Shown here piece by piece: positions 1 through 64,000 of a stretch of DNA of 64,000 bases. The stretch is from an uncultured Planctomycetia bacterium (GTDB taxonomy: Bacteria > Planctomycetota > MHYJ01 > WSZJ01). Within the stretch, counting starts at the first letter, position 1; the number at the start of each line of letters is the position of its first letter. Location: NCBI GenBank assembly GCA_964590435.1, contig CAZPWT010000008.1, positions 83,880 through 147,879 on the forward strand, read 5' to 3'. The position numbers and the translations under genes are program-made. The notes under the pieces are model-generated. The model worked only from the letters and a program-made list of their open reading frames with translations. It had not been told where the DNA came from and did not search any database.

Positions 1-105
1 ATCACCCAGCGCGTCCGGAGCTTCGCGAAGGCGCGCGCCATCCAGCGCGGCATCCAGCCGACGAGGCGGGTGAGCCCGTTGAAGCGCCGGATCTGGCGCG
101 CAATG

Positions 106-1212
106 TCAGCGTCCGAGCTCACCGCGCGCCTCCCGGGATTCGAGGTCCTTGCGCCGTTCCTCCCACTCCGGCAGCGGGATGCCCAGTTCTTTCCAACGCT
201 GGAGATGCCGCAGCAGTTCCCGGTCGTCTCCGCGTTTCTTGATGAGAATCGCCTGGTTGTGCCCGAGTTCCGGCCCACGAAATCCGGCATCCATCGCAAG
301 CGAATAGAAGGCTGCCGCCACCTTCTCTCGACCTTCCTTGTGTTCAGCCGCGCCGTACGCGAAGAACTCCTCAGGGTCGCGTGCAAAGGGCGCGTGGCGC
401 GCCTTCTCGACGAGTTCGAGGGCGCGGCGCTCATGGCCATGGACGGAGGCGGCAAAGGCGGCGGCGGCCAGGTCCCCCGCGTTCCACCGGTTGAAGACGC
501 TGACCGAGGCCAGCCCGGCGAGGGCCGCCAGGAAGGCCGCGAGCTTGAGGGGAGAAGGGCGGTCGGCGAACTGTCCGCGCTGGAACCCGCCGAGCGCCGG
601 AAGTACGGCGGCGGAAATGGCCCAGCCGCCGAACAGACCTCCGAGGTGCGCCGCATTCGAAATGCCGGGCCCGCCGGCCGCGGCCGTCACCTGGTTGATT
701 CCGAGTCCCAGGAAGATGTTGATCAGGACCCAGGTGACCAGCTGCTTCGACCCGGGATCCCGCATCACGGCCTTGAACGACCCCAGTTTCACGCGCTCGA
801 ACCGGATGTAGCAGCCGACGACCCCGAAGATCGCCCCCGACGCCCCGACGCTGCCCCGGTCGAAGATCATGCTGGCGAGCGAGGCCGCAATCCCGGCGCC
901 GAAGTAGATCGCGGCGAACCGCGCGGAACCGATGTTCCTCTCGAGAAGCGGGCAGAGCTGCCAGAGCGCGTACATGTTGAGCGCCACGTGCAGCAGGCTT
1001 CCGTGCATGAAGATCGACGTGACCGGCCGCCAGTACTCCCCGAGTACGAAGGCCATCGACCGGTTCGCGGCCCAGTCCTTCAGCGCGGCCCCTCTTCCGT
1101 CGGGCATCGCAAAATCGGTGGCAACGAACAGGACCAGGCATGCGCCGAGCAGCCCGATCGAAACCGGGAACGCCTCGAGCGGCGAGCGACCCTGCCAGCG
1201 CTCGAACCTCAT
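106..1212 (-). CDS. Rhomboid family intramembrane serine protease with C-terminal soluble extension
   Basis: Motifs HGSLLHVALNMYALW, GASGAIFG and AHLGGLFGG typical of rhomboid/GlpG; start placed at internal ATG (1210-1212) that overlaps upstream stop by 4 bp; the longer ORF to 1608 is an Arg-rich upstream extension. Confidence 0.8.
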   Translation of the reverse strand: MRFERWQGRSPLEAFPVSIGLLGACLVLFVATDFAMPDGRGAALKDWAANRSMAFVLGEYWRPVTSIFMHGSLLHVALNMYALWQLCPLLERNIGSARFAAIYFGAGIAASLASMIFDRGSVGASGAIFGVVGCYIRFERVKLGSFKAVMRDPGSKQLVTWVLINIFLGLGINQVTAAAGGPGISNAAHLGGLFGGWAISAAVLPALGGFQRGQFADRPSPLKLAAFLAALAGLASVSVFNRWNAGDLAAAAFAASVHGHERRALELVEKARHAPFARDPEEFFAYGAAEHKEGREKVAAAFYSLAMDAGFRGPELGHNQAILIKKRGDDRELLRHLQRWKELGIPLPEWEERRKDLESREARGELGR

Positions 1213-1631
1213 GCCGGCGCCGCCGAAAGCACCAGCTCTCCCTCGGCCGCCACCACGCCGCCGGCCAGCACCCGCACCGCGACCTTGCAGAGCGCGCCGA
1301 AGACGCCGGCGACCGTGATCTCGAAGACGACGTCGACGGGCGGCAGGACCGGCACCTTCAAGCGGAACTTCGAGACGTCCGCCAGGAACCCGCCGCCGCC
1401 CTTCCCTTTCGCGGCCAGCAGCACGATCGCCGCGGACTGCGCCGCGCCCTCGATCAGCGCGACCCCGGGAACCACCGGATTGCCCGGGAAATGCCCGGTG
1501 AGCCACGCGTCGCCTCGCTCGAACCGCTTCAGCCCCCGCCCTTTTACTCCAGGCTCGTCGACCTCGACGGCGTCGACCGTCAGGATCGGGGGCCTGTGGG
1601 GGATCCACGCAGAGGGATCGTCGATGCGCAT
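1209..1631 (-). CDS. FabZ/FabA-like 3-hydroxyacyl-ACP dehydratase (hotdog fold)
   Basis: GHFPGNPVVPGVALIEGAAQ matches the FabZ active-site region; stop overlaps rhomboid start (ATGA). Confidence 0.7.
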   Translation of the reverse strand: MRIDDPSAWIPHRPPILTVDAVEVDEPGVKGRGLKRFERGDAWLTGHFPGNPVVPGVALIEGAAQSAAIVLLAAKGKGGGGFLADVSKFRLKVPVLPPVDVVFEITVAGVFGALCKVAVRVLAGGVVAAEGELVLSAAPA

Positions 1632-1655
1632 CGCCGGCGCATTCTACCCGTCGCC

Positions 1656-1916
1656 CTACAGCGCGGCGCGCTTCTCCCGGACGAACTCCGCCAGCGCGTT
1701 GACGCTCGCGAACGCCTTCTTGCCGACCTCGGCGTCGGCGATGCGGATGCCGTAGAGGCGCTCGATGCCGACGACGAGCTCCAGCGCGTCGATCGAGTCG
1801 AGGCCGAGCCCTTCGCCGAACAGCGGCGCGGCGGGATCGATCGCCGCGGGCGCGAGGTCCAGCTTGAGCCGCGTGATGATCAGGTTCTTCAGGTCCGCGA
1901 TCATGTCTTCAGCCAT
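1656..1916 (-). CDS. Acyl carrier protein
   Basis: 86 aa with LGLDSIDALELV phosphopantetheine-attachment motif. Confidence 0.8.
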   Translation of the reverse strand: MAEDMIADLKNLIITRLKLDLAPAAIDPAAPLFGEGLGLDSIDALELVVGIERLYGIRIADAEVGKKAFASVNALAEFVREKRAAL

Positions 1917-1962
1917 GGGGCGGGGAGTGGACCAAACGAACGGGGGGGAGTCAATGAAGGGG

Positions 1963-3054
1963 TCACTCGCCGAACGGCAGCGCGGCGGGGGCGCGGCCGA
2001 AGGCTTCGCTGAAATCGAGCGCGCCGGCGGTGGCGCCGGGGGGAAGGGCGATGCGGGCCTCGACTTTTTCGCCGGGGCGGATGTGACCGAGGGCGGCGAC
2101 GCGGCCGTCCGCGGCGGCGTCGGCGCTGGCCACGATCGCGGCGACCTGCCAGGCGTCGCCTTCGCCGCGGTTCAGGACGGTGAGGACGAGGGTCGAGCCG
2201 GAGACGCGCGCCGTCGCCGCGAGGTCCGGCGCCGCGCCACCCGAGGGGGCGCGCCAGTCGACGCGGGTCCCGTCGGGGCCGTTGAGGACCGCGCCGGGGA
2301 CGACTTTCGCCGCGGCGGTCTTGCCGCCGGCCGCGGTCTCGAACACGAGGTCGGCGCCGCTCCCCCGGGTCCACGCGACGAGTTCGCGCAACGAAGCGAG
2401 CGCCGTGCCGTCGGCGCCGCACGAAAGCCGGGCGACCGCTTCCCCGCGCCCCGAAAGCCGGACGACGACCTCGGCGCCGGCCAGCGGGCCGTCGCGGGCG
2501 AGCGCCTCGTCGCGCTCCGCCGTCGACTCGCCAGCATCGTGCTGTTCCGCGACGTAATCGCACGGCCCGTTCCAGTCGTGCCCCGCGATCCACCACGGGA
2601 TGAACGTGACCACGTCGACCGCGAGCGGCACGACCCCCAGCGCGATGAACGCCAGCACGATCGGGTCGTCGATGCTCCCGTCGTAGTGCGTGAACAGGAA
2701 CGCCCCCACGAACGACAACGCCACCCACACGTCGTCGCAGACCGCCCAGAACGAGTCCGGCGCCTCGAAAATCCCCGCCACCGCCCGCCGCGCGCACCGC
2801 TCCTCGATCCGCACCCGCTCCCTCACCCGCTCATGCCGCGTCCCCGTCTCGTGCCCCGTCGCCACCAGCCGCACCCCCTCCGGCCGCGGCTCCGCCTCGA
2901 GCGCCACCGCCTCCGGCGCGTTCCACGACTCCGAGAGCGTCTCCCGCTCCAACACCTCGTGGTGCTCCAGCGTCACCCGCTCGCACGAATGCGCCATCAC
3001 CCGGCACCCCGCCAGCGGCGCGCACAGCACCGTCACAAGGAGCAGTCGCTTCAT
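1963..3054 (-). CDS. Hypothetical lipoprotein / membrane protein
   Basis: MKRLLLVTVLCAPLAGC lipobox followed by two hydrophobic helices; start chosen at the signal-peptide Met inside ORF 1963..3117. Confidence 0.5.
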   Translation of the reverse strand: MKRLLLVTVLCAPLAGCRVMAHSCERVTLEHHEVLERETLSESWNAPEAVALEAEPRPEGVRLVATGHETGTRHERVRERVRIEERCARRAVAGIFEAPDSFWAVCDDVWVALSFVGAFLFTHYDGSIDDPIVLAFIALGVVPLAVDVVTFIPWWIAGHDWNGPCDYVAEQHDAGESTAERDEALARDGPLAGAEVVVRLSGRGEAVARLSCGADGTALASLRELVAWTRGSGADLVFETAAGGKTAAAKVVPGAVLNGPDGTRVDWRAPSGGAAPDLAATARVSGSTLVLTVLNRGEGDAWQVAAIVASADAAADGRVAALGHIRPGEKVEARIALPPGATAGALDFSEAFGRAPAALPFGE

Positions 3055-3144
3055 CCCGGTCACAATAACAGGTTCCCCCACCCGTTTCCCCGCCTCACCT
3101 CGACCCTTCCCCTCCACGCCCTCCCTCTCTTATCCTCCCCACCC

Positions 3145-3891
3145 ATGCGCCGCGTCCTCACCATCGGGCTCTTCCTCGTCGCCGCCGCTGCGCTCTTCAT
3201 CACCGCCGCCTACGTCCTCGAGAGCTTCCGCCAGAAGGGCGACGTCCTGCTCAAGCCGCGCGAGAAGCCGGGGATGAAGTTCGCGGTGAATGAGACGCTC
3301 ACGCACGGCGACAAGACCGAGGCCCGCCGCTGGTCCGCCGATTACATGGACGAGATCGTCAACGTCGCGGGCGGCGTCCCCTCCGGCGTACGCCGCACTT
3401 ACGTCTCCTTCGAGATGGACGCCTCCGGCCCCCCGCGCCCCACCCCGCTCTCCTCCGTCGTCCTCCTCGACTCCCACGGCGCCCGCCTCGAAACCAGCGG
3501 CCAGCCCTTCACCACGGCCCCCACCTCCTGGCCCGACCCGTTCTACGGCGCCCTCCCCGACAAGCCCGTCCACCATTTCTCCGAGTGGGAAGCGCCCCAG
3601 GCGCAGGCCGTCGCTCTCGCCTCGCTGCTCGCCCGCGCCCCCGCCACCTCCGCCCGGCTCCTCTCGAAGCTGGAGCCCGACGACGTGAAGCTCGACGAGT
3701 TCGAGTGCTGGCGCATCCGCGCCGGGCTCGAGGCCAGGCTCGAGGACGGCCGCACGCTCAAGGTCGTCGGCGACCTCTTCCTCGACAAGAAGTCCGGCCG
3801 CCTGCTCGACATGGAATGGCGCGGGTGGTTCGACTCGGAAAAGGGCGAGGAGCGCGTCGGCTACATCCGCCAGCGCCGCCCGCGCAAGTAG
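3145..3891 (+). CDS. Hypothetical membrane-anchored protein
   Basis: Start at ATG 3145 (MRRVLTIGLFLVAAAALFITAAYVL, N-terminal TM anchor); upstream part of ORF 1765..3891 is Arg/Pro-rich with no protein-like character. Confidence 0.5.
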   Translation: MRRVLTIGLFLVAAAALFITAAYVLESFRQKGDVLLKPREKPGMKFAVNETLTHGDKTEARRWSADYMDEIVNVAGGVPSGVRRTYVSFEMDASGPPRPTPLSSVVLLDSHGARLETSGQPFTTAPTSWPDPFYGALPDKPVHHFSEWEAPQAQAVALASLLARAPATSARLLSKLEPDDVKLDEFECWRIRAGLEARLEDGRTLKVVGDLFLDKKSGRLLDMEWRGWFDSEKGEERVGYIRQRRPRK

Positions 3892-3963
3892 CCCTTCGGA
3901 ATCCCCGCCCCCTCCCGTAATATTCCGCCCCTTCCAAAACCACCACTCTTCTCAGGAGGTTCC

Positions 3964-4872
3964 ATGCGCCGTTTCGCCATCGCCGCGCTCGTCGCGGCGC
4001 TTGCCCTTCCCGTTCTCGCCGACCCGGTCGAGATCAAGATGGGGCAGAAGCAGGGGGACAAGATCACGCGGACGACGGAGTTCGGCGGTGAGGGAACGCT
4101 GACGATCGGGAAGGGCGAGGGGGCGCAGGAGCTCCCGTGCGGGATGAACGACGCCGAGGTCGTGGCGGAGGAGGTGCTGGAAGCGAAGGACGGGAAGCCG
4201 GTGAAGATCAAGAAGTACTACACGGTGAACCGGAACGCCTTCACGATCGAGGCGGCGGGAGTGAACCAGGTGAAGAGGAACTCGCTGGTCGGGCACATCG
4301 TGACGGTGGAGATGAAGGATGGGAAGCCGGTCGCGACGTGCGAGGCGGGGACGGAGAAGGAGCTGAAGAAGGAGAAGATGGGGGAGGAAATCGACGAGGC
4401 GCTGATCCCGGGCAAGCCGGTGAACGTCGGCGACACGTGGGAAGGCGACCCGGCGCAGGTGAAGAAGGCGTTCGCGCCGGACGACGGCGAGGTCGAGGAA
4501 GCCTCAGTGACGTGCAAGCTGGAGGCGGTCGAGGAGAAGTTCGGGCAGAAGTGCGCGAAGGTGACGGTGAAGATCTCGATGAAGGCGACGGGGAAGGACG
4601 ACGCGGGACAGAAGACCAAGACGAAGATCACGCTGGAGGGCCCGGTGTGGTTCGGGCTGACGGCGGGGCGGTCGCTAGGGATGGAGCTGGAGGGCAAGCT
4701 GCAGGTGAACGGCAGCCTGCCGAATGGCCAGCCGATGAAGATGGACATCGACCTGAAGGCGAAGGGGGAATCGAAGCCGGGCGTGGCGGACTTCGAGGCG
4801 AAGGCGGAGGAGGGCGACGAAGAGGAAGGCGAAGGGGACGAGGGCGAGGAAGAAGAAGGCGGCATGAAGTAG
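3964..4872 (+). CDS. Secreted hypothetical protein with acidic Glu/Asp-rich C-terminus (paralog A)
   Basis: Signal peptide MRRFAIAALVAALALPVLA; clear sequence similarity to the next ORF. Confidence 0.6.
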   Translation: MRRFAIAALVAALALPVLADPVEIKMGQKQGDKITRTTEFGGEGTLTIGKGEGAQELPCGMNDAEVVAEEVLEAKDGKPVKIKKYYTVNRNAFTIEAAGVNQVKRNSLVGHIVTVEMKDGKPVATCEAGTEKELKKEKMGEEIDEALIPGKPVNVGDTWEGDPAQVKKAFAPDDGEVEEASVTCKLEAVEEKFGQKCAKVTVKISMKATGKDDAGQKTKTKITLEGPVWFGLTAGRSLGMELEGKLQVNGSLPNGQPMKMDIDLKAKGESKPGVADFEAKAEEGDEEEGEGDEGEEEEGGMK

Positions 4873-4951
4873 CGGATGCGGTTGATCCCAAGCGCGGGGG
4901 CGGCGACGCCTCCGCGCTTTTTTCGTTTCCGGGCCGCGCGGCGACTACACT

Positions 4952-5851
4952 TTGCGGATGCGCGCTTCCCTCCCCGCGGCCCTGATCCTGCTGGCGGCCT
5001 CGTTCTGCGCCGCCGAGGACGCCGCGACGATCGAGATCAGGCCGGGCGTGCAGGCTGGTGCGAAGATCACGCGGACGATGCGGACCTCGGGGAAAGGGAC
5101 GATCACCGTCGAGGCCGGCGGCGACCCGAAGGAGTTCGAGTGCCGGATGGACGGGGTCGAGGAGGTCGCGGAGGAGGCGCTCGAGGCGAAGGACGGGCGC
5201 GCTTCCAAGGTGAAACGCCGCTACGACCGCAAGGAGTCGACGTTCGAGGTGCCGGCGGTCGGGAAGAAGGAAGAGAAGGCGAGCAGCCTGCCGGGGCTGG
5301 TGCTGACGCTCGAGCGCAAGGACGGGAAGACGTCGGCGACGTGCGCGGAGAAGAACGTCGAGCCGAAGGAGCTGGCGTCCGAGACGCTGGACGACGAATG
5401 GAGCGTGCCGCTGTCGCCGAAAGGGCCGGTGGCGAAGGGCGACGAGTGGAAGCCGGACGCCGCGGCCGTGAAGGCCTGGGCCTCGGCGCGCGGCCGGAAA
5501 GTCGAGGAGGCGGCGCTGTCGTGCCGGCTGGCGGAAATCGAAACGCGCGGCGGCCGGAAGTGCGCGCGGATCGAGGTCGATTTCGCCGCGAAAGGGACGA
5601 CGAAACCCGGGGAGAAGCAGCCGGAGCAGAAGCTCGCGTGGACGCTCAAGGGCGACGTCTGGTGGAGCCTCGACGACGCGCGGGTCGTGGCGTTCGAGCT
5701 GAAGGGCGACCTGACGCTCGAGTGGGACGTGCCGGCGGCCGCGGGGAAAGCGGCGGAGCACTGGAAGAGCGCGATGAAGATTGAGCTGGGGGGCGAGGGC
5801 AAGCCGGGAGAGGCGAAGTTCGGGGCGGAGCCGGCGGGGAACGGGAAATAG
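4952..5851 (+). CDS. Secreted hypothetical protein (paralog B of 3964..4872)
   Basis: Signal peptide; shared blocks with paralog A (KITRT, EAKDG, conserved Cys positions). Confidence 0.6.
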   Translation: MRMRASLPAALILLAASFCAAEDAATIEIRPGVQAGAKITRTMRTSGKGTITVEAGGDPKEFECRMDGVEEVAEEALEAKDGRASKVKRRYDRKESTFEVPAVGKKEEKASSLPGLVLTLERKDGKTSATCAEKNVEPKELASETLDDEWSVPLSPKGPVAKGDEWKPDAAAVKAWASARGRKVEEAALSCRLAEIETRGGRKCARIEVDFAAKGTTKPGEKQPEQKLAWTLKGDVWWSLDDARVVAFELKGDLTLEWDVPAAAGKAAEHWKSAMKIELGGEGKPGEAKFGAEPAGNGK

Positions 5852-6373
5852 TCAGCGAGAGCTCCGCCCAGACTTGGCCGGTGGGGTGCCAGTCCACCAC
5901 CGTGCACAAGCAGTCACCTCGTCATAGATTTCGGCGATCGACTTCCCCGAGCGGTCGTCCAACCACTCGCGCCACGGCTTGTCCGGACCGCCCGGCTTCT
6001 GGTTGAGATCGAAGAATCCGAATAGCTCCTGCAACACCTCGTGACACCGCGAACGCACGGAGCATGGATGCGTCTGGCCAGGCATTTCCGAGGAGAAAGA
6101 TGAGGCCTCTGGGTCGCAGATCCTGAGATCCTCAAGCGAGTCAACCATTGCGAGCACAACGGCCGGATCTTCTGTTCGTTCGAAGCGTTCGAAAATCTCT
6201 CTCCGGCTCTCAAGACTTCGCGTTCCGTCCGTCGACGCATCAATTTCCATCCGGGCCATCCAGTACGCCTGCTCGTCGACGGGATGCCCGGGCCAGTGAT
6301 CGGAACCCGGAGCTGTCGCGCAACCTGTTACCGCGGACAGCATGAGAGAGAGCATCGAACAGCGCCTCTTCAT
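5852..6373 (-). CDS. Hypothetical lipoprotein
   Basis: MKRRCSMLSLMLSAVTGC lipobox; ATG overlaps malQ stop (ATGA); longer ORF 5852..7450 is an out-of-frame overlap with malQ. Confidence 0.55.
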   Translation of the reverse strand: MKRRCSMLSLMLSAVTGCATAPGSDHWPGHPVDEQAYWMARMEIDASTDGTRSLESRREIFERFERTEDPAVVLAMVDSLEDLRICDPEASSFSSEMPGQTHPCSVRSRCHEVLQELFGFFDLNQKPGGPDKPWREWLDDRSGKSIAEIYDEVTACARWWTGTPPAKSGRSSR

Positions 6374-7860
6374 CGTCCCGGGTCCCTTCCGCACTCCTCC
6401 GTCACCGCCCTCAACCCCGCCAGCCTCTCCCCCACCGGGTGCTTCCCCGTGAACCGCCACCGCCAGTTTCCTTTCGCCAGCCCCGGCGTGTTCATCCGCG
6501 CTTCGCTCCCGAGGATCAGCACGTCCTGCAGCGGCGCGATCGCCAGCGCGGCGACGCTCGACCACGCGAGCTTGATGAACCTCCACGCCACGTCGCTCCC
6601 GTCGAACTTCAGGTAGAGCCTCACGGGGTGCCGTTCGACGTCGGGGAGCGCTTCCCACCACCCCGTCGTCGTGTCGTTGTCGTGGGTGCCGGTGTAGACG
6701 GCGGTGTTGGGGTCGTAATTCTCCGGGAGGAACGGGTTCTTCGGGTCGCCGTCGAAGGCGAACTGGAGGACGCGCATGCCGGGGAGGCCGACCTGCTCGC
6801 GGAGGTGGCGCACGGAGTCCGTGATGATCCCCAGGTCCTCCGCGAGGAACGGCAGCCCGCCCAGGGCTTTGCGGAGGGCCTCGAAGAACGGCGCTCGCGG
6901 CCCGGGCACCCACTTCCCTTCCTTCGCGGATTTCGCGCCGGCGGGGACGTGCCATGCGTCCTGGAAGCCGCGGAAGTGGTCGATGCGGGTGAGGTCGAAG
7001 AGGCGCGCGGCGTGCTTCGCGCGGCGGATCCACCAGTCGTAGCCGGTGCGGCGGAGGGCATCCCAGTCGTAGAGCGGGTTCCCCCAGAGCTGGCCGTCCT
7101 TGGCGAAGTAGTCCGGCGGGACGCCGGCGACGACGGTCGAGCGGCGGTTCGCGTCGAAAAGAAAAACATCGGTCGCGGACCAGGCTTCGCAGGAGTCCCC
7201 CGCGACGAAGATCGGCATGTCCCCCAGCAGCCGGACGCCCCGCGCCGCGGCGTACGCCCGCAACGCCGCCCACTGCCGGAACCACAGGAACTGCCGGAAC
7301 CGGTGCTCGTCGACCGCGGCCGCCAGTTCCTTCCGGGACCGCTCCAGCGCCGCCGGCTTCCGCAGCCGCAGCTCCTCGGGCCACTTCGTCCACGACTCGC
7401 CACCCCGCGCGTCCTTGATCGCCGCGTAGAGCGCCCAGTCGTCGAGCCACGAGGCTTCTTCCTTCGCGAACCGCTCCACCTCGACGCGCAACCGCGAGCC
7501 GCCCCTGAAATTCGCCCAGGCTTTGCGGAGAAGCGCTTCCCGTGCCGGACGGGCCGCGTCGTAGTCGGCGACGCCGTCGTCGAAGGAGCGCGCCGGGAGG
7601 TCGGCGGGGGCAAGAAGGCCATCGGCAACGAGATCCTCGGGGCTGACCAGCAGCGTCTCCCCCGCGAACGTCGAGTAGGCGGCGTAGGGCGAGTCACCCG
7701 CACCGAACGGTCCGACAGGGAGCATCTGCCACCAGGTCTGCCGCGCGGCGGCCAGCGCGTCGATCCACGAGCGTGCGGCGGGGCCGAGGTCGCCGACGCC
7801 GAAGCGCGACGGGAGCGAGGTGACGGAGAGGAGGAGGCCGGAGGAGCGTGGGAGGGGCAT
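6370..7860 (-). CDS. malQ: 4-alpha-glucanotransferase (amylomaltase)
   Basis: Motifs SGLLLSVTSLPS, MPIFVAGDS, NPFLPENY, YTGTHDNDT; start placed at internal ATG (ORF extends to 7947). Confidence 0.85.
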   Translation of the reverse strand: MPLPRSSGLLLSVTSLPSRFGVGDLGPAARSWIDALAAARQTWWQMLPVGPFGAGDSPYAAYSTFAGETLLVSPEDLVADGLLAPADLPARSFDDGVADYDAARPAREALLRKAWANFRGGSRLRVEVERFAKEEASWLDDWALYAAIKDARGGESWTKWPEELRLRKPAALERSRKELAAAVDEHRFRQFLWFRQWAALRAYAAARGVRLLGDMPIFVAGDSCEAWSATDVFLFDANRRSTVVAGVPPDYFAKDGQLWGNPLYDWDALRRTGYDWWIRRAKHAARLFDLTRIDHFRGFQDAWHVPAGAKSAKEGKWVPGPRAPFFEALRKALGGLPFLAEDLGIITDSVRHLREQVGLPGMRVLQFAFDGDPKNPFLPENYDPNTAVYTGTHDNDTTTGWWEALPDVERHPVRLYLKFDGSDVAWRFIKLAWSSVAALAIAPLQDVLILGSEARMNTPGLAKGNWRWRFTGKHPVGERLAGLRAVTEECGRDPGR

Positions 7861-8085
7861 GGCGTGGAAGTGTAGCAGCGCGGCGGGCAGTGTGGCGCAG
7901 TAGCCCTCGGCCTGGGAGAAGGCCGTGTTCAGGCCGTTTGCCTCCAACGAAAAACGGCATGAACACGGAAAGCACAGAGGGACGGAAAGACACGGAACGG
8001 TCAGTCTTAGGATAGAAGCGGATGGGATGGACTTCCGGCAGGTAGGCAGGAGACCTCGCAGGCCTGAGGCAAGTTACGGCCGCGC

Positions 8086-8430
8086 CTACGACCCGGCGGC
8101 GAACGATTCCCCTGAAGCGAGGCGCTTGACCACGGCGTTTGCGCAGATCTGGTACTGCGAAAACGCGGGTGTGTCGTCCTCAACGTACGCGATTTCGGCG
8201 ACATGCCACTCCGTCCCGCACTCGCGATTCGCAGCCTCGACTCCTGCCATGACCGCAATCTGCAGCTGAGCCTCGTCTATCGGATTGTGTCTGCCGGGAT
8301 GGACAGGCGGCAGCTTCACGATCATCACCCCGAACGCAGGCTGCTTGCTCAGGCGAAGCCCAAGGAGGTTGTGCGTCGGCCCGGTGATCCTCGAAACCTG
8401 GAAACGACCGTCAACGATGCTGAAAGTCAT
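8086..8430 (-). CDS. Hypothetical protein
   Basis: 114-aa ORF in a lower-GC patch, 4-bp overlap with upstream gene; no recognisable motif. Confidence 0.4.
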   Translation of the reverse strand: MTFSIVDGRFQVSRITGPTHNLLGLRLSKQPAFGVMIVKLPPVHPGRHNPIDEAQLQIAVMAGVEAANRECGTEWHVAEIAYVEDDTPAFSQYQICANAVVKRLASGESFAAGS

Positions 8431-8786
8431 CGGTCCTCCTGGGTCAGCTCCACCGCCCTCCCGTCCGGATCGCGCAACAGCGCCCTCAAGCCGTTCGGGC
8501 CGCTGTTGGGCTTATTCTCGACGCGCCAGCCCGAGTTCATCGCCGCATTGCAGCAGACCACGACGTCCGGCACGGCGAACCCGAGGCGCGTCGTTGCGTC
8601 CGCAACCTTGCCCTCGGGCAGCGGATGGATCTCCAGCGCCGCCTCACCGGCCTCCGCCGCGAGGTACGCCGGCCCCTTCCCCTTCTGTTCCTCTTCGAAA
8701 TCGAACCCGAGGCACTCGTAGAAATCCCGCAGGTCCTCGAGCTTGTGGGTCTTCAGCACGATCTTCGCGAATTCGGGCATCGTCAC
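8427..8786 (-). CDS. Glyoxalase/bleomycin-resistance (VOC) family protein
   Basis: Small VOC-like protein (EIHPLPEGK..GFAVPDV); overlaps downstream ORF by 4 bp. Confidence 0.55.
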   Translation of the reverse strand: MTMPEFAKIVLKTHKLEDLRDFYECLGFDFEEEQKGKGPAYLAAEAGEAALEIHPLPEGKVADATTRLGFAVPDVVVCCNAAMNSGWRVENKPNSGPNGLRALLRDPDGRAVELTQEDR

Positions 8787-9089
8787 TCCCTGAGGATCTC
8801 ATGGAAACGCTCGCGCCTCTATCTCGCCGTGATGCCCAGGTGGCGGAAATACCCAGTGAGACAGTCACGGGCGAGTTGCGATCTGGTGACCCCCCTGGGC
8901 TCGCGCCGTGCGGTCCAGCAACTTCAGGAGTGAGTCCGGAATCTGCGCCGAAACTGACTTCATTGGTCGCCGCTTCGCGGTCTTTGCTAGTCGCATTCCG
9001 CGATTCTATGCCAAGCGGAACACGACTTCGCGATTGACCATGCTTCCTGGCACGCCGCGCGCCGCCATGCAGCGACCCTTTCGGCTGAA

Positions 9090-9779
9090 GTGCTTACAAT
9101 GCCGGTCGAAATGGAACTCCGCGAACTGCGAGAGAAACTGGCCGACGCAAGAGCTCGCCTCGAATCGATCCTGCGACGCATGGCGTACTCGAGAGTCGAG
9201 CAAGCAGAGTACGACCGTGCGGCGGGCGAAGTTCATGAACTCGAACGGTCGCTCGCCCGGGTACTCGGCGAAGAGTTTGCGACGACGATCGACTTTCCCG
9301 TGGAGTGGGATCGAGGCGCGCCGCTGCCTCACGTCATCGCCGCCGAAGGCCGGACATTCCTGATATTCCTCGTCTCGGAGCCGGATCCGAACTGGGACGG
9401 CACCTACGTCAACGTGAAGGATCCCGCCGACCACCAAATCGAGCCTTACGCACTGGTGGAGTTCCTCCAGTGCACCTCGATGAAGCTGGGTTCACCCAAC
9501 GACGAAGTGTTTGCGGGGCACCCCCTCCGTGACCGCGGCATGGAACCCTACTGCGCGCAGGAGGTTCTGAATTCAAGATGGATTGCGGAGATCGAAGCGA
9601 TCAACCGGGTGCACGCCGGGTACAACCCCGCGCGCTGGAAAGACCTGAAGCACTACATCTTCTGGTTCCATGACTCCACGTTCGAATGCATCGCCGAAGG
9701 TTTTCGCGTGGAGACATTCCGAGAGTCGATGGCCGAGGTAGTCGCTCGCGCGTGCGATCGACTGATCGACAGGTCCTGA
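9090..9779 (+). CDS. Hypothetical protein
   Basis: 229-aa ORF with protein-like composition in a lower-GC region; no recognised domain. Confidence 0.45.
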   Translation: MLTMPVEMELRELREKLADARARLESILRRMAYSRVEQAEYDRAAGEVHELERSLARVLGEEFATTIDFPVEWDRGAPLPHVIAAEGRTFLIFLVSEPDPNWDGTYVNVKDPADHQIEPYALVEFLQCTSMKLGSPNDEVFAGHPLRDRGMEPYCAQEVLNSRWIAEIEAINRVHAGYNPARWKDLKHYIFWFHDSTFECIAEGFRVETFRESMAEVVARACDRLIDRS

Positions 9780-9786
9780 GTCGCTC

Positions 9787-10209
9787 CTACTCTCCGATCA
9801 CCTTCACGAGCACCCTCTTCGCCCGCCGCCCGTCGAACTCCCCGTAGAAGATCTGCTCCCACGGGCCGAAGTCGAGCTTTCCCTTCGTGATCGCGCACAC
9901 GACTTCGCGCCCCATGATCTGCCGCTTGTGGTGGGCGTCGGCATTGTCCTCGCCGGTGCGGTTGTGGTGGTAGCGATCGGGGGACGCGTCGAACGGCGCG
10001 AGCTGCTCGAGCCAGCGCTTGTAGTCCTCATGCAGGCCGCGCTCGTCGTCGTTGATGAAGACGCTCGCGGTGATGTGCATCGCGTTGACCAGGCAGAGGC
10101 CTTCCTTCACGCCGGATTTCGCGACGACCTGCTCGACCTGGGGAGTGATGTTCAGGAAGTCCATGCGGGCGGGGATGTTGAAAGTGAGGTACTCCGTGGT
10201 GGACTTCAT
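9787..10209 (-). CDS. YjbQ/UPF0047 family protein
   Basis: [65 protein letters not shown] matches UPF0047; start at internal ATG. Confidence 0.8.
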
Positions 10210-10365
10210 CGGCGTCCTGCCCTCCTTGCGAGTGGTCCTGGCTCCGCCATCGCGGCGGCTTGGGCGGCGGCGGCCGGTTCGCGAATCGCCGAGCTGACAT
10301 AGCATTTCGAACGCTGTCCCTGCCTCGATATACTCTCCCGATCGATTCTATCTCTGGAGTTCACG

Positions 10366-13300
10366 ATGCCGCGCATCTCAGCAGGTCTGCTCCTCGTGGC
10401 GGTCCTTTCACGCTCCGCTTTCGCCCAGCAGTCGCTTCCGGAGGCGAAGCTCAAAGAACTCAAGGAAGCGACCGTCTTCGTCAAGACGGACACTTCCCGG
10501 GTTCATGCCACGGGGTCGGGATTCCTGATCCTGAAGGACGGGGACACAGGTTACGTCGCGACCAATGCGCACGTCGTCGAGGCGCCGGCCGGGGCGAACC
10601 GCGCTGTCACGGTGGTATTCCTGAGCGGGACAAAGGACGAGTATTCCGTCACGGCAACGCCTGTCGGGGAGGACGCGGATCGCGACCTGGCGATCCTGAG
10701 GGTGCAGCGGGCCGGGTTGCCAAAGCCGCTCAGCCTTTCGGCGAAAGCAAAGCTGGTGGAGACCCTGCCGGTCTTCATCCTGGGATTCCCGTTCGGCGAG
10801 GCGCTGGCGACCAGCGAGAAGAGCCCCGCGATCACGATCGGCCGCGGATCGGTGTCGAGCCTCCGGAACGGGGACGACGGCGAGATCGCGATCGTGCAGA
10901 TCGACGGCGACATCAACCACGGCAACAGCGGCGGGCCCATCGTCGACTCTTCCGGCGCCCTCGTGGGGATTACGGTGGCCAAGGTGGAAGGAACCGGGAT
11001 CGGGTTCGCGATCCCGCCGCGGGAGCTGGACGGCATGCTCGCGGGACGGGTGATTTCCGTCGATTTCTCGGAACGATCGAACGGCGCAGGCTCCATCAAG
11101 CTGGAAGCAACCGTCAAGCTGATCGACCCGCTCGGGAAGTGCAAGGGAGTGTCGGTGCTTTTTGTCCCGAAGGCGAAGGCGAACCCGGTGGGAAAGCCGG
11201 ACAAGAACTGCTGGCCGCGGATCGGCCCCGATGCGCTGGAGTTCCAGCTCAAGGTGCAGGGATCGGTCGCGAAGGGCGAGGTCTCGCTGAAGGGGGAACC
11301 GGGAAGCCGCGTCGAGTACCTCCAGCAGCCCCGGTTCCTCGGGGCCGACAGCAAGCCGGTCTTCCTGCAGCCATCGGACTTCGTAGCGGATTTTTCGGGG
11401 GCGCCGGCGGCGGTCAAGCCGGAGAAGCCGGGGGACACGAAGCCGCCGGGAGATTCCGGCGGCGACTGGCTCGGGGGAGGCGACAAGCCGGGGGCCGACA
11501 AGCCGGTGGCCGAAAAGCCGTCCGCCTCGGGCAAGAACCTTGCGGGAAACCGGCGGACCATCCTCGACGCAACGGCAACCGAGATCGCGCTCAACTCCAA
11601 GGACGTCCTGCCGTGCCTCTTCTGGTCATCCGACGGCAAGTTCCTCTTCGCGACGGAGCGGAACGGCACCCTCCGGAAGATCTCATGGCCTGGGCTTGAC
11701 GAGGATCGGTCTCTATCCACGGGAGGGACCTGCGCCTGGGCGGGGCTGACGAAGGAAGGAGTCCTGGTGATCGTGGACTCAATCCAGGAAGGCTGGCTGC
11801 TGGACGCGGGAACGCTGGAAATCCGGCGCAAGTTCCCGGTCGCCGCCTCTCGCCGGTTCGCGTCCTCCCCCGCATCCTCCTACGCCTTCTTCCAGCGCGA
11901 ACGGGACAATCTGGACGCGTTCGACCTGAGGTCCGGGAAGCTCGCGAAGACCTACGTCGACCGTGATGTCGCGGCGCAGGCCCAGAAAATCCGGAAGCAC
12001 AAAGAAGGTGTCGTCCTCTCCGACTTCAATTTCCCCACGCTGACGCCGGACGGGAAGTACCTGTTCTGCATCGGATTTGAATGCATGCACCGCTTCAAGG
12101 TCGACGGCGCGAACCTGGTCTACGAGGAAATGGGGCCGCGGCTGGGCAACAACCCCCAGGGGATCCGGATCAGCAGCGATTCGAAGTACGTTTGCATGCT
12201 CTCGGGCGGGGGCAATTCGAATCCATCCGATCACCCGAAAGCCGGTGGCTACTCGACCTACATCTACAAGGTCTCGGACCTGCTCCAACCGGTAATGTTC
12301 ATCGCCTCCGGCGCCTATCCCCGCACTCTCGATTTCGACAAATCGACCGGCCTCATCTACGCACAGAACTACGAGTGCACCCTCATGACCTTCGGTGCCA
12401 AGGGTGCAAAGGAAAAGGAGTACGCCCTCAAGACGGGAGAGACGTCCCAGATGCTCTCGCACCCGTCCGGCTCCAAGGCGATCGCGCTGACGGAAGCCAA
12501 GCTCTGGGCGATCGAGCTGGGCTCCACCAACGCCCCGGTGGTCGGCGGCGCGAACGCCCCGCAGCCCGTCAAACCCGAGGTCACACCGCCGGCGGCCAAT
12601 GCGGGAGCATTCCTCGACATGCCGGATGCCCTGCAGCCGGCTGCGCGCCTCGCCCTCCGTGCTTCCGTCCCTGCGCTTCATCTCTCGCCCGACGGTGAGT
12701 TCCTCTTTGCCCTCGACATGTCAGAAGGGCGCGTCCTGAAGATCCGGGCCTCCGATCTCGGCATCGCGGCCTCCGCGGAGGTCTCCGCGGACTGCGCCGC
12801 GATGGCGGTCAGCGCGAAGGGCGATCGCCTCTACGTCGCCGCTCGCGGAGCCCGCGCGCAGAGCCAGGGCGACAACCCGAGGTGGAAAGGCCGCCTGACC
12901 GTGTTCGATGCGGCGCTCGCCAAACAGGGAGAGTTCGAGTTCGACGGCGACCCTTACGATCTTGCCGTGACGAATTCGGGCCTTGTCCTCGTCGTCGCCT
13001 ACTCGGATGCAAGCGCCTCGCTGCTGATCGACACGGCGCGCAAAGTGCCTCCCGTGAAGATCGGCTCCTCGCCCACCCACGGCTTCGTCCGCACCCACCC
13101 CGACCAGGCTCGATTCTACTTCGGGACCCTCGCCAGCTCCCCGCGCGACTTCGGCGCGCTCTACCTCACCGGGGACGCAAACACGCCGAACCCGGACCTG
13201 CCGAGCGTGCGGTACTCGAATCGCGGACGCCAGGAATTCGGAGGCCCGTTCGTGATTTCGCCGGACGGATCGCTGCTGTTCGGTTCCCACGGGGCCGTCC

Positions 13301-13626
13301 TCCGCATCGGCGCAGCCCCCGACAGCGGGTTCCAGCCCGCGGGCGTGACCGAACCGTGGCTCGGGGCCGCGAACGCAGCCGGATGGGACAACATGTTCGT
13401 TTCGACCGCCGAGGGATTCGTGAAGAGCATCTCAATGTCCACCCTCGCGACGCTGAAGGCCGTGAAACCCGGCGGAGTCATATCCGCGCTGGCCCTGGAT
13501 GCGAAGAAGCGGATGCTCTACGGGGTCGTGATCGACATCAAGCCGGGGACCGCGACTTTCCCGGAGTACCCTGTCCGTACCTGGCTGGCCGGCGACATCG
13601 TGGCCTGGCCACTGGAGAAAAAATGA
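10366..13626 (+). CDS. Secreted trypsin-like (S1) serine protease fused to a long repeat region
   Basis: Signal peptide; GYVATNAHVV (His), DLAILRV (Asp), NHGNSGGPIVD (Ser) catalytic-triad motifs; about 800 aa of repeat-rich C-terminal sequence (beta-propeller-like, inferred). Confidence 0.8.
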   Translation: MPRISAGLLLVAVLSRSAFAQQSLPEAKLKELKEATVFVKTDTSRVHATGSGFLILKDGDTGYVATNAHVVEAPAGANRAVTVVFLSGTKDEYSVTATPVGEDADRDLAILRVQRAGLPKPLSLSAKAKLVETLPVFILGFPFGEALATSEKSPAITIGRGSVSSLRNGDDGEIAIVQIDGDINHGNSGGPIVDSSGALVGITVAKVEGTGIGFAIPPRELDGMLAGRVISVDFSERSNGAGSIKLEATVKLIDPLGKCKGVSVLFVPKAKANPVGKPDKNCWPRIGPDALEFQLKVQGSVAKGEVSLKGEPGSRVEYLQQPRFLGADSKPVFLQPSDFVADFSGAPAAVKPEKPGDTKPPGDSGGDWLGGGDKPGADKPVAEKPSASGKNLAGNRRTILDATATEIALNSKDVLPCLFWSSDGKFLFATERNGTLRKISWPGLDEDRSLSTGGTCAWAGLTKEGVLVIVDSIQEGWLLDAGTLEIRRKFPVAASRRFASSPASSYAFFQRERDNLDAFDLRSGKLAKTYVDRDVAAQAQKIRKHKEGVVLSDFNFPTLTPDGKYLFCIGFECMHRFKVDGANLVYEEMGPRLGNNPQGIRISSDSKYVCMLSGGGNSNPSDHPKAGGYSTYIYKVSDLLQPVMFIASGAYPRTLDFDKSTGLIYAQNYECTLMTFGAKGAKEKEYALKTGETSQMLSHPSGSKAIALTEAKLWAIELGSTNAPVVGGANAPQPVKPEVTPPAANAGAFLDMPDALQPAARLALRASVPALHLSPDGEFLFALDMSEGRVLKIRASDLGIAASAEVSADCAAMAVSAKGDRLYVAARGARAQSQGDNPRWKGRLTVFDAALAKQGEFEFDGDPYDLAVTNSGLVLVVAYSDASASLLIDTARKVPPVKIGSSPTHGFVRTHPDQARFYFGTLASSPRDFGALYLTGDANTPNPDLPSVRYSNRGRQEFGGPFVISPDGSLLFGSHGAVLRIGAAPDSGFQPAGVTEPWLGAANAAGWDNMFVSTAEGFVKSISMSTLATLKAVKPGGVISALALDAKKRMLYGVVIDIKPGTATFPEYPVRTWLAGDIVAWPLEKK

Positions 13627-14999
13627 GAACACTCGCTGGCTGGCTCCTGCCGCTCCTCCTGTCCGCCTCGGTCGCCAACGCCGATTCCTGGTCGGTTACC
13701 GTCACGATCTCCGACGGGACCGAACTGCGCGGAACCCTGGACGTCGCTTCTTTCAAGGTCGAGGGCGCCCTGGGAGTCCTCGACGTCGACGCGAACAACG
13801 TCGAGATCATCACGGTCGAGGCCGGCAAGGCCCAGATCCGCACCCGGGACGGCTCCACCATCGCCGGAGTTCTCCGCTCCGGTCCCTGGAAGATCATGGC
13901 TTCCGTCGGTACCGTCGAAGTGTCCGCGGACAAGCTCAAGTCGCTTCGGTTCGACGGCATCGCTCCCGCGGGCCGCTCAGTGGAGAATCGTCCTCCCGGG
14001 GGCGCCACCGGCAAGCCGGAGTTGGTCTACAAACCGCCTGCGGAGACCGGGAAGGACATCGTCCTCCCTGCCGACTTCAAGGCGACCGCTTTGGAGGAAA
14101 CCGGCTCCTGGCACCGCGGGGCGGTGCTGTCGCGGAACGGCAGCACCCTCTTCGCCCTCGACGTCCGACTCCGGCGCCTCGTGCTCATTTCGACGTCGGA
14201 CATGAAAGTCACGGGCATCATTGATTCCGGTCTGCCCGACCTCTCCTCCTCGAATTCATCAGCGGATGCTTCCTGCTGGTGCCTTCTGCCCTCCGAGAGC
14301 AAAGCCGTCGTGGCCCAGGGAAGGCAGGTCGCCGTGCTCGACATTGCGAGCCGGAAGTGCGAACGCTCGTTTGGCGTCGAGAAGGAAATCCTGGACCTGG
14401 CGGGCGTCGCGGAGGACGCATGCATTGCGACGACGCCGGATTCGGCCGTTCTTATCGTCCCGTCACGCCAGGCCATCGTGCGCACCTGGAACGGGTCACC
14501 AGGCACTCTGAACATGACCCCGGATCGCGGGAGGATATTCGGCAAGGACGGCTGCTTCGTTGTTGCCTCAAACCCGGCCGACTCCTTCCACATACCCATC
14601 TCTGGGGGAGGTCGCTGGTACTTCCAGCTGGATTTCTCCGGAGACGGCCGCTTCGCGATCGCGTCCGCGGGAACCCTGTATCGCGTCGGGAAGGGAACCG
14701 TGGCCGATCTCGCGCTCGTCGCGGCCCTTCCCGCTCACAATGTCGCGGCGTTCGTGCCGGAGTCGCAGGCGTTTGTCCTGTTTCTTAAGGATGGCGTGGT
14801 GGAAATACGCGACCTCGGCACGTTCGAAGTGCGCAAGTCGCTTCAGGCCCCCTGCGGCGGTCTGGTCGCCGTGGCGGACCCCGCACAGCGATTCGTTTAC
14901 GCCGCCTTTGCCAAGAACTCCTACATCGGCAGCCGCTACTCGGGGTGCCAGAAGGCCTCGGGGCCGGGCAAGTGGTTCAAATTCGAAATCACGAAATAG
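13623..14999 (+). CDS. Secreted hypothetical protein, translationally coupled to the upstream protease
   Basis: ATG 13623 overlaps upstream stop (ATGA); signal peptide MRTLAGWLLPLLLSASVANA; repeat-like C-terminus. Confidence 0.65.
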   Translation: MRTLAGWLLPLLLSASVANADSWSVTVTISDGTELRGTLDVASFKVEGALGVLDVDANNVEIITVEAGKAQIRTRDGSTIAGVLRSGPWKIMASVGTVEVSADKLKSLRFDGIAPAGRSVENRPPGGATGKPELVYKPPAETGKDIVLPADFKATALEETGSWHRGAVLSRNGSTLFALDVRLRRLVLISTSDMKVTGIIDSGLPDLSSSNSSADASCWCLLPSESKAVVAQGRQVAVLDIASRKCERSFGVEKEILDLAGVAEDACIATTPDSAVLIVPSRQAIVRTWNGSPGTLNMTPDRGRIFGKDGCFVVASNPADSFHIPISGGGRWYFQLDFSGDGRFAIASAGTLYRVGKGTVADLALVAALPAHNVAAFVPESQAFVLFLKDGVVEIRDLGTFEVRKSLQAPCGGLVAVADPAQRFVYAAFAKNSYIGSRYSGCQKASGPGKWFKFEITK

Positions 15000-15032
15000 C
15001 GGGCGTCCCGAACCGCGATTTCGGCAGGACCG

Positions 15033-15749
15033 CTATTTCTTCGGCTCTTCCTCGCCTTTCTCTTCCGCGACAGCGAACGCCTCATCCTTGATCTCGCCGT
15101 CGACCGCCATCGCGCTGAACGTGTCCGTCACGCGGTTCTCGACGTCGCCCTTCCTGTCGAGCGTCTCGCGCTTGAGGAGCTCCAGTTTCTCGGCGTCGAT
15201 CCAGAGCGTCATCCGGAGCGCGCTCTTGCCGCGGCTCGCGGTGTAGGCCACGACCTTGACCGTGCGCTCGCCGATCTTCGCGTCCTCGAGGAACCTGAAC
15301 TCCGTGTACTTGCAGGGCGATTTCGACGGCCGGCCGCCGAGCGCCATCGTCAACTCCCGGAGCGGCGCCCGGACCGCAAGCTCGCGTCCCCGGGCCGCAA
15401 GGTCCTCCGGCGCGTCCTCCACCGCCGTCCCGTCCGGGTCGCCCCGCCGCACGCGCTTCCCGTCACAGACCGCCGACAACGAGTACGCGTCCTTGGAGGC
15501 CGGGTCGGCGTCGTCCACATGAAGCGCGACGCGGTTTCCCTCCTTGAACTGGAGCTTGATCGCGAACTTGCGCTTCTCCGCGGCGGAGTCGAGGTCCATC
15601 GTGAACTCCAGCGAGACCGTTTTCGCGGAAGCGATCTTCGCCTCGAGCTTCTTGACGAGCTCCTCGGCGGCGGAGTCGGATTTCGGCGGGGCGGCGTCTT
15701 CCGTGAAGGCGGCTGCGGAGAGGAGAAGGACGAGGCAGAAGGCGCGCAT
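15033..15749 (-). CDS. Secreted hypothetical protein
   Basis: Signal peptide MRAFCLVLLLSAAAF; convergent with upstream operon. Confidence 0.55.
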   Translation of the reverse strand: MRAFCLVLLLSAAAFTEDAAPPKSDSAAEELVKKLEAKIASAKTVSLEFTMDLDSAAEKRKFAIKLQFKEGNRVALHVDDADPASKDAYSLSAVCDGKRVRRGDPDGTAVEDAPEDLAARGRELAVRAPLRELTMALGGRPSKSPCKYTEFRFLEDAKIGERTVKVVAYTASRGKSALRMTLWIDAEKLELLKRETLDRKGDVENRVTDTFSAMAVDGEIKDEAFAVAEEKGEEEPKK

Positions 15750-15841
15750 GCTGGGCTCCATGTACCGGTGATGGCCTCGAACCTATCGAAATCCGCGGGT
15801 GGTGTCTTGCTTTCGGGAGAAGCGTTCGGTTTCCTGACCGG

Positions 15842-16336
15842 GTGACGAAGAAGCGACTCCGGTTCTACCTCGAAACCTCCTTCTGGAGGAGGCTGGCGGA
15901 CGACACATCTCCGCTGCGCCGAAGAGTCTCGTATCGCCTCTATCGCTTCCTCGCCGGTCGTCACGACGTGCTCGTGTCACCGCTCGTCTTCCGGGAACTG
16001 GAGCACACTACTTCCGCTGAGCTTCTCGGTCCGTTGATGCGGCGGCTCCGGAAAGCTCGCCCGGAAGGGCTTGCAGAGACGGCAGCGGTCCGCGAACGGG
16101 CCGCGGCCATCGTCGCCGAAGCGGGATGGGCAGGTGGCATGTGGACCGACGCTCTCCATATTGCTTTTGCTATGATCGGCGCCGCGGACGTGCTGGTGAC
16201 CTGGGACATCGCGGACATCGCCCGGAGGAAGACGCGAAATCTTGTCCGCCGCGTGGCGCGAATCCGCCACGTCGCAACGCCGGAACTCCTGACCCCGATG
16301 GAGACCCTGAAGTGGCTGCACCTCGCGACCCGATGA
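15842..16336 (+). CDS. PIN-like domain protein (putative toxin-like nuclease)
   Basis: GTG start; RFYLETSFW and DALHIAFAMIGAADVLVTWD resemble PIN motifs, but the first acidic residue is Glu rather than Asp. Confidence 0.5.
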   Translation: MTKKRLRFYLETSFWRRLADDTSPLRRRVSYRLYRFLAGRHDVLVSPLVFRELEHTTSAELLGPLMRRLRKARPEGLAETAAVRERAAAIVAEAGWAGGMWTDALHIAFAMIGAADVLVTWDIADIARRKTRNLVRRVARIRHVATPELLTPMETLKWLHLATR

Positions 16337-16584
16337 TGGCGGAACTGAAGGCATACCGCCGCAAGCTCGGCAGGCGCCTCGCGAATGCCGACCGCAATGG
16401 CCGCCTCGCGCAGGAACTTCGCAGCATCTGCCGGTCGGCGACGCGCTGGTACGACGCGCAGATCCAGCGGATGGAGCGCGAAGAGAGGGCGGCCCGGCGG
16501 AGCAGGCGCAGAGCCTCCGCCAGGAGCATCGAGCGACCGCGTCGCGCGCGGGCCGTGGCGCGAGCGCGGAAGAGCAAGGCGTAG
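16333..16584 (+). CDS. Small basic hypothetical protein coupled to the PIN-like gene
   Basis: ATG 16333 overlaps the PIN-like stop (ATGA); 83 aa, Arg-rich C-terminus; could be a spurious high-GC ORF. Confidence 0.35.
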   Translation: MMAELKAYRRKLGRRLANADRNGRLAQELRSICRSATRWYDAQIQRMEREERAARRSRRRASARSIERPRRARAVARARKSKA

Positions 16585-16743
16585 AGTCCCGCGGTGAAGT
16601 CTCCAACGCCATTGGATTTCATCGCGTTCTGGCAGCGCGGCCAGATCGTGGAAGGCGAGTTCCTGCTCCAGGTTTTCGCTGCCTTGAGACCCAGGAACGC
16701 GGTTTCCTTTCTCCGATCAGCGCCTGCTGAAGGCCTGGCGCTG

Positions 16744-18705
16744 ATGCGCACGGCCCTGTTGCTCTTGCTTGCGGTTTCAAACGGGCTTGCCCAGGCCCCC
16801 GCCCCGCTCAAGCTGAACGTCCCGAAGGACCACCCGCGCATCGGGATCTCGTCGGCCGACCTGGACAAGGTCCGCGCGAACATCGCGAACGAGCCGTGGG
16901 CGACGCTGTGGAAGACGGTCGTGGCGAAGTCGCAGGGGACGTGCCGAGGGGCGCTCGACCCGAAGGCGTGCTTCGGCGGCGCGAGCGGGCAGGGCGCGCG
17001 GTTCACGGTCACCGAGGCGCTGGAGTGCGTGGCGCTTCACGCGCTTGTCGGGAAGGACGCGGCGGCGGCGAAGGCGCTCTCGGACTTCTTCGAAGCGTGG
17101 GACCCGTCGTCGCTCGAGAAGGACATCGGCGACACGGACTTCATGTCGAGCGGGGAGTTCTTCGAAGGGCTCGCGGTGGTGCTCGACTGGACGTGGGACC
17201 TGCTCTCGGTAAAGGGCCGCGCCGGGCTCCGCGCGATCGTCGAGCGGCGCGCGAAGCACAACTACGACGGGTTCCTCGGCAAGAAGTCCTGGGAGGCCAC
17301 GACCGACGCGAACAATCACTCGATGGCGTCGATGGGGGCGCTCGGGCTCGCGGCGGTCGCGCTGTGGCACGAGAACCCGGACGCGCCGAAATGGGCCGGG
17401 CTCGTGAAGGCGAAGATGGACTCCTACCTCGCGTCCTCCTTCGACCCCGACGGCGCCTGCTACGAAGGCACGATGTACGGCCCCTTCGGCCTCTTCCGCA
17501 TCCTCCCCTTCTCCGATTGCTGCGCCCGATTCGGCGCCGGCGACGCGATGCAGGCCCTTCTCCCGAAGGTCATCACGCAGCTCGCAAACGAGCTGACCCC
17601 CGGCCGCGACCGCATGCTCCCGATCAACGACACCGACGGGAACTTCCTGCCGTGGGGCGGGACGCTCTTCCTGTATGACGCAGTGCGTCATGAATCCCCG
17701 CTCTCGCGCTGGATGTGGACGGACCTGTCGAGGCGCCAGGCCGGCAACGGCGGGCACACGTGGGCGTTCGCGGTGCTGTGGGAGGACGGCAAGGAGGGGG
17801 GCAAGCCGCCGGAGAAGAAGGTCGCGGTGACGAAGGGGCGCGGCACGCTCACCGTCCGCACCGGCTGGGAGAAAGCCGATTTCCTCGCGGCGTTCGAGTG
17901 CGGGAAGCGGATCCCGGGGTGTCACGGGCAGTCGGACGTCGGGCATTTCCTGCTTTACGCGAAGGGCCGCTGCCTCGCCGCGGACACGGGGTACTCGAAC
18001 GAGGCGGAGGAGGGGAAGCCGCAGCAGTCGATCGGGCACAACCTCGTGCTCGTGGACGGCAAGGGAGAGGTGCTGACGGGCGGCGGTCAGGTCACCGAGG
18101 GAAAGCTCGTCCAGTGGGAGGCGCGGAAGACCCTCGTCTGGGCGCAGGCCGACCTCACCGGCGCCTTCGCGCAGAAGGCGTACAACCCGATGGCCGTCGC
18201 GACGCGCTGCTTCATCGTCCTCACCGGCCCCGACCCGTACGTCGTCGTCGCAGACGCGTTCGTGAAGGACGCGAAGGACCACGAGTACACGTGGCTGATG
18301 CACGGCAACGCCGACTCGAAGTTCGACCTCGCAAAGGACCGGGCGACGCATCTCGCCGGCGACGCCGCCCTCGACGTGGTCCCGTGCCTGCTCGACAAGG
18401 AGACGCCCGCCTTCGAAACGAAGAAGTTCCCCAGCGGCAATTTCGGCGAGCACGACATGCTCCGAGTGACCGTGAAGGCCAAGCGATGGCTCGGGCTCAC
18501 CGTGCTCGCTCCGAGGTCTTCCGCGGATCCTGCCGCCGAAGTGAAGCGGGAAATCAAGAGCGGCAAACTCGTCGTCACGGTGACGCGGGGCGGGGCGAAG
18601 GACGAGGTCACGCTGACCGCGAACCCTAATGGCGGGATCGCTTCTATCCGGGTGGTCCGGACCCTCGACGGCAAGCCGATCGCGGAGGATCTGAAGCTGA
18701 AGTAG
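16744..18705 (+). CDS. Heparinase II/III-like family protein (putative polysaccharide lyase)
   Basis: Signal peptide at internal Met (MRTALLLLLAVSNGLAQA); HGQSDVGHFLLYAKG resembles the heparinase II/III His-rich motif; ORF opens at 16594. Confidence 0.55.
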   Translation: MRTALLLLLAVSNGLAQAPAPLKLNVPKDHPRIGISSADLDKVRANIANEPWATLWKTVVAKSQGTCRGALDPKACFGGASGQGARFTVTEALECVALHALVGKDAAAAKALSDFFEAWDPSSLEKDIGDTDFMSSGEFFEGLAVVLDWTWDLLSVKGRAGLRAIVERRAKHNYDGFLGKKSWEATTDANNHSMASMGALGLAAVALWHENPDAPKWAGLVKAKMDSYLASSFDPDGACYEGTMYGPFGLFRILPFSDCCARFGAGDAMQALLPKVITQLANELTPGRDRMLPINDTDGNFLPWGGTLFLYDAVRHESPLSRWMWTDLSRRQAGNGGHTWAFAVLWEDGKEGGKPPEKKVAVTKGRGTLTVRTGWEKADFLAAFECGKRIPGCHGQSDVGHFLLYAKGRCLAADTGYSNEAEEGKPQQSIGHNLVLVDGKGEVLTGGGQVTEGKLVQWEARKTLVWAQADLTGAFAQKAYNPMAVATRCFIVLTGPDPYVVVADAFVKDAKDHEYTWLMHGNADSKFDLAKDRATHLAGDAALDVVPCLLDKETPAFETKKFPSGNFGEHDMLRVTVKAKRWLGLTVLAPRSSADPAAEVKREIKSGKLVVTVTRGGAKDEVTLTANPNGGIASIRVVRTLDGKPIAEDLKLK

Positions 18706-18801
18706 CATTCGCCGCGCACGCCGCACCGCGAGGTATCCGGAATGCGGTGGAACTTCCCCTCGCCCGGCAGCGTCCCGGCGTGCCGTGAAATTCAAGACCG
18801 G

Positions 18802-19062
18802 TCATTCCTCTGTCCGGGTTCCGTTAGCATCTCGGGCCTGTCGCGCGGCCCATTCCAGCGCAACCCGAACGGCTTCTACTGATTTCAACGTCGGGTACGC
18901 GGCCACCACCTGCGTCATGCTCATCCCGCGGGCAATGGAATGCTGGATCAGCCGCACCTCGATTCGAGTCCCGTCCACACGAGGACGGCCGCCGCACGTT
19001 CCGCGCGTTGCGACAATCCCGATGGCAGCGACCGGTTTTTTTCCTGCTTCCATCCGCGTCAC
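18802..19062 (-). CDS. DUF433-like small protein
   Basis: GGRPRVDGTRIEV..YPTLK..ALEWA pattern; GTG at 19062 sits 1 nt after the TPR gene stop, alternative ATG at 19053. Confidence 0.55.
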   Translation of the reverse strand: MTRMEAGKKPVAAIGIVATRGTCGGRPRVDGTRIEVRLIQHSIARGMSMTQVVAAYPTLKSVEAVRVALEWAARQARDANGTRTEE

Positions 19063-19063
19063 T

Positions 19064-20038
19064 CTACTTCTTCTCCCGCAGCCCCTCGAGTTCTGCCTCG
19101 ACGCTCCGGATGATCTCCGTGTTCTTCATGCCCGAGGCCATCGCGGCCTCGAGGTGTCGCTGGGCGTCGTCCAGTCGACCTTCGCAGACTGCTTTCGACC
19201 CGGCCAGGAAGCGCCCCTCCGACTTGCGCAGGCTGTCGATGTTCTCGATCGACCCCTTCGCTTCCGCGAGCAGGGCCTCCTCCGTCACGTCCCCGAGGAG
19301 AAACAGCCCATAGGACTCCACCCGATCTCCCCGGGGTTTCCTCCCTTTCAACCACTCCCGCAGCTCCCCGTCCGCCGCCTCCTTCTTCCCAAGCCGCGCC
19401 TTGAGGATCCAGATCCGCAGCCGCGTGTAGTCCTGCCCCTCGCTCTCCAGCGAAACGCTCTTCTCCAGGTCCGCCAGCGCGTCTTCCCATTCGCGAAGGT
19501 TGTAGAGGCAGAGGCCGCGGTTGAGGTAGGCGCGGGCGTAATTCGGGTTGAGCTGAAGGGCCATCGTGGCGTCCTTGAGGGCGCCGTCGGCATCGCCGTT
19601 GAGGCGCTTCGCGAACGACCGGTTGTTCCACGCGAGCGCCAGGTCGGGGTCGAGGCGCAGCGCGGCGTCGTAGGAAGCGATGGCGCCGGCGAGGTCGCCG
19701 GAGTCGGCCTTGGCGAGGCCGAGGTCGTTGTGGAGGCCGGCGTTTTCGGGGGCGAGGGTGAGAGCCTTGTCGAAGTCCTCGAGAGCGCCCTTGAGATCCC
19801 CAAGGCGTCGGCGTATCAACGCGCGGTTGTGCCACGCTGTGTCATCCAGGGGATCGGATTCGATCAGCCGGGTGCAAGCCTGCTCGGCCCGCTTGAGTCC
19901 GTCCGTGGAACACCTTTCCCAACTGCGGAGGGTGTGCGGCTCAGGGAGCGGATCGTCCGCGAACGCAGGAATCACCAGGGCCAGGACCACGAGGGCACGA
20001 AGCATGTCCCCATCATCCCCCGTGCCGTCCCTTTTCAT
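19064..20038 (-). CDS. Secreted TPR-repeat protein
   Basis: Several TPR units (AWHNRALIRRRLGDLKGALEDFDKAL, YNLREWEDALADLEKS); ATG 20038 preceded by an AG-rich tract; alternative start 20005 (MLRALVVLALVIPAFA). Confidence 0.7.
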   Translation of the reverse strand: MKRDGTGDDGDMLRALVVLALVIPAFADDPLPEPHTLRSWERCSTDGLKRAEQACTRLIESDPLDDTAWHNRALIRRRLGDLKGALEDFDKALTLAPENAGLHNDLGLAKADSGDLAGAIASYDAALRLDPDLALAWNNRSFAKRLNGDADGALKDATMALQLNPNYARAYLNRGLCLYNLREWEDALADLEKSVSLESEGQDYTRLRIWILKARLGKKEAADGELREWLKGRKPRGDRVESYGLFLLGDVTEEALLAEAKGSIENIDSLRKSEGRFLAGSKAVCEGRLDDAQRHLEAAMASGMKNTEIIRSVEAELEGLREKK

Positions 20039-20070
20039 TTTTCCTTTTTCCTTTTTCGTTTTTCCTTTCC
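20033..20070. repeat. Pyrimidine-rich TTTTTCC-type tandem tract (AG-rich on the minus strand)
   Basis: tttcatttttcctttttcctttttcgtttttcctttcc, in the divergent region between the TPR and PDZ genes; read on the minus strand it gives repeated GGAAAAA units upstream of the TPR start. Confidence 0.6.
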
Positions 20071-20139
20071 CGGCCGGTCTCCCCCCCACGTTCTCCCCCC
20101 TCGCCCGTAGTACCATGCGCTCCCCTCACTGGAGGTCGC

Positions 20140-21600
20140 ATGCGCCTTCTCGCCGCGCTGTTTGCTGCCGCCGTGCTCGCCCTCCCCGCTTCAGCCCAGA
20201 TGCCCCCCATGCCCGGCCAGGAGGGGACGGATGCGTTCAACCTGGGCGTCCTCGGGGCCGAAGGGCTCCCGATCAAGAAGCCGGACGAATCGCTGAAACT
20301 CCCGCGCGGGGCCGTCGCCATCAAGGTGACGAAAATTCTCGAGGGTGGTCCCGCGCTCGAGGCCGGCCTGGCGGCGGACGACCTGATCGTGGCCGTCGGC
20401 GGGCAGCCGATGACGACGAAGCACATGCTGGCGGTCTACCAGCTGGTGGCGGCGATGGAAGCGGTGTCGTCGACGAAGAAGGGGGAGACGACGCTGACGG
20501 TGATGAGGGACGGGAAGCCGGTGAACCTCAAGCTCAAGCTGCCGGCGCTGGGGCCGCACGGCGCGAACTGCCCGGTCGGGTGCGGGCGGTGCGAGAAGCT
20601 GGTGGACGACTCGCTGAAGATCCTGACGGGGCTGCAGGAAGCGGACGGGGCGTTCCCGATCGGGATCGGCGGGCAGAACGGGCGGGTGGCGGTGACGAGC
20701 CTGGCGGGGCTGGCGTTCCTGGCAAATGGGAGCACGACGAAGGAAGGGACCTACGCGGACAACGTGGCGCGGGCGGCGAAGTGGGTCGCGGAGCGGTGCG
20801 GGAAGGAAGAAGTGAACCCGTGGGGGCAGGAGCGGCCGAAGGGTGGCGCGAACTGGAACCAGACGAACTGGTCGCTGGGGTATGGGTGCCTGTTCCTGAG
20901 CGAGATCTACCGGCTGGACCCGACGCCGGAGCTGGAGCAGCGGCTGACGGAACTGATGCAGACGATCGAGAAGAACCAGGAGACGTCGGGGGGCTGGGCG
21001 CACGGCCCGGGCGGCCCCAACGCCTTGAACTACGTGGAGTTGCAGATCGTCGGGAATCTCGAGCTCGCCGCGCTGGGAGCCCTTCGCAAGGCCGGGTTCA
21101 AGCCGTCGCAGGAGGTGATCGACAAGGGCGTCGCCTACATGATTTCGACGTCGGGCGGCGACGGCGGGATCGGGTACAGCGCGAACCCCGGCCAGCAGGG
21201 GATGGGCGACCCGGGGCGGACGGCGCTGGGCGCCTGGGCGTTCGGGATGCTCGGCATGCAGTCCCACCCCTTCTATGCCAAGATGGGCTCGTACTTCAAG
21301 CGCACGATGGAAGACCTGCCGGGGGGCCACGTTTCGCCGATCATGCACTACACGTCGGCGTCGTTTGCGTGCATGCACCTCGGGGCGGCGTACTGGAAGG
21401 ACTTCATGGCGCTGTTCCGGCTCGAAATCCTCGCGGCGCGGCGGCCGGACGGGACGTTCAGCGCGCGGCCGACGGAGGAAACGGTGGCGATGCACAACAA
21501 CACCGACCGGGAGCTCGGGCCGGGCTGGACGACGGCGAGCTATGCGCTGATCATGCAGGTCCCCCGGGGGAAGCTGAAGATTCTTACCGGAATGAAGTAA
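20140..21600 (+). CDS. Secreted PDZ-domain protein with alpha/alpha-toroid-like C-terminal region
   Basis: GGAGG before ATG; signal peptide; PDZ-like block (VAIKVTKILEGGPALEAGLAADDLIVAVGGQPM); C-terminal region not confidently assigned. Confidence 0.7.
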   Translation: MRLLAALFAAAVLALPASAQMPPMPGQEGTDAFNLGVLGAEGLPIKKPDESLKLPRGAVAIKVTKILEGGPALEAGLAADDLIVAVGGQPMTTKHMLAVYQLVAAMEAVSSTKKGETTLTVMRDGKPVNLKLKLPALGPHGANCPVGCGRCEKLVDDSLKILTGLQEADGAFPIGIGGQNGRVAVTSLAGLAFLANGSTTKEGTYADNVARAAKWVAERCGKEEVNPWGQERPKGGANWNQTNWSLGYGCLFLSEIYRLDPTPELEQRLTELMQTIEKNQETSGGWAHGPGGPNALNYVELQIVGNLELAALGALRKAGFKPSQEVIDKGVAYMISTSGGDGGIGYSANPGQQGMGDPGRTALGAWAFGMLGMQSHPFYAKMGSYFKRTMEDLPGGHVSPIMHYTSASFACMHLGAAYWKDFMALFRLEILAARRPDGTFSARPTEETVAMHNNTDRELGPGWTTASYALIMQVPRGKLKILTGMK

Positions 21601-21737
21601 CTCATTATCCTGAAGCACTTTCCGGCCCGGAGGAACCCCCCTCCGGGCTTTTTTTTCTTCCCTTAAGCTCCTTAATTCGCGATGTTGGGGGAATGTTCAC
21701 CCGCCCTTTTGCCGTTATACAGGGCAGGAGAGACTCC

Positions 21738-22058
21738 ATGAGAAACCTTCATCCGGTCCCCGACAGCATCGTCGCCAAGATCCAGACGTTCCTTCTCCAG
21801 CCCATTCCGCCGAACGGGTCGCAGTTCCGGCGTAAATGGGAAGACCAGTGCCGCTCCCTCCCTCCGGGAGCCGACGAGGTCCTCCTGGAGACGCTTCGTC
21901 GCGGAACCCCCGCCGAGCAGGACTCGGCGCTGATCGCGCTCCGCAGCCTCGGCTGGGACGTGATGGAACGCGGCGAGATCGGCGAGAAGACCTACATGCT
22001 CCGCCGCCGCGGCGAGAAGGAATGGCAGAGCATCCGCCCGATGCTGCAGCTCGACTGA
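21738..22058 (+). CDS. Small hypothetical protein
   Basis: ATG 21738 preceded by GGAGAG; 106 aa; alternative in-frame ATG at 21693. Confidence 0.4.
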   Translation: MRNLHPVPDSIVAKIQTFLLQPIPPNGSQFRRKWEDQCRSLPPGADEVLLETLRRGTPAEQDSALIALRSLGWDVMERGEIGEKTYMLRRRGEKEWQSIRPMLQLD

Positions 22059-22165
22059 TTCCGGAAGCGCGCTTCCACGAGGGCCGGGGCCGATGCTCCG
22101 GCCCTTTTCTTTTTGGCCGCCCGTTCCTGTAAGATGCGCTCCCCCTCGCCTTGCGGAGTTTCCAC

Positions 22166-23422
22166 GTGAAGCGCTTCTCATTCCTTGTCGCTTCCCTGTT
22201 CCTTCCGGCGGTTGTCTTTGCGCAGGCGGCCAAGCCCGTCGAGGCGCTGACGGCGGCGGAGTCGAAGGAGGCGGAGGCGGCGATCAAGGCGTATTTCGAG
22301 GGGAAGACGGATGCGGACCGCGACGCGGCGGTGGCGCGGATGGCGGCGATCGATCACCCGTCGAAGTCGGACCTCGGGAAGATGTCTGCGAAGGCGTTCC
22401 AGTGGACGAAGGCAGGGCCGCGGCTGGCGGAGAAACCGAAGGTGACGTGCACGGACCCGGAGCATGCGGGGGAGTTCGAGATCCAGGTGGCGTCGGGCGC
22501 GAAGAAAGGGACGCCGACGGGGGTGTGCATCATCCTGCACGGCGGCGGCGCGGGGGTCGGGGACAGCGGGCAGATCCGGTCGCTGCTGGGCGCGCCGGCG
22601 CCGGGGATGACGCACGTCTGGCCGACGGTGATCGAGAAGACGGACTCGGCGTGGAACACGGAGCGCGAGGAGCAGTACGTGCTCGCGATCCTGGAGGACC
22701 TGAAGCGCACGTATGCGGTGGATACGAATCGCGTGTACATCGCGGGGCACTCGATGGGCGGCTACGGGACGTGGTCGATCGGCCCGAGGCACGCGGACCT
22801 GTTCGCGGCCGGTGCGGCGATGGCGGGCGGGATTTTCGTCGGCGGCAAGGACGGCGACGGGAAGCTGATCATCCAGAGCGGGATCCTCCCGAACCTGAAG
22901 AACCTCCCGTTCTGGTTCTACAACTCGACGGACGACCAGCAGGTGCGGCCGGACAGCTCGATCCGCGCGGCGGAACTCCTCGAGGGGATGAAGAAGGACT
23001 ATGGCGCCTTCGATTTCGTGTTCAAGAAGTACGACAACATCGGGCACGGGCTCCCGAAGGAAGGGTGCTCCGAGATCTGGAAGTTCATGTTCGCGAAGAA
23101 GCGCGACCCGCTGCCCAAGCGCGTGATGTGGGAGCCGTCGCGGACCTACAAGACCGACTTCTACTGGATCCATGCCTCGGGTGGCGGCACCTTCGACGTG
23201 GAGCGCGACGGGAACAAGTTCACGGTGCGTGGCAGCACGGCGGTCTCGATCTACGTGAATGAGAAGATGATCAAGTTCGACCAGCCGGTGATCGTCGTGG
23301 ACGGAAGCGGGAAGGAACTCTTCAACGGCACGGTCAAGCCCTCCCTGGCCGTGATGCTCGACTCGATCGGCAAGCGCAAGGACCCGGAGATGTGGTTCAC
23401 CGCAAAGGTCGACCTTAAATAA
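22166..23422 (+). CDS. Secreted alpha/beta-hydrolase fold esterase
   Basis: GTG start after GGAG; signal peptide; nucleophile elbow GHSMGGYG; ILHGGG block. Confidence 0.7.
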   Translation: MKRFSFLVASLFLPAVVFAQAAKPVEALTAAESKEAEAAIKAYFEGKTDADRDAAVARMAAIDHPSKSDLGKMSAKAFQWTKAGPRLAEKPKVTCTDPEHAGEFEIQVASGAKKGTPTGVCIILHGGGAGVGDSGQIRSLLGAPAPGMTHVWPTVIEKTDSAWNTEREEQYVLAILEDLKRTYAVDTNRVYIAGHSMGGYGTWSIGPRHADLFAAGAAMAGGIFVGGKDGDGKLIIQSGILPNLKNLPFWFYNSTDDQQVRPDSSIRAAELLEGMKKDYGAFDFVFKKYDNIGHGLPKEGCSEIWKFMFAKKRDPLPKRVMWEPSRTYKTDFYWIHASGGGTFDVERDGNKFTVRGSTAVSIYVNEKMIKFDQPVIVVDGSGKELFNGTVKPSLAVMLDSIGKRKDPEMWFTAKVDLK

Positions 23423-23424
23423 CG

Positions 23425-23485
23425 CCCTTTCCCTTTCCCTTTCCCTTGCCCTCCCTCGCAACCCGCAACCCGCAACTCGCAACTC
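23425..23485. repeat. Microsatellite-like tandem repeats (CCCTTT)n and (CNCGCAA)4
   Basis: ccctttccctttcccttgccctccctcgcaacccgcaacccgcaactcgcaactccccc in the intergenic region between the two esterase genes. Confidence 0.6.
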
Positions 23486-23515
23486 CCCCCCGCACGCGCC
23501 AGCTACCATACCCTC

Positions 23516-25117
23516 ATGCTCCGCACCTTCTTCACGCTGGCCGCTCTCGCCAACCTTGCTCTCGCGCAGGACCCGGGTCCGAAAATCACCGAGCCGATCG
23601 CCGTCGACGGCGGTCAAATCGGCGGCGGCGAAGAATCGCCGATGGGCGGCTCGCGGGCGTGGAAAGGAATCCCCTACGCCGCTCCCCCCGTCGGCCCGTT
23701 GCGCTGGAAGCCGCCGCAGCCCGTCCCGCCCTGGCAGGGCCTTCTCATCTGCTCCGACCTCGGCCCCGCCTGCCCCCAGCCCGCCACCGCCCTCGCGCTT
23801 CCCCTCCAGCTCAACACCCAGGCCGAGGACTGCCTGCGCCTGAACATCTGGAGCCCGGCGAAGCGCGTGACGGACCGGGTGCCGGTGCTCGTCTGGATCC
23901 ACGGGACGTGCGGCGGATTCGCGCGCGGGTCGGCGGGTGAGCCGGTGTACGAGGGCGAAGTCCTCGCGCGGCGCGGCGTGGTCGTCGTGACGTTCAACTA
24001 CAGGCTCGGCGTGCTGGGCTGGCTCGCGCACCCGGCGCTGTCGAAGGAATCCCCCGACAAGCTCTCCGGCAACTACGGCCTGCAGGACCAGATCGCGGCG
24101 CTGGAGTGGGTGAAGCGGAACATCGCGAAGTTCGGCGGGGACCCGGACCGGGTGACGCTCGGCGGACAGTCGGGCGGCGCGGCGTGCGTCGCGGCACTCA
24201 TGGTGTCCCCTCGCGCGAAGGGACTGTTCCACCGGGCGATCCTGCAGGGCGGCGGCCCGAGCTGGGTCCGCCGCCGCCTCCGCGGCGACGCGGCCTCGGG
24301 CGAGGCCCAGGGAGAGGCGCTTCTTGCCGCGCTGAACGTCGCGAGCGGCCCGGCCAACGCGCTCGATATCCTGAGGTCGCGCTCCCTCGAGGAGCTGTTC
24401 GCGGCGGCGAAGACGGCGGAAGGGCCGTTCTCGGAGGGAGAGCAGTGGGGGCCGCTGGTCGACGGCGCGTTCCTCACGGACGACCCGTGGACGCTCTGGC
24501 ATTCGGGGAAGCAGGCCGACGTGCCCGTGCTCTGCGGCGGCAACGCCGAGGACGGGTCGATCTTTCCGCTTCCCAGGGGCGTGGTCGACGTGTGGCAGTA
24601 CAAGGACTGGCTCAAGGCGGCGTTCCCGGGCGACCCGGCGGCGATCGCGGCGGCGTACGCGCCGAAGCTGCGCGACGACGTCCCGCGGACCGTCTCCGAC
24701 CTGACCTCCGACGCGCTCGCCGTGGAGCCCGCGCGCTTCGCCGCCCGCGCCCAGACGGCGCTCGGCCGGAAGGCGTTCCTCTACGTCTTCACGCGCGTGT
24801 CGCCGGGGGCGGAGAAGCGGAAGATCGGCGCGTTCCACGGCGCGGAGACGGCGTACGTGTTCGGCAACATGGCGGGCGCCGTCGGGCTCGACGAGGTGGA
24901 CCGGCAGCTCGCGCAGAAGCTGTGCGACGCGTGGGCGCAGTTCGTGAAGACCGGCGACCCAAACGTCCCCGACCGCGTCGACTGGCCGGCGTACGACCCG
25001 AAGACCGACGCCTGGCTCGAGGCCGGCGACGACCTGCGCGTCACGAAGGAGTACCGCAAGGCGCGGCTCGACGCGCTCGCCGCGGCGCACGAGAAGGAGG
25101 CGGCGCCGCCCAAGTAG
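23516..25117 (+). CDS. Carboxylesterase type B family (para-nitrobenzyl esterase-like)
   Basis: Signal peptide; GGESPMGG..WKGIPYAAPPVGPLRW, CLRLNIWSP and GGQSGGAA are carboxylesterase-B hallmarks. Confidence 0.8.
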   Translation: MLRTFFTLAALANLALAQDPGPKITEPIAVDGGQIGGGEESPMGGSRAWKGIPYAAPPVGPLRWKPPQPVPPWQGLLICSDLGPACPQPATALALPLQLNTQAEDCLRLNIWSPAKRVTDRVPVLVWIHGTCGGFARGSAGEPVYEGEVLARRGVVVVTFNYRLGVLGWLAHPALSKESPDKLSGNYGLQDQIAALEWVKRNIAKFGGDPDRVTLGGQSGGAACVAALMVSPRAKGLFHRAILQGGGPSWVRRRLRGDAASGEAQGEALLAALNVASGPANALDILRSRSLEELFAAAKTAEGPFSEGEQWGPLVDGAFLTDDPWTLWHSGKQADVPVLCGGNAEDGSIFPLPRGVVDVWQYKDWLKAAFPGDPAAIAAAYAPKLRDDVPRTVSDLTSDALAVEPARFAARAQTALGRKAFLYVFTRVSPGAEKRKIGAFHGAETAYVFGNMAGAVGLDEVDRQLAQKLCDAWAQFVKTGDPNVPDRVDWPAYDPKTDAWLEAGDDLRVTKEYRKARLDALAAAHEKEAAPPK

Positions 25118-25130
25118 CGGCCCGGACCCC

Positions 25131-26735
25131 ATGCGACTGCGCCTCGCCCTCCTGCTCTTCCTCGCCTCCACGACCGCCGCCGAGGAGCCGTTGCGCGACC
25201 GCTGGATCTACGTCTCGCGCAACCTCTGGGTCGACAAGAACGTCGACGAGGTGGAAGCGCTGTTCCGGCGCGCGGCGGCGGCGGGCTACAACGGCGTGCT
25301 GCTGTCGGACTCGAAGTTCTCGCGGCTGGAGGACATGGACAAGCGGTACTTCGCGAACGTCGACCGCCTGAAGAAGGTGGCGGCGGAGCTGAAGCTGGAG
25401 ATCGTGCCGGCGGTGTTCCCGATCGGGTACTCCGAGGGACTGCTGTCGCGAGACCCCGATCTCGCCGAGGGGCTGCCGGTGCGGGACGCGCTGTTCGTGG
25501 TAAAGAACGGCGAGGCGCGGGTGGAAGCGGACCCGGCCCTGGCGCTGAAGGGCGGCGACATGGCCGACCTGAAGGCCTGGGACTGGAAGGACGAGACGGT
25601 CGTGGCGGAAGACGGCGAGGCGAGAGTGACGGACCCGAAGGGAAAGAACGCGCGGATCGTGCAGAAGGTCAAGGTCGCGCCGTGGCGCCAGTACCACATC
25701 TCGGTGCGCGTGAAGACCGAGAACTTCCGCGGCGAGCCGCGCGTCGCCGTGCTCGCGGGCGAGCGGTCGCTCAACCACGCAAACCTCGGCGCCAAGCCGA
25801 CGCAGGACTGGACGACGCACCACGTCGTCTTCAACTCGCTCGACGCGACCGAAGTCGGCGTCTACCTCGGCGCCTGGGGCGCGGATACCGGCTCGCTCTG
25901 GTGGGACGACGCGACGATCGAGGAAGCGGGCCCGGTGAATCTCGTCCGCCGCGAAGGCGCCCCGCTCATCGTCACCGCCGACGGCGGCCTCCCCCTCGCC
26001 GAGGGCAAGGACTTCGAGCCGCTCACCGACCCGAAGATGGGCACGGTCCCCTGGCGCGGCGGCTTCGAGGTCTGGCACGAGCCCCCCGCCCTCAAGACCA
26101 GCCTCAAGGAAGGCACCCGCCTCCGCGTCTCGTACTTCCACGCCCTCACCGTCCACGACGGCCAGGTCATGGTCTGCCCTTCAGAGCCCAAAACCCTCGA
26201 TCTCCTCCGCGACCAGATGAAGCGCGTCCACGCCGCGTTCGGAGCGAAGGCCTACTTCATGTCCCACGACGAGATCCGCGTCATGGGCTGGGACGACTCC
26301 TGCGCCAAGCGCGGCCTCGACGCCGGCGCGATCCTCGCGGACAACGTGAAGGCCTGCACGAAGATCGTCCGCGACGTCGCCCCCGGCGCCCGCATTTTCG
26401 TCTGGAGCGACATGTTCGACCCGCACCACAACGCCCACGCGAACTACTACCTCGTGAAGGGCGACCTCAAGGGCTCCTGGGAGGGCCTCGACAAGGACGT
26501 GATCGTCGCCTGCTGGTATTTCGACAAGCGCGCCGAGAGTCTCAAGTTCTTCGCCGACCGCGGGCACAAGACGCTCATCGCCGGCTACTACGACGCGAAC
26601 CCGAAGCAGATCCTGAAATGGCTGGAGGCGGGCAAGGCCGCCGGCGGAGTCGAAGGCGCGATGTACACGACGTGGGAGAACAAGTACGAGGACATGGAGG
26701 AGTTCGGGGCGCTGCTCGGTAAGTCGGGTCGGTAG
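25131..26735 (+). CDS. Secreted hypothetical protein, possibly glycoside-hydrolase-like
   Basis: Signal peptide MRLRLALLLFLASTTAA; 534 aa; function inferred only from context next to hydrolases. Confidence 0.55.
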   Translation: MRLRLALLLFLASTTAAEEPLRDRWIYVSRNLWVDKNVDEVEALFRRAAAAGYNGVLLSDSKFSRLEDMDKRYFANVDRLKKVAAELKLEIVPAVFPIGYSEGLLSRDPDLAEGLPVRDALFVVKNGEARVEADPALALKGGDMADLKAWDWKDETVVAEDGEARVTDPKGKNARIVQKVKVAPWRQYHISVRVKTENFRGEPRVAVLAGERSLNHANLGAKPTQDWTTHHVVFNSLDATEVGVYLGAWGADTGSLWWDDATIEEAGPVNLVRREGAPLIVTADGGLPLAEGKDFEPLTDPKMGTVPWRGGFEVWHEPPALKTSLKEGTRLRVSYFHALTVHDGQVMVCPSEPKTLDLLRDQMKRVHAAFGAKAYFMSHDEIRVMGWDDSCAKRGLDAGAILADNVKACTKIVRDVAPGARIFVWSDMFDPHHNAHANYYLVKGDLKGSWEGLDKDVIVACWYFDKRAESLKFFADRGHKTLIAGYYDANPKQILKWLEAGKAAGGVEGAMYTTWENKYEDMEEFGALLGKSGR

Positions 26736-26776
26736 CTGGTGGTCAGTGGTTGGTGGTCAGTGGTAACGACGACGAA

Positions 26777-26805
26777 AACGGCCACGAGGAGCCCTCGTGG
26801 CCGTT
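26777..26805. terminator. Hairpin, probable bidirectional intrinsic terminator
   Basis: Perfect 13-bp stem AACGGCCACGAGG / CCTCGTGGCCGTT with 3-nt loop, T-rich flank on both strands, at a convergent gene junction. Confidence 0.5.
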
Positions 26806-26862
26806 CTTGTCTCGCGTTTGGATCGGGCCTTGCCCGTCCACCAACCACCGACCACCGACTCC

Positions 26863-27162
26863 CTACCCCTTTTCCGGCCCTCTCGACCCGAGCTCGCGAT
26901 CGATCTCGAGCAGCGCCACGGGATCGTTCTTGATGAGATTGAACTTCGCGACAATGTCCCTCGCCGACTTCTCTTCCTCCACCTGCTCCGTCAGGAACCA
27001 CTGCAGCTCGACCATCAGCGAGAGCGCCTTTTCCTTCTGCGCCAGCTCGTACAGCGCGTCGATCCGCTTCGAAACGCTCAGTTCCTGCGCCAGCGCCGCT
27101 TCGAAGACTTCCTGCATCCCCTTGAACTTCACCTTCGGCTCCGGGATCGCGTTCAGCTTCAC
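26863..27162 (-). pseudogene. Truncated 3-prime copy of the ferritin gene (about 100 C-terminal codons, diverged)
   Basis: About 95% identical at DNA level to 28123..28435 (ferritin C-terminus) with a few amino-acid substitutions; lacks the N-terminal half of ferritin. Confidence 0.6.
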
Positions 27163-27175
27163 GCCGCCGCCGCGG

Positions 27176-27871
27176 TTATGGTCTGAGTTGCCTCTGGCAC
27201 CATCGGAGCGTCTCCCTCAGGCTCTCCACATAGTGGTCCGAGTCAGGAGACTCCGCCCGCGGGCAAGTCTCCGAGGTCTCCCATTTCAGGTCCTTCAGAA
27301 TCTCCTCGAGAACCCCGCAATACAGCCCGATCCAGTCCGGGTCCTTCCACGCATCCAGTACTTCGAGCGCCTTCTCCACCAGGACATCGAGCAACTGCCG
27401 GTGCCGGTCCACATCCACGACGAAGCCTTCAACCATCAGGCATGTCGTGCACTCGTGGCCGAATTGGTCGATCTGGATGTCCGTCATCGGAATCTCGAAG
27501 TTGCGGGCCCTACCGACGTAGTCGAGCAGGAAGACTTCGAACCGAGCAGGTCCTTCCTTTCGATTCCCCAGAAGCCAAAGCATGTGGGTACAGACGCGCT
27601 GGATATGGAAGATCTCCGAGCCTTCATCGAGAGCTTCGATCAGGCGGCGCCCGGACTTGAAATCCACGTCGTTCTCGCCCTGCAACTGCGGCTCGAGCGC
27701 AGCCAGCTCCAGCAGAAGCCTCTGAATTCGCTGGTCTTGTTCGAACTGGAAGTGCGTTTCGCGATAGTCGCCCCACGCATCGGACTTCGTAGGAGTGCGC
27801 TGAATGTCCGCGCAACCGGCAGATACCAGCGAGATTGCAACCAGGAACAGTCGTGTTGAGCACACGTTCAT
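27176..27871 (-). CDS. Hypothetical lipoprotein encoded in a low-GC island
   Basis: MNVCSTRLFLVAISLVSAGC lipobox; perfect AAGGAGG Shine-Dalgarno 6 nt before ATG; GC visibly lower than flanking DNA. Confidence 0.65.
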   Translation of the reverse strand: MNVCSTRLFLVAISLVSAGCADIQRTPTKSDAWGDYRETHFQFEQDQRIQRLLLELAALEPQLQGENDVDFKSGRRLIEALDEGSEIFHIQRVCTHMLWLLGNRKEGPARFEVFLLDYVGRARNFEIPMTDIQIDQFGHECTTCLMVEGFVVDVDRHRQLLDVLVEKALEVLDAWKDPDWIGLYCGVLEEILKDLKWETSETCPRAESPDSDHYVESLRETLRWCQRQLRP

Positions 27872-28033
27872 CCGTTGCCTCCTTGGGAACTCCCACAGTG
27901 GGAGAGACCGCCAAGTAGCCCGTTAGTGGCGTTCGACGCGGAGGGCGCCGCAAGTACCTCCTCCGGCGTCAGCCGCTCGATTCGGATCTGCCGGGACATG
28001 TCTAGTCTCCCCACGCACCGCCGAACAGAGAAA

Positions 28034-28064
28034 CGGCCACGAGGTTCACTCGTGGCCGAATTTT
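28034..28064. terminator. Hairpin terminator downstream of ferritin
   Basis: 10-bp stem CGGCCACGAG / CTCGTGGCCG with 5-nt loop, followed by AATTTT on plus and TTTCTCTGTT on minus. Confidence 0.5.
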
Positions 28065-28116
28065 CCGTGCGTGTTGTCTTGGCCTTTCCTGGCCGCCGGC
28101 CGCTGGCAACTCGCCA

Positions 28117-29205
28117 TTACCCCTTCTCCGGCCCTCTCGACCCGAGCTCGCGATCGATCTCGAGCAGCGCCACGGGATCGTTCTTGATGAGATTGAACTT
28201 CGCGACGATGTCCCGCGCCTGCTTCTCCTCTTCCACCTGCTCCGTCAGGAACCACTGCAGCTCGACCATGAGCGAGAAGGCCTTCTCCTTCTGGGCCAGC
28301 TCGTACAGCGCGTCGATCCGCTTCGAAACGCTCAGCTCCTGCGCCAGCGCCGCCTCGAAGACCTCCTGCATGCTCTTGAACTTCACCTTCGGCTCCGGGA
28401 TCGCGTTCAGCTTCACGCCGCCTCCACGGTTCTGGAGGAAGTCGAGCAGCTTCATGGCGTGCCCGTATTCCTCGGAGCTCTGGATCCGGAGCCACTTCGC
28501 AAATCCGTGAAAGTGGTTCGCGGAGCAGTGGGCGGACATCGCGAGGTAGGTGTAGGAAGAGACGAGCTCGTTGTTGATCTGCTCGTTGACGGCTTCGAGG
28601 ACGTTGGCGGTGACCATGGCGGCTCCTTTGGAGTGGGAGGGTCGGGACGGCGGCGCATTCTGCGTATGGAGGGCGGGAAGCGCAACTCCTTGTAGCGTGG
28701 AGATTTCTGGCCAGCCGTAGCCGGCGTGGGGGAGGTCCTGGGAACCGAAGCGGGAGGACTTCTCGCCGGCGGGGCGGCCGCCGAGGGACTCGTAGAAGCG
28801 GCGGGAGGGGGCGTTGTCGCGGAGGACCCAGAGGACCATGGCGCGGTGGCCGGCGGCAGCCAGGTCGCGGGCGAGGGCGGCGACGAGGGCGCTTCCCAGG
28901 CCTTTTCCTGCAAAGGCTTTGCGGATGTAAATCGCGTACAGCTCGGCGTCGTATTCGGTGTCGAGATCGCGGTTGGGGCCCCCCGTCGCGAACCCCACGA
29001 CTTTGCCGCGCACCTCCGCCACGAACGTGATCGTCCCGGGCGTCGCCAGCCGCTGGCGGCGGCGCTTCTCGAAGTCCGCGTACGACAGCGATTTCAGGTA
29101 AGCGGCGTCGACGATGCCGCGGTAGGCGGTGCGCCACGTGTCGACGTGGACGCGGGCGATCGCCGGCGCGTCGGATTCGGTCGCGGGTCGGATGCGCGGG
29201 GTCAT
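28117..29205 (-). CDS. GNAT N-acetyltransferase and ferritin in one uninterrupted frame (ferritin domain 28117..28617 has its own ATG and RBS)
   Basis: GNAT N-terminus (MTPRIRPATESDAPAIARVHVDTW..GKGLGSALVAAL..RFYESLGG), Pro/Ala linker, then ferritin (VLEAVNEQINNELVSSYTYLAMSAHC..EEYGHAMKLLDFL) with no stop between; AAGGAG 5 nt before the internal ferritin ATG; GNAT ATG overlaps upstream stop. Confidence 0.6.
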   Translation of the reverse strand: MTPRIRPATESDAPAIARVHVDTWRTAYRGIVDAAYLKSLSYADFEKRRRQRLATPGTITFVAEVRGKVVGFATGGPNRDLDTEYDAELYAIYIRKAFAGKGLGSALVAALARDLAAAGHRAMVLWVLRDNAPSRRFYESLGGRPAGEKSSRFGSQDLPHAGYGWPEISTLQGVALPALHTQNAPPSRPSHSKGAAMVTANVLEAVNEQINNELVSSYTYLAMSAHCSANHFHGFAKWLRIQSSEEYGHAMKLLDFLQNRGGGVKLNAIPEPKVKFKSMQEVFEAALAQELSVSKRIDALYELAQKEKAFSLMVELQWFLTEQVEEEKQARDIVAKFNLIKNDPVALLEIDRELGSRGPEKG

Positions 29206-30197
29206 GCGGGGACGGCGCTTCGACTGAGGAAGCGTCCCATCGCGAGGAACCACGGGCAAAGGAGGACGGTGAGGAGGGCGGTGGTGACCTTGATGGCGGC
29301 GAGGGAGTCGGCGAGGCCGGCGGCGGTCATGGCGAAGCCGGTGAGCCAGAGGGCCCAGGTCCAGGCGCGGAGCCAGCGCGGGAGGGCGGGGGTGGCGAGC
29401 GTGAGGACGACGCCGGCGACGCAATAGAGGCCGTTGGCGAAGATCGTGGTGATGAGGCCGAGGGCATGGGGCCAGTGGCGCGGGACTTCGGAAGTGCCGA
29501 ACGCGAGGACCGCTTCGCAGCCGAGGTCGAACGTGGCACCGATGCAGGCGAGCGCGAAGGCGGCGCGACTGGCGCGGGACGACGGGAGGAAGGAGCCCCA
29601 CCAGCCGTAGAACGCGATGAGGGTGAGTGCGCCGAGCATCCAGAGGCCCCAGCTGGCGGCCCAGCGGGGCTCGACGCCCTGGAACCACACGAACCTTTCG
29701 CGGCCGAGGGGGTCCTTCTCGAAGTACGGCGCGATCACGAACGCCATCGCGAACGCCGCGGCCGTGTGGACGACCGCGGCGGCCCACGGCGCGGCGCGGC
29801 GGATCGACGTCCCGATGTCGTGTCCGTCGAGCAGCCGCAGACCGAATGGCAGGAAGCGCGCGAGGGACGTGAACACGGGGACGACCAGCAGCAGCGGGGA
29901 CGCGCCGCGGGAGACGAGAAGCGCCCAGAGCCCCGCGTCGGCGGCGGACGCGACGAACCCGGCGAGCGCCGCGACGCCGTGCCACTTCGGGCGGAACGCG
30001 GCGAGACAGAAAACCGCCGCCAGGGAGACATGGAAGCCGCCGTAAACGCGCGCCCCAAGCTCGAGCCCGGCGTCGCGCCAAAGCAGCTGCCGCACGCCCT
30101 CGAACGCCAGGATCGCCACCAGGGCAAGACAGGCGCTGATCGCGGCCGCATGCGCGAACACGAACGCATGGCATTCCTCGCGCCGCGGATGGCTCAT
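29202..30197 (-). CDS. Multi-pass membrane protein, hypothetical
   Basis: Several hydrophobic helices; stop overlaps GNAT start (ATGA); start chosen at internal Met (ORF extends to 30320). Confidence 0.55.
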   Translation of the reverse strand: MSHPRREECHAFVFAHAAAISACLALVAILAFEGVRQLLWRDAGLELGARVYGGFHVSLAAVFCLAAFRPKWHGVAALAGFVASAADAGLWALLVSRGASPLLLVVPVFTSLARFLPFGLRLLDGHDIGTSIRRAAPWAAAVVHTAAAFAMAFVIAPYFEKDPLGRERFVWFQGVEPRWAASWGLWMLGALTLIAFYGWWGSFLPSSRASRAAFALACIGATFDLGCEAVLAFGTSEVPRHWPHALGLITTIFANGLYCVAGVVLTLATPALPRWLRAWTWALWLTGFAMTAAGLADSLAAIKVTTALLTVLLCPWFLAMGRFLSRSAVPA

Positions 30198-30598
30198 GGC
30201 CGGGCGGCTACTTCCGCCCTTCCTTCCGCTTTGCGAACTCCCCCGAGCGCGCGACTGCCTCGTCGAGCGCCTCTGCCCGGAGGACGTTTCCGCCGCGCCG
30301 TTCGCAGAGGGGCGCGGCATGTGCGGTGCGCATAGAAGTTCCTCAAGGAGTCCTGGGCCGGCGACGATAGCACGGGCACAAACGCCTCCACAAAGTCGAG
30401 CTGCATGTCTCGTTCCACGGGGTCCTTCGCGGAAGCGCGAGAGGCGGACCGGGGGGTCGAGCGGTCGGGGCGAGCGCAGCGACGCCGCCCGCCGTTCGGC
30501 GGCGTCGCGCAGCGAGGTCCGACCGCCGACCCCCCGGTTCGCCTCTCGCGCTTCCGGTGGATTGACATGCGCGCCCCCGGTCCCTCAGACTCCGCCGC

Positions 30599-33100
30599 AT
30601 GGCAACGCCGCTCATGGAGCAGTACCTCGCGATCAAGCGACAGCATCCCGACGACCTGCTGTTCTTCCGCCTCGGCGACTTCTACGAAATGTTCTACGAG
30701 GACGCGAAGACGGCGGCGCGGGCGCTGGGGATCACGCTGACGTCGCGGTTCAAGGGCGAGCAGGCGGTGCCGATGGCGGGCGTGCCCGTCGTCTCGTACG
30801 AGAACTACGTCGCGAAGCTGCTGCGCGCCGGGTTCCGGGTGGCGGTGTGCGAGCAGACGCAGGACGCGGAGGAGGCGGAAGGGCTGGTCGAGCGCGGCGT
30901 CGTGCGCGTCATGACCCCCGGGACGCTGACGGAGCAGAACCTGCTCCACGCAAAGTCCGCGAACTTCCTCGCGGCGGCGTGCCCCACGAAGGGCGGCGTG
31001 TTCTCGCTGGCGTGGGCGGATCTTTCGACGGGGCAGTTTTACGCCGAAGGGCTTCCGGAGCGGGAGCTGCTCGACGAACTGACGCGGCTGGCCCCGACGG
31101 AACTGCTCGTGCCCGAGAATCTGCGCGAGGCAGAGTGGCTCGCACCCGTGAAAGACGCGCTCAAGGTCTGCGTGACCCCGGCGCCGGAGTGGGACTTCGA
31201 ACCCGCGCGGAGCGACGAGATCCTCGGGAAGCACTTCGGCACCGCCGGCACCGGCGGCTTCGGGCTCGAGGGGATCCCGCTTCCCGCCGCGGCCGCGATC
31301 GTCGAGTACCTGCGGCGGACGCAGCGGACGGAGCTGCGGCACCTCGCGCGGCTGCTGCCGTTCTCGCGGGACGGCCGCGTGTTCCTCGACCGGGCGACGC
31401 AGCTCGGGCTCGAGCTGACGCGGACGATGCGCGGTGGCGACGACGGCGAGACGCTGCTCGGCGTCCTCGACCGCACCTCGACCGCGATGGGCGCGCGGCT
31501 CCTGCGCGACTGGCTCCTCTGCCCGCTCCGCGACGTCCCCGCCATCCGCCGCCGCCACGACGCCGTCCAGGAACTCGCCGAGCAGCACCTCTTCCGACAG
31601 GAACTCCAGGCCGCCATGCGCCGCATGGGCGACCTCGAGCGCCTCGCCGCCCGCCTCGGCTCCGGCCGCGCCAACGCCCGCGACCTCGCCGGCGTCGCTG
31701 TCACGCTGCTCCAGGTCCCTGAGCTGAAGGAAGCGCTCGCCACGGCGAAGACCGCGCTCGTCGGCGACGTCGCCGCTTCCCTCGACCCGCAGGAAGACCT
31801 CGCCGCGACGCTGACCCGCGCCCTCACGGAAGATCCGCCGATGACGCTCAAGGAGGGCGGGCTCATCCGCGACGGCTTCGACGAGGAACTCGACCGACTC
31901 CGCTCGCTCCAGCGTGACGGCCAGTCGTGGATCGCGCGGTTCCAGGCGGACGAGCAGAAGCGCACCGGGATCCCGGTGAAGGTCGGGTTCAACCAGGTGT
32001 TCGGGTATTACATCGAGATCACGCACGCGCAGGCCGGGAAGGGCGAAGTGCCGCCGGAGTACATCCGCAAGCAGACGACGAAGAACGCGGAGCGGTACAT
32101 CACGCCGGCGCTGAAGGAACACGAGACGGAGGTCCTGAACGCGGACACGGCGGGGAAGAAGCGGGAGTACGAAGTGCTGCTCGAGCTGCGCGAGCGGGCG
32201 GCGAAGGGCGTGGCGACGCTGCTGCGGACGGCCGCGGCGATCGCGGAGCTCGACGTGGTCGCTTCGATGGCGCAGGTGGCGGTCGAGCACCGCTACGCGC
32301 GCCCCGTCGTCGACGAGTCCGGCGCGCTGGAGATCAAGGACGGGCGCCACCCGGTGCTGGAGAGGTTCACGCAGGACCGCTTCGTCCCGAACGACGCTGC
32401 TCTCGACACCGACGGCGCGCGCATCGGCCTGATCACGGGGCCGAACATGGCGGGGAAATCGACGTACATCCGGCAGGTGGCGCTGATCGCGCTGATGGCG
32501 CAGGCCGGGAGTTTCGTGCCGGCCGCCGCGGCCCGGATCGGCGTCGTGGACCGCATCTTCACCCGCGTCGGCGCCGGCGACGAGCTCACGCGCGGGAACT
32601 CGACGTTCATGGTCGAGATGAACGAAACCGCCGCGATCCTGCACAACGCCACGGCGCGGTCGCTCGTCATCCTCGACGAGATCGGCCGCGGCACTTCCAC
32701 TTTCGACGGCCTCTCCATCGCCTGGGCCGTCACCGAGTACCTCCACGACCGCGTCGGCGCCCGCACGCTCTTCGCCACCCACTACCACGAGCTCACTGCG
32801 CTCGCCCGCGCGCTCCCCGGCCTCCGCAACCTCCACCTCCACGTCCGCGAGCACCAGGGGCGCATCGTCTTCACGCACCGCATCGGCCAGGGCGCGACCG
32901 ACAAGTCCTACGGCGTCCACGTCGCGCAGCTCGCCGGGCTGCCCAAGCCCGTCGTCGAACGGGCGGGGCAGATCCTGAAGCGCCTCGAGGACCAGGAGCT
33001 GGAGGTCGCGGACCGGCCGAAGTTCGCGCGGCAGGCGAGCGCGGCGAAGGCGCTGCAGCGGTCGCTGTTCGGGGAGGACAGCGCGCGGGAGAAGCCATAG
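30599..33100 (+). CDS. mutS: DNA mismatch repair protein MutS
   Basis: N-terminus MATPLMEQYLAIKRQHPDDLLFFRLGDFYEMFYEDA; Walker A GPNMAGKSTYIRQ; 833 aa. Confidence 0.9.
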   Translation: MATPLMEQYLAIKRQHPDDLLFFRLGDFYEMFYEDAKTAARALGITLTSRFKGEQAVPMAGVPVVSYENYVAKLLRAGFRVAVCEQTQDAEEAEGLVERGVVRVMTPGTLTEQNLLHAKSANFLAAACPTKGGVFSLAWADLSTGQFYAEGLPERELLDELTRLAPTELLVPENLREAEWLAPVKDALKVCVTPAPEWDFEPARSDEILGKHFGTAGTGGFGLEGIPLPAAAAIVEYLRRTQRTELRHLARLLPFSRDGRVFLDRATQLGLELTRTMRGGDDGETLLGVLDRTSTAMGARLLRDWLLCPLRDVPAIRRRHDAVQELAEQHLFRQELQAAMRRMGDLERLAARLGSGRANARDLAGVAVTLLQVPELKEALATAKTALVGDVAASLDPQEDLAATLTRALTEDPPMTLKEGGLIRDGFDEELDRLRSLQRDGQSWIARFQADEQKRTGIPVKVGFNQVFGYYIEITHAQAGKGEVPPEYIRKQTTKNAERYITPALKEHETEVLNADTAGKKREYEVLLELRERAAKGVATLLRTAAAIAELDVVASMAQVAVEHRYARPVVDESGALEIKDGRHPVLERFTQDRFVPNDAALDTDGARIGLITGPNMAGKSTYIRQVALIALMAQAGSFVPAAAARIGVVDRIFTRVGAGDELTRGNSTFMVEMNETAAILHNATARSLVILDEIGRGTSTFDGLSIAWAVTEYLHDRVGARTLFATHYHELTALARALPGLRNLHLHVREHQGRIVFTHRIGQGATDKSYGVHVAQLAGLPKPVVERAGQILKRLEDQELEVADRPKFARQASAAKALQRSLFGEDSAREKP

Positions 33101-33183
33101 TCGTTGCCTGCCGGCCGTTTGCACTTCTCGCCTCGCCCCCGCCTCAAGCTATACTCCCCGCCTCATCCTCCGGAGAACGCCCC

Positions 33184-33585
33184 ATGGAAATGCGCGAACT
33201 GCTGAAGAAGACCGTCGAGCAGGGAAAGTGGATCAACATCCGCGAGTCCGGCGGAAGCTGGACCGTGACGCTGGACCTCAAGGGCGGCCGGAAACAGACC
33301 GTGCTGGTGTCGACGTTCGAGGAGGGCGGGCATGCGTACGGCCGCCTCAAGTCGAAGGTCGGCCCCGCCGCGGCGCTGTCGAGCCAGCGGCCGACGATGG
33401 CGCTGCGCATGAACGCCGGCCTCACGCACGGGTCGCTCTGCATCGACGGGGAGGACCTCGTCATCCAGGAGACGCTGATGCTCTCCGAGACGACGCCGAC
33501 GCACCTGCTCGCGTCCCTTCAGTACATCGGCGAAGCGGCGGACCGGTACGAGAAGACGATGGCGGGCGGCTCGGACAAACATTAG
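33184..33585 (+). CDS. Small hypothetical protein
   Basis: ATG 33184; 133 aa with globular-looking composition; the longer ORF upstream is Arg-rich. Confidence 0.5.
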   Translation: MEMRELLKKTVEQGKWINIRESGGSWTVTLDLKGGRKQTVLVSTFEEGGHAYGRLKSKVGPAAALSSQRPTMALRMNAGLTHGSLCIDGEDLVIQETLMLSETTPTHLLASLQYIGEAADRYEKTMAGGSDKH

Positions 33586-33591
33586 GTCTGC

Positions 33592-34800
33592 CTAGAGGCG
33601 CTGCCAGCCGGCATCCAGAAGGTCTTTCGTCTCCGCAGGCCACCGGCTCGGGTCCGGCGCGGAATCTTCGAGCGCCTCGAGGATGTCGCGCAGGCGCCGC
33701 CTGGCTTCGGGCGAAGCGGACTTCAGCGCTTCCCGCATCGCGGTGAGGGCTTTGCGCCCGAGGGATCGCAGTTTCGCATCGGCGGCCTCGCGCGTTTGCA
33801 GCGCCTCGGCTCCCAGGTCGGCCAGCGCGGCGGCGATCGCGGTGGATTCGTCGGCGGTCGGCGCGCCCGACGCCGACTCGCGGCCCGTGGCGTCGCCGAG
33901 ATCTCTTCCCCAGACCTGCCCGTCTTCGCTCACGACGAGCGTCAGCCAGCCGGTCACGCCGTGCTCGGCGGGAATCGCGAGGAACGCGAACTTTCCCGGG
34001 TTCTCCCAGGCATTCGTGTCGGGGTCCGCGCCATCAGTCGGGAGCGGATGGCCGGCCTCGTCGGACGCGAGCGCGGCGAACCGGTAGCCGTTCCACGGCG
34101 CGGCGGGCGCTGCGGCGGTGAGCTGCGGCCTGGCGGCGCCGGAAGCCGGAAGCGGCCTGAGATCGGCGGCGGCGGCTTCGGGCGGAATCAGGGTGAGAGG
34201 CTTGCCGTCGCCGTCCGCCAGGCGCGCGAGCCCCGACCAGTCCCCCGTCCAGAAGTCCGCGGCGCCGTTGCCGTCGAGGTCGCCGTCGCGCAGCTTCGTC
34301 TCCGCCGCAACCGCCGCCTTCAGCACCCGCAGCGCTTCCCCCTGGTTCCGCAGCGGACGGTGCGCCTCGCGCCCCGGCTGGAACTTGCCCTTCGACCAGG
34401 TCATGACCAGCACGGTGCCGCGGTCGATCGCGACGGCGACAACGCGCTCGCCGCCTTCGACGGGGGAAGATCGCTCGAAGCTCATCAGCGGGGCGATCGC
34501 CAGCGCCCGCTCGTTTTCCTCCGCGTCCCCCTCGACAAGCGCGCCGATGAACTCGCGGTCTTTCCGCGCGATCGCCGTCGCCAGGAACCTCCACGCCTCG
34601 CGGCTGTCCGCCGGCGCCCCCGGCAGCGCCCAGTCGACCTTCGCCTGGCAGGAGTAGCACTGGCTCGCGCCCCACCCGAGCGTCGATTCGCAGTACGGGC
34701 ACGCCGCCGACACCGTCTCCCGGTCCCACTCGGGGGGAAGCGCGGCTGCGGGAAGCGCCGTGAGGAGCACGGCCGTCAGGAGCCCGCGCGCCGCCCGCAT
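33592..34800 (-). CDS. Secreted hypothetical protein
   Basis: Signal peptide MRAARGLLTAVLLTALPAAALP at an internal ATG of ORF 33592..36039; stop 2 nt from upstream gene. Confidence 0.6.
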   Translation of the reverse strand: MRAARGLLTAVLLTALPAAALPPEWDRETVSAACPYCESTLGWGASQCYSCQAKVDWALPGAPADSREAWRFLATAIARKDREFIGALVEGDAEENERALAIAPLMSFERSSPVEGGERVVAVAIDRGTVLVMTWSKGKFQPGREAHRPLRNQGEALRVLKAAVAAETKLRDGDLDGNGAADFWTGDWSGLARLADGDGKPLTLIPPEAAAADLRPLPASGAARPQLTAAAPAAPWNGYRFAALASDEAGHPLPTDGADPDTNAWENPGKFAFLAIPAEHGVTGWLTLVVSEDGQVWGRDLGDATGRESASGAPTADESTAIAAALADLGAEALQTREAADAKLRSLGRKALTAMREALKSASPEARRRLRDILEALEDSAPDPSRWPAETKDLLDAGWQRL

Positions 34801-34802
34801 CG

Positions 34803-36788
34803 CTACACGCCGGCCGCAAGCAGCTCGAACACCTGCGCGCCGTGCCGCTTGATCGCCGGGACCAGCCCCTGCTCGCGCATCAGCGACTTCACGATCGGCG
34901 TCAGGGCCTCCGCCCGGAATTTCTTCCCCGTGGACGGCAGCACGATCTCGCCGGTGTTCACATTCACCGACAGCTCCGTGTCGTCGTTGACCGCGGCGTA
35001 GAACGCGTCGTCGCTCACGAGCAGGAACGGAAGCGCCTCGTTGACGAGGTTGCGCTTGTGGATGAAGGCGTAGCTCCGCGCGATGACGAGCTTGATGCCG
35101 GCGCCCTGAAGCGCCCAGACGGCTTGCTCGCGCGAGGAGCCGCTTCCCCATCCCGAGCCGGCCACGACGATGTTCTGCCCTTTGCGGACCCGCTCGGCGA
35201 ACCCCGGCTTGACGAAGTGGAAGCACTTCTCGCCCAGGTCCTCGAGCTTCGTCAGGTGGCAGAACTCGCCGGGGATGATGGCGTCGGTGTCGATGTTGTC
35301 GCCGAACTTCTGGGCGCGGCCGCGGACGATCCAGGCCTCGACGACGGCGCTGTCGCCCGAGGCGGCCTGGGCGGGGACGACGTCGAGTTCGGGCTCGGTG
35401 GTGACGACGTTGGGGAGCGGGGCCTTGCGGTCGCGGCCGAGGAGTTTCTCGAAGCGGTCGCGGTCGACGCGGGCGAGGAGGGCGCGCGGATCGGCGACTT
35501 TCATGAGGACGGCGGAGGCGGCGACGGTGGCGCCGGAGGCCAGCCACGCGAGCGAGCCTTCGCCCATGCGGTTCGGGAAGTTGCGGTTCTGCGACGAGAG
35601 CCACGTCTCGCCCTTGCCGGCCTTTTCGCTCGCGATGCCGAGGCACATCGAGCAGCCGGGGACGGAGACGCGGAAGCCGGCCTGCTCGTAGATCTTCCAG
35701 AGGCCGGCGGCGGCGAGGTTGCGCTGGATGGCGAGGTCGCCGGGGACGACGATGCGCTTGTTCGAGGCGACGGGCTTCTGATCCTTGAGCGCCTGCTCCA
35801 GGACGAGCGCGGACAGCACGAGCTCCTCTTCCGTCGTCGTGCACGCGCCGATGAACGCGCCGTCGAGGTGCATCCCCGCGTTCTGCTCCGCCGTGAACAC
35901 GTTGTCCGGGCTGAACGGCTTCGCGACCAGCGGCACGATCTTCGACAGGTCGATCGGGTACTTCGCGACGTACGGCGCCCCGGCGTCCGCCCGGAACCAC
36001 CGCGCGCCGTCCTTGTGCGACTTGCGCTTCGAAAGCCACGCCGCCACCTGTCCGTCGGCCTCAAAGATCCCGTTGAGCCCGCCGAACTCGGCGGTCATGT
36101 TGGCGATCGTGAAGCGTGCGTCGGTGGTGAGCTCGCGGACGCCTTCGCCGCGGTACTCGACGGAGCGTTCCATGGCGACGCTGTTGCGGCCGAGGTCGCC
36201 GAGCGTCTTGAGGATGACGTCCTTGCCGCCGATCCCGAACTGCGGTTTGCCGGAATACACGACCTCGATCGCCTCGGGGACCTCGATCCAGCTCGTCCCG
36301 AGCACCATCGCGGCCGTGATGTCCGCGCCTCCGAGGCCGATGGCAAACGCGCCCATCCCGCCGTGCGACGACGTGTGCGAATCCGCGCCCAGCACGATCT
36401 CGCCGGGCTGCACCAGCTCGCGGTAGAACTTCGTGTGCAGGATCGTCTCGTTCGCGTCGTAGAAGTGCGTGATCCCCGCTTCCTTGGCGAAGTCGCGCGA
36501 CAGCTGCGTCAGCTTCTGGGCGCGCTTGTCGGACGCCAGCGTGATCGGGTCGACGGTGTGGTCGACGGCGAGGAAGAACCGGTCCTTGTCGTGAACCGGG
36601 GGGCGGCCGAGCATTTCGTAGGTGCGGTCCATCCCGTTCCAGGCGAGTTCGCTGGCGATGGTCCAGTCGACCTTGACCTGGAGGATGTCGCCGGTCTCGA
36701 CGGTGGGCTTGGTGAGGCCGATCGCGTGCGCTGCGAGGATCTTCTGGGTGAGCGTCATGGGTTTGGAACTGTTCATAGGGGCGATCAT
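34803..36788 (-). CDS. Aconitase-family dehydratase with fused large and small subunits (3-isopropylmalate dehydratase LeuC/LeuD-like)
   Basis: Catalytic domain motifs (GACTTTEE, VPGCSMCLGI, SQNRNFPNRMG) and C-terminal swivel domain (GDNIDTDAIIPGEF, IVVAGSGWGSGSSREQA). Confidence 0.8.
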   Translation of the reverse strand: MIAPMNSSKPMTLTQKILAAHAIGLTKPTVETGDILQVKVDWTIASELAWNGMDRTYEMLGRPPVHDKDRFFLAVDHTVDPITLASDKRAQKLTQLSRDFAKEAGITHFYDANETILHTKFYRELVQPGEIVLGADSHTSSHGGMGAFAIGLGGADITAAMVLGTSWIEVPEAIEVVYSGKPQFGIGGKDVILKTLGDLGRNSVAMERSVEYRGEGVRELTTDARFTIANMTAEFGGLNGIFEADGQVAAWLSKRKSHKDGARWFRADAGAPYVAKYPIDLSKIVPLVAKPFSPDNVFTAEQNAGMHLDGAFIGACTTTEEELVLSALVLEQALKDQKPVASNKRIVVPGDLAIQRNLAAAGLWKIYEQAGFRVSVPGCSMCLGIASEKAGKGETWLSSQNRNFPNRMGEGSLAWLASGATVAASAVLMKVADPRALLARVDRDRFEKLLGRDRKAPLPNVVTTEPELDVVPAQAASGDSAVVEAWIVRGRAQKFGDNIDTDAIIPGEFCHLTKLEDLGEKCFHFVKPGFAERVRKGQNIVVAGSGWGSGSSREQAVWALQGAGIKLVIARSYAFIHKRNLVNEALPFLLVSDDAFYAAVNDDTELSVNVNTGEIVLPSTGKKFRAEALTPIVKSLMREQGLVPAIKRHGAQVFELLAAGV

Positions 36789-36834
36789 AGAAGGGGTCCG
36801 GGGGGATGCGAAGCGATAATCCCGGGCGAAAAAG

Positions 36835-36871
36835 CCGGCGCCGCCCGGCCGTGGAAGGCGGGCGGCGCCGG
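36835..36871. terminator. Hairpin terminator downstream of the large lipoprotein gene
   Basis: Perfect 13-bp stem CCGGCGCCGCCCG / CGGGCGGCGCCGG with 11-nt loop; A-run on plus gives a U-run after the hairpin on the minus-strand transcript. Confidence 0.5.
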
Positions 36872-36882
36872 GGAGAAATCGG

Positions 36883-39552
36883 CTATTCCCTGACCCGGAC
36901 CTGCAGCCGCGGGTGGCCGTTGGCCGCGTCGAGCACCTTGACCCAGAACGTCATCGCCCCGTGCAGCGTCTCGCACCCGCAGGTCGGCGCGAAGACGGCC
37001 GTGCGAGCGAAGGGCTGCTCGAGCTCGACGACCGAATCGTCGTCCACGAGGGCGGGGTCGGACACGCCGTCGCTCTCGATCCACCCCGACGCGCCGTCGT
37101 CGCGGCGGTCGTCCGTGTATTCCTGGTAGTAGACGTGCCCCTGCTCCGTGAACCACACGCCCGCCATATCGCCGGCCTTCGCGAATCCGCGGAGTTCCGC
37201 GTCGAAGTTCACGTCGGGGTCGCCGTACGGAAGGCTGATCTCGGCCGGCACGGCGAAAGCCGCGCCGGCGGACGGGGAAAAGCGGTCGCCCATCGCCGTC
37301 GAAGCATCGCTGTCGGCGAGATAGACGCGGGTCCGCAGCGCGTACCCCTGCCCCGAATTCTCCGACGTGTTGCTCTCGAAGAACATCACGTGCACCCTCG
37401 ACCAGCCGTGGGGCCGCGCTTCGCTGTCCTCGCCGCTGGCCGGATCGTACGTGCCGATCTCCTCCCCCGCCGGCGTCCCGACCAGCCGGATGCTCGCCGG
37501 AATCACCTGCTTCTCCGCCGTCGCGCTGTCGATCTCGACCGCCGCGGATCCCGAGCCCGTCACGCGGGCGAACGCCCTGTAGTCCGTCCCCGCCGTCCCG
37601 TCGATGTCCTTCCGGTATGCGCAGAGCGCTTCCCCGCCCTCCCCCGCGTCCGTCGCCGCAAACCTCTTCCCTTCACCCGGCTGCTCGAACCCGGACATCG
37701 CCATCTCGCCGTCCTCGAACGTCTCGAGCGTGGTCACGACGACCGTGGGGCTCACCGGTGAACCGAAATCAGCCGTGAGCCGCGCGTGGCGGACGACGTC
37801 GCCCGTCCCGTCGCTGTGCTCGAAGAAGAGGTTCATGACATCGGGGTCGGACTGGGCCCCGCACACGTAGTCGAGCCCCGCCTGGAACATGATCCAGCTC
37901 ACGTCGAACCCGTCGATGTCCGTCGACAGCGTGGTCGTCAGGGAGAACCGGCTGCTCACCGCGGGAATCGTCGCCGGGATGGACCCGTCCGGCTCCAGCC
38001 GCGTCGTCGCGAACTGCGCCGCTCGCAGGGCGAGGTCGTCGGAAGCGCCGGCCGAATCGTCCTCGGCCCAGACGACCCAGATGTAATCGCCGTTCCGGCT
38101 CAGGCGCGTGTCCACGAGGCTGGGGAGCACCGTGTCGAATGCAAACGGATCCTCCGGGTCGATGATGCACGACCCCGTCGGCGCGCCTGTCTGCAGGTCG
38201 ACCCCCGTTGCGAAGAGCGACCCGTCCGAGACGCCGCTCCCGAAATCCGTCACGGCGTCGGCATCCGCAAGAAGGATCGTGTGGAAGACGATGATCTGGG
38301 CGAGGCCTTCGTCGTCGCCGTAGATCTCGTGCTGGAACGAGCCGATGAACTCGTCGTTGCACTCCCACGCGTCGGTGGAGTCCGGCGTGTTCGCGAGCGA
38401 GCTCGCCCCCGACATCGCCCCGGTCGCGAGGTCGAACCGGACCACCTGGATCGTGATGTCGTCGCCGTCGTCCACCATCGGGTTGCCGTACGACACCATC
38501 GGGCCCGACAGGCTGAGCGGCGGGTCGTTGATCATGATCACCTCCGCGCCGACCTCGTTGTCGGAAGCCACCCGGAAGAACAAGGTGTTGTTGTAGACGC
38601 GGAAGCCGGGGCTCACGAGCGTCTCTTCGCTGTCCAGCCCCGAGTCGGACGCGCCAAACCCGAGGACCGGGACGCGGGCCTCGGCGCCGGGGGCGAGCGG
38701 CAGCTCCGGATCGCCGTTCTGGCCGAAGTCGAACGCCACGGCGCGCAGGGAAATGTCCTCCGTCCCCGGCGTGAGGGAGTCGTTGTTCTCCTCCTGCGCC
38801 CAGACCAGGCTGAGCCCGGTCGTGCTGTCGCCGTACAGGTAGTTGAACTGCCCCAGCGTGGCCGCCGCTTCCCCGCACAGCCCGTCGCTGACGAGTCCGA
38901 CGCCGTAGACGCCCTCGGAGTCCTCGTCCTCGGTGCTGATGCGGTCGGCGAGCAACTGGAAGCCGTGGTTCAGGGCGGGGATGTCGCGCTCGCTCGCGTT
39001 GAAGTACGTCGTATAGATGCCGGTGTTCACGCCGTCCGCCGTGCCGGCCCCGTCCTGGTCCGCGTCGCGGCCGATCCACGCGATGATCGCGTCGCCGTCC
39101 CGCTCCCGCGCGTCGGGGTCCGCATGGTCCGCGGTGTTCAGGAACGCCACGACCGCGTCCATCCCGAACTTGAACTCCACCGGCGTCCCGTCCGCCGCCG
39201 CCAGCGACACCGGCGGCGTCCACGTCTCGCCGTCATAGTGCGTCGCGTAGAGGTGCGGCGGATCGCCCGGCACCGTCGGGTCGGTGAAGAAGAGCAGGAT
39301 GGCCGTCCCGCGGCTCCCGTTAAAGAAGCACCCCAGCTGCGAGTAGTCCTCCGCCGCCGGGCTCATCGCCCTTCCGTCGTCCGCAATGTTCCCGTCCTGC
39401 ACGGGAGCGCCCGGGAAATCGTCCGTGGTGAAAATGTCGTCGTCGCGGTTCGCGGTCGCGTGATGCGACCGGCGGCGGCACCCCGCAAACACCACCGCGA
39501 GGACCACCAGCGCTGCCCAGCAACACACCGTCCGTCGTGTGGCGGATGACAT
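36883..39552 (-). CDS. Large acidic secreted lipoprotein (889 aa), hypothetical
   Basis: Lipobox LAVVFAGC; Asp/Gly/Thr-rich throughout; the antisense ORFs over the same span are Arg-rich. Confidence 0.7.
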   Translation of the reverse strand: MSSATRRTVCCWAALVVLAVVFAGCRRRSHHATANRDDDIFTTDDFPGAPVQDGNIADDGRAMSPAAEDYSQLGCFFNGSRGTAILLFFTDPTVPGDPPHLYATHYDGETWTPPVSLAAADGTPVEFKFGMDAVVAFLNTADHADPDARERDGDAIIAWIGRDADQDGAGTADGVNTGIYTTYFNASERDIPALNHGFQLLADRISTEDEDSEGVYGVGLVSDGLCGEAAATLGQFNYLYGDSTTGLSLVWAQEENNDSLTPGTEDISLRAVAFDFGQNGDPELPLAPGAEARVPVLGFGASDSGLDSEETLVSPGFRVYNNTLFFRVASDNEVGAEVIMINDPPLSLSGPMVSYGNPMVDDGDDITIQVVRFDLATGAMSGASSLANTPDSTDAWECNDEFIGSFQHEIYGDDEGLAQIIVFHTILLADADAVTDFGSGVSDGSLFATGVDLQTGAPTGSCIIDPEDPFAFDTVLPSLVDTRLSRNGDYIWVVWAEDDSAGASDDLALRAAQFATTRLEPDGSIPATIPAVSSRFSLTTTLSTDIDGFDVSWIMFQAGLDYVCGAQSDPDVMNLFFEHSDGTGDVVRHARLTADFGSPVSPTVVVTTLETFEDGEMAMSGFEQPGEGKRFAATDAGEGGEALCAYRKDIDGTAGTDYRAFARVTGSGSAAVEIDSATAEKQVIPASIRLVGTPAGEEIGTYDPASGEDSEARPHGWSRVHVMFFESNTSENSGQGYALRTRVYLADSDASTAMGDRFSPSAGAAFAVPAEISLPYGDPDVNFDAELRGFAKAGDMAGVWFTEQGHVYYQEYTDDRRDDGASGWIESDGVSDPALVDDDSVVELEQPFARTAVFAPTCGCETLHGAMTFWVKVLDAANGHPRLQVRVRE

Positions 39553-39822
39553 TCGCTTCTCCCGAAAACGTGGCGCGTTTCCCTGGCGATGGAAGGCGGC
39601 CCGCGGCCGCCGACGCCTTTCCCCCCTGTATCCATTCCGGCGGGCGGCGTTTTGAGAAACCGGGCCCCGGTCGCCACCAGGGCCCGGCCGGGAGAAGCGG
39701 GAAGGGCCGACCTCGCGGGGAGGACAGACCGCTTCCCGGCATCACGTAACCGGCCCGCCGGGATCTGTCTTCCGTCGCGGAGGCTTGTGGCCGCACCCGG
39801 CGCTGCGTAGGCTCCCGGCCCC

Positions 39823-41805
39823 ATGAGCCCTCCGGAAAGCGCCACCGAGTCCCCGATCTCCGCCTCCGGCGTCTTCCGCCAGGGGGGATTGCTCGCGCAG
39901 GCGTTCCCCGGCCACGAGTGGCGCCCGCAGCAGCTCGAGATGGCGGAGGCCGTCGAGCGCGCCCTCGCGGCGGGGACGCACCTGATCTCGGAAGCGGGGA
40001 CCGGCGTCGGCAAGAGCTTCGCCTACCTCGTCCCGGCGATTCTCCATGCGCTCCGGAAAGAGCAGCCTGTCATCGTCGCCACGAACACGATCGTGCTGCA
40101 GGAGCAGCTCACCGGGAAAGACATCCCGGCGCTCCAAAAGATCCTGCCCCTGAAATTCACGGCGGCGCTGGCGAAAGGACGCGGGCAATACGTCTGCGGC
40201 CCGCGGCTGCGGCTGGCGGTGGAGTCGCCGGAGCTGGCGTTCGAGGACGACCCGGGCCCGGTGACGGCGCAGATCGCGGCGTGGGCCCGCGAGGGAAGCG
40301 TCTGCGACCGGACGTCGGCGCCCTTCCCGATCCCGGAGGACGTCTGGGCCAAGGTCTGCTGCGACGACTCGTGCACGCCGGCGTCTCGCAAGGAGCGGCC
40401 GTGCCACTACCACCTCGCGCGGCAGAAGCTCCGCGCGGTGCAGATCGTCGTCGCCAACCACGCGCTGCTCGCCATCGACCTGAAGGTCCGCGCCGGCGGC
40501 GGCAAGCTCCTTCCCGACGCGTCCGCGGTGGTGGTCGACGAAGCGCACGCGTTCGAGAAAGTGGCGCTCGACCAGATGGGGCTCGAGTTCCGGCGCCGGC
40601 CGGGAGCGCGGCTGCTCGCCGAGATCCTGAGCGACCGCCGGCAGACCGGGATCCTCCACAAGTTCCCCGACGCCCGGCTCGCTTCGAGGCTCGTGGGCGA
40701 GGTCCGGGAGCTGGAAGCCGCGTTCTTCCGCGAGCTGGACCGCTGGGCCGCCGCGAACGGCCGCCGCAACGAATCGGGGGATCCCCTCGAGGCCGTGCTG
40801 CGCGTGAGGGAGCCCGGCGGGTGGACCGACGCCGCCGCGCAGCCGCTCGAGAACCTCGGGCAGGAGCTGCGGGAGCTGATCCCCGAGGCGAAGTTCGCGG
40901 AGATCGCGGAGGAACTCACGCGGCTGTCGAAGCGTTGCGACCAGCGCGCCGAGGAGCTGCGCGGGCTGATGGAGCCCGCGAGCGAAACCGTGACGTGGGT
41001 CGAGCGCGCCGGCCGCGGCGGCTGGGAGCTGAGGCGCGTCCCCGTCGAGGCGGGACCGACGCTGGAGAAGACCCTGTTCGCCGCCGACCGCCCCGCGATC
41101 CTCACGAGTGCCACGCTGAGCACCGGCCACGGCGACTTCACCGGAATCCGCGCGCGGCTCGGCGCGAAGGAAACCGAGTGCGTCTCCGTCGGCAGCCCCT
41201 TCGATTTCGAGAAACAGGCCACCCTCATCGTCGCCCGCGCCATGCCCTCCCCGCTCCAGGCCGCCGCGTGGACCGAGGCCCTTCCCGGAAAAATCCTGAA
41301 GTACCTCCGCCGCTCGGACGGCCGGGCGCTCGTGCTGTTCACGAGCTTCGTGACGATGCGCCGGGTGCACGAGCGCGTGGCGGCGGAGTGGGACCGGCCG
41401 ATCCTCGTGCAGGGCGCCGGGGTGCCGCGCGACCGGATGATCGCGGAGATGAAGGCCGCGCCCGGCACGGTCGTCTTCGGCGTCGAGTCGTTCTGGCACG
41501 GCGTGGACGTCCCCGGCGAGGCGCTTGAGAACGTCATCGTCACCAAGCTGCCCTTCGCGAGCCCGGGCGAGCCGCTGAACGAGGCCCGCCACGAGCTCAT
41601 CCGCTCCCGCGGCGGAAACCCGTTCAAGGAGCTCGACCTCCCCGCCGCCGTCCTCATGTTCCGCCAGGGTTTCGGCCGCCTCATCCGCACCCGCACCGAC
41701 CGCGGCATCGTCGTCGTCCTCGACTCCCGCATCGCGACAAAGAGCTACGGGAAGCGCTTCCTCGAGGCCCTCCCCCCGTGCCGGGTGGAATGGGACGACG
41801 ATTAA
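39823..41805 (+). CDS. dinG: ATP-dependent DNA helicase, DinG/Rad3-like
   Basis: Walker A EAGTGVGKSFAYLVPA, DEAH-type VVVDEAHAFE, and C-terminal helicase motifs (ILTSATLS, VLDSR). Confidence 0.8.
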   Translation: MSPPESATESPISASGVFRQGGLLAQAFPGHEWRPQQLEMAEAVERALAAGTHLISEAGTGVGKSFAYLVPAILHALRKEQPVIVATNTIVLQEQLTGKDIPALQKILPLKFTAALAKGRGQYVCGPRLRLAVESPELAFEDDPGPVTAQIAAWAREGSVCDRTSAPFPIPEDVWAKVCCDDSCTPASRKERPCHYHLARQKLRAVQIVVANHALLAIDLKVRAGGGKLLPDASAVVVDEAHAFEKVALDQMGLEFRRRPGARLLAEILSDRRQTGILHKFPDARLASRLVGEVRELEAAFFRELDRWAAANGRRNESGDPLEAVLRVREPGGWTDAAAQPLENLGQELRELIPEAKFAEIAEELTRLSKRCDQRAEELRGLMEPASETVTWVERAGRGGWELRRVPVEAGPTLEKTLFAADRPAILTSATLSTGHGDFTGIRARLGAKETECVSVGSPFDFEKQATLIVARAMPSPLQAAAWTEALPGKILKYLRRSDGRALVLFTSFVTMRRVHERVAAEWDRPILVQGAGVPRDRMIAEMKAAPGTVVFGVESFWHGVDVPGEALENVIVTKLPFASPGEPLNEARHELIRSRGGNPFKELDLPAAVLMFRQGFGRLIRTRTDRGIVVVLDSRIATKSYGKRFLEALPPCRVEWDDD

Positions 41806-41868
41806 CCCCATTCCCTTTTCAAAGCACCGTCCGGGACTACAATCGCCACCCCACGAGAGGAGACCCCC

Positions 41869-42993
41869 ATGGCGATCAAGATCGGCGTGCTCGGCGGCGA
41901 CGGGATCGGACCGGAAGTCTGCCGCGAAGGCCTGAAAGTCCTCGACACCGTCTGCGAACTCCGCGGCTTCGACGTGGAGCGCATCGAATGGCCGTACGGC
42001 GCCGACTACTGCATGGAGACCGGCGGCCCCGGCAAGGGGACGGTCCTCCCGGACTCGATCTGGAGCGAGATCAAGGAACTCGACGCCATCTTCCTCGGCG
42101 CGATCGGCGACCCGCGCTTCGAGGCCGGATTCCTCGAGTTCGGCATCGTCGGGAACCTCCGGTTCAAGCTCGACCTTTACGTGAACCTGCGCCCGATCAA
42201 GCTCTACAGCGAGGACCTGTGCCCGCTGAAGGGGAAGGGCGTGAAGGACCTGGACATGCTCGTGGTGCGCGAGAACACGGAGGACGCGTACGCCGGGATC
42301 ATGGGGCACCTCAAGAAAGGGACGCCGGACGAGGTGGCGATCCAGGAGATGATCTACACGCGGAAGGGCGTCGAGCGCGTGATCCGGTATGCGTACCAGA
42401 AGTGCATGGAGCGGAAGAAGGCGTTCAAGCTGTCGCTGGTGGACAAGGCGAACGCGATCCGCGCGCACGACATCTGGCGGCGGACGTTCGCGGAGGTGGG
42501 GAAGGAATTCCCGAAGGTGCAGCAGGACGCGATGTACGTCGACGCGTGCACGATGTGGATGGTGAAAAACCCGGAGAGTTTCGACACCGTGGTGACGACG
42601 AACCTCTTCGGCGACATCATCACCGACCTCGGCGCGATGCTGCAGGGCGGCCTGGGGATCGCGGCGGGCGGCAACATCCACCCGGGGCGGGTCTCGATGT
42701 TCGAGCCGATCCACGGGAGCGCGCCGAAGTACAAGGGGCAGAACAAGGCGAACCCCCTCGCGGCGATCAACGCGATGGGGATGCTGCTCGACCACGTCGG
42801 CCGGAAGGAAGAAGCGGCGCTGATCGAGAAGGCCGTCTCGGGGCTGCTCGCGACGAAGCGCGTGGCGAGCCTTCAGGCCGGCGCGATGCCGTGCGACAAG
42901 ATCGGTGACCTGGTTTCGAATGAAGTGCGTGTGCTGGCGGGGGACAAGCCGAGGAAGAGCGCAACAAAGGGGAAAGTCGGGGCGAAGCGGTAG
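41869..42993 (+). CDS. leuB: 3-isopropylmalate dehydrogenase-like (isocitrate/isopropylmalate dehydrogenase family)
   Basis: GAGAGGAG before ATG; NLFGDIITDL and IHGSAPKYKGQNKANPLAAI family motifs; tartrate dehydrogenase cannot be excluded. Confidence 0.8.
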   Translation: MAIKIGVLGGDGIGPEVCREGLKVLDTVCELRGFDVERIEWPYGADYCMETGGPGKGTVLPDSIWSEIKELDAIFLGAIGDPRFEAGFLEFGIVGNLRFKLDLYVNLRPIKLYSEDLCPLKGKGVKDLDMLVVRENTEDAYAGIMGHLKKGTPDEVAIQEMIYTRKGVERVIRYAYQKCMERKKAFKLSLVDKANAIRAHDIWRRTFAEVGKEFPKVQQDAMYVDACTMWMVKNPESFDTVVTTNLFGDIITDLGAMLQGGLGIAAGGNIHPGRVSMFEPIHGSAPKYKGQNKANPLAAINAMGMLLDHVGRKEEAALIEKAVSGLLATKRVASLQAGAMPCDKIGDLVSNEVRVLAGDKPRKSATKGKVGAKR

Positions 42994-43001
42994 GTGACGA
43001 C

Positions 43002-43026
43002 GTCGAAGGTCGAAGGTTGAAGGTCC
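43002..43026. repeat. GTCGAAG heptamer tandem array
   Basis: gtcgaaggtcgaaggttgaaggtcc, 9 nt after the leuB stop; same element in reverse complement at 52797..52828. Confidence 0.6.
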
Positions 43027-43168
43027 GGGGAAACCGGCAATGATGGACGACCGATTCCCCACCGACACCCCTACCCGATCCCGACACAACCTGCCTGCCC
43101 CCAACCTTCGACTTTCGACGTCCTTTCCTTCCGCAATCTCCTCCCCCACCCACCCCCCGGAGACCCCA

Positions 43169-44270
43169 ATGGCCGAAACACTGCGACGCGCCCAGGAACT
43201 GAAAGCCCGCCTCGATGCCCTCCGGGACTCTCTTTGACCTCCCTAAAAAGAGGCTCGAGCTCGACCGCATAGAGACGGAAATGGGCGCCGCGGACTTCTG
43301 GAACAACCAGGAGGCGGCGAAGAAGAAGGTCCTGCAGCTCAAGGCGCTCAAGGGACTCGTCGACCCCGTCGAAGCGCTCACCAAGGCGTTCACGGACGCC
43401 GCGGAGCTCGCCGAACTCGCCGAGGGCGAGAACGACGCCGCCACCGTCAAGCAGGTCGCCGCCGACCTCGTGAAACTCGAGGCCGAGCTCGCCGCCATCG
43501 AGCTCCGCACGCTCTTCAAGGACGACAACGACTCCCGCGACTGCTTCATGGCCATCCAGGCAGGCACGGGCGGCACCGACGCGTGCGACTGGGCCCAGAT
43601 CATCCTCCGCATGTACAAGGCCTACTGCGAGCGCATGGGGTTCGAGGCCAAGCTGATCGACGTGCAGGAGGCCGACGAGGCCGGCATCCGCTCCGCCACG
43701 CTCGAGGTCCGCGGCCCGTACGCCTACGGTTACCTCAAGGGCGAGCACGGCGTCCACCGGCTCGTCCGCATCTCCCCCTTCGACGCCAACCACCGCCGCC
43801 AGACCGCGTTCGCTTCCGTCGACGTCACGCCGGAGTTCGAGGAGGAGGACATCGAGATCAAGGAAGCGGATCTCAAGATCGACACGTACCGGTCAGGGGG
43901 CGCTGGGGGCCAGCACGTGAACGTGACCGACTCGGCCGTCCGGCTCACACACATCCCGACGGGGATCATCGTCGCGTGCCAGAACGAGCGCTCGCAGCCG
44001 CTCAACAAGAAGATGGCTCTGAAGTACCTCGCCGCGAAGCTCCTCGCGGCGCGCGAGGCCGAGCGCTCCGCCAAGATCGACGCCGCCCGCGGCGCCAAGG
44101 GGCGCATCGGCTTCGGCAGCTCCAGCCAGATCCGCAGCTACACCATGAACCCGTTCCAGCTCGTCAAGGACGCCCGCACCGATATGGAGTCCGGAAACAT
44201 CCAGGCGGTGCTGGACGGCCGGCTGGAGGAGTTCGTCGAGGCCTATCTCAAGTGGAATGCGAGGCAATAG
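43169..44270 (+). CDS. prfB: Peptide chain release factor 2, requires +1 programmed frameshift at 43232..43238
   Basis: ORF0 MAETLRRAQELKARLDALRDSL ends at CTT TGA C; the +1 frame continues DLPKKRLELDRIE through the SGGAGGQHVNVTDSAVRLTHIPTG (GGQ) motif. Confidence 0.85.
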
Positions 44271-44282
44271 CCCGCCCGCGAG

Positions 44283-44476
44283 GGGAAAGGGCAACTTCAA
44301 GACGACGAACTACAAGTAAATGGCGAACTTCAAGACTGCAACTTCAAGGGTTGCCGCGAAGCTGGTCCTCCCGATCCTGCGCGGAGACCGATCGCCGGCA
44401 CGAACGCATTCGCCGGCAGGCTTGAAATTGTCGTCTTGAAGTTGCCGTTTACTTGAGAATTGAAACGTTGTCGTTG
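44283..44476. repeat. Array of direct and inverted AACTTCAAG / CTTGAAGTT repeats
   Basis: Left arm has four spaced copies of (C/G)AACT(T/A)CAAG, right arm has three inverted copies; lower GC than flanks; only small spurious ORFs overlap. Confidence 0.5.
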
Positions 44477-44622
44477 CTGTTTCTCCGGGCCGTCCACGGC
44501 CACCCACGCTCGCACGATCGCCCCGGCGATGCCGGCCCAGCACCCTTCGACGCCTTTGCCCTTGATTACCCCCCCCTCACCACCGCACAATCCCCCCGGG
44601 GGCGGACATCAGGAGTCGTCGC

Positions 44623-45735
44623 ATGCGCACGCCGATCCTGTCACTTGCCGGCGCTTCTCTGCTCTTCTTCGCCGGCTGCAAGACACCCGTACCGACGCAT
44701 TTCGACCTCGGCATCGCCGCCGAAAAACGCGGCGACAAGGCCACGGCGCTCGCCGAATTCGAGACCTCGGTGAGCCTCGAGCCCGTCCACAAGCACGCGT
44801 GGCGGCACATCGGGTACCTCAAGTCCGAGAAGCAGGGCGGCAAGGACTACACCAAGGAAGTCCGCGACGCCATCCTCCTGTTCCTCATGCTCGAGACCTA
44901 TGAGGTCGGCAACGTCGCCGGCGACCCGGAACTCGGCATCCCCGAGTCCCCCGTCGAGCCCCACCTCGCCCGCCGCATGGTCCGCGCCTGCAACGCCGTC
45001 ATCCGCAAGATCGACGAGATCGAGGAAGAAGCGGACGTCTGCTACCGCGAGTTCATCCTCGACACGTCCGACGCCGACCTCAAGCAGATGGCCCTCGACG
45101 CGCAGGGCGCCGCCCTCGAGGCGAACATGGGCGTCTCCCCGAAGGCCCACTGGATGATGGGCGAAATCCTCCGCCGCTCCGGCGACGCCGCCGGCGCCAA
45201 GGGGCACTACGAAATCGCGCTTCAGCAGTCCAAGGACCTCAAGCGCACGAACCTCAAGGCGCAGGTCGGCCTCGCGCTCGTGGGCGGCAACCTCGACGAG
45301 GGATGGCTCGCGGTCAGCCAGCTCAAGAACCGCGACCTCTACGTCGAGTTCATCGAGGCGTGCCTGGAGCGCAACGAGCTCGACCGGGCCGTGATGGCGG
45401 CCACGGCGGCGCGCAAGAACCACGCCGACGCGCGCGTCTGGAGGCTGCTCGCCGAGGCCCACCTGCTCAAGGACGACACCGCGAACGCCGCCAGCGTGAT
45501 CTCGACGCTGGAGAAGTGGCCCGGCAAGGACAAGGACGCCGCGAACTTCCTGCGGCTCTGCTGGGCGGCGCTGACGGGCGGGAAGACGGCGGAGGTCGCG
45601 AAGAAGCTCGACGACGCCAGCGCGACGGGGAGCTTCGATCCCTCGCGGCTCGCGGCCCACGTCGAAGGCTCAAAGGCGGACGGCGCGGCAAAGGCGGCGG
45701 TCAAGAAGGCCGCGGACAAGATGACGGCGAAGTAA
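44623..45735 (+). CDS. Helical-repeat (TPR-like) lipoprotein, hypothetical
   Basis: AGGAG before ATG; lipobox LLFFAGC; helical repeat composition. Confidence 0.65.
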   Translation: MRTPILSLAGASLLFFAGCKTPVPTHFDLGIAAEKRGDKATALAEFETSVSLEPVHKHAWRHIGYLKSEKQGGKDYTKEVRDAILLFLMLETYEVGNVAGDPELGIPESPVEPHLARRMVRACNAVIRKIDEIEEEADVCYREFILDTSDADLKQMALDAQGAALEANMGVSPKAHWMMGEILRRSGDAAGAKGHYEIALQQSKDLKRTNLKAQVGLALVGGNLDEGWLAVSQLKNRDLYVEFIEACLERNELDRAVMAATAARKNHADARVWRLLAEAHLLKDDTANAASVISTLEKWPGKDKDAANFLRLCWAALTGGKTAEVAKKLDDASATGSFDPSRLAAHVEGSKADGAAKAAVKKAADKMTAK

Positions 45736-45736
45736 C

Positions 45737-46504
45737 TTGGCGGGCGACTCGACGCGGGCCGGCGTGATCTCAGCGCCGGCCCGCTTTCTTTTTGCGGCCG
45801 GCCGCGCCGCCGGCGAAACCGCCCTCGAGCTCCTCTATCCCCCGCTCTGCATGTCGTGCGGGAAGCGGCGCGCCGGGGGGTTCTGCGACGCGTGCCTGCT
45901 GGAGATCTTCTCCACGGCCGGCGCCACGTGCGGCGCCTGCGGGCGCTTCCTCCGGGCCCCCGGAATCGCCTGCAAGGACTGCCGGCAGACGACGTTCGCG
46001 TTCTCCAGGGCGCGCGGCGCGGCGCGCTACTCCGGGCTTCTCCGCGCCCTGCTGCGGCGCTTCAAGCTCGGCAACGAAATCCACCTCGCCCGCCCGCTGG
46101 GCGACCTCGCCGCCGACCTCGCCGAGCGCGAATGCCCGCGCCCCGACGCCGTCGTCCCCGTGCCGATCTCGCGGCGCAAACTCCTCTCCCGCGGCTTCAA
46201 CCAGGCCGAGCTCCTCGCCGAGTCCGTCGCCGCGCGCCTCGGCCGGCCGCTTTACCCCAAAGCCCTCGTCCGCCTCCGCAAGGCGGGCAAGCAGGCGTTC
46301 CTGACTCGCGCCGGCCGGATCGCCAACGCGGAGGGGCTGTTCGCGCCACGAAGGCCGTTGTTTGGAAGGGCGCCGGACTTCTCGGGAAAGCGCGTGCTCC
46401 TCGTGGACGACGTCATCACCACCGGGGCGACGGCCAGCGCGTGCGCTGCGGCGCTGAGGGCGATGGGCGCGGCGGACGTCGTGGCGATTGCGGTCGGAAG
46501 GTGA
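45737..46504 (+). CDS. comF: ComF family protein (phosphoribosyltransferase domain)
   Basis: N-terminal Cys-rich zinc-ribbon (CMSCG, CDAC, CGAC, CKDC) and C-terminal PRTase motif VLLVDDVITTGAT; annotated start is TTG, true start uncertain. Confidence 0.7.
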   Translation: MAGDSTRAGVISAPARFLFAAGRAAGETALELLYPPLCMSCGKRRAGGFCDACLLEIFSTAGATCGACGRFLRAPGIACKDCRQTTFAFSRARGAARYSGLLRALLRRFKLGNEIHLARPLGDLAADLAERECPRPDAVVPVPISRRKLLSRGFNQAELLAESVAARLGRPLYPKALVRLRKAGKQAFLTRAGRIANAEGLFAPRRPLFGRAPDFSGKRVLLVDDVITTGATASACAAALRAMGAADVVAIAVGR

Positions 46505-46510
46505 GGCGCC

Positions 46511-47092
46511 TTACGCCGGGCGATCCACGACTCGATTCCGAACTCGCAAGGTTCCCAAGTTCCGTTGCAGAGAGCGCAGCCGCCGTTTGCGCCGGAGACG
46601 AAGAAGTTCCATTCGGTGTTTGAGTGCAGCAGGATCGTCGAGTTCCGAAAGCCGGGCCGGATTTCGTGCGTAGAAGTCGAGAAGGCCGGGAATATCGTCC
46701 TCGGACTGGAGCTCGATTGGCGAGCGAAAGAGCACGGCTTCGGGAATCGTAGACCGCATCTTTGCGAGCAAAGCGGACTTCCGTTCCTCCCCGAGCTTCG
46801 GCCTCGGCGTCGAACGGATTTCGGGCCAGGAGAGCAGGGTCGTTTGCGGCCCGTTCTTCAATTCCAACCCAAGGCTCCCGATGCGCGCGACGATTCCGAA
46901 CTGCTGGGCGCGCAAGGCAGCACGGATGATCCAGGGCACGGCGAGGAGCCACAACCCGCCAGTCAGGCCAAATGTGACCGCGAACATGGGTGCCGGCTGA
47001 TTCCGGAGTCGATCGACTGCCGAAGCGGCGACGTACGCCGTCCAGAAAACGAGGATTACCCAGAGAGGGCCCGTCCGGTAACGGATGTTCAC
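46511..47092 (-). CDS. Small membrane protein (paralog 1)
   Basis: Two N-terminal TM helices then a soluble domain; resembles 48126..48674; lower GC. Confidence 0.5.
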   Translation of the reverse strand: MNIRYRTGPLWVILVFWTAYVAASAVDRLRNQPAPMFAVTFGLTGGLWLLAVPWIIRAALRAQQFGIVARIGSLGLELKNGPQTTLLSWPEIRSTPRPKLGEERKSALLAKMRSTIPEAVLFRSPIELQSEDDIPGLLDFYARNPARLSELDDPAALKHRMELLRLRRKRRLRSLQRNLGTLRVRNRVVDRPA

Positions 47093-47189
47093 ACCAACAA
47101 TCTAACCGGACTGAGGCTTCATCCGCGGAGGATCGGAACAATTCGGGAAGAACCCCGGCGCTGCCCGCGTACAGCATCGGGAGGGGAAG

Positions 47190-47903
47190 ATGAACGGAGA
47201 CCTTGCCATGCCATGCCGCACGATTGCCGCACTAGCACTCGCCGCTTCCATTGCCCTCGCTGGCGATCCGCCCCCGGGACCGACGGCGGAGGAAGCCAAG
47301 GTCAAAGTGGAAGCGCTGAGGGCCGCGAAGGACACGGACTCCAAGAAGAAGGCGATCGGCGAGTCGGCCTGCTGCCCGCACGCGACCGTCGCGGCGACGC
47401 TGGCGGCGTTCCTGGGCGACCCGGACGACGGGGTGCGCTCGGCGGCGGCGGAAGCGCTGGGCGGGATGAAAGGGTCGGCGGACGCGGCGAAGGCGCTCGC
47501 GGGCGGCGTGCCGGCGAATGCGAAGAAGCCGGCCGTGCTCACGGCGATCTTCGCTTCCATGGGCAAGGTCAACAGCGCCGCGGCGATCCCCGCGCTCAAG
47601 GAATTCGCTTCGAAGAACGTCCCGCTCAAGGACGAGAAGGCCTCCGACGCGACGGTCGCGGCGATCAACGCGCTCGGCGAGATCAAGTCGAAGGCGAGCG
47701 TCGAGGTGCTGCTGGAGTTCTACAAGAAGCAGGTCGGGATCGGCATGGGGTGCAGCGCGGGCATCCAGGCGCCCGTCTACTCCGCGATCTCCGGCGGCCT
47801 CAAGACGCTGACCGGCCAGACGTTCAACAGCATGCCCGGCGAGGCCGAGCTCTGGTGGCGCAAGCACAAGGACGAGTTCAAGGACGACATGACGAAGAAG
47901 TAG
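47190..47903 (+). CDS. Secreted HEAT-repeat protein
   Basis: GGGAGGGG before ATG; signal peptide; repeated DDGVRSAAAEALG-type HEAT-like units. Confidence 0.65.
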   Translation: MNGDLAMPCRTIAALALAASIALAGDPPPGPTAEEAKVKVEALRAAKDTDSKKKAIGESACCPHATVAATLAAFLGDPDDGVRSAAAEALGGMKGSADAAKALAGGVPANAKKPAVLTAIFASMGKVNSAAAIPALKEFASKNVPLKDEKASDATVAAINALGEIKSKASVEVLLEFYKKQVGIGMGCSAGIQAPVYSAISGGLKTLTGQTFNSMPGEAELWWRKHKDEFKDDMTKK

Positions 47904-48125
47904 CGTTATCGAGACGGCCGCCCGGCGGTATGGCTCCCCCCCGCCGACCGGGCGGCCGGCTCTCTCGCGACTCAGGCCCGATTCAGCGGCGGTGGCGACC
48001 CGGGTACCCCAGTGCATGATCCGGTCAGGGTCATAGGGGCGAAGGGACCGCCGGCGCTGGAGCGGGCCTGGCTCTGGCGAACGAAGCGCACGAGTGCGCG
48101 GGGCAGCGCACCCCTCTGAAGCAGG

Positions 48126-48674
48126 TCAGCCCCGGCGCTCTCGTTGGCCGTGCCCGAGAGCCGAAAGTCGATCCGAAATCCTTTGGGGATCCGATAACTC
48201 GGCCCGGAGCTCGGGATTCGCGAGGTAGAAATTGATGACCTGCGACACCTCGTCGAGCGGGACCTGAACGTCCTCGTCCGAGACGATGATGTCAAAGCCG
48301 GTCAGGTTGCGATCCACGCGCTCGAGGAGTCCGGAGCTGGCGCGCTTGAGCCGGAGCCGAAGCACTCGCATCTTCTCCACAGTGACGGAGTCCACTGTGT
48401 CAAGATTGTCCCACTTGATTCGCTCCATCCCTGGTCCCGTGCGCAGGCGGACTTCTTCCGGCTCAAGATCGATGCCGTCCTGCCTCAGGTATCGAAGAAT
48501 GCCCGCTGGAAACAGCCACAGGCCGAAAAGGCCGGCGCAGAACCCTCCAATGACCAGCGCGGCCGTGCGGTGCTCGTAGAGCCCGTAGCAGAGGATCGCA
48601 ACCCCGGCGACGGCCCAGCCGGCATTCTCCAGAAGCTTCTTGCGTTCGCCGGATTTCGAAGATTGAAATTGCAT
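48126..48674 (-). CDS. Small membrane protein (paralog 2)
   Basis: Same architecture as 46511..47092 (two TM helices, soluble domain ending in a FY..NPE.R.EL.DP block). Confidence 0.5.
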   Translation of the reverse strand: MQFQSSKSGERKKLLENAGWAVAGVAILCYGLYEHRTAALVIGGFCAGLFGLWLFPAGILRYLRQDGIDLEPEEVRLRTGPGMERIKWDNLDTVDSVTVEKMRVLRLRLKRASSGLLERVDRNLTGFDIIVSDEDVQVPLDEVSQVINFYLANPELRAELSDPQRISDRLSALGHGQRERRG

Positions 48675-48690
48675 CCGGACTCCCCCCCGC

Positions 48691-49119
48691 CTACTTCTTC
48701 CCCTTCACGCCCTCTTCGAACGCGCTCCACGCCAGCAGCGCGCATTTCACGCGCACCGGGAACTTCCTCACGCCCTCCAGCGCCACGATGTCGCCCAGCG
48801 GGTCGGCTTCGTGCTTTTTGGTCTCGCCGCGCATCATCTTCTTGAAGAGCGCCGCGCTGGACATGGCGTCGGCCATGGGCTTGCCCTTGAGGATTTCGGT
48901 CATGAGGGAAGCGGAAGCCTGGGAGATGGCGCAGCCGCGGCCGCGGAACTTGACGTCGGCGACCTTGCCGTCCTTGAGGGAGACGTGGAGGGTGATGTCG
49001 TCGCCGCAGAAGGGATTGTTCATGGAGATGGAGACGTCGGGCGAGGCGATTTCGCCGCGGTTCCGGGGAGCCTTGAAGTGCTCCATGATGATTTCCTGGT
49101 ACAGGCTTTCTAGCGACAT
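48691..49119 (-). CDS. sufU: SUF-type Fe-S cluster scaffold SufU/NifU-like (copy 1)
   Basis: NPFCGDDITL, GRGCAISQASAS and VKCALLAW conserved Cys motifs. Confidence 0.8.
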   Translation of the reverse strand: MSLESLYQEIIMEHFKAPRNRGEIASPDVSISMNNPFCGDDITLHVSLKDGKVADVKFRGRGCAISQASASLMTEILKGKPMADAMSSAALFKKMMRGETKKHEADPLGDIVALEGVRKFPVRVKCALLAWSAFEEGVKGKK

Positions 49120-50339
49120 CCGAAGAACTCCCGTGTGCGGTTGAGGGAATCGACCATCTGGTCGATCTCGGACGTGGAAGTATACACGTAGAAGCTGGCG
49201 CGCGCCGTAGCGACGACACCGAGGCGGCGCATGAGGGGCTGGGCGCAGTGGTGGCCGGCGCGGATGCAGAGGCCGTCCTGGTCGAGGCAGGTGGCGAGGT
49301 CGTGGGGGTGGATCGGCTCGAGGGTGAAGCAGGCGACGCCGCCGCGGGGGCCGGACTGGGGGCCGAAGAGGACGCAGCCGGGAATGGCGGCGAGTTTCTT
49401 CTGGGCGTAGTCGGCGAGGGCTTCCTCGTGGGCGTGGACGGCGTCGAGGCCGAGCCCTTCGAGGTAATCGATGGCGGCGCCGAGGCCGGCGACCTCGGCG
49501 ACGGCGGGGGTGCCGGGCTCGAAGCGGTGCGGCGGGTCGCGGAACGTGGACTTGTCGAGGTACACCTCGAGGATCGTCTCACCGCCGACCATGAACGGGT
49601 CCATCTCGCGCAGGATCTCCGGCCGCGCCCAGAGCACGCCAACCCCCGTCGGGCCGCACATCTTGTGCGCGCTGAACGCGTAGAAATCGCAGCCGAGCGC
49701 GCCGACGTCGACCTTCATGTGCGGCGCCGCCTGCGCCCCGTCGGCGAGGAGCAGCGCCCCGACCGCGTGCGCCTTCGCCGCGATCTGCGCGATCGGGTTG
49801 ATCGTGCCGAGGACGTTCGAGGCGTGGCAGAGGGCAACAAGCCTGGTTTTCCGGGTGAGAAGGGCGTCGAGCGTCGAGAGGTCGAGGCGGCCTTCGTCCG
49901 TAATCGGGATGTGCTTCAGCACGATCCCCCGGTCGCGCTTCAACAGGTGCCACGGGACGAGATTCGAATGGTGCTCCATCTCCGTCAGCAGCACCTCATC
50001 GCCCGCCTTCAGGAACTTCCGCCCCCACCCGTGCGCCACGAGATTCACGGCCTCGGTCGTATTGCGGACGTAGATCACGCCCTCGGCCGACGGCGCGCCG
50101 ATGAACTTCGCGATCTTCTCGCGCGTCCCCTCGAACATCGCCGTCGCTTCCTCGGAAAGCTTGTACGCCCCGCGGTGGACGTTCGCGTTCATCTCGCGAT
50201 AGAAGCGCGCCATCGCTTCGATCACGGCCTCGGGCTTCTGCGACGTCGCGGCGCTGTCGAGATAGACGAGCGGCTTGCCGCGGACCTGGCGTGAGAGGAT
50301 CGGGAAGTCGGCGCGCACGCGAGCGGGATCGAGGTGCAT
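49110..50339 (-). CDS. sufS: Cysteine desulfurase SufS (copy 1)
   Basis: RADFPILSRQVRGKPLVYLDSAATSQKP, PLP-lysine SAHKMCGPTG, active-site RAGHHCAQP; start at internal ATG 50339 preceded by GAGG. Confidence 0.85.
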   Translation of the reverse strand: MHLDPARVRADFPILSRQVRGKPLVYLDSAATSQKPEAVIEAMARFYREMNANVHRGAYKLSEEATAMFEGTREKIAKFIGAPSAEGVIYVRNTTEAVNLVAHGWGRKFLKAGDEVLLTEMEHHSNLVPWHLLKRDRGIVLKHIPITDEGRLDLSTLDALLTRKTRLVALCHASNVLGTINPIAQIAAKAHAVGALLLADGAQAAPHMKVDVGALGCDFYAFSAHKMCGPTGVGVLWARPEILREMDPFMVGGETILEVYLDKSTFRDPPHRFEPGTPAVAEVAGLGAAIDYLEGLGLDAVHAHEEALADYAQKKLAAIPGCVLFGPQSGPRGGVACFTLEPIHPHDLATCLDQDGLCIRAGHHCAQPLMRRLGVVATARASFYVYTSTSEIDQMVDSLNRTREFFGCR

Positions 50340-50423
50340 TTGAGCCTCATTAAACCGGCGCGGCGTGCGACTGCAGGAAAAAAGAGGCTCGACGGATTGA
50401 TTCGCTGCCCCCGGGCCGGTAGG

Positions 50424-50458
50424 ATTCCGATACACATTCGGAGTATCGGAATGTGTAT
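50424..50458. promoter_or_regulatory. Palindromic operator candidate upstream of vapB
   Basis: ATTCCGATAC-N9-GTATCGGAAT perfect 10-bp inverted repeat with overlapping ATACACATTCGG half-sites, ending 12 nt before the vapB Shine-Dalgarno. Confidence 0.45.
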
Positions 50459-50470
50459 AAGGAGGGATTG

Positions 50471-50683
50471 ATGCGCCGTACGAACATCGTCATCGACGAG
50501 ATCCTAGTCCGCCGGGTCATGAAGGCCTTCGGCGTGAATTCCATGAAAGAAGCGGTCCACAAGGCCCTTCAGCAGGCCGACGAGCGCTCGAAGACCTACG
50601 AGGCCATGCGGGAACTCCGGGGCAAGCTCCACTGGGAAGGCGACATCGACGCATGGCGGAGGAATCGGCTTGATCGTCGTTGA
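50471..50683 (+). CDS. vapB: Type II antitoxin VapB-like
   Basis: AAGGAGGG before ATG; 70 aa; overlaps the downstream PIN gene. Confidence 0.7.
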   Translation: MRRTNIVIDEILVRRVMKAFGVNSMKEAVHKALQQADERSKTYEAMRELRGKLHWEGDIDAWRRNRLDRR

Positions 50684-51065
50684 CTCCGCGGTCTGGGTCG
50701 CCTGGTTCAACGGCCGCGCGGACCCGCACGTGAGCCGCCTCGACCGTGGCCGCGCCCGGAAAGAGGATTTCGCCACCGCACCCCTGATCATCACCGAGGT
50801 GCTGCAGGGCTTTGCTGACGACCGCGAGTTCGAGCGAGCGCGCGACTTCATGATCCGCCTGCCGTCGCTGGCCCTCGACGAGAACGGTCATGTCGAGGCG
50901 GCGCGACTGTACCGGACCCTTCGGAAGCGGGGTTTGACGATCCGGGGCACGGTGGACTGCATCATCGCCCAGACGTGCATTTCCAACGCCTGCGAGCTCC
51001 TCAGCCCCGACCGCGATTTCGCCGCCATAGCGAAGCACTCTGCGCTGAAGTTGTGTGCGGTTTGA
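50670..51065 (+). CDS. vapC: PIN-domain toxin VapC
   Basis: IVVDSAVWVAWF, PLIITEVLQG and DCIIAQTCI PIN motifs; TTG start overlapping vapB by 14 nt. Confidence 0.75.
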   Translation: MIVVDSAVWVAWFNGRADPHVSRLDRGRARKEDFATAPLIITEVLQGFADDREFERARDFMIRLPSLALDENGHVEAARLYRTLRKRGLTIRGTVDCIIAQTCISNACELLSPDRDFAAIAKHSALKLCAV

Positions 51066-51110
51066 TCGACGCTGGACGGTTGCATGGACGTTCACGACAA
51101 ACCGACCCGG

Positions 51111-51563
51111 TCATTCCGTGCTGACCGTCTCCGCCTTCCCCTTCAGCGCCGCCTCCAGCGCGTGCCACGAGAGCGTCGCGCACTTCACGCGCACCGGGAA
51201 CTCGGCCACGCCGGCGAAGATCGCGAGCTTGCCCAGGTCTTCGCCCTCGTAGGGCTTGCCGGCGTCGCGCGTCACCATCGCGTGGTACTTGCGGAAGAGC
51301 GCTTCCGCGTCGGCCTTCGACTTGCCGATGAGCTCCTGGGTCATGATGGAGGCGGCGGCGCGGGAGATGGCGCAGCCGTTGCCGAGGAAGCCGATGTCGG
51401 CGATTTTCTCGCCGTCCATCTTGAGGAAGACCTGGATATGGTCGCCGCAGAGGGGGTTGGCGCCGGCGGCCTTGTGGGTGGCGTCGGGGATGAGCTTGAA
51501 ATTCCGGGGGCGCTTGTAGTGCTCGAGGATGACGTCGCCGTAGAGGTCGGTGAGGTCGCTCAT
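51111..51563 (-). CDS. sufU: SUF-type Fe-S cluster scaffold SufU/NifU-like (copy 2)
   Basis: NPLCGDHIQV, GNGCAISRAAAS, VKCATLSW; ATG overlaps sufS stop (ATGA). Confidence 0.8.
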   Translation of the reverse strand: MSDLTDLYGDVILEHYKRPRNFKLIPDATHKAAGANPLCGDHIQVFLKMDGEKIADIGFLGNGCAISRAAASIMTQELIGKSKADAEALFRKYHAMVTRDAGKPYEGEDLGKLAIFAGVAEFPVRVKCATLSWHALEAALKGKAETVSTE

Positions 51564-52843
51564 GACGTGAACACCTCCACGACCTTGCGGAGGGCGGCCT
51601 CGAGGGCGAGGGCTTCCTCCGGAGTGTTGTAGAACGCGACGGAAGCGCGGGCGGTGGCGGGGAGGCCGAGGCGGGTCATGACGGGCTGGGCACAGTGGTG
51701 GCCGGTGCGGATGGCGACGCCCTCGCGGTCGGCGATGGTGCCGATATCGTGGGGGTGGATGCCCTCGAGGACGAAGGAAGCGACGCCGGCCTTGTCCTTC
51801 GCGGTGCCGACGAGTTTCGCGCCGGGGACGCGGAGGATGGCGGCCTCGAAGGCGGCGAGGAGTTCCTTTTCGCGGGCGGCGATGCGGTCCATGCCGATCG
51901 CCGACAGGTAGTCGATCGCGGCGCCGAGTCCGACGACGCCCTCGATGTTCGGGGTGCCGGCTTCGAACTTCGCGGGGACCTCGGCCCAGGTGGACTTCTC
52001 GAAGCTGACGCTGGAGATCATGTCGCCGCCGCCCTGCCACGGGGGAAGCGAGTTCCAGAGGGCGAGCGGGGCCCAGGCGACGCCGATGCCGGTGGGGGCG
52101 CACATCTTGTGGCCGCTGAAGATATAGAAGTCGGCGCCGATGTCTTTCACGTTCACGGGCTGGTGCGGGACGGCCTGCGCGCCGTCGACGAGGACCGTCG
52201 CGCCGGCGGCCTTCGCCATCCGGGCGATCTCGCGGATCGGGGTGACGGTGCCGAGGGCGTTCGAGACGTGCGTGACGGCGACGAGCTTCGTCTTCGGCGA
52301 CAGGAGCTTCGCGTACTCCGCCATGTCCAGCTCGCCCGCGTCGTTCATGGGGATGACGCGGATCTTCGCGCCCTTCTCTTCGCACAGCAGCTGCCACGGG
52401 ACGATGTTCGAGTGGTGCTCGAGCGTCGAGAGCACGATCTCGTCGCCCTTCCCGATCCGCGTCCGCCCGAACGTCTGGGCGACGAGGTTGATCCCCTCGG
52501 TGGCGCCGCGGACGAAGACGCACTCGCGGGGATCGGCGGCATTGATGAAGCGGGCGACTTTCTTCCGGACGCCCTCGTACGCGATCGTCGCCTGCTCGGA
52601 GAGCCAGTGCACGCCGCGGTGGATGTTGGCGTTGTGCGATTCGTAGTACTCGCGCACCGCGTCGATGACGACCTGCGGCTTCTGGCTCGTCGCGGCGTTG
52701 TCGAGGTAGACGAGCGGCTTGTTGCGCACGGACTGCTTCAACGCCGGAAAGTCGGATCGCACGGCAGCCCAGTCGACCGGGCGGTCGGGGCCAGGCCCTT
52801 CAACCTTCGACCTTCGACCTTCGACGCCGTTCTCCGTCCTCAA
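51560..52843 (-). CDS. sufS: Cysteine desulfurase SufS (copy 2)
   Basis: RSDFPALKQSVRNKPLVYLDNAATSQKP, SGHKMCAPTG, RTGHHCAQP; TTG start placed to overlap the sufD stop (TTGA), a GTG about 75 nt downstream is an alternative; ORF 51560..53389 has an Arg-rich upstream extension. Confidence 0.75.
   Translation of the reverse strand: MRTENGVEGRRSKVEGPGPDRPVDWAAVRSDFPALKQSVRNKPLVYLDNAATSQKPQVVIDAVREYYESHNANIHRGVHWLSEQATIAYEGVRKKVARFINAADPRECVFVRGATEGINLVAQTFGRTRIGKGDEIVLSTLEHHSNIVPWQLLCEEKGAKIRVIPMNDAGELDMAEYAKLLSPKTKLVAVTHVSNALGTVTPIREIARMAKAAGATVLVDGAQAVPHQPVNVKDIGADFYIFSGHKMCAPTGIGVAWAPLALWNSLPPWQGGGDMISSVSFEKSTWAEVPAKFEAGTPNIEGVVGLGAAIDYLSAIGMDRIAAREKELLAAFEAAILRVPGAKLVGTAKDKAGVASFVLEGIHPHDIGTIADREGVAIRTGHHCAQPVMTRLGLPATARASVAFYNTPEEALALEAALRKVVEVFTS
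52797..52828. repeat. GTCGAAG heptamer tandem array (reverse-complement copy)
   Basis: Minus strand reads ggcgtcgaaggtcgaaggtcgaaggttgaagg, shortly after the sufD stop; same unit as 43002..43026 with one extra copy. Confidence 0.6.
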
Positions 52844-54186
52844 GCGTTCCTCCCCGCCTCCAGCAACCTCTGCACGATCGACCGGTCGAGCCACTCCCGC
52901 GTCTCCGGGATCGCGAACTGCACCAGCACGTCCCGCGCGAAAGCATACGTCAGGATCCCCCGCGCCAGCTCCGGCGCGATGCCGCGCGACCGGCAGTAGA
53001 ACACCATCTCCTCGTCCAGCTGCCCCACCGTCGCCCCGTGTGTGCACTTCACGTCGTCCGCGAAGATCTCCAGCTGCGGCTTCGTGTCGACGCGGGCGTC
53101 GTCGGAGAGGAGCAGGTTCTTGTTCGTCTGCTTCGCGTCCGTCTTCTGCGCGTCCTCCCTCACGAACACCTTCCCGTTGAACACCACGTGCGACCGCCCG
53201 TTCAGGATCGCCTTGTAGAACTCGCGGGAAGGGCAGTTCGGGACGGCGTGGTCGATGACGGTGTGGTGGTCGATGTGCTGGTGGCCGGACGCGATCGAAA
53301 GGCCAAGGAACTGCGCCTCTGCGCGCTGGCCGGCGAGGAAGGCGCCGAGGTCGTGGCGGAAGAACTCCGCGCCGGTGACGGCGCTGCACTCCTGGAAGAA
53401 TGCGCCTTCGCCGAGCCGGGCCTGCGTGTTGGCGACGTGGTACGCGTTGCCGCTCTCCGCCTCGAGCCGGATCGACACGAGGCGCGCTCCGGCGGCCAGG
53501 TCCACCTCGGTCACGGCGTTGGTGAAGTAGAGGTCGCAGGAGGGCGAAGCGTAGGCTTCGACGACCTGGACCTGCGCGCCGGCGCCGAGCACGAACAGGT
53601 GCCGCGGGTGGCTGGCGAGGTAGGACTCGTGCGACAGGTGCAGGACAAGGACCGGCTTCTCGACGACTTTCCCTTCAGGCACGTACACGAACGCCCCGTC
53701 CTGGAACAGCGCGGTGTTGAGCGCCGTGAACGCCGTCGCGCCCGGCTTCGCGAGCTTCCCGAGCCGCGGCTCGATGATCGCGCGGTGCTTCTCGAGCGCC
53801 TCCGCGAGGCTGCACACCACGACGCCCGCCGGGAGCCCGTCGAGCTTCGAGAGCTCCTTCGAGAAGAACCCGTCCACGACCACGATCCGCGGCGAATTCT
53901 CCAGCCCGAACGTGAACAGCTTCGCCGTGTTCGCGACCAGCGCGTCCTTCTTCGGCTCCAGCGACTGCCGGAACCCCGTCTTCACCAGCGTCTCGACGCT
54001 CGTGTACCGCCACTCCTCGTCCGCGGTCGTCGGGAACCCGCGCTCCCGGAACGCCGCCGCGCCGAGCTTCCGCAACTCCGCGAGCCACGGGAAGCGCTTC
54101 CAGCCCGCGCTCCGCTCCCCCGCCTCGAGGTGGGCGGGCCAGCAGCCGCCGAGGACGGCGGGCTTCTCGAGGGCGGCCGTGCTCAT
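52840..54186 (-). CDS. sufD: Fe-S cluster assembly protein SufD
   Basis: 448 aa SufD-like sequence; ATG overlaps sufC stop (ATGA). Confidence 0.85.
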
Positions 54187-54947
54187 CGCGCGGCTCCCGC
54201 GACCGCCGGCTCCTTGACCCAGTCGTAGCCGCGCTTCTCCAGCTCCAGCGCGAGATCCTTGCCGCCCGACTTCACGATCTTCCCGTCGGACAGCACGTGC
54301 ACGAAGTCCGGCACGATGTAGTTCAGGAGGCGCTGGTAGTGCGTCACGACGAGGAAGGCGCGGTCCTTCGAGCGCAGCTTGTTGACGCCGTCGGACACGG
54401 CGCGAAGGGCGTCGATGTCGAGGCCGGAGTCGGTCTCGTCGAGGATGGCGAGCTTCGGCTCGAGGACGGCGAGCTGGAAGATCTCGTTGCGCTTCTTTTC
54501 GCCGCCGGAGAAGCCCTCGTTCACGGGGCGGTTCAGGAGCGACTCGTCGATGTGGAGGATCTTGGACTTCTCCTTGAGGAGCTTGTTGAAGTCCATCGCG
54601 TCGAGCTCGGGCTCGCCGCGGTGCTTGCGGATCTCGTTGTAGCCGGCGCGGAGGAAGTACGCGTTGGAGACCCCGGGGATTTCGACGGGGTACTGGAACG
54701 CAAGGAAGATGCCCTCTTTGGCGCGGTCTTCGGGGGACTTGTCCGCGAGGTCTTCGCCCCTGTAGGAGATCGTGCCGCCCGTCACCGTGTAAGCGGGGTG
54801 CCCCGCCAGCACTTGCGCGAGCGTGCTCTTCCCCGACCCGTTGGGCCCCATGATGGCGTGGACTTCCCCCGCCTTCACGCTGAGCGAGAGCCCCTTGAGG
54901 ATTTCCTTCTTCCCGACCGTAGCGCGCAGGTCCTTGATCTCGAGCAT
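54183..54947 (-). CDS. sufC: Fe-S cluster assembly ATPase SufC
   Basis: Walker [14 protein letters not shown] signature FSGGEKKR, Walker [13 protein letters not shown]; start at internal ATG after an AG-rich RBS. Confidence 0.9.
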
Positions 54948-55011
54948 CTCAGTCCTTCCCTTTCCGTTTTTCTGTTGTCCTTCACTGGCCGCTGGCAACT
55001 GGCCGCTCGCC

Positions 55012-56445
<1,434 letters not shown>

Positions 56446-56467
56446 GGCGTTTCTCCTGACGGGCTAA

Positions 56468-56490
56468 AATAGGACTAAATTTGTCCTATT
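56468..56490. promoter_or_regulatory. Palindromic operator candidate upstream of sufB
   Basis: AATAGGAC-taaattt-GTCCTATT, perfect 8-bp inverted repeat with 7-nt AT-rich spacer, 23-45 nt upstream of the sufB start. Confidence 0.45.
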
Positions 56491-56613
56491 CCTGCTGCGA
56501 AATTTCGGGGGCACCTCCGTCGCCTGGCTCCAATCCTCTTCGATTCCGGGCGACAGGGATGCCCCCGCCGGACCCTCAATGCTAGTCGATCGCAGAAGAG
56601 TGTCAAGCGCGGC

Positions 56614-57558
56614 CTACGAGGCGGACTTGAGCCGGTTCTTCTCGGCGGAAGCGCGCTCCAGCGCGCCCTCCACGAGCCCCTGGAAGGCCGCGGCATCCGC
56701 CACGGGGGCCGGGAAGGCGCCCACTCCCACGCTGATGGAGATCTTCCCCCCCGGCATCTCCGCCCGGTTCGCGAACTGGGAGTTCGCGACCATCGACCGG
56801 ATCCAGTCCGCCACCTCGATCGCCTTCTCCTGGTCCGTCTCCGGCATCAGCACCGCGAACCGGTCCGGCCCGTACCGCACCAGCAGGTCCGTGTCCCTCA
56901 CCTGCTGCTGGAAGATCTTCGCGATCCCCTGAACCAGCTGGTCCGCCGACTGCCGCCCGAACGCCGACGCGTACTTGTCCAGGTAGTCCACCTGCGCCAG
57001 CGCCAGCGCCACCGGCCGCTCCGCGCGCTTGGCCCGCTTGAGCTCCCTCGCGAACATCTCGTCGAAGAGCTTCCGCGAGGCCAGCCCGGTCATCGCGTCC
57101 ACGGTCGCCGCCGCCTCGGCGCCCTTCTGGACCGCGGCGGCCTGCTGCCGCAGGTCGGCGACGGCGCCGACGAGCCCGCCCAGGTCGCGCTCGAGCTCCT
57201 TGATGCGCGTCCCCATCGCCGTCACCGCCGTGGCATCGCGGCGCGCCGACGCGATGAACAGCGCGACCACGCCGCAGCCGAGCGCCGCGGCGGACCGCAC
57301 GGCGTCGGCCAGTTCTCGCGGCCCGCCGCGCGGCGGACGGAACAGCGCCGGCACCGCCAGCGCCAGCGACAGCCCAAGCAGCGCCAGGCTCAGCCTCGAC
57401 ACGAACACCGCATGCGGGTCCGCCCCGCCGCGCCGCGCGATCACCCGCGACTGGATCGCCGCCCACGCCGCCATCACCACGAAGACGACGCTTCCGATCG
57501 CGTGCACCATCTGCGGCACGCTGAGCGACAGCGACCGGACCGAAGCGGGATCAGGCAT
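56614..57558 (-). CDS. Membrane-anchored GGDEF-domain protein with degenerate active site
   Basis: N-terminal TM helices; GGDEF fold (DAMTGLASRKLFDEMF) but signature reads RYGPDRF instead of RYGGEEF. Confidence 0.75.
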   Translation of the reverse strand: MPDPASVRSLSLSVPQMVHAIGSVVFVVMAAWAAIQSRVIARRGGADPHAVFVSRLSLALLGLSLALAVPALFRPPRGGPRELADAVRSAAALGCGVVALFIASARRDATAVTAMGTRIKELERDLGGLVGAVADLRQQAAAVQKGAEAAATVDAMTGLASRKLFDEMFARELKRAKRAERPVALALAQVDYLDKYASAFGRQSADQLVQGIAKIFQQQVRDTDLLVRYGPDRFAVLMPETDQEKAIEVADWIRSMVANSQFANRAEMPGGKISISVGVGAFPAPVADAAAFQGLVEGALERASAEKNRLKSAS

Positions 57559-57991
57559 CGGTCGCCTCCCCTCCCGCCGCGTGTTTCGCGTCGTGCAGCG
57601 CGAGAAGCGCGAACACCCCCGCCGCCACGAGCAGGATCACGTCGAACTGCAGGTAGTAGTAGATCTCCCCGCGCCCCCCGATCGGCGTGAACCGCGCCCC
57701 CTCCGCCAGCGGGTCCCCCTTCTCCGTCGCCGGGTAGTACGGCACCCACGCCATGTCGCCATTGGGCTGGCGCTGGAGCTGGAAGCGTGGGGTGCCCAGG
57801 ATCGGGTTGCCGCCGGCGTCGGTGATGGCGCCGACGTCGCTGGATTCGGGAAGGGCGATGGTGGCGAGGCGCGAGAGCGTCCAGAGGCAGAGGCAGAGGC
57901 ACGCGACCTGCCAGTAGCGCCACGACGGGCGGCTCACGAGCCCGTCGGCCTGCAGCCGCGCGGCGGCGTACAGCGCGCCGAGGAAGAACAT
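57551..57991 (-). CDS. Small membrane protein, hypothetical
   Basis: C-terminal part of ORF 57551..59656 with two hydrophobic helices; 8-bp overlap with GGDEF start; start uncertain. Confidence 0.35.
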   Translation of the reverse strand: MFFLGALYAAARLQADGLVSRPSWRYWQVACLCLCLWTLSRLATIALPESSDVGAITDAGGNPILGTPRFQLQRQPNGDMAWVPYYPATEKGDPLAEGARFTPIGGRGEIYYYLQFDVILLVAAGVFALLALHDAKHAAGGEATDA

Positions 57992-58081
57992 GCCGTAGCC
58001 GATCACCTGGAACCAGAACGGCCCGGTGTAGAAGACGGACGATTGATCGGCGAGCGGCGGCACGCCGGGTAGGATAACGGC

Positions 58082-59890
58082 ATGAAACCACGCCTCGTTT
58101 TGTTTTTCGCCGCGGCCGCCGCATTCGGGGTCGCGCTGCGGGCGGAGGATCCGCCGAAGGAAGCGCCCCCGGCGAAGGTCGAAGGGCCGGTTCTCGACGC
58201 AGCCGTGGAGAAACGCCTGAAGCAGGCGCTCGACTGCGTGAACCTGTCGGTCGAGGACCTCGGCTGGGACAAGCGCCCGCTCTCCGACGAGTGGCGGCTC
58301 AACTGCGTGAACGACACGCTCGACCACCCGATGAAGCTCGCGGACTGGGCGCAGCGGGCGGAAAAGGAATTCGCCGACGACCCTCAGGCCGCGGCGCGCA
58401 ACGGCGCCGCGTGGATGGACATCGACGCGGCAAAGATGACCGTGATGCGCGAAGGGAAATTCGGGATGCAGCTCGACGTCGAGCCGCCCGCCGCCCGCGA
58501 TCTCATCCTCACGGTCCTCAGCGGCTGGCGCTTCGCCGAATCCCAGCGCCGCGCGGCGATGGAGAAGCTCGACGACGCGGACGAAGCGGCGCTCGCGACG
58601 GACGGCGTGCGGCTGTACGCGGACACTTCCGAGCAGGAATGGGACAGCGCGGCGGTGCTGAAGACGGCGTCGAAGATCGACCTCGCGGGGCTGTTCCGGG
58701 CGGAGCTGGCGCTCGCCGACCTCGCGGCGCAACTGCGCAAGGCCGCGGTGGACGGCAAGGCCTGGAAGACGGGGAGCTGGAAGCCCGAGGGGATGGGCGC
58801 GTACCCGGAGCTGAAGGGGCTGTCGATCGGGATCGGCGGGCCGGGGCCGGACAGGCACACGGAGGACATCGTGATCGACGCGGGCGGCGACGACGAGTAC
58901 GTCGGGTGCCGCTTCGTGCTCGACCTCGGCGGCGACGACACGTATCGCGGCTGCGGGAAGGGGCTGGTCGCGTGCGGGCTGATCGTCGACATGGCCGGGA
59001 ACGATCGCTACATCGACGGGAATGTGGCGCAGGGCGGCGCGGCCTTCGGCGCTTCGCTGCTCGTGGACGTCGCGGGGGACGACCGGTACGAAGCGGACCA
59101 GGTGTCGCAGGGGTCGGGGTTTTTCGGGGTGGGGATGCTGTTCGACCTGGCGGGGGACGACGGGTACCGGGGGGCGCGGCACGTACAGGGGTTCGGGGGC
59201 GTGAAGGGGTTGGGGGTGCTGTCGGACGTCGCGGGCAACGACACCTACTACGCGGGCGGCAAGTATTCGCACGCACCGCTGTTGCCGGAGAACTTCCAGT
59301 CGCTGTCGCAGGGGTTCGGGTTCGGGCTGCGACCGAACGTGTCTGGCGGCGTGGGGATCCTGGCGGACCACGCGGGGAACGACCAGTACACGGCGGAAGT
59401 GTTCGGGCAGGGGGCGAGCTACTGGTTCGCGCTGGGGGTGCTGGTGGACTCGGCGGGACATGACAAGTACGACCTGTACCAGTACGGGCAGGGGTCCGGC
59501 ATCCACCTCTCGAGCGGCGTGCTGTTCGACCGCGCGGGGAACGACGCTTACTCGTGCAACAACGGCGTGGCGCAGGGGTGCGGCCACGACTGGGCCGCGG
59601 GGATGCTTCTCGACCTCGCCGGGAACGACTACTACCAGGGCGCCGGCATGACCCACGGCGGCGCGAACGCCAACGGCTTCGGCATCCTCATCGACCGCGC
59701 CGGCGACGACGCCTACTCGGGTGTCCGGCCGGAGTGCCAGGGCTGGTCGTTCCAGAGCCGCGGGACCTTCGGCCTCGGCGTGCTGCTGGATCTCGGCGGG
59801 AAGGATCGGTACTCGCAGGGCGGAAGGGACAACACGGCGTGGACGAAGAGCTGGCTGGGAGTTGGACTGGATTGCGAGGAGGGGAAATGA
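58082..59890 (+). CDS. Secreted repeat protein with about 12 DxAGNDxY units (beta-helix-like, inferred)
   Basis: Signal peptide MKPRLVLFFAAAAAFGVALRA; recurring 20-25 aa units (VDMAGNDRYIDG, VDVAGDDRYEAD, SDVAGNDTYYAG, LDLAGNDYYQGA). Confidence 0.7.
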   Translation: MKPRLVLFFAAAAAFGVALRAEDPPKEAPPAKVEGPVLDAAVEKRLKQALDCVNLSVEDLGWDKRPLSDEWRLNCVNDTLDHPMKLADWAQRAEKEFADDPQAAARNGAAWMDIDAAKMTVMREGKFGMQLDVEPPAARDLILTVLSGWRFAESQRRAAMEKLDDADEAALATDGVRLYADTSEQEWDSAAVLKTASKIDLAGLFRAELALADLAAQLRKAAVDGKAWKTGSWKPEGMGAYPELKGLSIGIGGPGPDRHTEDIVIDAGGDDEYVGCRFVLDLGGDDTYRGCGKGLVACGLIVDMAGNDRYIDGNVAQGGAAFGASLLVDVAGDDRYEADQVSQGSGFFGVGMLFDLAGDDGYRGARHVQGFGGVKGLGVLSDVAGNDTYYAGGKYSHAPLLPENFQSLSQGFGFGLRPNVSGGVGILADHAGNDQYTAEVFGQGASYWFALGVLVDSAGHDKYDLYQYGQGSGIHLSSGVLFDRAGNDAYSCNNGVAQGCGHDWAAGMLLDLAGNDYYQGAGMTHGGANANGFGILIDRAGDDAYSGVRPECQGWSFQSRGTFGLGVLLDLGGKDRYSQGGRDNTAWTKSWLGVGLDCEEGK

Positions 59891-60879
59891 GAGTTGCCAG
59901 CGGCCGGCGGCCAGCGGCCAGGGGCCTGGTCCTGATGGCGGTCCTGTCGATGTCGCTCCCCGCGGCGGCGGAGGAGCTCGACCTCGAGGGGTGGTGGAAG
60001 GACGCCTGCTTGTGGGAGGTCGGGTCGAACCTGGAGAAGGTGCCGGCCGCGCGGAAGAAGCTCATTGAAGCGGGTGCGCCTACGATCGAATTCCTCATCC
60101 CGGGGAAACTTGACGCGGCGGACACGATCATCACCCGCGCGCTCAGCATGGTCATCACCGGCATCGCGGGGACGGCTACGCAGAAGCCGCAGAGCCTGGA
60201 GATCCGCGAGAAGACCATCAAGGGGCTGATCGCCGCCATCGACTCGAACCTGCCCAACGTCCGCCGCAACGCCGCCGACCTCCTCGGCCAGCTCGGCGCC
60301 ACCGAGGCCGCTTCGAAAATCGCCGGCCTCCTCGCCGACAAGGACGCCCGCGGCGGCGCGCTCGCCGCCCTCGGCGCGCTCAAGGCCCAGTCCGCCGTGC
60401 CGGCCATCGCCGCCATGGCGCGCGACGCCTCCGTCTCCGAACGCGGGCGCTTCACCGCCGTCTCCACACTCGGCGCCATCGGCGGTCCCGACGCCCAGGC
60501 CGCCCTCCTCGAGTTCCTCGGCGACAAGCTCGCGACCGTGCGCTTCGCCGCCCAGTACGCGCTCGAAGCGATGCGTTCCACCGGGGCGTTCGTCAGCAGG
60601 CTCCGCGACGCCGACCGCCGCGTCCGCATCCACGCTCTCTCCGCCCTCGGCCACCTCGCCGAGCGCTCCACCCGCGCCGACATCCGCCCGCTCCTCGACG
60701 ATCCCGACGCGACCGTGCGCGGCTTCGCGGTGGAAGCGCTGGCGGCGATGCCGAAGCCGTCGGACCGGGCGTGGGTGGACGCGATGCTCGTGACGGAGAA
60801 GGACGAGTTCGTGCGCGGCAAGCTGCTCGAGGCGCGCGGGATCCTGCTCGACCCGCCTCGGCCGGACGGGACGAGGTAG
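59887..60879 (+). CDS. Secreted HEAT-repeat protein, translationally coupled to the upstream repeat protein
   Basis: ATG overlaps upstream stop (ATGA); signal peptide; repeated xxVRxxAAxALGxLG-type HEAT units. Confidence 0.7.
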   Translation: MRVASGRRPAARGLVLMAVLSMSLPAAAEELDLEGWWKDACLWEVGSNLEKVPAARKKLIEAGAPTIEFLIPGKLDAADTIITRALSMVITGIAGTATQKPQSLEIREKTIKGLIAAIDSNLPNVRRNAADLLGQLGATEAASKIAGLLADKDARGGALAALGALKAQSAVPAIAAMARDASVSERGRFTAVSTLGAIGGPDAQAALLEFLGDKLATVRFAAQYALEAMRSTGAFVSRLRDADRRVRIHALSALGHLAERSTRADIRPLLDDPDATVRGFAVEALAAMPKPSDRAWVDAMLVTEKDEFVRGKLLEARGILLDPPRPDGTR

Positions 60880-60891
60880 GAACGGTCGCGA

Positions 60892-62865
60892 TCAGGGCCG
60901 GCCGACGTCCAGGATCTCGATCCACGGCTCCGGCGACTCGAGCCGCTTCGCGCCGGCCGCGGCGAGCTTCGCGAGGTTATCGCGCGTCACTTCGGGGTCG
61001 AGGCCGTAAGTCTTCCGCAGGCGTTCGGCCTCGTCCCAGTTCGCGATGACGAGCGTCACGCCGGATTGACGCAGTGCGTCAAGAACGGCCGCGGGGTCGC
61101 CCTTCGCCGCGCGCCACGCCCGCGCGAACGGGCTCGTCTCGAACGGGTCGGCGTAGACGCACGCCCCGGGGACGTAGAACGCCCGCGCTTCGCCGATGAG
61201 AAGCGGCTTGCGGTCGCGGAGGCCCTCGAAGCGATCGGCGAGGAAGCGCGGGTCGGCGAGGGCCTCGGCGGCCGACGGCGGCGACGCGTTTTCCGCGCCG
61301 CGGTGGAGCAGGGCGCCGTGCCACAGGGCGTGCCCCGCGGCGAGCGCGGCGACGGCCGGCCACGCGAGCCGCGCGGGGAGCGCCGCGGCGCCGAGGCCGG
61401 CGCAGAGCGAGAGCGGGAGCGTGAGCGGTTGCAGGAAGCGCGGCTGGAGGTGGGTGGCGGAGAGCCAGAACAGGACCTGGAGGCCCGCGAAGACGGTAGC
61501 GCCGCCGGCGAGGGCGCGGGTCGGGCGCTTCGACAGCGCCAGGCCGAGCCCGGCGGCGGCGGCGGCGAGCCATGCCAGGCCGTAACCGGGGTCGCCGAAG
61601 CCGCGCGTCCAGACGGCGGCGACGCGTTCCCCGGCGGAGGCGCGCGGGAAGTGTCCGTTGATGAAGCGCCACTCCTCGGTTTCGCCCCAGTGCGCGCGGC
61701 CGAGGACGCGGGTCGCGAATGGGAACACGGGGTTGTGCGTCCAGGCGGCGTTGCGGGCGAGGTAGGGCACGTGGACGGCGAGCCCCGCGGCGCAGAAAAC
61801 CAGCGCGGCGAGCGCGAGGCGCTTCGGCGGAGTGCGCGCTGCCCCTTCTTCCCTGTCGCGGAATGCCGCGGCCGCCGCGAGCGCCGGCAGGAACAGGAAC
61901 CCGGCCGCGGTGAGCTTGGTCCCGACGGCGGCGCCGGCGCAGAGGCCCGCCGCCGCCATGACGCGGTGCGTCAACGGCCCTTCCCAGAGCACGACCAGTG
62001 CGCAGAGCCCGAGGAACGCCGCGGCCTGCTCGTTGTAGGCGAGCGAGCCGGTGACGAGGTTCCAGGGGACGGCGAGGTAGGCGCAGGCCGCGGCGGCGCC
62101 GGCGGCGCGCGAGCCGGTGCGGGCGCCGGCCCAGAGGCCGAGCAGGAGCGCCGTCCCGGCCGCAAACGACGCGTGCAGCCACTGCGCCCCGAGCATCCCT
62201 TCGTAGGCGCCGCCCCGAAGCGCGAAGACGCCGAGCGTCAGCATCTCGAAGTTCAGCGGCAGGTAGGAGTACAGGTTGTGCGGCAGGGCGCCGATCCCGC
62301 CGGACTCGAGCCACTCGCGCGGCACCTGCAGGTGGTACTCCAGCGCGTCGTACCCCTTGGCCTCCGACGGCCACAGCAGGCCGGGGGGAAACGAAGCGGC
62401 GACGGCGAGCACGGCGACGAGCGGCGCGGCGAGCGCGACGGCCGGGTGGGCGAAGAGTTCCCGGCCGCGGGCGAGCAGGCCCCGGAGGTCGCGCCCGGCG
62501 AGCGCCGCGACGACGCCGGCGAGGAGGAGGATCGCGACGACGGGAGCGCGGGCGAGCCCCGCGAGGCCGAGCAGGTGAAGGACGGTCATGAGCGCCGCGA
62601 ACCCGAGCCCGGCCTCGGCCGCAAACCGCGCGGCGACGGGCGCCCGGCCGCCCGCGAACGGATCCTCGCCGCGGCCCAGCACGGCCGAGGCCGCGAGCCG
62701 GCCGATTCCCAGCGCCGCCCCCCAGAACAGCGCCGCCGTCCCGCCCTCGAGCACCAGCGTGATCGCCCATGCCCCGGCGGCGGGAAGCGCCGAGAGCCTC
62801 GCCAGCACGGCCAGGACAGCCGCCAAGAACGCGGCAACCGGCACGAGAGGGAGGAAGCGGTTCAC
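60892..62865 (-). CDS. Polytopic membrane protein, possibly a PMT/ArnT-like glycosyltransferase
   Basis: 657 aa with more than 10 predicted hydrophobic helices; function is a guess from architecture. Confidence 0.65.
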   Translation of the reverse strand: MNRFLPLVPVAAFLAAVLAVLARLSALPAAGAWAITLVLEGGTAALFWGAALGIGRLAASAVLGRGEDPFAGGRAPVAARFAAEAGLGFAALMTVLHLLGLAGLARAPVVAILLLAGVVAALAGRDLRGLLARGRELFAHPAVALAAPLVAVLAVAASFPPGLLWPSEAKGYDALEYHLQVPREWLESGGIGALPHNLYSYLPLNFEMLTLGVFALRGGAYEGMLGAQWLHASFAAGTALLLGLWAGARTGSRAAGAAAACAYLAVPWNLVTGSLAYNEQAAAFLGLCALVVLWEGPLTHRVMAAAGLCAGAAVGTKLTAAGFLFLPALAAAAAFRDREEGAARTPPKRLALAALVFCAAGLAVHVPYLARNAAWTHNPVFPFATRVLGRAHWGETEEWRFINGHFPRASAGERVAAVWTRGFGDPGYGLAWLAAAAAGLGLALSKRPTRALAGGATVFAGLQVLFWLSATHLQPRFLQPLTLPLSLCAGLGAAALPARLAWPAVAALAAGHALWHGALLHRGAENASPPSAAEALADPRFLADRFEGLRDRKPLLIGEARAFYVPGACVYADPFETSPFARAWRAAKGDPAAVLDALRQSGVTLVIANWDEAERLRKTYGLDPEVTRDNLAKLAAAGAKRLESPEPWIEILDVGRP

Positions 62866-63222
62866 GGGCGGATGCTAACGGCGCGGCGGGCGGGCGGAAA
62901 GGACCGCGCGCCGGGGCCGGAAGGCGGCCGCAGGGACGTCATGACGCAGTGCGTCACCTCCCTCGGGAAGCGGGCATTTACGGGGTGCCCTGCGGACACT
63001 TCGGGGCGTTTAGAGGGGTTCTCCCTCGGAAACGTCGTCCGCAGGGTCGAATTGTGAAGAGTTTTCCCTTGGGCGGCCTGCAGGCGGATGGGGGGATTTT
63101 CTCATGTCCCACTTAACCCATTGCGCCACAAGGCTTTGTGCCATTTTCAGTCGGGCTCGCCCGCGATTCCGCCGCTTTCCCCCGCGTGTGGAAAACTCGT
63201 GGAAAGTCGACCAGCGACTCCC

Positions 63223-63993
63223 TTATTCCCTCTGCGGCACGGCGATCAGCACCTGCGTCCCGGGCACCGCCGCGAGCCCCGTCACGCTCGACCATCCCGT
63301 CATGCTTTCGGGCACATACGCCTTTTTCGCCGTCCCGCTCCGCACCGTGATCTTCGCACCGAATCCCTTCACCGCCTTAACCACCTCCCGCAACCCGTGC
63401 CCCCGCCCAGGATCGTCATGCCGCGACCGGTGCTCCTCGAACGCCGCTTCAATCGCCTCCCGGTCCGTGAGATATCGGTCCCCGTACGAGGCGCGCACGC
63501 CTCTTCCGGCATCCGCGACGGCGATCTTGAGGATATTGCGGCCGCGGAAGCGGTAGCGGTGGACGGCGACCCAGCCGGGGCCCTCGGCGTGCTCGGGGAT
63601 GTTGTGGCAAAGCTCGGCGAGGACGACGACGAAGCGACTGGACTGGGCGCGGTCGAAGCCGAGGTGGTCGCCGAGGAACGCGGGGGCGCGGTGGTGGAGG
63701 CGTTCGAGCATGGCGGAGACGTCGGCGTCGCGCTCGAGGCGCGTGAACGTCAGGAGCGAGTCGGAGTCGCCCTCGGGGGCGGGGGCGCGCTCGAGGGCGG
63801 CGTTGAAGCCGACGCGCCGGAGCCACGAGCGGACGACCAGCGGGCGCGGGGGCAACCACGACGCGCCGGCGCCGAGATGCGCGAGCAGCACCGCCGCCGC
63901 GGAAAGGTCGATGCGCTCGGCGGCTGAGAGATCGAGCGCGCGGCCCCGCGACTGGACCAGGAGACGGTCGAGATCGTCCTGATAGAGCTTCAT
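63223..63993 (-). CDS. Histidine-kinase-like ATPase protein (anti-sigma-factor-type kinase, inferred)
   Basis: LAELCHNIPEHAEGPGWVAV and IAVADAGRGV resemble the HATPase_c N and G boxes. Confidence 0.55.
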   Translation of the reverse strand: MKLYQDDLDRLLVQSRGRALDLSAAERIDLSAAAVLLAHLGAGASWLPPRPLVVRSWLRRVGFNAALERAPAPEGDSDSLLTFTRLERDADVSAMLERLHHRAPAFLGDHLGFDRAQSSRFVVVLAELCHNIPEHAEGPGWVAVHRYRFRGRNILKIAVADAGRGVRASYGDRYLTDREAIEAAFEEHRSRHDDPGRGHGLREVVKAVKGFGAKITVRSGTAKKAYVPESMTGWSSVTGLAAVPGTQVLIAVPQRE

Positions 63994-64000
63994 GCTCCCC

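Follow-up and report, generated by a model that had tools for sequence, protein, structure and literature searches.

The question raised by this locus is why a short tandem array of the heptamer GTCGAAG lies directly after the stop codon of leuB, why the same element with another copy number recurs after the stop codon of sufD, and whether such arrays do anything there. By the window we mean the whole stretch of DNA that was analysed, 64 kb in length, which contains both junctions. The first junction is composed as follows.

41869-42993, + strand: leuB, 3-isopropylmalate dehydrogenase (NCBIfam)
42987-43019, + strand: 5' arm of an inverted repeat, 33 nt, which includes the leuB TAG
43002-43025, + strand: site 1, the heptamer array, core of the hairpin 5' arm
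43020-43101, + strand: spacer or loop of the inverted repeat, 82 nt
43102-43134, + strand: 3' arm of the inverted repeat, which contains the reverse-complement array and whose end is 35 nt short of the prfB ATG

At site 1, two GTCGAAG units are followed by GTTGAAG and a final G, i.e., (GTCGAAG)2-GTTGAAGG, to which Tandem Repeats Finder assigns a period of 7, 3.4 copies and a score of 41. The leuB stop codon is TAG (42991-42993), and 8 nt stand between it and the array, which runs from +9. The letters read at 43002-43025 bear out both the sequence and the start 9 nt past the leuB stop that were given in the original prediction, and the gene names given there (leuB, prfB, sufB/sufC/sufD/sufS) are all correct by NCBIfam. 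The array is intergenic between leuB and prfB, its end lying 144 nt from the prfB ATG (43170). As a separate observation on the neighbouring gene, it is noted that prfB (43170-43238, + strand) is subject to the classical programmed +1 frameshift, the short first frame starting at the ATG at 43170 and ending at CTC TTT GAC (43230-43238) and the main frame spanning 43215-44270; the frameshift motif is kept in all relatives.

Absent from the original prediction is a reverse-complement copy of two units (GTCGAAAGTCGAAG on the minus strand), which lies at 43106-43119, about 80 nt 3' of site 1. Site 1 and this copy are part of an inverted repeat of 148 nt in total, with 33-nt arms of 85% complementarity and the 82-nt spacer, which fills nearly the whole leuB-prfB spacer. 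The RNA of the + strand from 42980 to 43170 is predicted to fold with -72 kcal/mol, with z = -4.4 relative to dinucleotide shuffles, and the stem built of the arrays is continuous over 21 bp on this strand, the single imperfect position being a G-U pair. In the RNA of the minus strand an A-C mismatch stands at the position of the G-U pair and z is just -2.5. The hairpin differs from an intrinsic terminator, i.e., a short GC-rich stem-loop followed by a U-tract, in that the stem is long, the loop region comprises 82 nt and the tail reads CUUUCCUU, with the tract downstream of the stem being only a weak CUUUCCUUCC. A consensus scan of 42800-43300 gave no sigma-70 promoter and no canonical terminator, and the Rfam 15 families gave 0 matches at the gathering threshold in the whole 64-kb window. 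Note also that the public Logan contig L121 ends, at 3096-3116, in an Illumina adapter (GATCGGAAGAGCACACGTCT) within the hairpin spacer, which is an assembly artefact.

The comparison with other genomes indicates how old this element may be. In two other metagenome samples (L121 and L122) LeuB, the array and the inverted partner are all identical to those of the window, and no strain-level copy-number polymorphism was found among the contigs with identical LeuB or SufD (L121, L122 and L126), all of which carry identical arrays. By the names of its closest SufS and LeuB homologues, the source belongs to the Planctomycetota. In six related Planctomycetota lineages with 86-92% LeuB identity (compared in L128-L131, L132, L133/L134, L135 and L123/L124), leuB is directly upstream of prfB in all, with leuB-prfB spacers of 7, 24, 70, 70 and 75 nt, and a heptamer array or inverted repeat is present at this junction in 0 of the 6. 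Since the six lineages keep the leuB-prfB arrangement without the array, site 1 was gained recently, and the 148-nt element is a recent and dispensable acquisition of the lineage of the window; because the hairpin is missing from all relatives, any function that it has would be dispensable, and the hairpin is possibly neutral. Two details of the relatives are recorded here for themselves. In L133 an ordinary terminator-like hairpin, GACGGGAGAAGGG...CCCCTCTCCCGTC followed by the T-run TCCTTTTTG, occupies 1977-2050 at the place of the array hairpin of the window, and in L128 the leuB stop and the prfB ATG are separated by 7 nt only.

The second junction is composed as follows.

51560-52843, - strand: sufS, cysteine desulfurase, 427 aa from TTG, with site 2 in its 5' end (NCBIfam)
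52797-52825, - strand: site 2, the heptamer array, 14 nt past the sufD stop
52840-52843, - strand: TTGA overlap of the sufS TTG (52843-52841) and the sufD TGA (52842-52840)
52840-54186, - strand: sufD ORF, with its TGA at 52842-52840 (NCBIfam)

At site 2, three GTCGAAG units are followed by GTTGAAGG (GTTGAAG(G)), with a period of 7, 4.1 copies and a score of 51 by Tandem Repeats Finder; the three-unit element claimed to lie shortly past the sufD stop on the minus strand is thus present, and it has no inverted partner. As it had been left undecided whether this array is intergenic or encodes the first residues of SufS, the start of sufS is of importance here. In the sufS frame, the sole start codons 5' of the conserved core are the TTG (cTTGA) and a GTG at residue 28. 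The TTG has a GGAGG (GGGAGGAA) 5 nt upstream, which pairs with a generic anti-Shine-Dalgarno (anti-SD) tail at -11.4 kcal/mol, and the alternative GTG has no comparable SD (-4.4 kcal/mol with the same generic tail). All of ten aligned SufS homologues have an N-terminal tail of about 20 residues followed by an invariant Asp (D24 in the window), which a start at the GTG would cut off. Moreover, an independent gene caller applied to a contig of the same strain gave a SufS of 427 aa, corresponding to the TTG start, and in relatives an ATG of sufS overlaps the sufD TGA at the same place. On these sequence grounds, site 2 is most likely coding, with sufS starting at the TTG.

The array of site 2 is most likely translated as residues 7-16 of SufS, VEGRRSKVEG, so that the reading given in the original prediction is in the correct frame. 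In the orthologous DNA of L123/L124 there is a degenerate four-unit array (GTCGAGA, GTCACGG, GTCGAAA, GTCGAGG) in the same frame, translated as VESHGSKVEG; P0002 has VEGPGSKVES at the same stretch, and in L125 the SufS tail is unrelated and the array is absent. Since the relatives carry the degenerate array in frame, the array of site 2 predates the split from L123/P0002. The indels in this stretch of the tail among the relatives are all multiples of 3. It appears from these comparisons that site 2 is tolerated within a variable N-terminal tail of SufS, which is probably disordered.

When at most 2 mismatches are allowed, the two-unit pattern is matched 9 times in the window, with 1.45 matches expected, a count that 0 of 100 shuffles reach; three of the nine (32694, 51308 and 58171) are weak chance matches within genes. 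Further heptamer-type arrays lie at 20028, 23425/23455, 26737/26834 and 59896.

A search for the pattern GTYGAAGGTYGAAGGTYGAAGG in 185,579 species-representative genomes gave at least 120 loci. Among the matches listed, carriers of (GTYGAAG)n arrays belong to at least 15 phyla (as named in the records) and include Cyanobacteria (Moorena, Symploca), Chloroflexota, Bacteroidota (among them Pedobacter agri), Rhodothermota/Balneolota, Verrucomicrobiota, Planctomycetota, Acidobacteriota, Gemmatimonadota, Myxococcota, Armatimonadota, Patescibacteria, Omnitrophota, Actinomycetota and Proteobacteria. Again among the matches listed, the arrays are common in Bacteroidota and Cyanobacteria, the array length ranges from 3 to 21 units and the host G+C content from 34 to 75%. 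In the listed carrier loci, arrays of at least 3 copies number 235 for period 7 and 23, 23 and 28 for periods 6, 8 and 9, and about 117 of the 235 period-7 arrays consist of 91 other units. The GTCGAAG array is thus an example of a tendency of certain genomes to carry heptamer repeats in general. A statement of the original prediction, that further copies should exist in the genome and that the element should be conserved at orthologous junctions, holds in part: further copies exist and the sufD-sufS junction keeps a degenerate copy, whereas the leuB-prfB junction keeps none. As a side observation, some other genomes (L094, L105, L010, L115 and L120) carry very long or clustered GTYGAAG-type arrays (15-21 units), together with mixtures of the one-base variants GTGGAAG, GTCGCAG and GTCGAAA over a few kb, and inverted arrays of 18 units are among them; this suggests local families of related units.

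The placement of the arrays relative to genes was analysed for 105 array clusters of the listed loci, with ORFs of at least 150 aa and with antisense and random-position controls. Two classes were left out: arrays 'inside' antisense ORFs, as the absence of stops from all six frames of GTCGAAG arrays inflates spurious ORFs, and stops at 'distance -5', which are artefacts of the TGA contained in GTTGAAG units. When the clusters are oriented as GTYGAAG, 51 of the 105 have the stop of such an ORF at most 300 nt upstream, and 21 of these 51 sense arrays start 0-14 nt past the stop, in comparison with 6 of 50 in the antisense control (mode 50-100 nt) and 29 of 595 random positions. The upstream ORFs are genuine, as Pfam domains, which include AcrB, prolyl oligopeptidase, ABC-2, URO-D, alkaline phosphatase and Obg, extend to the C-terminus in 8 of 10 ORFs examined and also in L111 and L120. 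In the listed loci the stop-to-array distance has no frame preference, and coding of the arrays by stop-codon read-through is therefore ruled out. Only 2 of 61 arrays of the listed loci lie between divergent genes and about 40% lie between convergent genes, the distance from an array to the next start being typically tens to hundreds of nt. An inverted partner within 400 nt has the order GTCGAAG...CTTCGAC in 16 of the listed loci and the opposite order in 1. Heptamer arrays with other units are stop-adjacent in 14 of 43 cases, and the stop-adjacent arrays are G-rich and C-poor on the sense strand.

These features can be compared with those of heptamer repeats already described. Rehm et al. (2015) studied GGGAATC repeats in Xanthomonas and GGGGA(C/T)T repeats in Nostoc, which consist mostly of about 4 units, are under-represented between divergent genes, form 70-75 convergent inverted pairs per genome, overlap ORFs in 7-11% of cases, vary between Xcc and Xac, and are transcribed without an identified function (PMC4692102). 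The GTYGAAG arrays are like these repeats in the period of 7, in the typical number of about 4 units, in the stop-proximal position on the coding strand, in the frequent convergent inverted pairs that give potential stem-loops, in the dispersal among housekeeping genes and in the length and sequence differences between close relatives. Unlike them, GTYGAAG has GG tracts only, is found here in a Planctomycetota host and recurs as one unit in at least 15 phyla among the matches listed, and the array of site 2 most likely sits in a coding N-terminal tail. As summarised in later papers (PMC4679880, PMC4692102), Mrázek et al. (2007) found heptanucleotides to be the most abundant class of long SSR (units of 5-11 nt) in many bacterial genomes, with the excess in non-pathogen genomes that are scattered over the phylogeny, and put forward slippage of the polymerase as the origin. 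To this the excess of period 7 by about tenfold over periods 6, 8 and 9 here corresponds; as represented in those summaries, the work concerns genome statistics, with the GTYGAAG unit, Planctomycetota and the hairpin architecture outside its scope.

The cyanobacterial STRR heptamers (Calothrix/Anabaena) and the TAACTGA repeats, the latter common to Beggiatoaceae, Cyanobacteria and Bacteroidetes (MacGregor 2015), are also intergenic tandem heptamers like GTCGAAG, with 2-6 copies or more per set, and TAACTGA is likewise one unit common to distant phyla (PMC4679880). However, the TAACTGA sets lie mostly directly upstream of start codons and contain forward stop codons (PMC4679880), whereas GTCGAAG is open in all six frames and is placed past stop codons. 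Both arrays of the window belong to the known stop-proximal heptanucleotide SSR class, for these defining features were found: a tandem period of 7 nt beyond chance at both sites; further heptamer arrays in the 64-kb window and a period-7 excess in the listed carrier loci; a stop-proximal position (8 nt and 14 nt) with the G-rich strand coding; convergent inverted pairs (the partner of site 1, and 16 loci vs 1); and variation between close relatives, site 1 being absent in six and site 2 being degenerate in L123/L124 and absent in L125. As regards a non-coding location, site 1 is intergenic and site 2 is most likely within the sufS tail. Outside this class, REP/BIME, REPIN and inverted pairs of DNA uptake sequences are inverted short repeats just downstream of genes that give 3' mRNA stem-loops. 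By analogy, the element at site 1 may be likened to them as an inverted pair with a potential 3' stem-loop; unlike REP/REPIN, it has no conserved REP sequence, no dispersed copies of it were found in the DNA searched and its arms are microsatellite arrays.

We propose a model, to which we give a probability of about 0.6, in which the arrays are slippage SSRs, with site 1 incorporated in a recent 3' stem-loop and site 2 passively translated in the SufS tail. The model takes from direct analysis the anatomy of the arrays, the folding energies of the hairpin, the coding status of site 2, the turnover and gain among relatives, and the placement rule. According to it, heptamer arrays would arise and change in length by slipped-strand mispairing and would persist on the coding strand immediately past stop codons, in stretches with little other coding content. 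At site 1, the array, the inverted array and their flanks would have given rise to the 148-nt palindromic element, recent in this lineage, which, when co-transcribed with leuB, would form a long stem-loop extending from the leuB stop to 35 nt before the prfB start. This stem-loop would most probably mark or stabilise the end of the leuB mRNA or damp read-through into prfB, in the manner of REP or uptake-sequence pairs. At site 2, the array would have landed in the stretch after sufD that doubles as the start of sufS, where it would be translated without a specific role. What we infer from these data is the origin by slippage and the role of the hairpin at the level of RNA. The part of the original prediction that took the element for a slippage-type microsatellite of variable copy number is supported, in that the unit recurs in the window and in many genomes (3-21 copies) and the arrays turn over between close relatives.

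It should be noted that neutral slippage alone falls short of the strong coding-strand, stop-proximal bias, and that a further factor, acting on the RNA or in translation or through strand-specific mutation, would therefore be needed. Likewise, the second arm of the pair at site 1 is not behind a convergent gene, so that the origin of this inverted pair falls outside the model. This placement of the class on the coding strand close to stops has already been reported and never explained.

A rival explanation takes this bias as its basis. It states that coding-strand arrays within about 14 nt past stop codons are a selected post-termination RNA element common to many phyla and not inert slippage products, which we regard as unlikely. 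Such an element might act as a platform for RNA-binding proteins (about one protein per 7 nt, in the style of cold-shock domains), as an anti-Rho signal, as a protection of the 3' end or as a modulator of termination and recycling; in the anti-Rho mode, the G-rich, C-poor stretch might discourage the loading of Rho. The orientation and distance bias given above (21/51 sense vs 6/50 antisense within 14 nt of the stop) argues for this explanation, as do its occurrence in at least 15 phyla among the matches listed and for other units (14/43), the G-rich, C-poor composition of the sense strand of stop-adjacent arrays, and the presence of the bias for a unit without G3 tracts, which is beyond the reach of the G-quadruplex idea. 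On the other hand, the arrays are gained and lost between close relatives and are absent at the six orthologous leuB-prfB junctions, and the 91 other units in the listed loci speak against a single sequence-specific partner. Cyanobacteria, which are not known to have Rho, carry arrays nonetheless, which also speaks against this explanation. CspB binding of heptamer repeats, as cited at second hand in PMC4679880, would be in keeping with the protein-platform mode, whereas the published transcriptome analysis of the Rehm repeats found no regulatory effect (PMC4692102). The window alone cannot establish a selected post-termination function.

Less probable again is the insertion between leuB and prfB of a small non-autonomous mobile element (MITE-/REPIN-like), namely the 148-nt unit, the terminal inverted repeats of which would by chance be heptamer arrays. 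This explanation is consistent with the 33-nt terminal inverted arms (85% complementary) that flank the 82-nt spacer in the way of terminal repeats, with the presence or absence of the element as a block in comparison with the six relatives, and with the hairpin geometry and the post-stop site, which resemble those of REP doublets. However, local BLAST with the 148-nt element or its spacer matched only its own locus in contigs of the same strain. Neither has a second copy in the DNA searched, which comprised the 64 kb of the window, some 60 kb from close relatives and the 120 listed loci, and because the spacer of site 1 is unique in all of this DNA, there is no sign in it of the element moving as a unit. 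No target-site duplication is visible, and the intergenic DNA of the relatives is too diverged for insertion boundaries to be set. Moreover, the like-built pair at 26737-26859 has another heptamer and another spacer and is explained by arrays behind convergent stops.

It had also been suggested that the SD-like GAAGG motifs repeated in the array retain ribosomes, either terminating or on standby, for re-initiation at prfB and sufS, which we consider very improbable. Every unit does contain GAAGG, and each of the two arrays has a stop codon before it and a co-directional gene next to it. Nevertheless, 144 nt separate site 1 from the prfB ATG, and site 1 is base-paired in the predicted hairpin, and site 2 is downstream of the sufS TTG and 35 nt away even from the alternative GTG. 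The pairing of the array with the anti-SD is discontinuous, at -9.1 kcal/mol, which 16% of random 25-mers of the window match or beat, while a canonical SD gives -16.1 kcal/mol, a generic anti-SD tail and not the organism's own 16S being assumed in this calculation. Across genomes the arrays follow the upstream stop and not the downstream start, with about 40% of them lying between convergent genes, where there is no downstream start. Bacteroidota and Cyanobacteria make little use of SD pairing, and arrays are abundant in such phyla. In view of the positions, the weak anti-SD pairing and the tracking of stops across genomes, the idea of SD, standby or re-initiation function is not supported.

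Equally improbable for this unit is the quadruplex formation proposed for GGGAATC/GGGGAYT (PMC4692102), according to which the repeats with four GG tracts and 5-nt loops would form a two-tetrad quadruplex: four G-runs are present in both arrays (GG, GG, GG, then GGGG or GGG) and the preference for about four units is also that of the published class (PMC4692102), but the rationale is inapplicable to GTYGAAG because the unit has GG tracts only, in place of at least 4 G-tracts of at least 3 G, G4-aware folding of both arrays gives ordinary weak hairpins and no quadruplex, and the array of site 1 is locked in a far more stable predicted duplex.

The change of annotation in the window is limited to the placing of the sufS start at the TTG that shares bases with the sufD stop and to the lineage-specific leuB-prfB hairpin. 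For the heptamer class, what is new is a non-G-tract unit (GTYGAAG), a new phylum, a wide taxonomic spread and one coding copy. Since the placement rule is seen without quadruplex potential, G4 formation, the leading published rationale, cannot be its general explanation; and if the explanation by a selected RNA element is true, a unit without G3 in at least 15 phyla shows that the placement rule is independent of G-quadruplex formation.

Several minor observations concern the other arrays of the window. There is a second inverted pair of short-period arrays with another unit (GGTGGTCAGTGGTT x2 at 26737-26764 on the + strand, CCACCAACCACCGACCACCGAC at 26834-26859). It lies between two convergent genes, namely a + strand ORF of 534 aa and a ferritin-like gene of the - strand (stop at 26863), with each array 3-5 nt past the stop of its own gene and G-rich on the coding strand of that gene. 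The pair encloses a terminator-like hairpin at 26780-26802 (GGCCACGAGG-agc-CCTCGTGGCC, followed by GTTCTTG), and the whole region is predicted to fold with -87.9 kcal/mol (z = -7.8). At 23425-23485 (+ strand), CCCTTT x4.7 and CTCGCAA x4.4 are adjacent, starting 3 nt past a TAA stop, with the ATG of the next gene (23516, carboxylesterase) 31-90 nt downstream; the coding strand of both is C-rich, a polarity opposite to that of GTCGAAG, and the CTCGCAA unit reappears as TTGCGAG at another junction in the relative L123. At 20028-20068 (+ strand), TCCTTTT x5.9 lies between divergent genes, namely a TPR protein gene on the - strand that starts near 20008 and a gene for a PDZ/DUF6288 protein that starts at 20140. 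Read on the minus strand, it is a run of AAAAGGA repeats about 20 nt upstream of the start of the TPR gene, and it is the sole array in the window placed where an SD-like repeat could matter.

At 59896-59926 (+ strand), GCCAGCG x4.4 follows straight after an ATGA stop/start overlap and falls in the signal-peptide region at the N-terminus of the gene downstream (MRVASGRRPAARGLVLMAVL...). In L123 the orthologous junction (2821-2851, - strand) has a different unit, TTGCGAG x4.4 (MRVARCELRVARNGL...). The array at 59896 appears to be a second case, besides that of site 2, of a post-stop array that is translated in the N-terminus of the next gene and evolves fast.

Finally, we note that when the TPR gene between the leuB-prfB and sufD-sufS junctions was used as a metagenome query, one contig of 1.3 kb was returned, and that a second cysteine desulfurase (Aminotran_5, 441 aa) forms a gene pair with a NifU_N gene at 48691-50435 (- strand), about 1-3 kb downstream of sufBCDS-nifU, a pair that is kept in L123 and L125.

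Follow-up and report, generated by a model that had tools for sequence, protein, structure and literature searches.

A candidate MITE/REPIN-like palindromic repeat downstream of prfB in a small clade of uncultured Planctomycetota

The locus downstream of prfB

The gene prfB, encoding release factor 2 with its PCRF and RF-1 domains, lies at 43169..44270 on the + strand of the window, which is the whole 64-kb stretch of DNA analysed here. It begins with ATG at 43169, carries the programmed +1 frameshift site CTTTGAC at 43232-43238 and terminates at the stop codon 44268-44270. The following gene, at 44623..45735 on the same strand, encodes a TPR-repeat lipoprotein with a signal peptide and a lipobox-like FAGC. 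A promoter-like sequence, CTTGAT-N19-CACAAT (equally read as TTGATT-N18-CACAAT), is located at 44561..44591 (+). The 60 nt upstream of the lipoprotein gene, with CTTGAT-N19-CACAAT followed by GGGGGCGGACATCAGGAG, is kept in six related genomes regardless of the sequence further upstream, and this conservation suggests that it functions as the promoter. Since it is conserved whatever precedes it, the element described below would lie outside the 5′ UTR or leader of the lipoprotein gene.

The element covers 44282..44486 (205 nt) and begins 11 nt past the prfB stop. It appears to occupy the gap between that stop and the putative promoter of the next gene. Its GC content is about 52–53%, compared with 64–72% in the adjoining genes, and the lower-GC segment reported after prfB in the first-pass annotation is thus a real feature. 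Two Logan contigs terminate within it.

Six 9-mers of the AACTTCAAG type, with at most one mismatch, are found inside 151 nt downstream of prfB. Exact copies of AACTTCAAG start at 44293, 44326 and 44340 on the + strand and at 44435 on the − strand; the two with one mismatch are at 44308 (+, AACTACAAG) and 44421 (−, AATTTCAAG). Dinucleotide shuffles predict 4.67 such matches per whole window on both strands. The rest of the window (63.8 kb) contains 21, mostly in-frame AAC-TTC-AAG-like codons. At this observed background, about 0.05 copies are expected per 151 nt, and the Poisson probability of six is ~2e-11.

The left arm, 44282..44349, holds four direct units at 44293-44301 (AACTTCAAG), 44308-44316 (AACTACAAG), 44326-44334 (AACTTCAAG) and 44340-44348 (AACTTCAAG), with a spacing of 15/18/14, and its outer end is GGGGAAAG. 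The arm profile of the repeat family matches it at 44283-44341 with an E value of 4e-16. When the leading C or G is included, the units become 10-mers starting at 44292, 44307, 44325 and 44339; the first-pass annotation had recognized these four direct copies, but with coordinates 1–2 nt off. The right arm, 44420..44486, is an inverted copy of the left. Its units are at 44421-44429 (CTTGAAATT), 44435-44443 (CTTGAAGTT), ~44452-44460 (CTTGAGAAT) and ~44473-44481 (GTTGCTGTT), its outer end is CTGTTTCTCC, and the arm profile matches it at 44485-44428 on the − strand with an E value of 1e-13. Three inverted copies had been reported in this arm; two of its units (44421 and 44435) are within one mismatch of the motif, and the other two are degenerate, with 3 mismatches each. 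The only self-symmetry of the 9-mer unit is CTT-N-AAG, and the units are directional. Between the arms lies a GC-rich centre of about 70 nt (44350..44419), in which two small local stem-loops are predicted by folding. Neither the arms nor the centre is assigned to a strand.

The 205 nt folds into one imperfect hairpin of 79 pairs. As RNA, the predicted free energy is −97.6 kcal/mol (z −9.0) for the + strand and −85.5 kcal/mol (z −5.3) for the − strand; as DNA it is −51.1 kcal/mol (z −6.7). The + strand fold is 12 kcal/mol more stable than that of the − strand, with 7 G-U pairs versus 3. None of the shuffled sequences folds as well as the element, which also contains the longest inverted repeat of the 64-kb window among those spanning no more than 300 nt. 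In a global DNA alignment of the two arms, 47 positions are Watson-Crick pairs, 10 are mismatches of wobble type and 10 are transversion mismatches. RNA folding of the repeat region, suggested earlier as a check, thus returned a single strong hairpin. The arms had been thought to pair over about 50 bp; the pairing is real, but the palindrome is larger, extending over the 205 nt.

The sole open reading frame in the element has 39 codons with an ATG (44320-44439). A GGAG Shine-Dalgarno-like motif is absent just upstream of it, its start codon is missing in other members of the repeat family, and a 1-nt indel separates the orthologous left arms of two of them. A small protein was rejected on these grounds, in agreement with the earlier view that no plausible protein is encoded here.

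Scans for known RNAs and signals were negative. No Rfam 15 model matched the element even at E≤10 when 43800-45000 was scanned, so that the covariance-model search proposed earlier gave no family; no gathering-level Rfam match was present in the window or in the related sequences L136 and L137, and a tRNA/tmRNA scan detected none. The consensus scan for promoters and terminators found no promoter-like site in the element, no terminator-like site between it and the prfB stop, and no terminator call at 44270-44560. The bases after the stem are CCGGGCC, with no T-run. With no terminator in between, the element is probably part of the prfB transcript, forming its 3′ UTR.

A dispersed repeat family with gains and losses

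Five related Planctomycetota metagenome genomes were located through the downstream protein, and prfB homologues and contig look-ups gave more. Searches by BLAST and with an HMM profile of the arms identified family copies at L001:2106-2288, L001:3214-3398 and L137:242-476, with E values of 1e-11 to 4e-16. L136, another assembly of the L001 organism, carries the same two loci as L001. With the window copy, this makes four loci across three genomes for what we call the A family. The search for further copies, also proposed in the first-pass annotation, thus revealed homologous arms at three other intergenic sites in two related metagenome genomes. From these sequences, 44282..44486 is one copy of a dispersed palindromic extragenic family in a small uncultured Planctomycetota clade.

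The copies share an arm consensus, GGAAACAGCAACTTCAAGACGnCGAACTTCAAGCAAACGGCGAACTTCAAGACGGCAACTTCAAG, and its mirror image. Each copy is about 185–235 bp long and has two inverted arms of about 65 nt with four 9-mers each. The unit spacing is 14-16/17-19/14 in every arm, with almost no indels. The centres, 54–105 nt, are unrelated in sequence and length, and that of the window copy resembles none of the others. The copies are all about 80% alike, and no pair is near-identical; there is thus no sign of recent transposition bursts.

The contexts of the copies differ. The window copy is 3′ of prfB. One copy in L001 (L001b) lies between the stop of a patatin gene and the start of prfB. The other (L001a), together with its ortholog in L137, separates the patatin gene from a divergently transcribed acyl-CoA ligase/beta-oxidation operon. 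The count is one copy in the 64-kb window and two in some 30 kb from the L001/L136 genome.

Elsewhere the family was scarce. Seven other related genomes, sampled over about 100 kb, gave no arm match, and a distant blastn search of a plasmid collection gave no match. A metagenome scan with alignment of the downstream protein gave one short locus. A pattern scan of viral contigs for paired 9-mers returned at least 120 loci; among the matches listed, all were chance occurrences in low-GC sequence and none had the architecture of the family. Literature searches on Planctomycetes palindromic repeats or MITEs, and on bacterial inverted repeats with tandem-repeat arms, found no published description of it.

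The existence of these copies bears directly on the least demanding explanation, a chance low-complexity spacer. The first-pass annotation had allowed for such a spacer, with neither further copies nor conservation in relatives. Short tandem repeats abound in the intergenic DNA of this lineage, which would make repetitive spacers unsurprising; however, the motif cluster has a P of ~1e-11, no shuffle folds as well, and homologous copies are present in other genomes. The likelihood of a chance spacer is practically nil.

The closest relative is L009, with 95% amino acid identity in PrfB and 96.5% in Iso_dh. The window and L009 can not be aligned over a lineage-specific block at 44273..44525 (approximate boundaries from the pairwise alignment, no strand), and the sequences flanking this block, namely the 3′ end of prfB on one side and the lipoprotein gene's promoter and 5′ UTR on the other, are about 90% identical. 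The L009 segment has no significant structure (z −0.4). A decayed orthologous copy in L009 was considered and rejected; the profile match is marginal (E 3.8) and the pairwise alignment essentially random. The patatin/ligase site is filled in both L001 and L137, whose neighbouring protein is 87–88% identical, and is empty in the more distant L139, which has a spacer of 110 nt without an arm match. The unalignable L009 sequence and the empty L139 site indicate that copies of the A family have been gained and lost. In L139 the patatin and ligase genes are neighbours with no A copy present, and the two copies around patatin in L001 therefore do not form a composite transposon.

The site after prfB was compared in other relatives. 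In L005 and L002 it carries GGTAG-repeat hairpins of unrelated sequence, with z scores of −2.4/−3.7 in L005 and arms 88% complementary in L002. A near-perfect hairpin of 100 nt is present in L012 (z −10.6). No significant structure follows prfB in L003 and L013 (z 0.1 and 0.3). A general selection for a hairpin after prfB can be dismissed, since L009, L003 and L013 have no significant structure there.

Sequence constraint in the arms

The orthologous copies of L137 and L001a allow a closer examination of which parts are conserved. Their left arms are identical at 55 of 67 positions (82%, 1 gap column) and their right arms at 59 of 70 (84%, no gap columns). The centres show 57% identity and 58 gap columns. 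The flanking intergenic DNA shows 41% and 57% identity with 2 and 14 gap columns, and the 4-fold degenerate sites of the adjacent ligase gene show 62%. Judged by these comparisons, the arms appear to be under sequence constraint, or to be homogenised by gene conversion. Their retention at 82–84%, against a neutral level of about 50–60%, argues for a host-level function or gene conversion rather than pure selfishness.

The constraint does not fall on pairing. The arms of L137 and L001a differ in 21 columns; the change is one-sided in 19 of them and compensatory in none, and the four-way arm alignment likewise showed no compensatory change. Nineteen one-sided changes against zero compensatory ones point to constraint on the arm sequence and not on the hairpin it can form, which in turn points to a protein partner. 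The complementarity of the two arms within a copy (71–80%) is no higher than the identity of arms between copies (~78–84%). The mismatches in each copy comprise 8–10 transversions versus 3–10 of wobble type, the latter split between the strands, and no consistent strand bias of G-U versus A-C mismatches was found among the copies. The strand that folds more stably is + in the window copy, − in L001a and neither in L001b. For the four sequences RNAalifold gives a poor consensus (−20 kcal/mol, covariation term +0.31), in part because register shifts are possible among the repeated units. The conservation in sequence without conservation in pairing is the most interesting point about these arms.

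These data weigh against an independent structured sRNA gene with its own promoter. The strong fold on both strands and the intergenic, non-coding location would suit such a gene. However, besides the lack of an Rfam match at E≤10, of a promoter-like site and of covariation, the centre and flanks are unconserved and the closest relative has no counterpart. An sRNA gene with its own promoter is very unlikely. The structured small RNA put forward in the first-pass annotation falls with the same observations, the folding strand varying between copies and the mismatches being mostly transversions; the element is not a small RNA gene.

A cis-acting RNA of the host deserves more weight. The hairpin in the prfB 3′ UTR might serve as a terminator, a 3′-end protector or an RNase III site insulating prfB, with the 9-mers being incidental. 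Its position 11 nt after the prfB stop, the lack of any other terminator-like site before the next promoter, the z score of −9.0 with a sense fold 12 kcal/mol more stable than the antisense, and the unrelated hairpins right after prfB in L012, L005 and L002 are all consistent with this role. On the other hand, one family locus sits among divergent promoters, a place without transcript ends, and the strand preference is reversed or lost in other copies. The one-sided changes and the predominance of transversions are not those of a maintained stem, and L009, L003 and L013 manage without significant structure after prfB. Ordinary terminators with a GC stem and a T-run are used at several other gene ends in the window, indicating that the organism does not depend on long palindromes for termination, and the element has no T-run. 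We consider a primary role of this kind distinctly unlikely. An RNA structure at the prfB 3′ end is nevertheless compatible, as a by-product, with the mobile-element origin favoured below.

The constraint on arm sequence and not on pairing speaks for a fixed binding array. A nucleoid-associated, looping or regulatory protein of the host would bind the eight AACTTCAAG-type sites; the palindrome would reflect the symmetry of the protein and not the formation of a hairpin, and the element would have no active mobility. The information content of the arms peaks in the 9-mer core, although the units had been chosen by that very pattern. The spacing of the units is conserved with almost no indels while the length of the centre runs from 54 to 105 nt, and the orthologous copy has been kept despite 62% identity at 4-fold sites. 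Against such an array, the neighbouring genes are unrelated in function (prfB and the TPR lipoprotein gene versus patatin and the beta-oxidation operon), the element is missing at the same locus in the nearest relative and in most of the related genomes sampled, and no candidate binding protein is encoded beside any copy. A fixed array is thus an unlikely explanation on the whole. The conservation of the arms at an orthologous site would not be expected of a dead parasite, and this keeps both the binding array and the prfB 3′-end RNA in contention.

Relation to known repeat classes

Bacterial MITEs are the first class to be compared. Like them, the element is small (205 nt) and non-coding with terminal inverted repeats (arms of 65 nt), and it shares their dispersal over unrelated intergenic sites and their presence or absence among close relatives. 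Of the candidates offered in the first-pass annotation, the MITE-like inverted-repeat element is the best fit, owing to the copies at non-homologous intergenic sites and their presence or absence at orthologous ones. There are differences, however. No target-site duplication was seen beside the GGAAAC...GTTTCC ends at the four loci, where old ones could have decayed, and no transposase or RAYT-like gene carrying the arms, which would be an autonomous parent, turned up in the window, a minority of whose genes were scanned against Pfam, or among the Pfam-annotated genes of the fetched loci. Neither was a Y1/HUH transposase found among the annotated neighbours of the fetched loci, which cover an estimated ~1–2% of each genome. 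The internal sequence differs among copies, with centres wholly unlike one another, an unusual state for MITEs that stem from a single master copy. Furthermore, purifying constraint seems to act on the arms at one orthologous locus.

REPINs are hairpin-forming REP doublets that owe their mobility to RAYT tyrosine transposases (Bertels & Rainey 2011, PMC3116915). Their inverted ends are conserved, the spacer between them less so, and they lie outside genes (PMC3116915). The A family shares with them the extragenic location, the inverted conserved ends, the variable spacer, the predicted hairpin and the non-coding nature, as well as the persistence at orthologous sites and the lack of target-site duplication. 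It differs in its ends. Those of a REPIN are single REP palindromes of 16–25 nt, whereas those of the A family are about 65 nt and consist of four non-palindromic 9-mers; being directional, these arms are unlike a REP, whose end is an imperfect palindrome of about 20–40 nt. REPIN spacers hold their length and show compensatory changes, whereas the centres here vary in length (54–105 nt) and none of the changes seen is compensatory. In addition, no RAYT gene was found in the A family loci.

Di Nocera et al. (2013, PMC3733652) reported REP families and RAYT-like-linked long terminal inverted repeats, the TIRYT/TIRtrons, from Planctomycetes and other deep phyla. Both these and the A family are inverted-repeat families of moderate abundance in deep-branching phyla, and HUH tyrosine transposases acting in trans are presumed to mobilise the TIRYT/TIRtrons. 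However, neither GTAG nor CGTC tags can be assigned to the A arms, and no TIRYT gene is present in the sequence examined.

The arms also resemble the ends of larger transposons. The ends of Mu, Tn7, Tn402/Tn5053 and IS21 contain several directional sub-terminal transposase sites, which are direct within an end and inverted between ends. These sites are about 19–22 bp, the ends are usually TG...CA, and duplications of 4–7 bp are made. The A arms are similar in their directional repeats with irregular but fixed spacing, and differ in having neither sites of ~19–22 bp, nor TG...CA ends, nor 4–7-bp duplications. A more distant parallel is provided by the Foldback/Galileo elements, which have long inverted arms of short tandem sub-repeats and a variable middle (PMC3573991). 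They are eukaryotic, far larger and served by a known transposase (P-element superfamily, for Galileo), and the comparison is an analogy only.

Three other classes were considered and rejected. Intrinsic terminators share with the element the place right after a stop codon and the stable stem-loop in the sense transcript. They have a GC-rich stem of 5–20 bp, a loop of 3–8 nt and a U-tract, however, and the stem here has about 79 pairs, is AU-rich, contains internal loops and lacks a U-tract; the terminator scan was negative as well. Replication-origin iterons are tandem repeats of 17–22 bp by a rep gene with an AT-rich region and DnaA boxes, and the element has a 9-nt core with units inverted between arms. 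The iteron-like cluster suggested in the first-pass annotation accordingly fails in the plasmid-origin sense, given the housekeeping context and the lack of a rep gene, and survives in the sense that the constraint on arm sequence is consistent with the 9-mers being protein sites. Integron attC sites have R''/L''...L'/R' core sites (RYYYAAC/GTTRRRY), are conserved in structure and not in sequence, and occur in cassettes; here the ends miss the core consensus, the sequence and not the structure is conserved, and the neighbours are housekeeping genes.

The A family is best classed with the MITE/REPIN kind, as a family of palindromic extragenic repeats not described before. Its dispersal, including to a promoter region, its turnover, the lack of compensatory changes and the inconsistent folding strand argue together against a primary RNA role and favour a REPIN/MITE-like element. 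In each arm the constraint is concentrated on four directional 9-mers, whose spacing is fixed, and this suggests arrays for recognition by a protein acting in trans. We therefore favour, at about even confidence, a non-autonomous MITE/REPIN-like palindrome whose arms are the recognition arrays of a putative trans-acting protein. The arms would be recognized by a transposase or recombinase, or by its domesticated descendant, encoded elsewhere. This protein would spread the element or keep its copies homogeneous. One copy may have landed downstream of the prfB stop codon and ahead of the lipoprotein gene's promoter. Its long hairpin, as part of the prfB 3′ UTR, would then be an incidental transcript-end or stabilising structure, probably a by-product.

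Two bolder readings, which we rate as low possibilities, are that the arms are no decaying parasite but a host-maintained module of eight 9-mers in two inverted arrays for a dedicated, possibly domesticated transposase-derived protein, or that they are the product of a process populating this lineage with palindromes. The former, if true, would place the arms under purifying selection at extragenic sites. The latter would make the family a prokaryotic counterpart of foldback elements, with arms of short tandem repeats.

Interspersed palindromic repeats such as REP/REPIN and MITEs are well studied in Proteobacteria and poorly in Planctomycetota. The A family is unusual in two ways, its long arms of four spaced sub-repeats and its freely variable centre. 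The 9-mer array offers a concrete handle for finding the protein partner. Elements of this sort interrupt short-read assemblies, and annotation may mistake them for sRNAs or terminators; they also mark intergenic sites with turnover between close relatives.

Other palindromes in the window

The intergenic DNA of this lineage is rich in short tandem repeats, and the intergenic palindromes of the window include the types A, GGTAG/GGTGGT, GTCGAAG and GCCAGYG. At 26722-26872, GGTGGTCAGTGGT repeats surround a canonical bidirectional terminator. A near-perfect, GC-rich hairpin is located at 30421-30564. The palindrome at 42994-43135 has arms of GTCGAAG heptamers and is missing from L009 and six other relatives, against which it reads as a clean insertion. 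Both of its junctions carry GACGTC(G/C). The empty site in L009 reads ...GGCGACGGCGTCG|TTTCCTTCCGCAAGC, and the filled site in the window reads ...GTGACGACGTCG[AAGG...CTTTCGACGTCC]TTTCCTTCCGCAATC. By this comparison of filled and empty sites, the 42994-43135 insertion is a parallel to the A element and shows that palindromes do insert in this genome.

Heptamer arrays in intergenic DNA

Tandem arrays with a 7-nt period and at least 3.4 copies occur in the window at 20028-20068, 23425-23485, 26739-26764, 26834-26859, 43002-43025, 52797-52825 and 59896-59926, and all seven are intergenic. Within genes, most arrays either have a period divisible by three or are short, with two copies. Heptamer microsatellites seem to be a hallmark of intergenic DNA in this lineage, and they are reminiscent of the STRR repeats of cyanobacteria.

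A second intergenic palindrome lies at 42994-43135, between the stop codon of Iso_dh, the gene upstream of prfB, and the prfB start. Its arms consist of GTCGAAG heptamer repeats (fold z -4.6/-3.6). Comparison with the closest relative, L009, and six other relatives shows that the palindrome is a clean insertion, with GACGTC(G/C) at both junctions. The GTCGAAGG heptamer array that it contains recurs at 52797-52826 in minus-strand sense. There it is a solo arm lacking an inverted partner, located a few bases 3′ of the stop codon of the minus-strand gene 52840..54186.

Another repeat, the 25-mer GAGTTGCCAGCGGCCGGCGGCCAGG, occurs twice, at 28088-28112 (minus strand) and 59891-59915 (plus strand), with 0 and 1 mismatch. 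Both copies are sense-oriented and lie no more than 4 nt after a stop codon. Downstream of a third stop codon is a related run of GCCAGYG heptamers (54948-55011, minus strand). The 25-mer was found in none of the loci fetched from related genomes.

Repeat-armed palindromes and long hairpins

Palindromes with arms of GGTGGTC/GGTAGTT-type repeats are present at window 26722-26872 and in two relatives (L005:2517-2655 and L002:4573-4689). The window palindrome encloses a canonical bidirectional terminator (26777-26811), and the hairpins of L005 and L002 start at the prfB stop codon. GTAG, which is the tag of RAYT-cleaved REPs, is repeated within the arms of these palindromes, a possible link to such REPs.

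Two other structures were observed. A near-perfect, GC-rich hairpin of 144 nt (30421-30564; -132 kcal/mol, z -12) occupies the divergent intergenic region between the start of a minus-strand gene (about 30407) and the plus-strand gene 30599..33100. The very long inverted repeat at L009:9711-10477, with 372-nt arms that are 96% complementary and 23 nt apart, may be either a product of misassembly or a foldback structure.

Related loci carrying or lacking the A-family element

The A-family element found 3′ of prfB in the window, a palindromic extragenic repeat, recurs with 100% identity in two independent short-read (Logan) contigs of the same species (L007:1665-1865 and L008:1662-1862). Both contigs terminate within its right arm, consistent with de Bruijn graph assembly failing at the inverted repeat.

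Iso_dh and prfB are direct neighbours in the window and in most relatives, whereas in L136, a second assembly of the L001 organism, they are separated by a block of about 9 kb (8414-17872) comprising a patatin gene and a fatty-acid beta-oxidation operon. The two A-family copies flank this patatin gene; in L139, which has no A copy there, patatin adjoins the ligase gene.

Some relatives carry an extra minus-strand gene (L001 4649..5635) between prfB and the downstream TPR-repeat lipoprotein gene. At L001:5807-5980 lies an inverted repeat with 90% complementary arms of 61 nt. Its right arm consists of the TPR gene's conserved promoter and 5′ UTR, and the left arm, facing the extra gene, is an inverted copy of them. 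The arrangement looks like a duplicated promoter in divergent use.

Base composition at gene boundaries

C-rich stretches lie upstream of start codons at window 3064-3144, 3892-3963, 23423-23515, 33101-33183, 41806-41868, 43040-43168 and 44487-44620. The sense strand of these regions is strongly C-rich and almost devoid of G, with GC skew reaching -0.68 at its lowest. Several stretches directly 3′ of stop codons in the window are purine-rich.

What the first reader, a model, noticed from the sequence alone, without database searches (positions are those of the whole stretch)
48691..52843. Two sufS-sufU modules in tandem, separated by a vapBC pair on the opposite strand
The complete sufBCDS-sufU operon is followed, after a vapBC pair encoded on the other strand in a lower-GC patch, by a second sufS-sufU pair. 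The two SufS and the two SufU proteins are clearly homologous but substantially diverged, so this is an old duplication or an acquired second module. A toxin-antitoxin pair wedged between paralogous Fe-S assembly modules is an odd neighbourhood.
Basis: seen in the sequence. Interest (0 to 1): 0.5.

Follow-up and report, generated by a model that had tools for sequence, protein, structure and literature searches.

The report
Two SufS-SufU pairs around a variable spacer
An uncultured Planctomycetota bacterium carries its iron-sulfur assembly operon plus a second, anciently separate sulfur-donor gene pair right next to it, and the toxin-antitoxin pair between them is just one of many interchangeable passengers in a fast-changing gap, so the locus is real but fairly ordinary.

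Summary
On the minus strand lie sufB-sufC-sufD-sufS1-sufU1, then vapB-vapC on the plus strand, then sufS2-sufU2. All four Suf proteins pass the curated SufS/SufU cut-offs, keep their catalytic residues and are under purifying selection (dN/dS 0.09-0.22).

The two pairs are not a local tandem duplication. SufS1/SufU1 group with the sufBCD-S-U operons of Verrucomicrobiota, a Bacteroidota MAG and an unnamed metagenome contig (98% and 93% bootstrap). SufS2/SufU2 form their own clade among Chloroflexota/Actinomycetota/Truepera-type proteins. A sister relationship of the two pairs gets 0% bootstrap.

The two-module layout and its flanking genes are conserved in Planctomycetota MAGs down to 75% SufS2 identity. 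The gap between sufU1 and sufS2 differs in nearly every lineage:
- vapBC (two deeply diverged alleles)
- a solo vapB
- a solo HicB-like gene
- an ECF sigma factor plus small ORFs
- a peptidase-like gene
- a kinase
- a radical-SAM/PqqD cluster

VapBC is a strain-level passenger, not a partner of Fe-S assembly. All components are ordinary members of known families. Interest is modest.

The parts
56579..56606 (-). Sigma-70-like promoter match (TTGACA-16-TAGCAT) about 135 nt upstream of sufB; candidate operon promoter
   Evidence: It is the only consensus match in 48000-57000. It is a consensus match only; Planctomycetota promoters are poorly known.
55012..56445 (-). sufB (477 aa), Fe-S scaffold subunit
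   Evidence: NF008773, 910 bits against a cut-off of 717; SUFBD_core. It is 71-78% identical to SufB of B-C-D-order operons in L014, L015, L086, L047 and L065, but only about 42% identical to SufB of C-B-D-order operons.
54183..54947 (-). sufC (254 aa), ABC ATPase of the scaffold
   Evidence: TIGR01978, 366 bits against a cut-off of 213. The ATG is at 54947 (MLEIKDL...). 4-nt overlap with sufD.
52840..54186 (-). sufD (448 aa)
   Evidence: TIGR01981, 271 bits against a cut-off of 222.
51560..52843 (-). sufS1 (427 aa), operon-embedded type II cysteine desulfurase
   Evidence: TIGR01979, 577 bits. The motifs SGHKMC (PLP Lys), RTGHHCAQP (catalytic Cys) and GIHPHD (Zn-swap His) are present. Groups with SufS of sufBCD-S-U operons at 98% bootstrap. 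dN/dS 0.18.
51111..51563 (-). sufU1 (150 aa), zinc-dependent sulfurtransferase partner of SufS1
   Evidence: TIGR01994, 151 bits against a cut-off of 92.5. The best PDB match is T. thermophilus 2QQ4. The CGD / GCAIS / RVKC ligands are present. dN/dS 0.22.
50340..51110 (.). Hypervariable spacer between sufU1 stop and sufS2 start; here it holds vapBC
   Evidence: Homology with L004, L007 and L098 breaks at 51115/51107 and at 50339/50356. Eight different contents were found in eight lineages.
50670..51065 (+). vapC (131 aa), PIN-domain toxin
   Evidence: NF047959, 134 bits against a cut-off of 80; PF01850. It aligns with M. tuberculosis VapC11 and VapC15 with all four acidic residues conserved (D5, E43, D97, D115). 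GC3 0.85.
50471..50683 (+). vapB (70 aa), antitoxin
   Evidence: PF09957, 34 bits against a cut-off of 23.4. AAGGAGG sits before the ATG. GC3 0.79.
50424..50458 (.). Composite palindrome ATTCCGATACACATTCGGAGTATCGGAATGTGTAT, 13-47 nt upstream of vapB; candidate VapB operator
   Evidence: Inverted repeats I5 (13 nt, 92% complementary) and I14 (10 nt, 100%). An ATACAC...GTGTAT palindrome is also present upstream of the diverged vapBC allele in L100.
50349..50354 (-). TTTAAT box 10-15 nt upstream of the sufS2 ATG; candidate -10 element of a separate sufS2-sufU2 promoter
   Evidence: A T(T/A)TAAT-like hexamer (TTTAAT, TTAAAT, GATAAT) is kept at this position in the window, L004, L098, L100, L007, L102 and L010, although the rest of the spacer is unalignable. 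Its function is inferred.
49110..50339 (-). sufS2 (409 aa), second type II cysteine desulfurase, separately placed
   Evidence: TIGR01979, 567 bits. The best PDB match is B. subtilis SufS 5XT5 at 463 bits; SAHKMC, RAGHHCAQP and PIHPHD align with Bsu K224, C361 and H342. dN/dS 0.12. GC3 0.915.
48691..49119 (-). sufU2 (142 aa), partner of SufS2; 10-nt overlap with sufS2
   Evidence: TIGR01994, 172 bits. The best PDB match is B. subtilis SufU 1XJS/5XT5_D, with C41, D43, C66, R125 and C128 conserved. It is the most conserved gene of the locus: 84-94% identity across the clade and dN/dS 0.09.
47975..48075 (.). Conserved long hairpin downstream of the sufS2-sufU2(-orf182) unit and of the convergent HEAT-repeat gene; candidate bidirectional terminator
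   Evidence: It is single-copy and syntenic in L098 and L007 (15 nt after the sufU2 stop in L007) at 83-86% identity. 5-7 pairs show compensatory changes. There is no Rfam match.

Best explanation
This is the core-genome SUF iron-sulfur assembly locus of an uncultured Planctomycetota lineage. It has two sulfur-mobilising modules of different ancestry.

Module 1 (sufS1-sufU1) is translationally coupled to sufBCD in a B-C-D-S-U operon. The sampled relatives of this operon type come from Verrucomicrobiota, a Bacteroidota MAG and an unnamed metagenome contig. Module 2 (sufS2-sufU2) is of the type seen in Chloroflexota, Actinomycetota and Truepera. It sits 0.8 kb downstream in the same orientation, as its own transcription unit.

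In each module the mechanism is inferred from the B. subtilis system. The PLP enzyme SufS takes sulfur from L-cysteine onto its active-site Cys. It passes the sulfur to the zinc-bound Cys of SufU by a ligand swap with the SufS His. SufU then delivers it onward, most likely to the single SufBC2D scaffold.

Both modules are maintained by selection, so they are probably used under different conditions or regulation (inferred).

The gap between the modules is a fast-turnover spacer whose content is replaced by recombination anchored in the conserved flanks. In this strain it carries a complete, probably active, self-regulated vapBC type II toxin-antitoxin pair with no specific role in Fe-S assembly.
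For: Shown directly:
- Family membership above curated cut-offs, with intact catalytic and ligand residues, for both SufS and both SufU.
- Purifying selection on all four genes: dN/dS is 0.18 (S1), 0.22 (U1), 0.12 (S2) and 0.09 (U2), like sufBCD at 0.07-0.12.
- The two-module layout and the downstream HEAT / ComF-like / TPR / release factor / dehydrogenase / helicase / aconitase synteny are conserved in MAG contigs with SufS2 identity from 96% down to 75%.
- Phylogeny: S1 groups with the BCDSU-operon type at 98% bootstrap and U1 at 93%. S1+S2 sister and U1+U2 sister each get 0%.
- The nearest outside relatives of S1 sit in (Rrf2)-sufBCD-S-U-SufT operons.
- The nearest outside relatives of S2 sit in sufC-B-D-S-U operons or as a solo sufS-sufU pair.
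- GC3 of module 2 (0.91) equals that of the host genes.
- Spacer turnover: homology breaks exactly at the sufU1 stop and the sufS2 start, and eight contents were found in eight lineages.
- Between the window and L100, vapB and vapC have dS 1.5 and 1.35, against 0.34-0.37 for the flanking sufU1 and sufS2.
- VapC has all four PIN acidic residues, and a palindrome lies upstream of vapB.

Inferred:
- Separate transcription of module 2. The arguments are the opposite-strand genes in the gap, the conserved TTTAAT box and the conserved hairpin after the unit.
Against: - There are no expression or biochemical data. Whether both modules feed SufBCD is inference.
- Only 64 kb of this genome is visible. 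It is unknown whether IscS/NifS-type desulfurases exist elsewhere; none, and no SufT, SufA or Rrf2, are in the window.
- The trees are neighbour-joining on hand-picked top hits. The deep placement of the S2 clade among the Chloroflexota/Actinomycetota/Truepera-type sequences is poorly resolved (bootstraps 8-56%), so no donor lineage can be named.
- The VapB operator lies in the same 131-bp divergent region as the sufS2 upstream sequence. An incidental regulatory effect of VapBC on sufS2 in this strain is therefore not excluded.
Confidence: 0.75

Rival explanations
1. Module 2 is a dedicated sulfur relay for something other than the SufBCD scaffold. Candidates are tRNA thiolation, thiamine, molybdopterin, or a specific Fe-S enzyme. 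On this reading it plays the role that IscS or the specialised desulfurases play in other bacteria.
For: - Module 2 is unlinked transcriptionally from sufBCD.
- The same SufS2 type occurs as a solo sufS-sufU pair far from sufBCD in a Truepera-like contig.
- SufU2 is the most constrained gene of the locus.
- A review notes that Mycoplasma species keep only SufSU, with no SufBCD, which suggests roles beyond Fe-S assembly (PMC13066941, read).
- No other desulfurase lies in the 64-kb window.
Against: - Both proteins are canonical SufS/SufU equivalogs with no extra domains.
- No thiolation or cofactor gene is adjacent to module 2 in any lineage.
- The rest of the genome was not seen, so the absence of IscS is unknown.
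Confidence: 0.25
2. The two pairs arose by a local tandem duplication of sufS-sufU in this lineage and then diverged.
For: - The two pairs are adjacent, in the same orientation and in the same gene order.
- SufS1/SufS2 are 49% identical and SufU1/SufU2 are 45% identical.
Against: - Each copy is much closer to proteins of other phyla (S1 62-67%, S2 55-62%) than to its neighbour.
- S1+S2 and U1+U2 are sisters in 0 of 300 bootstraps, while S1 groups with the BCDSU type at 98%.
Confidence: 0.03
3. vapBC is functionally tied to the suf genes, for example as a stress switch controlling sufS2-sufU2 through the shared divergent promoter region.
For: - The vapB palindrome (50424-50458) lies 85-119 nt upstream of the sufS2 ATG, in the same 131-bp intergenic region.
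- TA-type genes occupy the spacer in four of eight lineages: vapBC twice, a solo vapB and a solo HicB-like gene.
Against: - Close relatives keep both modules without vapBC (L098 at 96%, L007 at 90%, L010, L011).
- The vapBC alleles are about four-fold more diverged at synonymous sites than their flanks, which indicates replacement rather than co-evolution.
- vapBC GC3 is lower than that of the suf genes.
Confidence: 0.07
4. Module 2 is a redundant copy on its way to loss, or sufS2-sufU2 plus vapBC is a recently acquired mobile island.
For: - It duplicates the function of module 1.
- It is flanked on both sides by strain-variable DNA: the spacer and the orf182 insertion.
Against: - The motifs are intact and dN/dS is 0.09-0.12, lower than for module 1.
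- It is conserved with its synteny down to 75% identity.
- Its GC3 of 0.91 matches the host.
- There is no integrase, tRNA gene or terminal repeat.
Confidence: 0.03

Closest known systems
Bacillus subtilis SufS-SufU (PDB 5XT5; zinc-dependent sulfurtransferase system)
   Same: SufS2 and SufU2 have this pair as their best solved-structure matches (463 and 140 bits). PLP Lys224, Cys361 and His342 of SufS are conserved, as are Cys41, Asp43, Cys66, Arg125 and Cys128 of SufU. SufS1 and SufU1 keep the same residues.
   Different: B. subtilis has one pair inside sufCDSUB. Here there are two pairs of different ancestry. The B. subtilis-like pair stands outside the sufBCD operon, and the operon itself has the B-C-D order.
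sufBCD-sufS-sufU(-sufT) operons of Verrucomicrobiota, a Bacteroidota MAG and an unnamed metagenome contig (loci L086, L015, L014)
   Same: They share the gene order of the window's sufBCD-sufS1-sufU1. SufB is 76-78% identical, SufS 61-64% and SufU 56-59%. S1 and U1 group with them at 98% and 93% bootstrap.
   Different: L014 and L015 also carry an Rrf2 regulator upstream and SufT downstream. Neither is in the window. None of the three loci shows a second sufS-sufU pair in the stretch fetched.
Mycobacterium tuberculosis VapBC11 / VapBC15 (PDB 6A7V, 4CHG), type II toxin-antitoxin
   Same: A PIN-domain toxin with the four acidic active-site residues. The antitoxin gene lies upstream and overlaps it, and a palindrome lies in the promoter region.
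   Different: The relationship is distant (48 and 36 bits). The antitoxin is of the PF09957 type. The RNA target is unknown.
Extra or partial suf gene sets in other bacteria, for example Paenibacillus polymyxa WLY78 (complete sufCDSUB plus partial sufC2D2B2; PMC8038749 abstract), and sufU-sufS-sufU arrangements in Chloroflexota (L017, L072, L073, L090)
   Same: These show that paralogous SUF components within one genome or one operon are already known.
   Different: In those cases the extra copies are scaffold genes or a second SufU. Here it is a full second SufS-SufU pair from a different lineage, kept next to the operon across a clade.

Membership tests
SufS (type II cysteine desulfurase, TIGR01979) | Whole-protein score above the curated cut-off | tested here: met
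   SufS1 scores 576.9 bits and SufS2 566.6 bits against a cut-off of 475.1.
SufS (type II cysteine desulfurase, TIGR01979) | PLP-binding Lys and the catalytic Cys in the GHHC loop | tested here: met
   S1 has SGHKMC and RTGHHCAQP. S2 has SAHKMC and RAGHHCAQP. The S2 motifs align with B. subtilis K224 and C361.
SufS (type II cysteine desulfurase, TIGR01979) | SufU-partnered subtype: a His equivalent to B. subtilis His342 that replaces the SufU Cys as zinc ligand (PMC13066941) | tested here: met
   S1 has GIHPHD and S2 has PIHPHD, each with the His 19 residues before the catalytic Cys, as in B. subtilis.
SufS (type II cysteine desulfurase, TIGR01979) | Cysteine desulfurase activity stimulated by the cognate SufU | not testable with these tools
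   This needs enzyme assays.
SufU (zinc-dependent sulfurtransferase, TIGR01994) | Whole-protein score above the curated cut-off, with a full-length match to the SufU model rather than to IscU/NifU | tested here: met
   U1 scores 151.3 bits and U2 172.1 bits against a cut-off of 92.5, covering profile positions 1-137. The IscU and NifU models match only the N-terminal ~85 residues and fall far below their cut-offs.
SufU (zinc-dependent sulfurtransferase, TIGR01994) | Zinc ligands Cys41/Asp43/Cys66/Cys128 and Arg125 (B. subtilis numbering) | tested here: met
   U2 has NPFCGD, GCAIS and RVKC, aligned to 1XJS. U1 has NPLCGD, GCAIS and RVKC, aligned to 2QQ4.
SufU (zinc-dependent sulfurtransferase, TIGR01994) | Encoded next to its SufS | tested here: met
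   sufS1/sufU1 overlap by 4 nt and sufS2/sufU2 overlap by 10 nt.
VapBC type II toxin-antitoxin | PIN-domain toxin with four conserved acidic residues | tested here: met
   NF047959 scores 133.9 bits against a cut-off of 80. D5, E43, D97 and D115 align with the acidic residues of VapC11 and VapC15.
VapBC type II toxin-antitoxin | Small antitoxin gene immediately upstream, overlapping the toxin gene, with a palindromic operator | tested here: met
   VapB matches PF09957 at 34.1 bits against a cut-off of 23.4. The genes overlap by 14 nt. Inverted repeats lie at 50424-50458. Binding itself was not tested.
VapBC type II toxin-antitoxin | Toxicity neutralised by the antitoxin | not testable with these tools
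   This needs expression experiments.
Family 2A encapsulin cargo cysteine desulfurase (NF041166) | Score above the cut-off, and the ~220-residue N-terminal cargo-loading region | tested here: not met
   It is the top hit of SufS1 by bits (638.5), but the score is below the cut-off of 800. Only profile positions 220-622 are matched, and SufS1 has just a ~20-residue N-terminal extension. It is not a member.

The most novel reading that the evidence does not exclude
The two SufS-SufU pairs are orthogonal sulfur relays kept side by side because they serve different acceptors or conditions. The more constrained module 2 would act as the general sulfur donor of a lineage that lacks IscS. The sufU1|sufS2 junction, locked between two indispensable units, would serve as a protected landing pad where accessory and toxin-antitoxin genes are swapped by flank-anchored recombination.
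Probability: 0.2. Interest if true: 0.5.

Novelty: new member of a known kind. Interest (0 to 1): 0.28.

Why it matters
The locus gives a natural pairing of two SufS-SufU systems from different evolutionary lines in one cell. That could be used to study what makes a desulfurase recognise its own sulfur acceptor, since cross-talk between such pairs is known to be restricted (PMC13066941).

It also gives a compact example of an accessory-gene spot that turns over even between strains whose flanking genes are 98.5-99% identical, inside an otherwise conserved housekeeping locus. Neither point changes current understanding of Fe-S assembly or of toxin-antitoxin systems.

Tried and rejected
- **Genome-contig scan with SufS2.** It named no close Planctomycetota species. 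It was useful only for operon context.
- **Metagenome-contig scan with SufU2.** It gave just two close loci, both on short contigs. One of them (L102) added a further spacer state.
- **First MAFFT alignment of the window against L004 across the gap.** It was misleading because the gap contents are not homologous. BLASTN break-points replaced it.
- **Encapsulin-cargo reading of SufS1.** It was raised by the top NCBIfam bit score and rejected: the score is below the cut-off and the N-terminal domain is missing.
- **Consensus terminator scan.** It found nothing meaningful between sufU1 and vapC or after sufU2, and overall counts were below the shuffle expectation.
- **tRNA and Rfam scans of the whole window.** Both were empty, so there is no tRNA-linked island signature.
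- **Direct or inverted repeats bounding the vapBC cassette.** None was convincing, so a transposon-like cassette is not supported.
- **Literature searches.** No report of paired sufS-sufU modules in Planctomycetota was found.
- **Single-sequence folding of the conserved intergenic hairpin.** It was not better than shuffles (z = -0.15). Only the three-sequence comparison suggests structure.

Full report
**What is there.** The window has 68% G+C, so the mechanical ORF lists are crowded. One consistent gene set nevertheless stands out on the minus strand:
- sufB 55012..56445
- sufC 54183..54947
- sufD 52840..54186
- sufS1 51560..52843
- sufU1 51111..51563

The last three junctions are 4-nt overlaps. 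Next, on the plus strand, come vapB (50471..50683, ATG preceded by AAGGAGG) and vapC (50670..51065, 14-nt overlap). Back on the minus strand lie sufS2 (49110..50339, ATG preceded by GAGG) and sufU2 (48691..49119, 10-nt overlap).

Curated family models confirm every name above its cut-off: SufB, SufC, SufD, both SufS (TIGR01979), both SufU (TIGR01994), VapC (NF047959) and VapB (PF09957). SufS1 and SufS2 are 49% identical (E = 1e-143). SufU1 and SufU2 are 45% identical (E = 4e-40).

The 'lower-GC patch' is marginal in plain G+C. It is visible at third codon positions: vapB 0.79 and vapC 0.85, against 0.91-0.96 for all seven suf genes.

**Are both modules working genes?** Both SufS proteins keep three features:
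- the PLP lysine (S[GA]HKMC);
- the catalytic cysteine loop (R[TA]GHHCAQP);
- the histidine 19 residues upstream of that cysteine (HPHD), which in B. subtilis SufS (His342) takes over a zinc ligand position of SufU during sulfur transfer (mechanism from PMC13066941).

Both SufU proteins keep the Cys/Asp/Cys/Cys zinc ligands and the arginine equivalent to Arg125. Both match the SufU model over its full length, while the IscU and NifU models match only their N-terminal halves.

Against the orthologs in a relative (L007), dN/dS is 0.18 (S1), 0.22 (U1), 0.12 (S2) and 0.09 (U2). For sufBCD it is 0.07-0.12. Module 2 is thus at least as constrained as module 1. SufU2 is the most conserved protein of the locus: 84-94% identity across the clade, against 63-84% for SufU1.

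**Where the two modules come from.** The closest proteins to SufS2 are from Planctomycetota MAGs (96% down to 75% identity). There is then a gap to about 60-62% in Chloroflexota, Truepera, Actinomycetota and Acidobacteriota. SufS1 likewise has Planctomycetota orthologs (90-71%), followed by 62-67% hits whose few source names are Bryobacterales, Acidobacteriales and Bacteroidota.

Gene neighbourhoods show what these outside relatives are:
- SufS1-like proteins sit in (Rrf2)-sufB-C-D-S-U-sufT operons (L014, L015; also L086 from Verrucomicrobiia). Their SufB is 76-78% identical to the window's.
- SufS2-like proteins sit in sufC-B-D-S-U operons whose SufB is only about 42% identical, or as a solo sufS-sufU pair (L016).

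Solved structures agree. SufS2 and SufU2 are closest to the B. subtilis pair. SufS1 is closest to structures 6C9E and 8KG1, and SufU1 is closest to the Thermus thermophilus protein.

Neighbour-joining trees with 300 bootstraps give the following support:
- the Planctomycetota S1 clade with the BCDSU-operon type: 98%;
- the U1 clade with the same type: 93%;
- S1+S2 as sisters: 0%;
- U1+U2 as sisters: 0%.

So this is not a local tandem duplication. It is either very ancient paralogy or acquisition of a second pair. The deep position of the S2 clade is unresolved, so I name no donor. Module 2 has host-like GC3 (0.91), so its arrival is old.

**The arrangement is conserved; the vapBC is not.** Exact copies of SufU2 and near relatives of SufS2 were located on public contigs. 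All of these keep sufBCD-sufS1-sufU1, a gap, and sufS2-sufU2. Downstream they also keep the HEAT-repeat, ComF-like, TPR, release-factor, dehydrogenase, DinG-like helicase and aconitase genes. This is a core chromosomal region, not an island. The gap content, however, differs from lineage to lineage:

| Lineage | Similarity to the window | Gap content |
|---|---|---|
| Window, L001, L002 | identical | vapBC |
| L004 | flanks 98.5-99.1% nt | solo vapB, 53% identical to the window VapB; no room for a vapC |
| L098, L099 | SufS2 96% | L098: ECF sigma factor, three unknown ORFs and a BamE-like lipoprotein gene; L099 (2.2 kb) shows only the lipoprotein gene next to sufS2 |
| L100 and a JGI contig | SufS2 91% | a vapBC allele (VapB 66%, VapC 59% identical) |
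| L007-L009 | SufS2 90% | DUF1570/peptidase-MA-like gene plus the BamE-like gene |
| L102 | SufS2 79% | solo HicB-like antitoxin plus a 243-aa ORF with no family match and a hydrophobic N-terminus |
| L010 | SufS2 76% | CBS protein, unknown ORF, Ser/Thr kinase-FGE fusion |
| L011-L013 | SufS2 75% | eight genes: PqqD, two glycosyltransferases, a nucleotidyltransferase, a radical SAM enzyme and three ORFs with no family match |

BLASTN homology with L004, L007 and L098 stops at the sufU1 stop codon (51115/51107) and at or just before the sufS2 start codon (50339/50356). Between the window and L100 the vapB and vapC alleles have dS of 1.5 and 1.35. The genes on either side have dS of 0.34-0.37. 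The cassette has therefore been exchanged independently of its flanks.

No integrase, tRNA gene or bounding repeats are present. The simplest mechanism is replacement by homologous recombination in the conserved flanking genes; this is inferred.

**The vapBC itself.** VapC aligns with M. tuberculosis VapC11 and VapC15 and keeps the four acidic PIN residues. VapB is a PF09957 antitoxin. A composite palindrome (50424-50458) lies 13-47 nt upstream of vapB. An ATACAC...GTGTAT palindrome is also found upstream of the diverged allele in L100. This fits the usual autoregulated type II module. Nothing links it specifically to Fe-S assembly. The only caveat is that its operator shares the 131-bp divergent region with the sufS2 upstream sequence.

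**How module 2 is probably expressed.** In every lineage opposite-strand or unrelated genes separate it from module 1, so it must have its own promoter. A T(T/A)TAAT-like hexamer 8-15 nt upstream of the sufS2 ATG is retained in seven of eight lineages, although the rest of the spacer cannot be aligned. It could be a -10 element giving a very short leader (inferred).

Downstream, a single-copy conserved hairpin of about 100 nt (47975-48075) sits at the same place in L098 and L007. It has several compensatory pair changes. It may terminate the sufS2-sufU2 unit and the convergent HEAT-repeat gene.

In the window an extra 182-aa ORF with a hydrophobic N-terminal stretch, no family match and GC3 of 0.74 is inserted between sufU2 and this hairpin. 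It is missing in L098 and L007.

**Function.** The best-supported reading is two sulfur-mobilising modules for one SufBCD scaffold. One is translationally coupled to the scaffold genes and the other is independently controlled. A real alternative (about 0.25) is that module 2 supplies sulfur to other acceptors. Three points favour it: the existence of solo pairs of this type elsewhere, the strong constraint on SufU2, and the absence of another desulfurase, SufT, SufA or Rrf2 regulator in the 64 kb. The rest of the genome is unseen, so this cannot be decided here.

**Comparison and verdict.** Every component is a regular member of a well-known family. Extra suf genes are known, for example in Paenibacillus polymyxa (PMC8038749). 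Two SufU genes around one SufS occur in Chloroflexota (L017, L072, L073, L090). I found no report of paired sufS-sufU modules in Planctomycetota.

Two things are mildly new. The first is the conserved side-by-side retention of two SufS-SufU pairs of different ancestry. The second is the very fast turnover of the small gap between them. The toxin-antitoxin 'wedge' that drew attention to the locus is incidental. Interest is modest.

Noticed in passing
window 47975-48075 (also L098 6112-6215, L007 11695-11800): A single-copy, syntenic, conserved long hairpin of about 100 nt lies between orf182/sufU2 and the convergent HEAT-repeat gene. It is 83-86% identical although flanking genes have dS of about 0.4-0.5. 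5-7 pairs show compensatory changes among three sequences. C-A mismatches on the suf-sense strand become G-U on the plus strand. There is no Rfam match. It may be a U-tract-less bidirectional terminator or a 3'UTR element.
   Followed up: partly
window 48126-48674 (-): A 182-aa ORF with a hydrophobic N-terminal stretch and no Pfam or NCBIfam match lies 16 nt after sufU2. It is a strain-specific insertion of about 620 bp: homology with L098 and L007 resumes at 48071. Its GC3 is only 0.74.
   Followed up: partly
window 52797-52825 (-) and 43002-43025 (+): The same heptamer tandem repeat, (GTCGAAG)x2-3 followed by GTTGAAGG, occurs twice. One copy lies in codons 7-16 of sufS1 as called from TTG 52843. 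The other lies upstream of the release-factor gene. A degenerate version sits at the same place in sufS1 of L007. A 7-nt repeat inside a coding 5' end could shift frame by slippage. Copy number was identical in the one other strain available (L002).
   Followed up: partly
window 50349-50354 (-) and the equivalent positions in L004, L098, L100, L007, L102, L010: A T(T/A)TAAT-like hexamer is kept 8-15 nt upstream of the sufS2 start codon in seven of eight lineages, while the rest of the upstream spacer is unalignable. It may be a -10 box for a near-leaderless sufS2-sufU2 transcript.
   Followed up: partly
L011 4029-9944, L012 1389-7306, L013 1-4714: In the 75%-identity lineage the spacer holds eight genes: PqqD-like, two family-2 glycosyltransferases, an NTP_transf_5 nucleotidyltransferase, a radical SAM enzyme and three ORFs with no family match. 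It looks like a small peptide-modification (RiPP-like) cluster.
   Followed up: no
L010 7128-9875, 17705-20620, 20787-21230: One 21-kb stretch of a Planctomycetota MAG holds three large Ser/Thr-kinase proteins fused to an FGE-sulfatase domain. One of them lies in the sufU1|sufS2 spacer.
   Followed up: no
L017 6544-8653, L072, L073, L090 8755-11648: Some Chloroflexota suf operons carry two SufU-like genes flanking a single sufS (sufU-sufS-sufU). In Ardenticatena the downstream one also has a weak SufE hit.
   Followed up: no
window 51560-52843 (SufS1): The highest NCBIfam bit score of SufS1 is to the family 2A encapsulin cargo desulfurase model (638 bits). The score is below the cut-off of 800 and covers only the catalytic part of the model. 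SufS1 lacks the long N-terminal cargo-loading region.
   Followed up: yes
L098 3882-4193 (-), L007 9522-9833 (-), L099 27-338 (-): A 103-aa BamE-like lipoprotein gene (PF04355, just above the cut-off) lies directly upstream of sufS2 on the opposite strand in two lineages (69% identical to each other). It may be the older occupant of the spacer.
   Followed up: partly
window 20028-20068 and 23425-23485: Other short tandem repeats in an otherwise GC-rich window: (TCCTTTT)x5.9, (CCCTTT)x4.7 and (CTCGCAA)x4.4. They were not examined.
   Followed up: no

Follow-up and report, generated by a model that had tools for sequence, protein, structure and literature searches.

Organization of the suf locus and the palindrome upstream of sufB

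The window, by which we mean the whole 64-kb stretch of DNA that was analyzed (68% GC), carries on its minus strand a suf operon that begins with sufB and continues with sufC, sufD, sufS, and sufU (Table 1), the gene order of relatives also being sufBCDSU. The upstream neighbor of sufB encodes a GGDEF protein, and a small membrane protein gene lies ahead of the GGDEF gene; no regulator gene adjoins the operon, as the preliminary description had noted. A conserved ORF of 173 aa that precedes the GGDEF gene was considered as a possible HTH regulator and rejected on the basis of its hydrophobic, membrane-protein-like sequence.

Table 1 Positions of the suf operon, the elements of its leader, and other features of the window
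Feature	Position	Strand	Basis or remark
GGDEF protein gene, upstream neighbor of sufB	56614-57558	same orientation as sufB	
Sigma-70-like promoter, TTGACA-16-TAGCAT	56579-56606	-	consensus scan, 10/12 matches, 0.0 expected
GC-rich leader hairpin, ~60 nt, between promoter and operator	56506-56566	-	folding, covariation
Candidate operator	56468-56490	.	23-bp palindrome AATAGGAC-TAAATTT-GTCCTATT
Palindrome core GGAC-N7-GTCC	56472-56486		
Shine-Dalgarno AGGAGA of sufB	56452-56457	-	6 nt before GTG, 10 nt after palindrome
sufB, first gene of operon	55012-56445	-	GTG start; NCBIfam NF008773 SufB, 910 bits
Remaining operon, sufC-sufD-sufS-sufU	51111-55019	-	NCBIfam matches for SufC, SufD, SufU
sufC	54183 to ~54947	-	NCBIfam SufC
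sufD	52840-54186	-	NCBIfam SufD
sufS	51560 to ~52843	-	gene order in relatives
sufU	51111-51563	-	NCBIfam SufU
vapC toxin gene	50670-51065	opposite to suf operon	after suf operon
Second sufS-sufU pair	49110-50435 and 48691-49119		vapC and pair together, region 48691-51065
GC-rich palindrome GGCCACGAGG-N3-CCTCGTGGCC, two copies	26780-26802 and 28035-28057		1.25 kb apart
Ferritin-like ORF	26863-27162	-	

Direct reading of the plus strand gave AATAGGAC TAAATTT GTCCTATT, a perfect 8-N7-8 inverted repeat that, when taken as an 11-1-11 element, is symmetric at 10 of 11 positions. Because sufB occupies the minus strand and begins with GTG, the palindrome lies 23 to 45 nt ahead of the start codon. No other part of the 168-nt intergenic region is as rich in AT (65-70% versus 20-50% elsewhere there), and the GGAG within the sufB Shine-Dalgarno sequence is kept in relatives. 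The preliminary description had reported the perfect repeat, its distance from the GTG codon, and its place in an AT-richer stretch of the suf upstream region, and all three were confirmed by the sequence read, the base composition, and the sufB coordinates.

By itself, an 8-N7-8 palindrome exceeds chance only weakly in this DNA: four perfect examples were seen in the window compared to 2.5 ± 1.5 expected from shuffles. The particular sequence was found once when up to three mismatches were allowed (0.02 expected), and a weight matrix derived from suf-linked sites identified it as the sole match in the window, with 44.9 bits against a shuffle maximum of 7.8. Neither the mismatch pattern nor the weight matrix revealed a second site in the window. 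As judged from sequence comparison, the main support for the palindrome is its conservation, not palindrome statistics.

Conservation of the palindrome and its leader in related Planctomycetota

Orthologous loci (L001-L006) were taken from the Planctomycetota MAGs with the closest SufB proteins (86-98% identity); with SufD proteins that are 69-90% identical, the relatives are not near-identical strains. The GGDEF-sufBCDSU synteny is retained in four of these loci; in L004 and L005 another gene, in divergent orientation, lies upstream. When the sufB upstream regions were aligned, GGAAyAGGACwAAwTTAGTCCnnTT was invariant across five related Planctomycetota lineages, the flanks diverging and the leader around this core being only ~60% conserved. 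For the clade as a whole, the consensus takes the form of an 11-1-11 palindrome, AATAGGACTAA-n-TTAGTCCTATT; L001 carries the perfect 23-bp form (AATAGGACTAA-T-TTAGTCCTATT), L004 has GGACTAA-A-TTAGTCC, and the window copy corresponds to the consensus with one spacer change. The spacer too is conserved in the clade (TAAnTTA). Phylogenetic footprinting had been proposed in the preliminary description as a check on the site, and its outcome favors it: the core is unchanged in the orthologous suf leaders of all five lineages.

The sigma-70-like promoter identified by the consensus scan starts 7 nt past the stop codon of the upstream GGDEF gene, and its TTGACA together with a -10-like hexamer is kept in all relatives, including the two loci with a different upstream gene. 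On the basis of sequence, the transcription start is predicted at ~56572, which would place the operator at about +82 to +104. Across the window clade the sole sigma-70-like promoter is found 46-92 nt upstream of the operator, with a covarying hairpin between them; with this promoter ~90 nt upstream, there is no recognizable -35/-10 overlap of the sort seen at RisR sites. Planctomycete promoters are poorly defined, and no good -35/-10 hexamers overlap the palindrome; TATTTT was considered as the possible -10 of a proximal sigma-70 promoter over the palindrome and was rejected for want of an acceptable -35. The arrangement is tighter in Bdellovibrionales, Nitrospirota, and Azospirillum, where the operator core begins 1-2 nt beyond a TTGACA-16/18-TAnnAT promoter and covers the transcription start, and a -10 hexamer abuts the operator in other phyla (L068, L106, L027).

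The leader has a minimum free energy of -61.6 kcal/mol (z = -4.8), and its GC-rich hairpin exhibits five compensatory pairs among four close relatives; L006 and L004 either lack it or have a different one. Provided that the promoter is correctly called, this hairpin is probably a 5'-terminal stabilizing stem-loop of the suf mRNA. A scan of the leader against Rfam yielded no family above threshold and only sub-threshold miRNA-precursor models, as for a generic long hairpin. The palindrome arms behave differently from the true hairpin beside them: in the alignment of relatives, six of the eight pairs never vary, the remaining two change to wobble or mismatch only, and none of the eight shows a compensatory change, so the arms lack the signature of a structured RNA. 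Since the adjacent hairpin covaries in four sequences, covariation would be visible in the palindrome were pairing the selected trait. The symmetry also runs through the 7-nt "loop" and therefore cannot be explained by base pairing, as it would be by a dimeric DNA binder. These comparisons indicate that what is conserved in the palindrome is the sequence of a symmetric DNA motif.

Occurrence of the core in other genomes

The 16-mer core was searched for with the pattern AGGACWAAWTTAGTCC in 185,579 genomes, one per species (GTDB species representatives), and at least 120 stretches matched. Approximately 26 of the 120 matches listed were tied to Fe-S biogenesis, in at least seven phyla; ~18 of the 120 are located upstream of suf operons, and ~8 further listed matches stand ahead of Rrf2 genes in stretches that, as retrieved, contain no sufB. 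Adjacency to suf or Rrf2 genes was enriched more than 100-fold among the listed genome-wide matches. The core stands directly before sufB in other Planctomycetota (L033, L070, L095, and L118) and in Terracidiphilus (L047 and L071). In the listed matches from other phyla it precedes a gene of 130-160 aa that heads sufBCD, sufS, or sufS/iscS-like operons, the hosts being Azospirillum and other Alphaproteobacteria, a gammaproteobacterium, Acidobacteriota, Bdellovibrionales, Kiritimatiellia, and Nitrospirota. The product of this gene is an Rrf2 protein with three conserved cysteines. These site-linked Rrf2 proteins score 86-116 bits with TIGR00738 and 68-135 bits with TIGR02944 ("SUF system Fe-S cluster assembly regulator"), are ~25-40% identical to one another, and have T. 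potens IscR, CymR, RsrR, E. coli IscR, and NsrR as their closest solved structures. Suf operons and three-cysteine Rrf2 genes of different phyla share the candidate operator motif.

Conservation of the core across phyla is partly a matter of ascertainment, because the search pattern fixed the core; the flanks outside the pattern are AT-rich and symmetric (aATA...TATt) with 0.8-0.9 bits per position. A near-identical operator of 17-23 bp (AGGACTAAnTTAGTCCT with ATA/TAT flanks) is common to Planctomycetota, Acidobacteriota, Nitrospirota, Bdellovibrionota, Kiritimatiellia, and Alpha- and Gammaproteobacteria. Copies away from suf precede an FTR1 iron permease gene, feoB regions, genes for hemerythrin, mntP, and cydA, an rpoH-like sigma factor gene, and clpB. 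The preliminary description had expected further copies of the site ahead of Fe-S or iron-homeostasis genes; none occurs elsewhere in the window, but such copies do exist in other genomes, before suf operons and Rrf2 genes, and the feoB, FTR1, hemerythrin, and mntP sites in those genomes are of the predicted kind. Many core matches in AT-rich Firmicutes are terminator-like, with the form AAAAAGGAC...GTCCTTTTT.

In a protein-first test, 80 metagenome loci (L128-L207) were picked solely for encoding a related Rrf2 protein, and 78 of these were usable. GAC-N7-GTC was present within 120 nt upstream in 71 of the 78, often twice, and was never found in coding controls. The neighboring bases are mostly CCGAC/GCGAC-N7-GTCGG, not GGAC-N7-GTCC; subgroups therefore differ in the base pair beside the core, and this pattern suggests that the base pair beside GAC co-varies with the regulator subgroup. 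The outcome supports the motif class, although the proteins retrieved did not include the cognate regulator of the window site. Most of these loci have tandem ATATCCGAC-N7-GTCGGATAT operators that abut TAGAAT-like -10 hexamers, and the half-sites are frequently asymmetric (GCGAC...GTCGG).

Several of the retrieved loci have features of their own. In two of the Planctomycetota loci (L033:6160-6400 and L070), the main site is followed after ~40 nt by another, weaker GGAC-N7-GTCC (aaacaGGACTGCAGGGGTCCaatat) that also precedes sufB, and a sufE-like gene is divergent from sufB. The Kiritimatiellia MAG JBFXGK01 possesses at least five copies of ATATAGGACTAAWTTAGTCCTATAT (L015:5790, L075:3433, L041:5571, L101:1439, and L108:2472), none of them beside suf. 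Phased A-tract repeats (GGCCAAAAAn, period ~10-11 nt) stand ahead of several of these copies; convergent genes flank at least one copy, and one is located ~400 nt upstream of a Cas9-like ORF of 1032 aa; the copies represent either a large regulon or a repeat element built on the same palindrome. In the Pirellulales contig CAYQKF010000115, the palindrome is part of a 180-nt unit repeated at 258-nt spacing with 94% identity (L062:7474-7653 and 7732-7911), a third copy being found at the contig end (L092:102); no ORF of 100 aa or more lies within these repeats.

Comparison with characterized operators

RisR represses both the suf and isc operons in M. xanthus (Sourice et al. 2023, PMC9973013). 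It belongs to Rrf2 subgroup IS6, and its spectrum suggests a [4Fe-4S] cluster; the holo-RisR footprint, T(t/g)GAC-N7-GTCC(t/a) with AT-rich flanks, was obtained at the suf and isc promoters, where it overlaps the -35/-10 hexamers, and risR is seemingly driven by the suf promoter, as was inferred from a Psuf::risR construct (PMC9973013). The window element has the same xGGAC-N7-GTCCx inverted repeat with AT-rich flanks ahead of a suf operon. Its AGGAC-N7-GTCCT (56471-56487) contains the GAC-N7-GTC core, its flanks read AAT-AGGAC...GTCCT-ATT with ATA/TAT kept in the sites of other phyla, and it occupies the control region of an Fe-S biogenesis operon, conserved in the orthologous leaders. By analogy with RisR, a holo-repressor released on iron limitation or oxidative stress would be expected. 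The two cases differ in that no regulator gene is linked to the window site, whose sole recognizable promoter is ~90 nt upstream behind a conserved hairpin; in addition, IS6 members were not reported in Planctomycetes (PMC9973013), and the spacer of the window clade is conserved (TAAnTTA).

The E. coli IscR type-1 consensus is ATASYYGACTRWWWYAGTCRRSTAT, with the core GACTRWWWYAGTC (PMC3899308). The protein that binds it is an Rrf2 dimer with an Fe-S cluster, and the genes under its control serve Fe-S biogenesis. The palindrome shares its GAC-N7-GTC core, and the 13-bp core GACT-R-WWW-Y-AGTC is matched at 13 of 13 positions by the relatives (GACTAATTTAGTC) and at 12 of 13 by the window copy (GACAAATTTAGTC, sufB strand). 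The outer part is different: the ATA/TAT elements stand 3 bp off the core in the 25-bp type-1 layout (ATASYY-core-RRSTAT) but are separated from GAC by a single base here (ATAGGAC), 2 bp closer, giving a 23-bp rather than a 25-bp site, and the base beside the core is G/C (GGAC..GTCC), compared to Y/R in E. coli. E. coli suf is subject to activation by apo-IscR via a type-2 site, not to type-1 repression (PMC9973013). The type-2 site, AWARCCCYTSnGTTTGMnGKKKTKWA, has a CC...GG orientation (PMC11475020), whereas the palindrome reads GG...CC with a 7-nt spacer and does not have the type-2 layout. The Fur box is a AATGATAATnATTATCATT-like 19-mer (PMC1698941). The palindrome bears no resemblance to that consensus. 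Cyanobacterial SufR, an ArsR/DeoR-like Fe-S repressor also found in actinobacteria, has the operator CAAC-N6-GTTG, and sufR is adjacent to suf. The palindrome, by contrast, lacks CAAC-N6-GTTG, and no HTH gene is found beside suf in the window or in the relatives. The preliminary description had matched the half-site to the consensus of no regulator that it could name with confidence; the half-site does fit published motifs, namely both the RisR footprint (PMC9973013) and the GACTRWWWYAGTC core of IscR type-1 sites (PMC3899308); of the families that it had named, Rrf2 is favored by the evidence, whereas ArsR/SufR and Fur are disfavored.

A 19-bp palindromic IscR-box was predicted before alphaproteobacterial suf loci (Rodionov et al. 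2006, PMC1698941), and gamma- and alphaproteobacterial IscR boxes precede suf loci (PMC1698941). Alphaproteobacterial loci of the TIGR02944 type (Azospirillum, Rhodospirillales, and others; L027, L031, L053, L073, and L087) have the identical core AGGACTAAnTTAGTCCT upstream of regulator-sufBCD operons, and the L087 site also has a ...GTCCTGTTTTAG tail in common with the window site. In those loci the operon opens with the regulator gene and the site lies at the promoter of that gene, which is thereby autoregulated; in the window clade, by comparison, the site is directly before sufB and the regulator is unlinked.

Search for the regulator

No Rrf2 gene was detected in the 64-kb window by tblastn with 14 site-linked Rrf2 proteins (best E = 0.058), and Pfam and NCBIfam scans of 20 window ORFs revealed no DNA-binding regulator and no fur gene. 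Site-linked Rrf2 alignments (A2 and A3) were used for two profile searches of a 5.8-billion-protein collection. The best 120 matches listed were proteins of Alphaproteobacteria, Acidobacteriota, Kiritimatiellia, and Verrucomicrobia; no protein named as Planctomycetota was among the best 120 listed in either search, which is not evidence of absence. Rrf2 genes do occur in Planctomycetota, both in cultured species and in a Gemmataceae MAG. Those of the cultured Planctomycetes surveyed belong to the "IS2" and "other" groups only, with none in IS6, and some are unlinked to Fe-S genes (Table S3, PMC9973013), consistent with a trans-encoded regulator. In the Gemmataceae MAG (GCA_019752375.1), an Rrf2 ORF that was uncalled in the source lies directly upstream of sufB (L208:210-731); it encodes 173 aa with three cysteines and scores 104 bits with TIGR00738. 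The DNA upstream of this ORF contains AGTTAC-N11-GTAACT and an IscR-type-1-like ATAGTTGACCATTTAGTAC, without GGAC-N7-GTCC, and the suf operon of this MAG is interrupted by a hicAB toxin-antitoxin pair.

Proposed function of the palindrome

We consider it likely that the palindrome is the operator of a trans-encoded, Fe-S-sensing, homodimeric Rrf2 repressor of the RisR/IscR kind. The preliminary description had proposed a candidate operator for an iron- or Fe-S-sensing suf regulator, and the footprint in relatives and the copies elsewhere lend support to that proposal. The repressor would be a winged-helix Rrf2 homodimer carrying an Fe-S cluster and encoded elsewhere in the genome. When Fe-S supply is adequate, the cluster-loaded dimer would occupy the two GGAC half-sites together with their AT-rich flanks, immediately ahead of the sufB ribosome-binding site, and hold transcription of sufBCDSU low; upon iron limitation or oxidative stress, the cluster-free regulator would leave the DNA and the operon would be derepressed. 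Repression might be exerted by occlusion of an unrecognized proximal promoter or by a roadblock ~80-100 nt past the sigma-70-like promoter. We infer that an Rrf2 protein of the host organism binds the site and that the holo form is the repressing form. Several findings count against this interpretation, namely that no Rrf2 gene is present in the window, that no protein named as Planctomycetota is among the best 120 matches listed in the profile searches, that the surveyed cultured Planctomycetes have no Rrf2 protein of the RisR group IS6, that the sole sigma-70-like promoter is ~90 nt away behind a structured leader, that the one Planctomycetota example of a suf-linked Rrf2 gene (L208) is without GGAC-N7-GTCC, that the window has a single site, that the cross-phylum conservation of the core is partly ascertainment, and that repeat families with no relation to suf contain the same palindrome.

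Only two features set the window site apart: its regulator is unlinked, and the operator is positioned downstream. There is a small chance that the operator became detached from its regulator gene and moved into the leader, 50-100 nt past the promoter, where the repressor would act as an elongation roadblock or the element would function at both the DNA and RNA levels. In this layout the operator would follow the conserved 5' stem-loop and adjoin the ribosome-binding site, and such a roadblock, if true, would differ from the promoter occlusion known for RisR and IscR. Another possibility is that the binder is an uncharacterized IS2 or "other" Rrf2 protein that has converged on a RisR-type site.

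The preferred assignment to an Fe-S-sensing Rrf2 repressor has to be weighed against three other accounts of the palindrome. The operator could be bound by a dimer that is not an Rrf2 protein or by an Rrf2 protein that senses cysteine (CymR-like, IS2), nitric oxide, or redox state. We regard this as rather unlikely, although an Rrf2 protein of this lineage was encountered neither by tblastn in the window nor among the best 120 matches listed of the two profile searches, cultured Planctomycetes have IS2 (the group of CymR) and unclassified Rrf2 proteins and not IS6 (PMC9973013), and the operator is placed differently from those of RisR and IscR. Against it stand the three-cysteine Rrf2 identity of the linked regulator in every other phylum, among the listed matches, where a regulator gene accompanies the exact core, the fit of the motif to RisR and IscR type-1 sites and not to the Fur box, IscR type-2, or SufR sites, and the nature of the target, which is the Fe-S assembly operon itself. 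It is less probable still that the palindrome functions at the RNA level in the sufB 5' UTR, as a hairpin with an 8-bp stem and a 7-nt loop, affecting translation or mRNA stability or serving as the site of an RNA-binding protein. The palindrome would indeed be transcribed if the promoter at 56579-56606 is active, is predicted to fold as a hairpin within the leader, and sits just before the ribosome-binding site, 10 nt from the Shine-Dalgarno sequence. Its eight pairs nonetheless show no compensatory change, and its variable positions give mismatches, while the true hairpin alongside covaries. Conservation and symmetry extend to the "loop" (TAA-n-TTA), a feature for which pairing offers no explanation; symmetry through the center, as in AATAGGACTAA-T-TTAGTCCTATT, is expected of a dimeric DNA binder, whereas a hairpin loop would be asymmetric. 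The leader has no match to an Rfam family, and the same primary sequence recurs across phyla beside genes for a DNA-binding protein. In several phyla, moreover, the palindrome abuts a -10 hexamer and is therefore at the transcription start, not inside a leader.

Hardly any weight can be given to the third account, in which the palindrome arose by chance from the base composition or is the terminator of the GGDEF gene and has no regulatory role. The near-chance frequency of 8-N7-8 palindromes in the window and the many terminator-like matches in AT-rich Firmicutes (AAAAAGGAC...GTCCTTTTT) would fit it. No T-run follows the palindrome, however, its weight-matrix score is far above the shuffle maximum, and the core is invariant among relatives that are not near-identical strains even though the flanks have diverged, including L004 and L005 with their different, divergent upstream gene. 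This account is effectively refuted by the footprint in the clade and by the suf-linked copies, with their more than 100-fold enrichment of suf/Rrf2 adjacency among the listed genome-wide matches.

A full-text literature search combining Rrf2 and sufB found no published work on the regulation of Fe-S biogenesis in Planctomycetota. The palindrome provides a concrete candidate cis-element for the suf operon of an uncultured clade and would extend the GAC-N7-GTC operator class (RisR/IscR-type) to another phylum. That an operator is shared by Rrf2 proteins of only ~25-40% identity points to a protein-DNA recognition code that is either very old or very constrained, and the shared operator offers a means of predicting Fe-S regulons in metagenome-assembled genomes. 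In other respects this is the expected type of control for a suf operon and leaves current understanding unchanged; the palindrome is most likely a further example of an already known regulatory switch.

Additional elements of the window

After the suf operon comes a vapC toxin gene in the opposite orientation, and beyond it lies a second, diverged sufS-sufU pair (Table 1). The second SufS and SufU are ~50% and 44% identical, respectively, to the operon copies of relatives, and this SufS scores 526 bits with the model for the family 2A encapsulin cargo cysteine desulfurase, under the model cut-off of 800. No operator-like site precedes the second pair. The GC-rich palindrome GGCCACGAGG-N3-CCTCGTGGCC occurs twice in the window, its first copy ~60 nt downstream of the ferritin-like ORF, and the two copies may be shared terminator or repeat elements.
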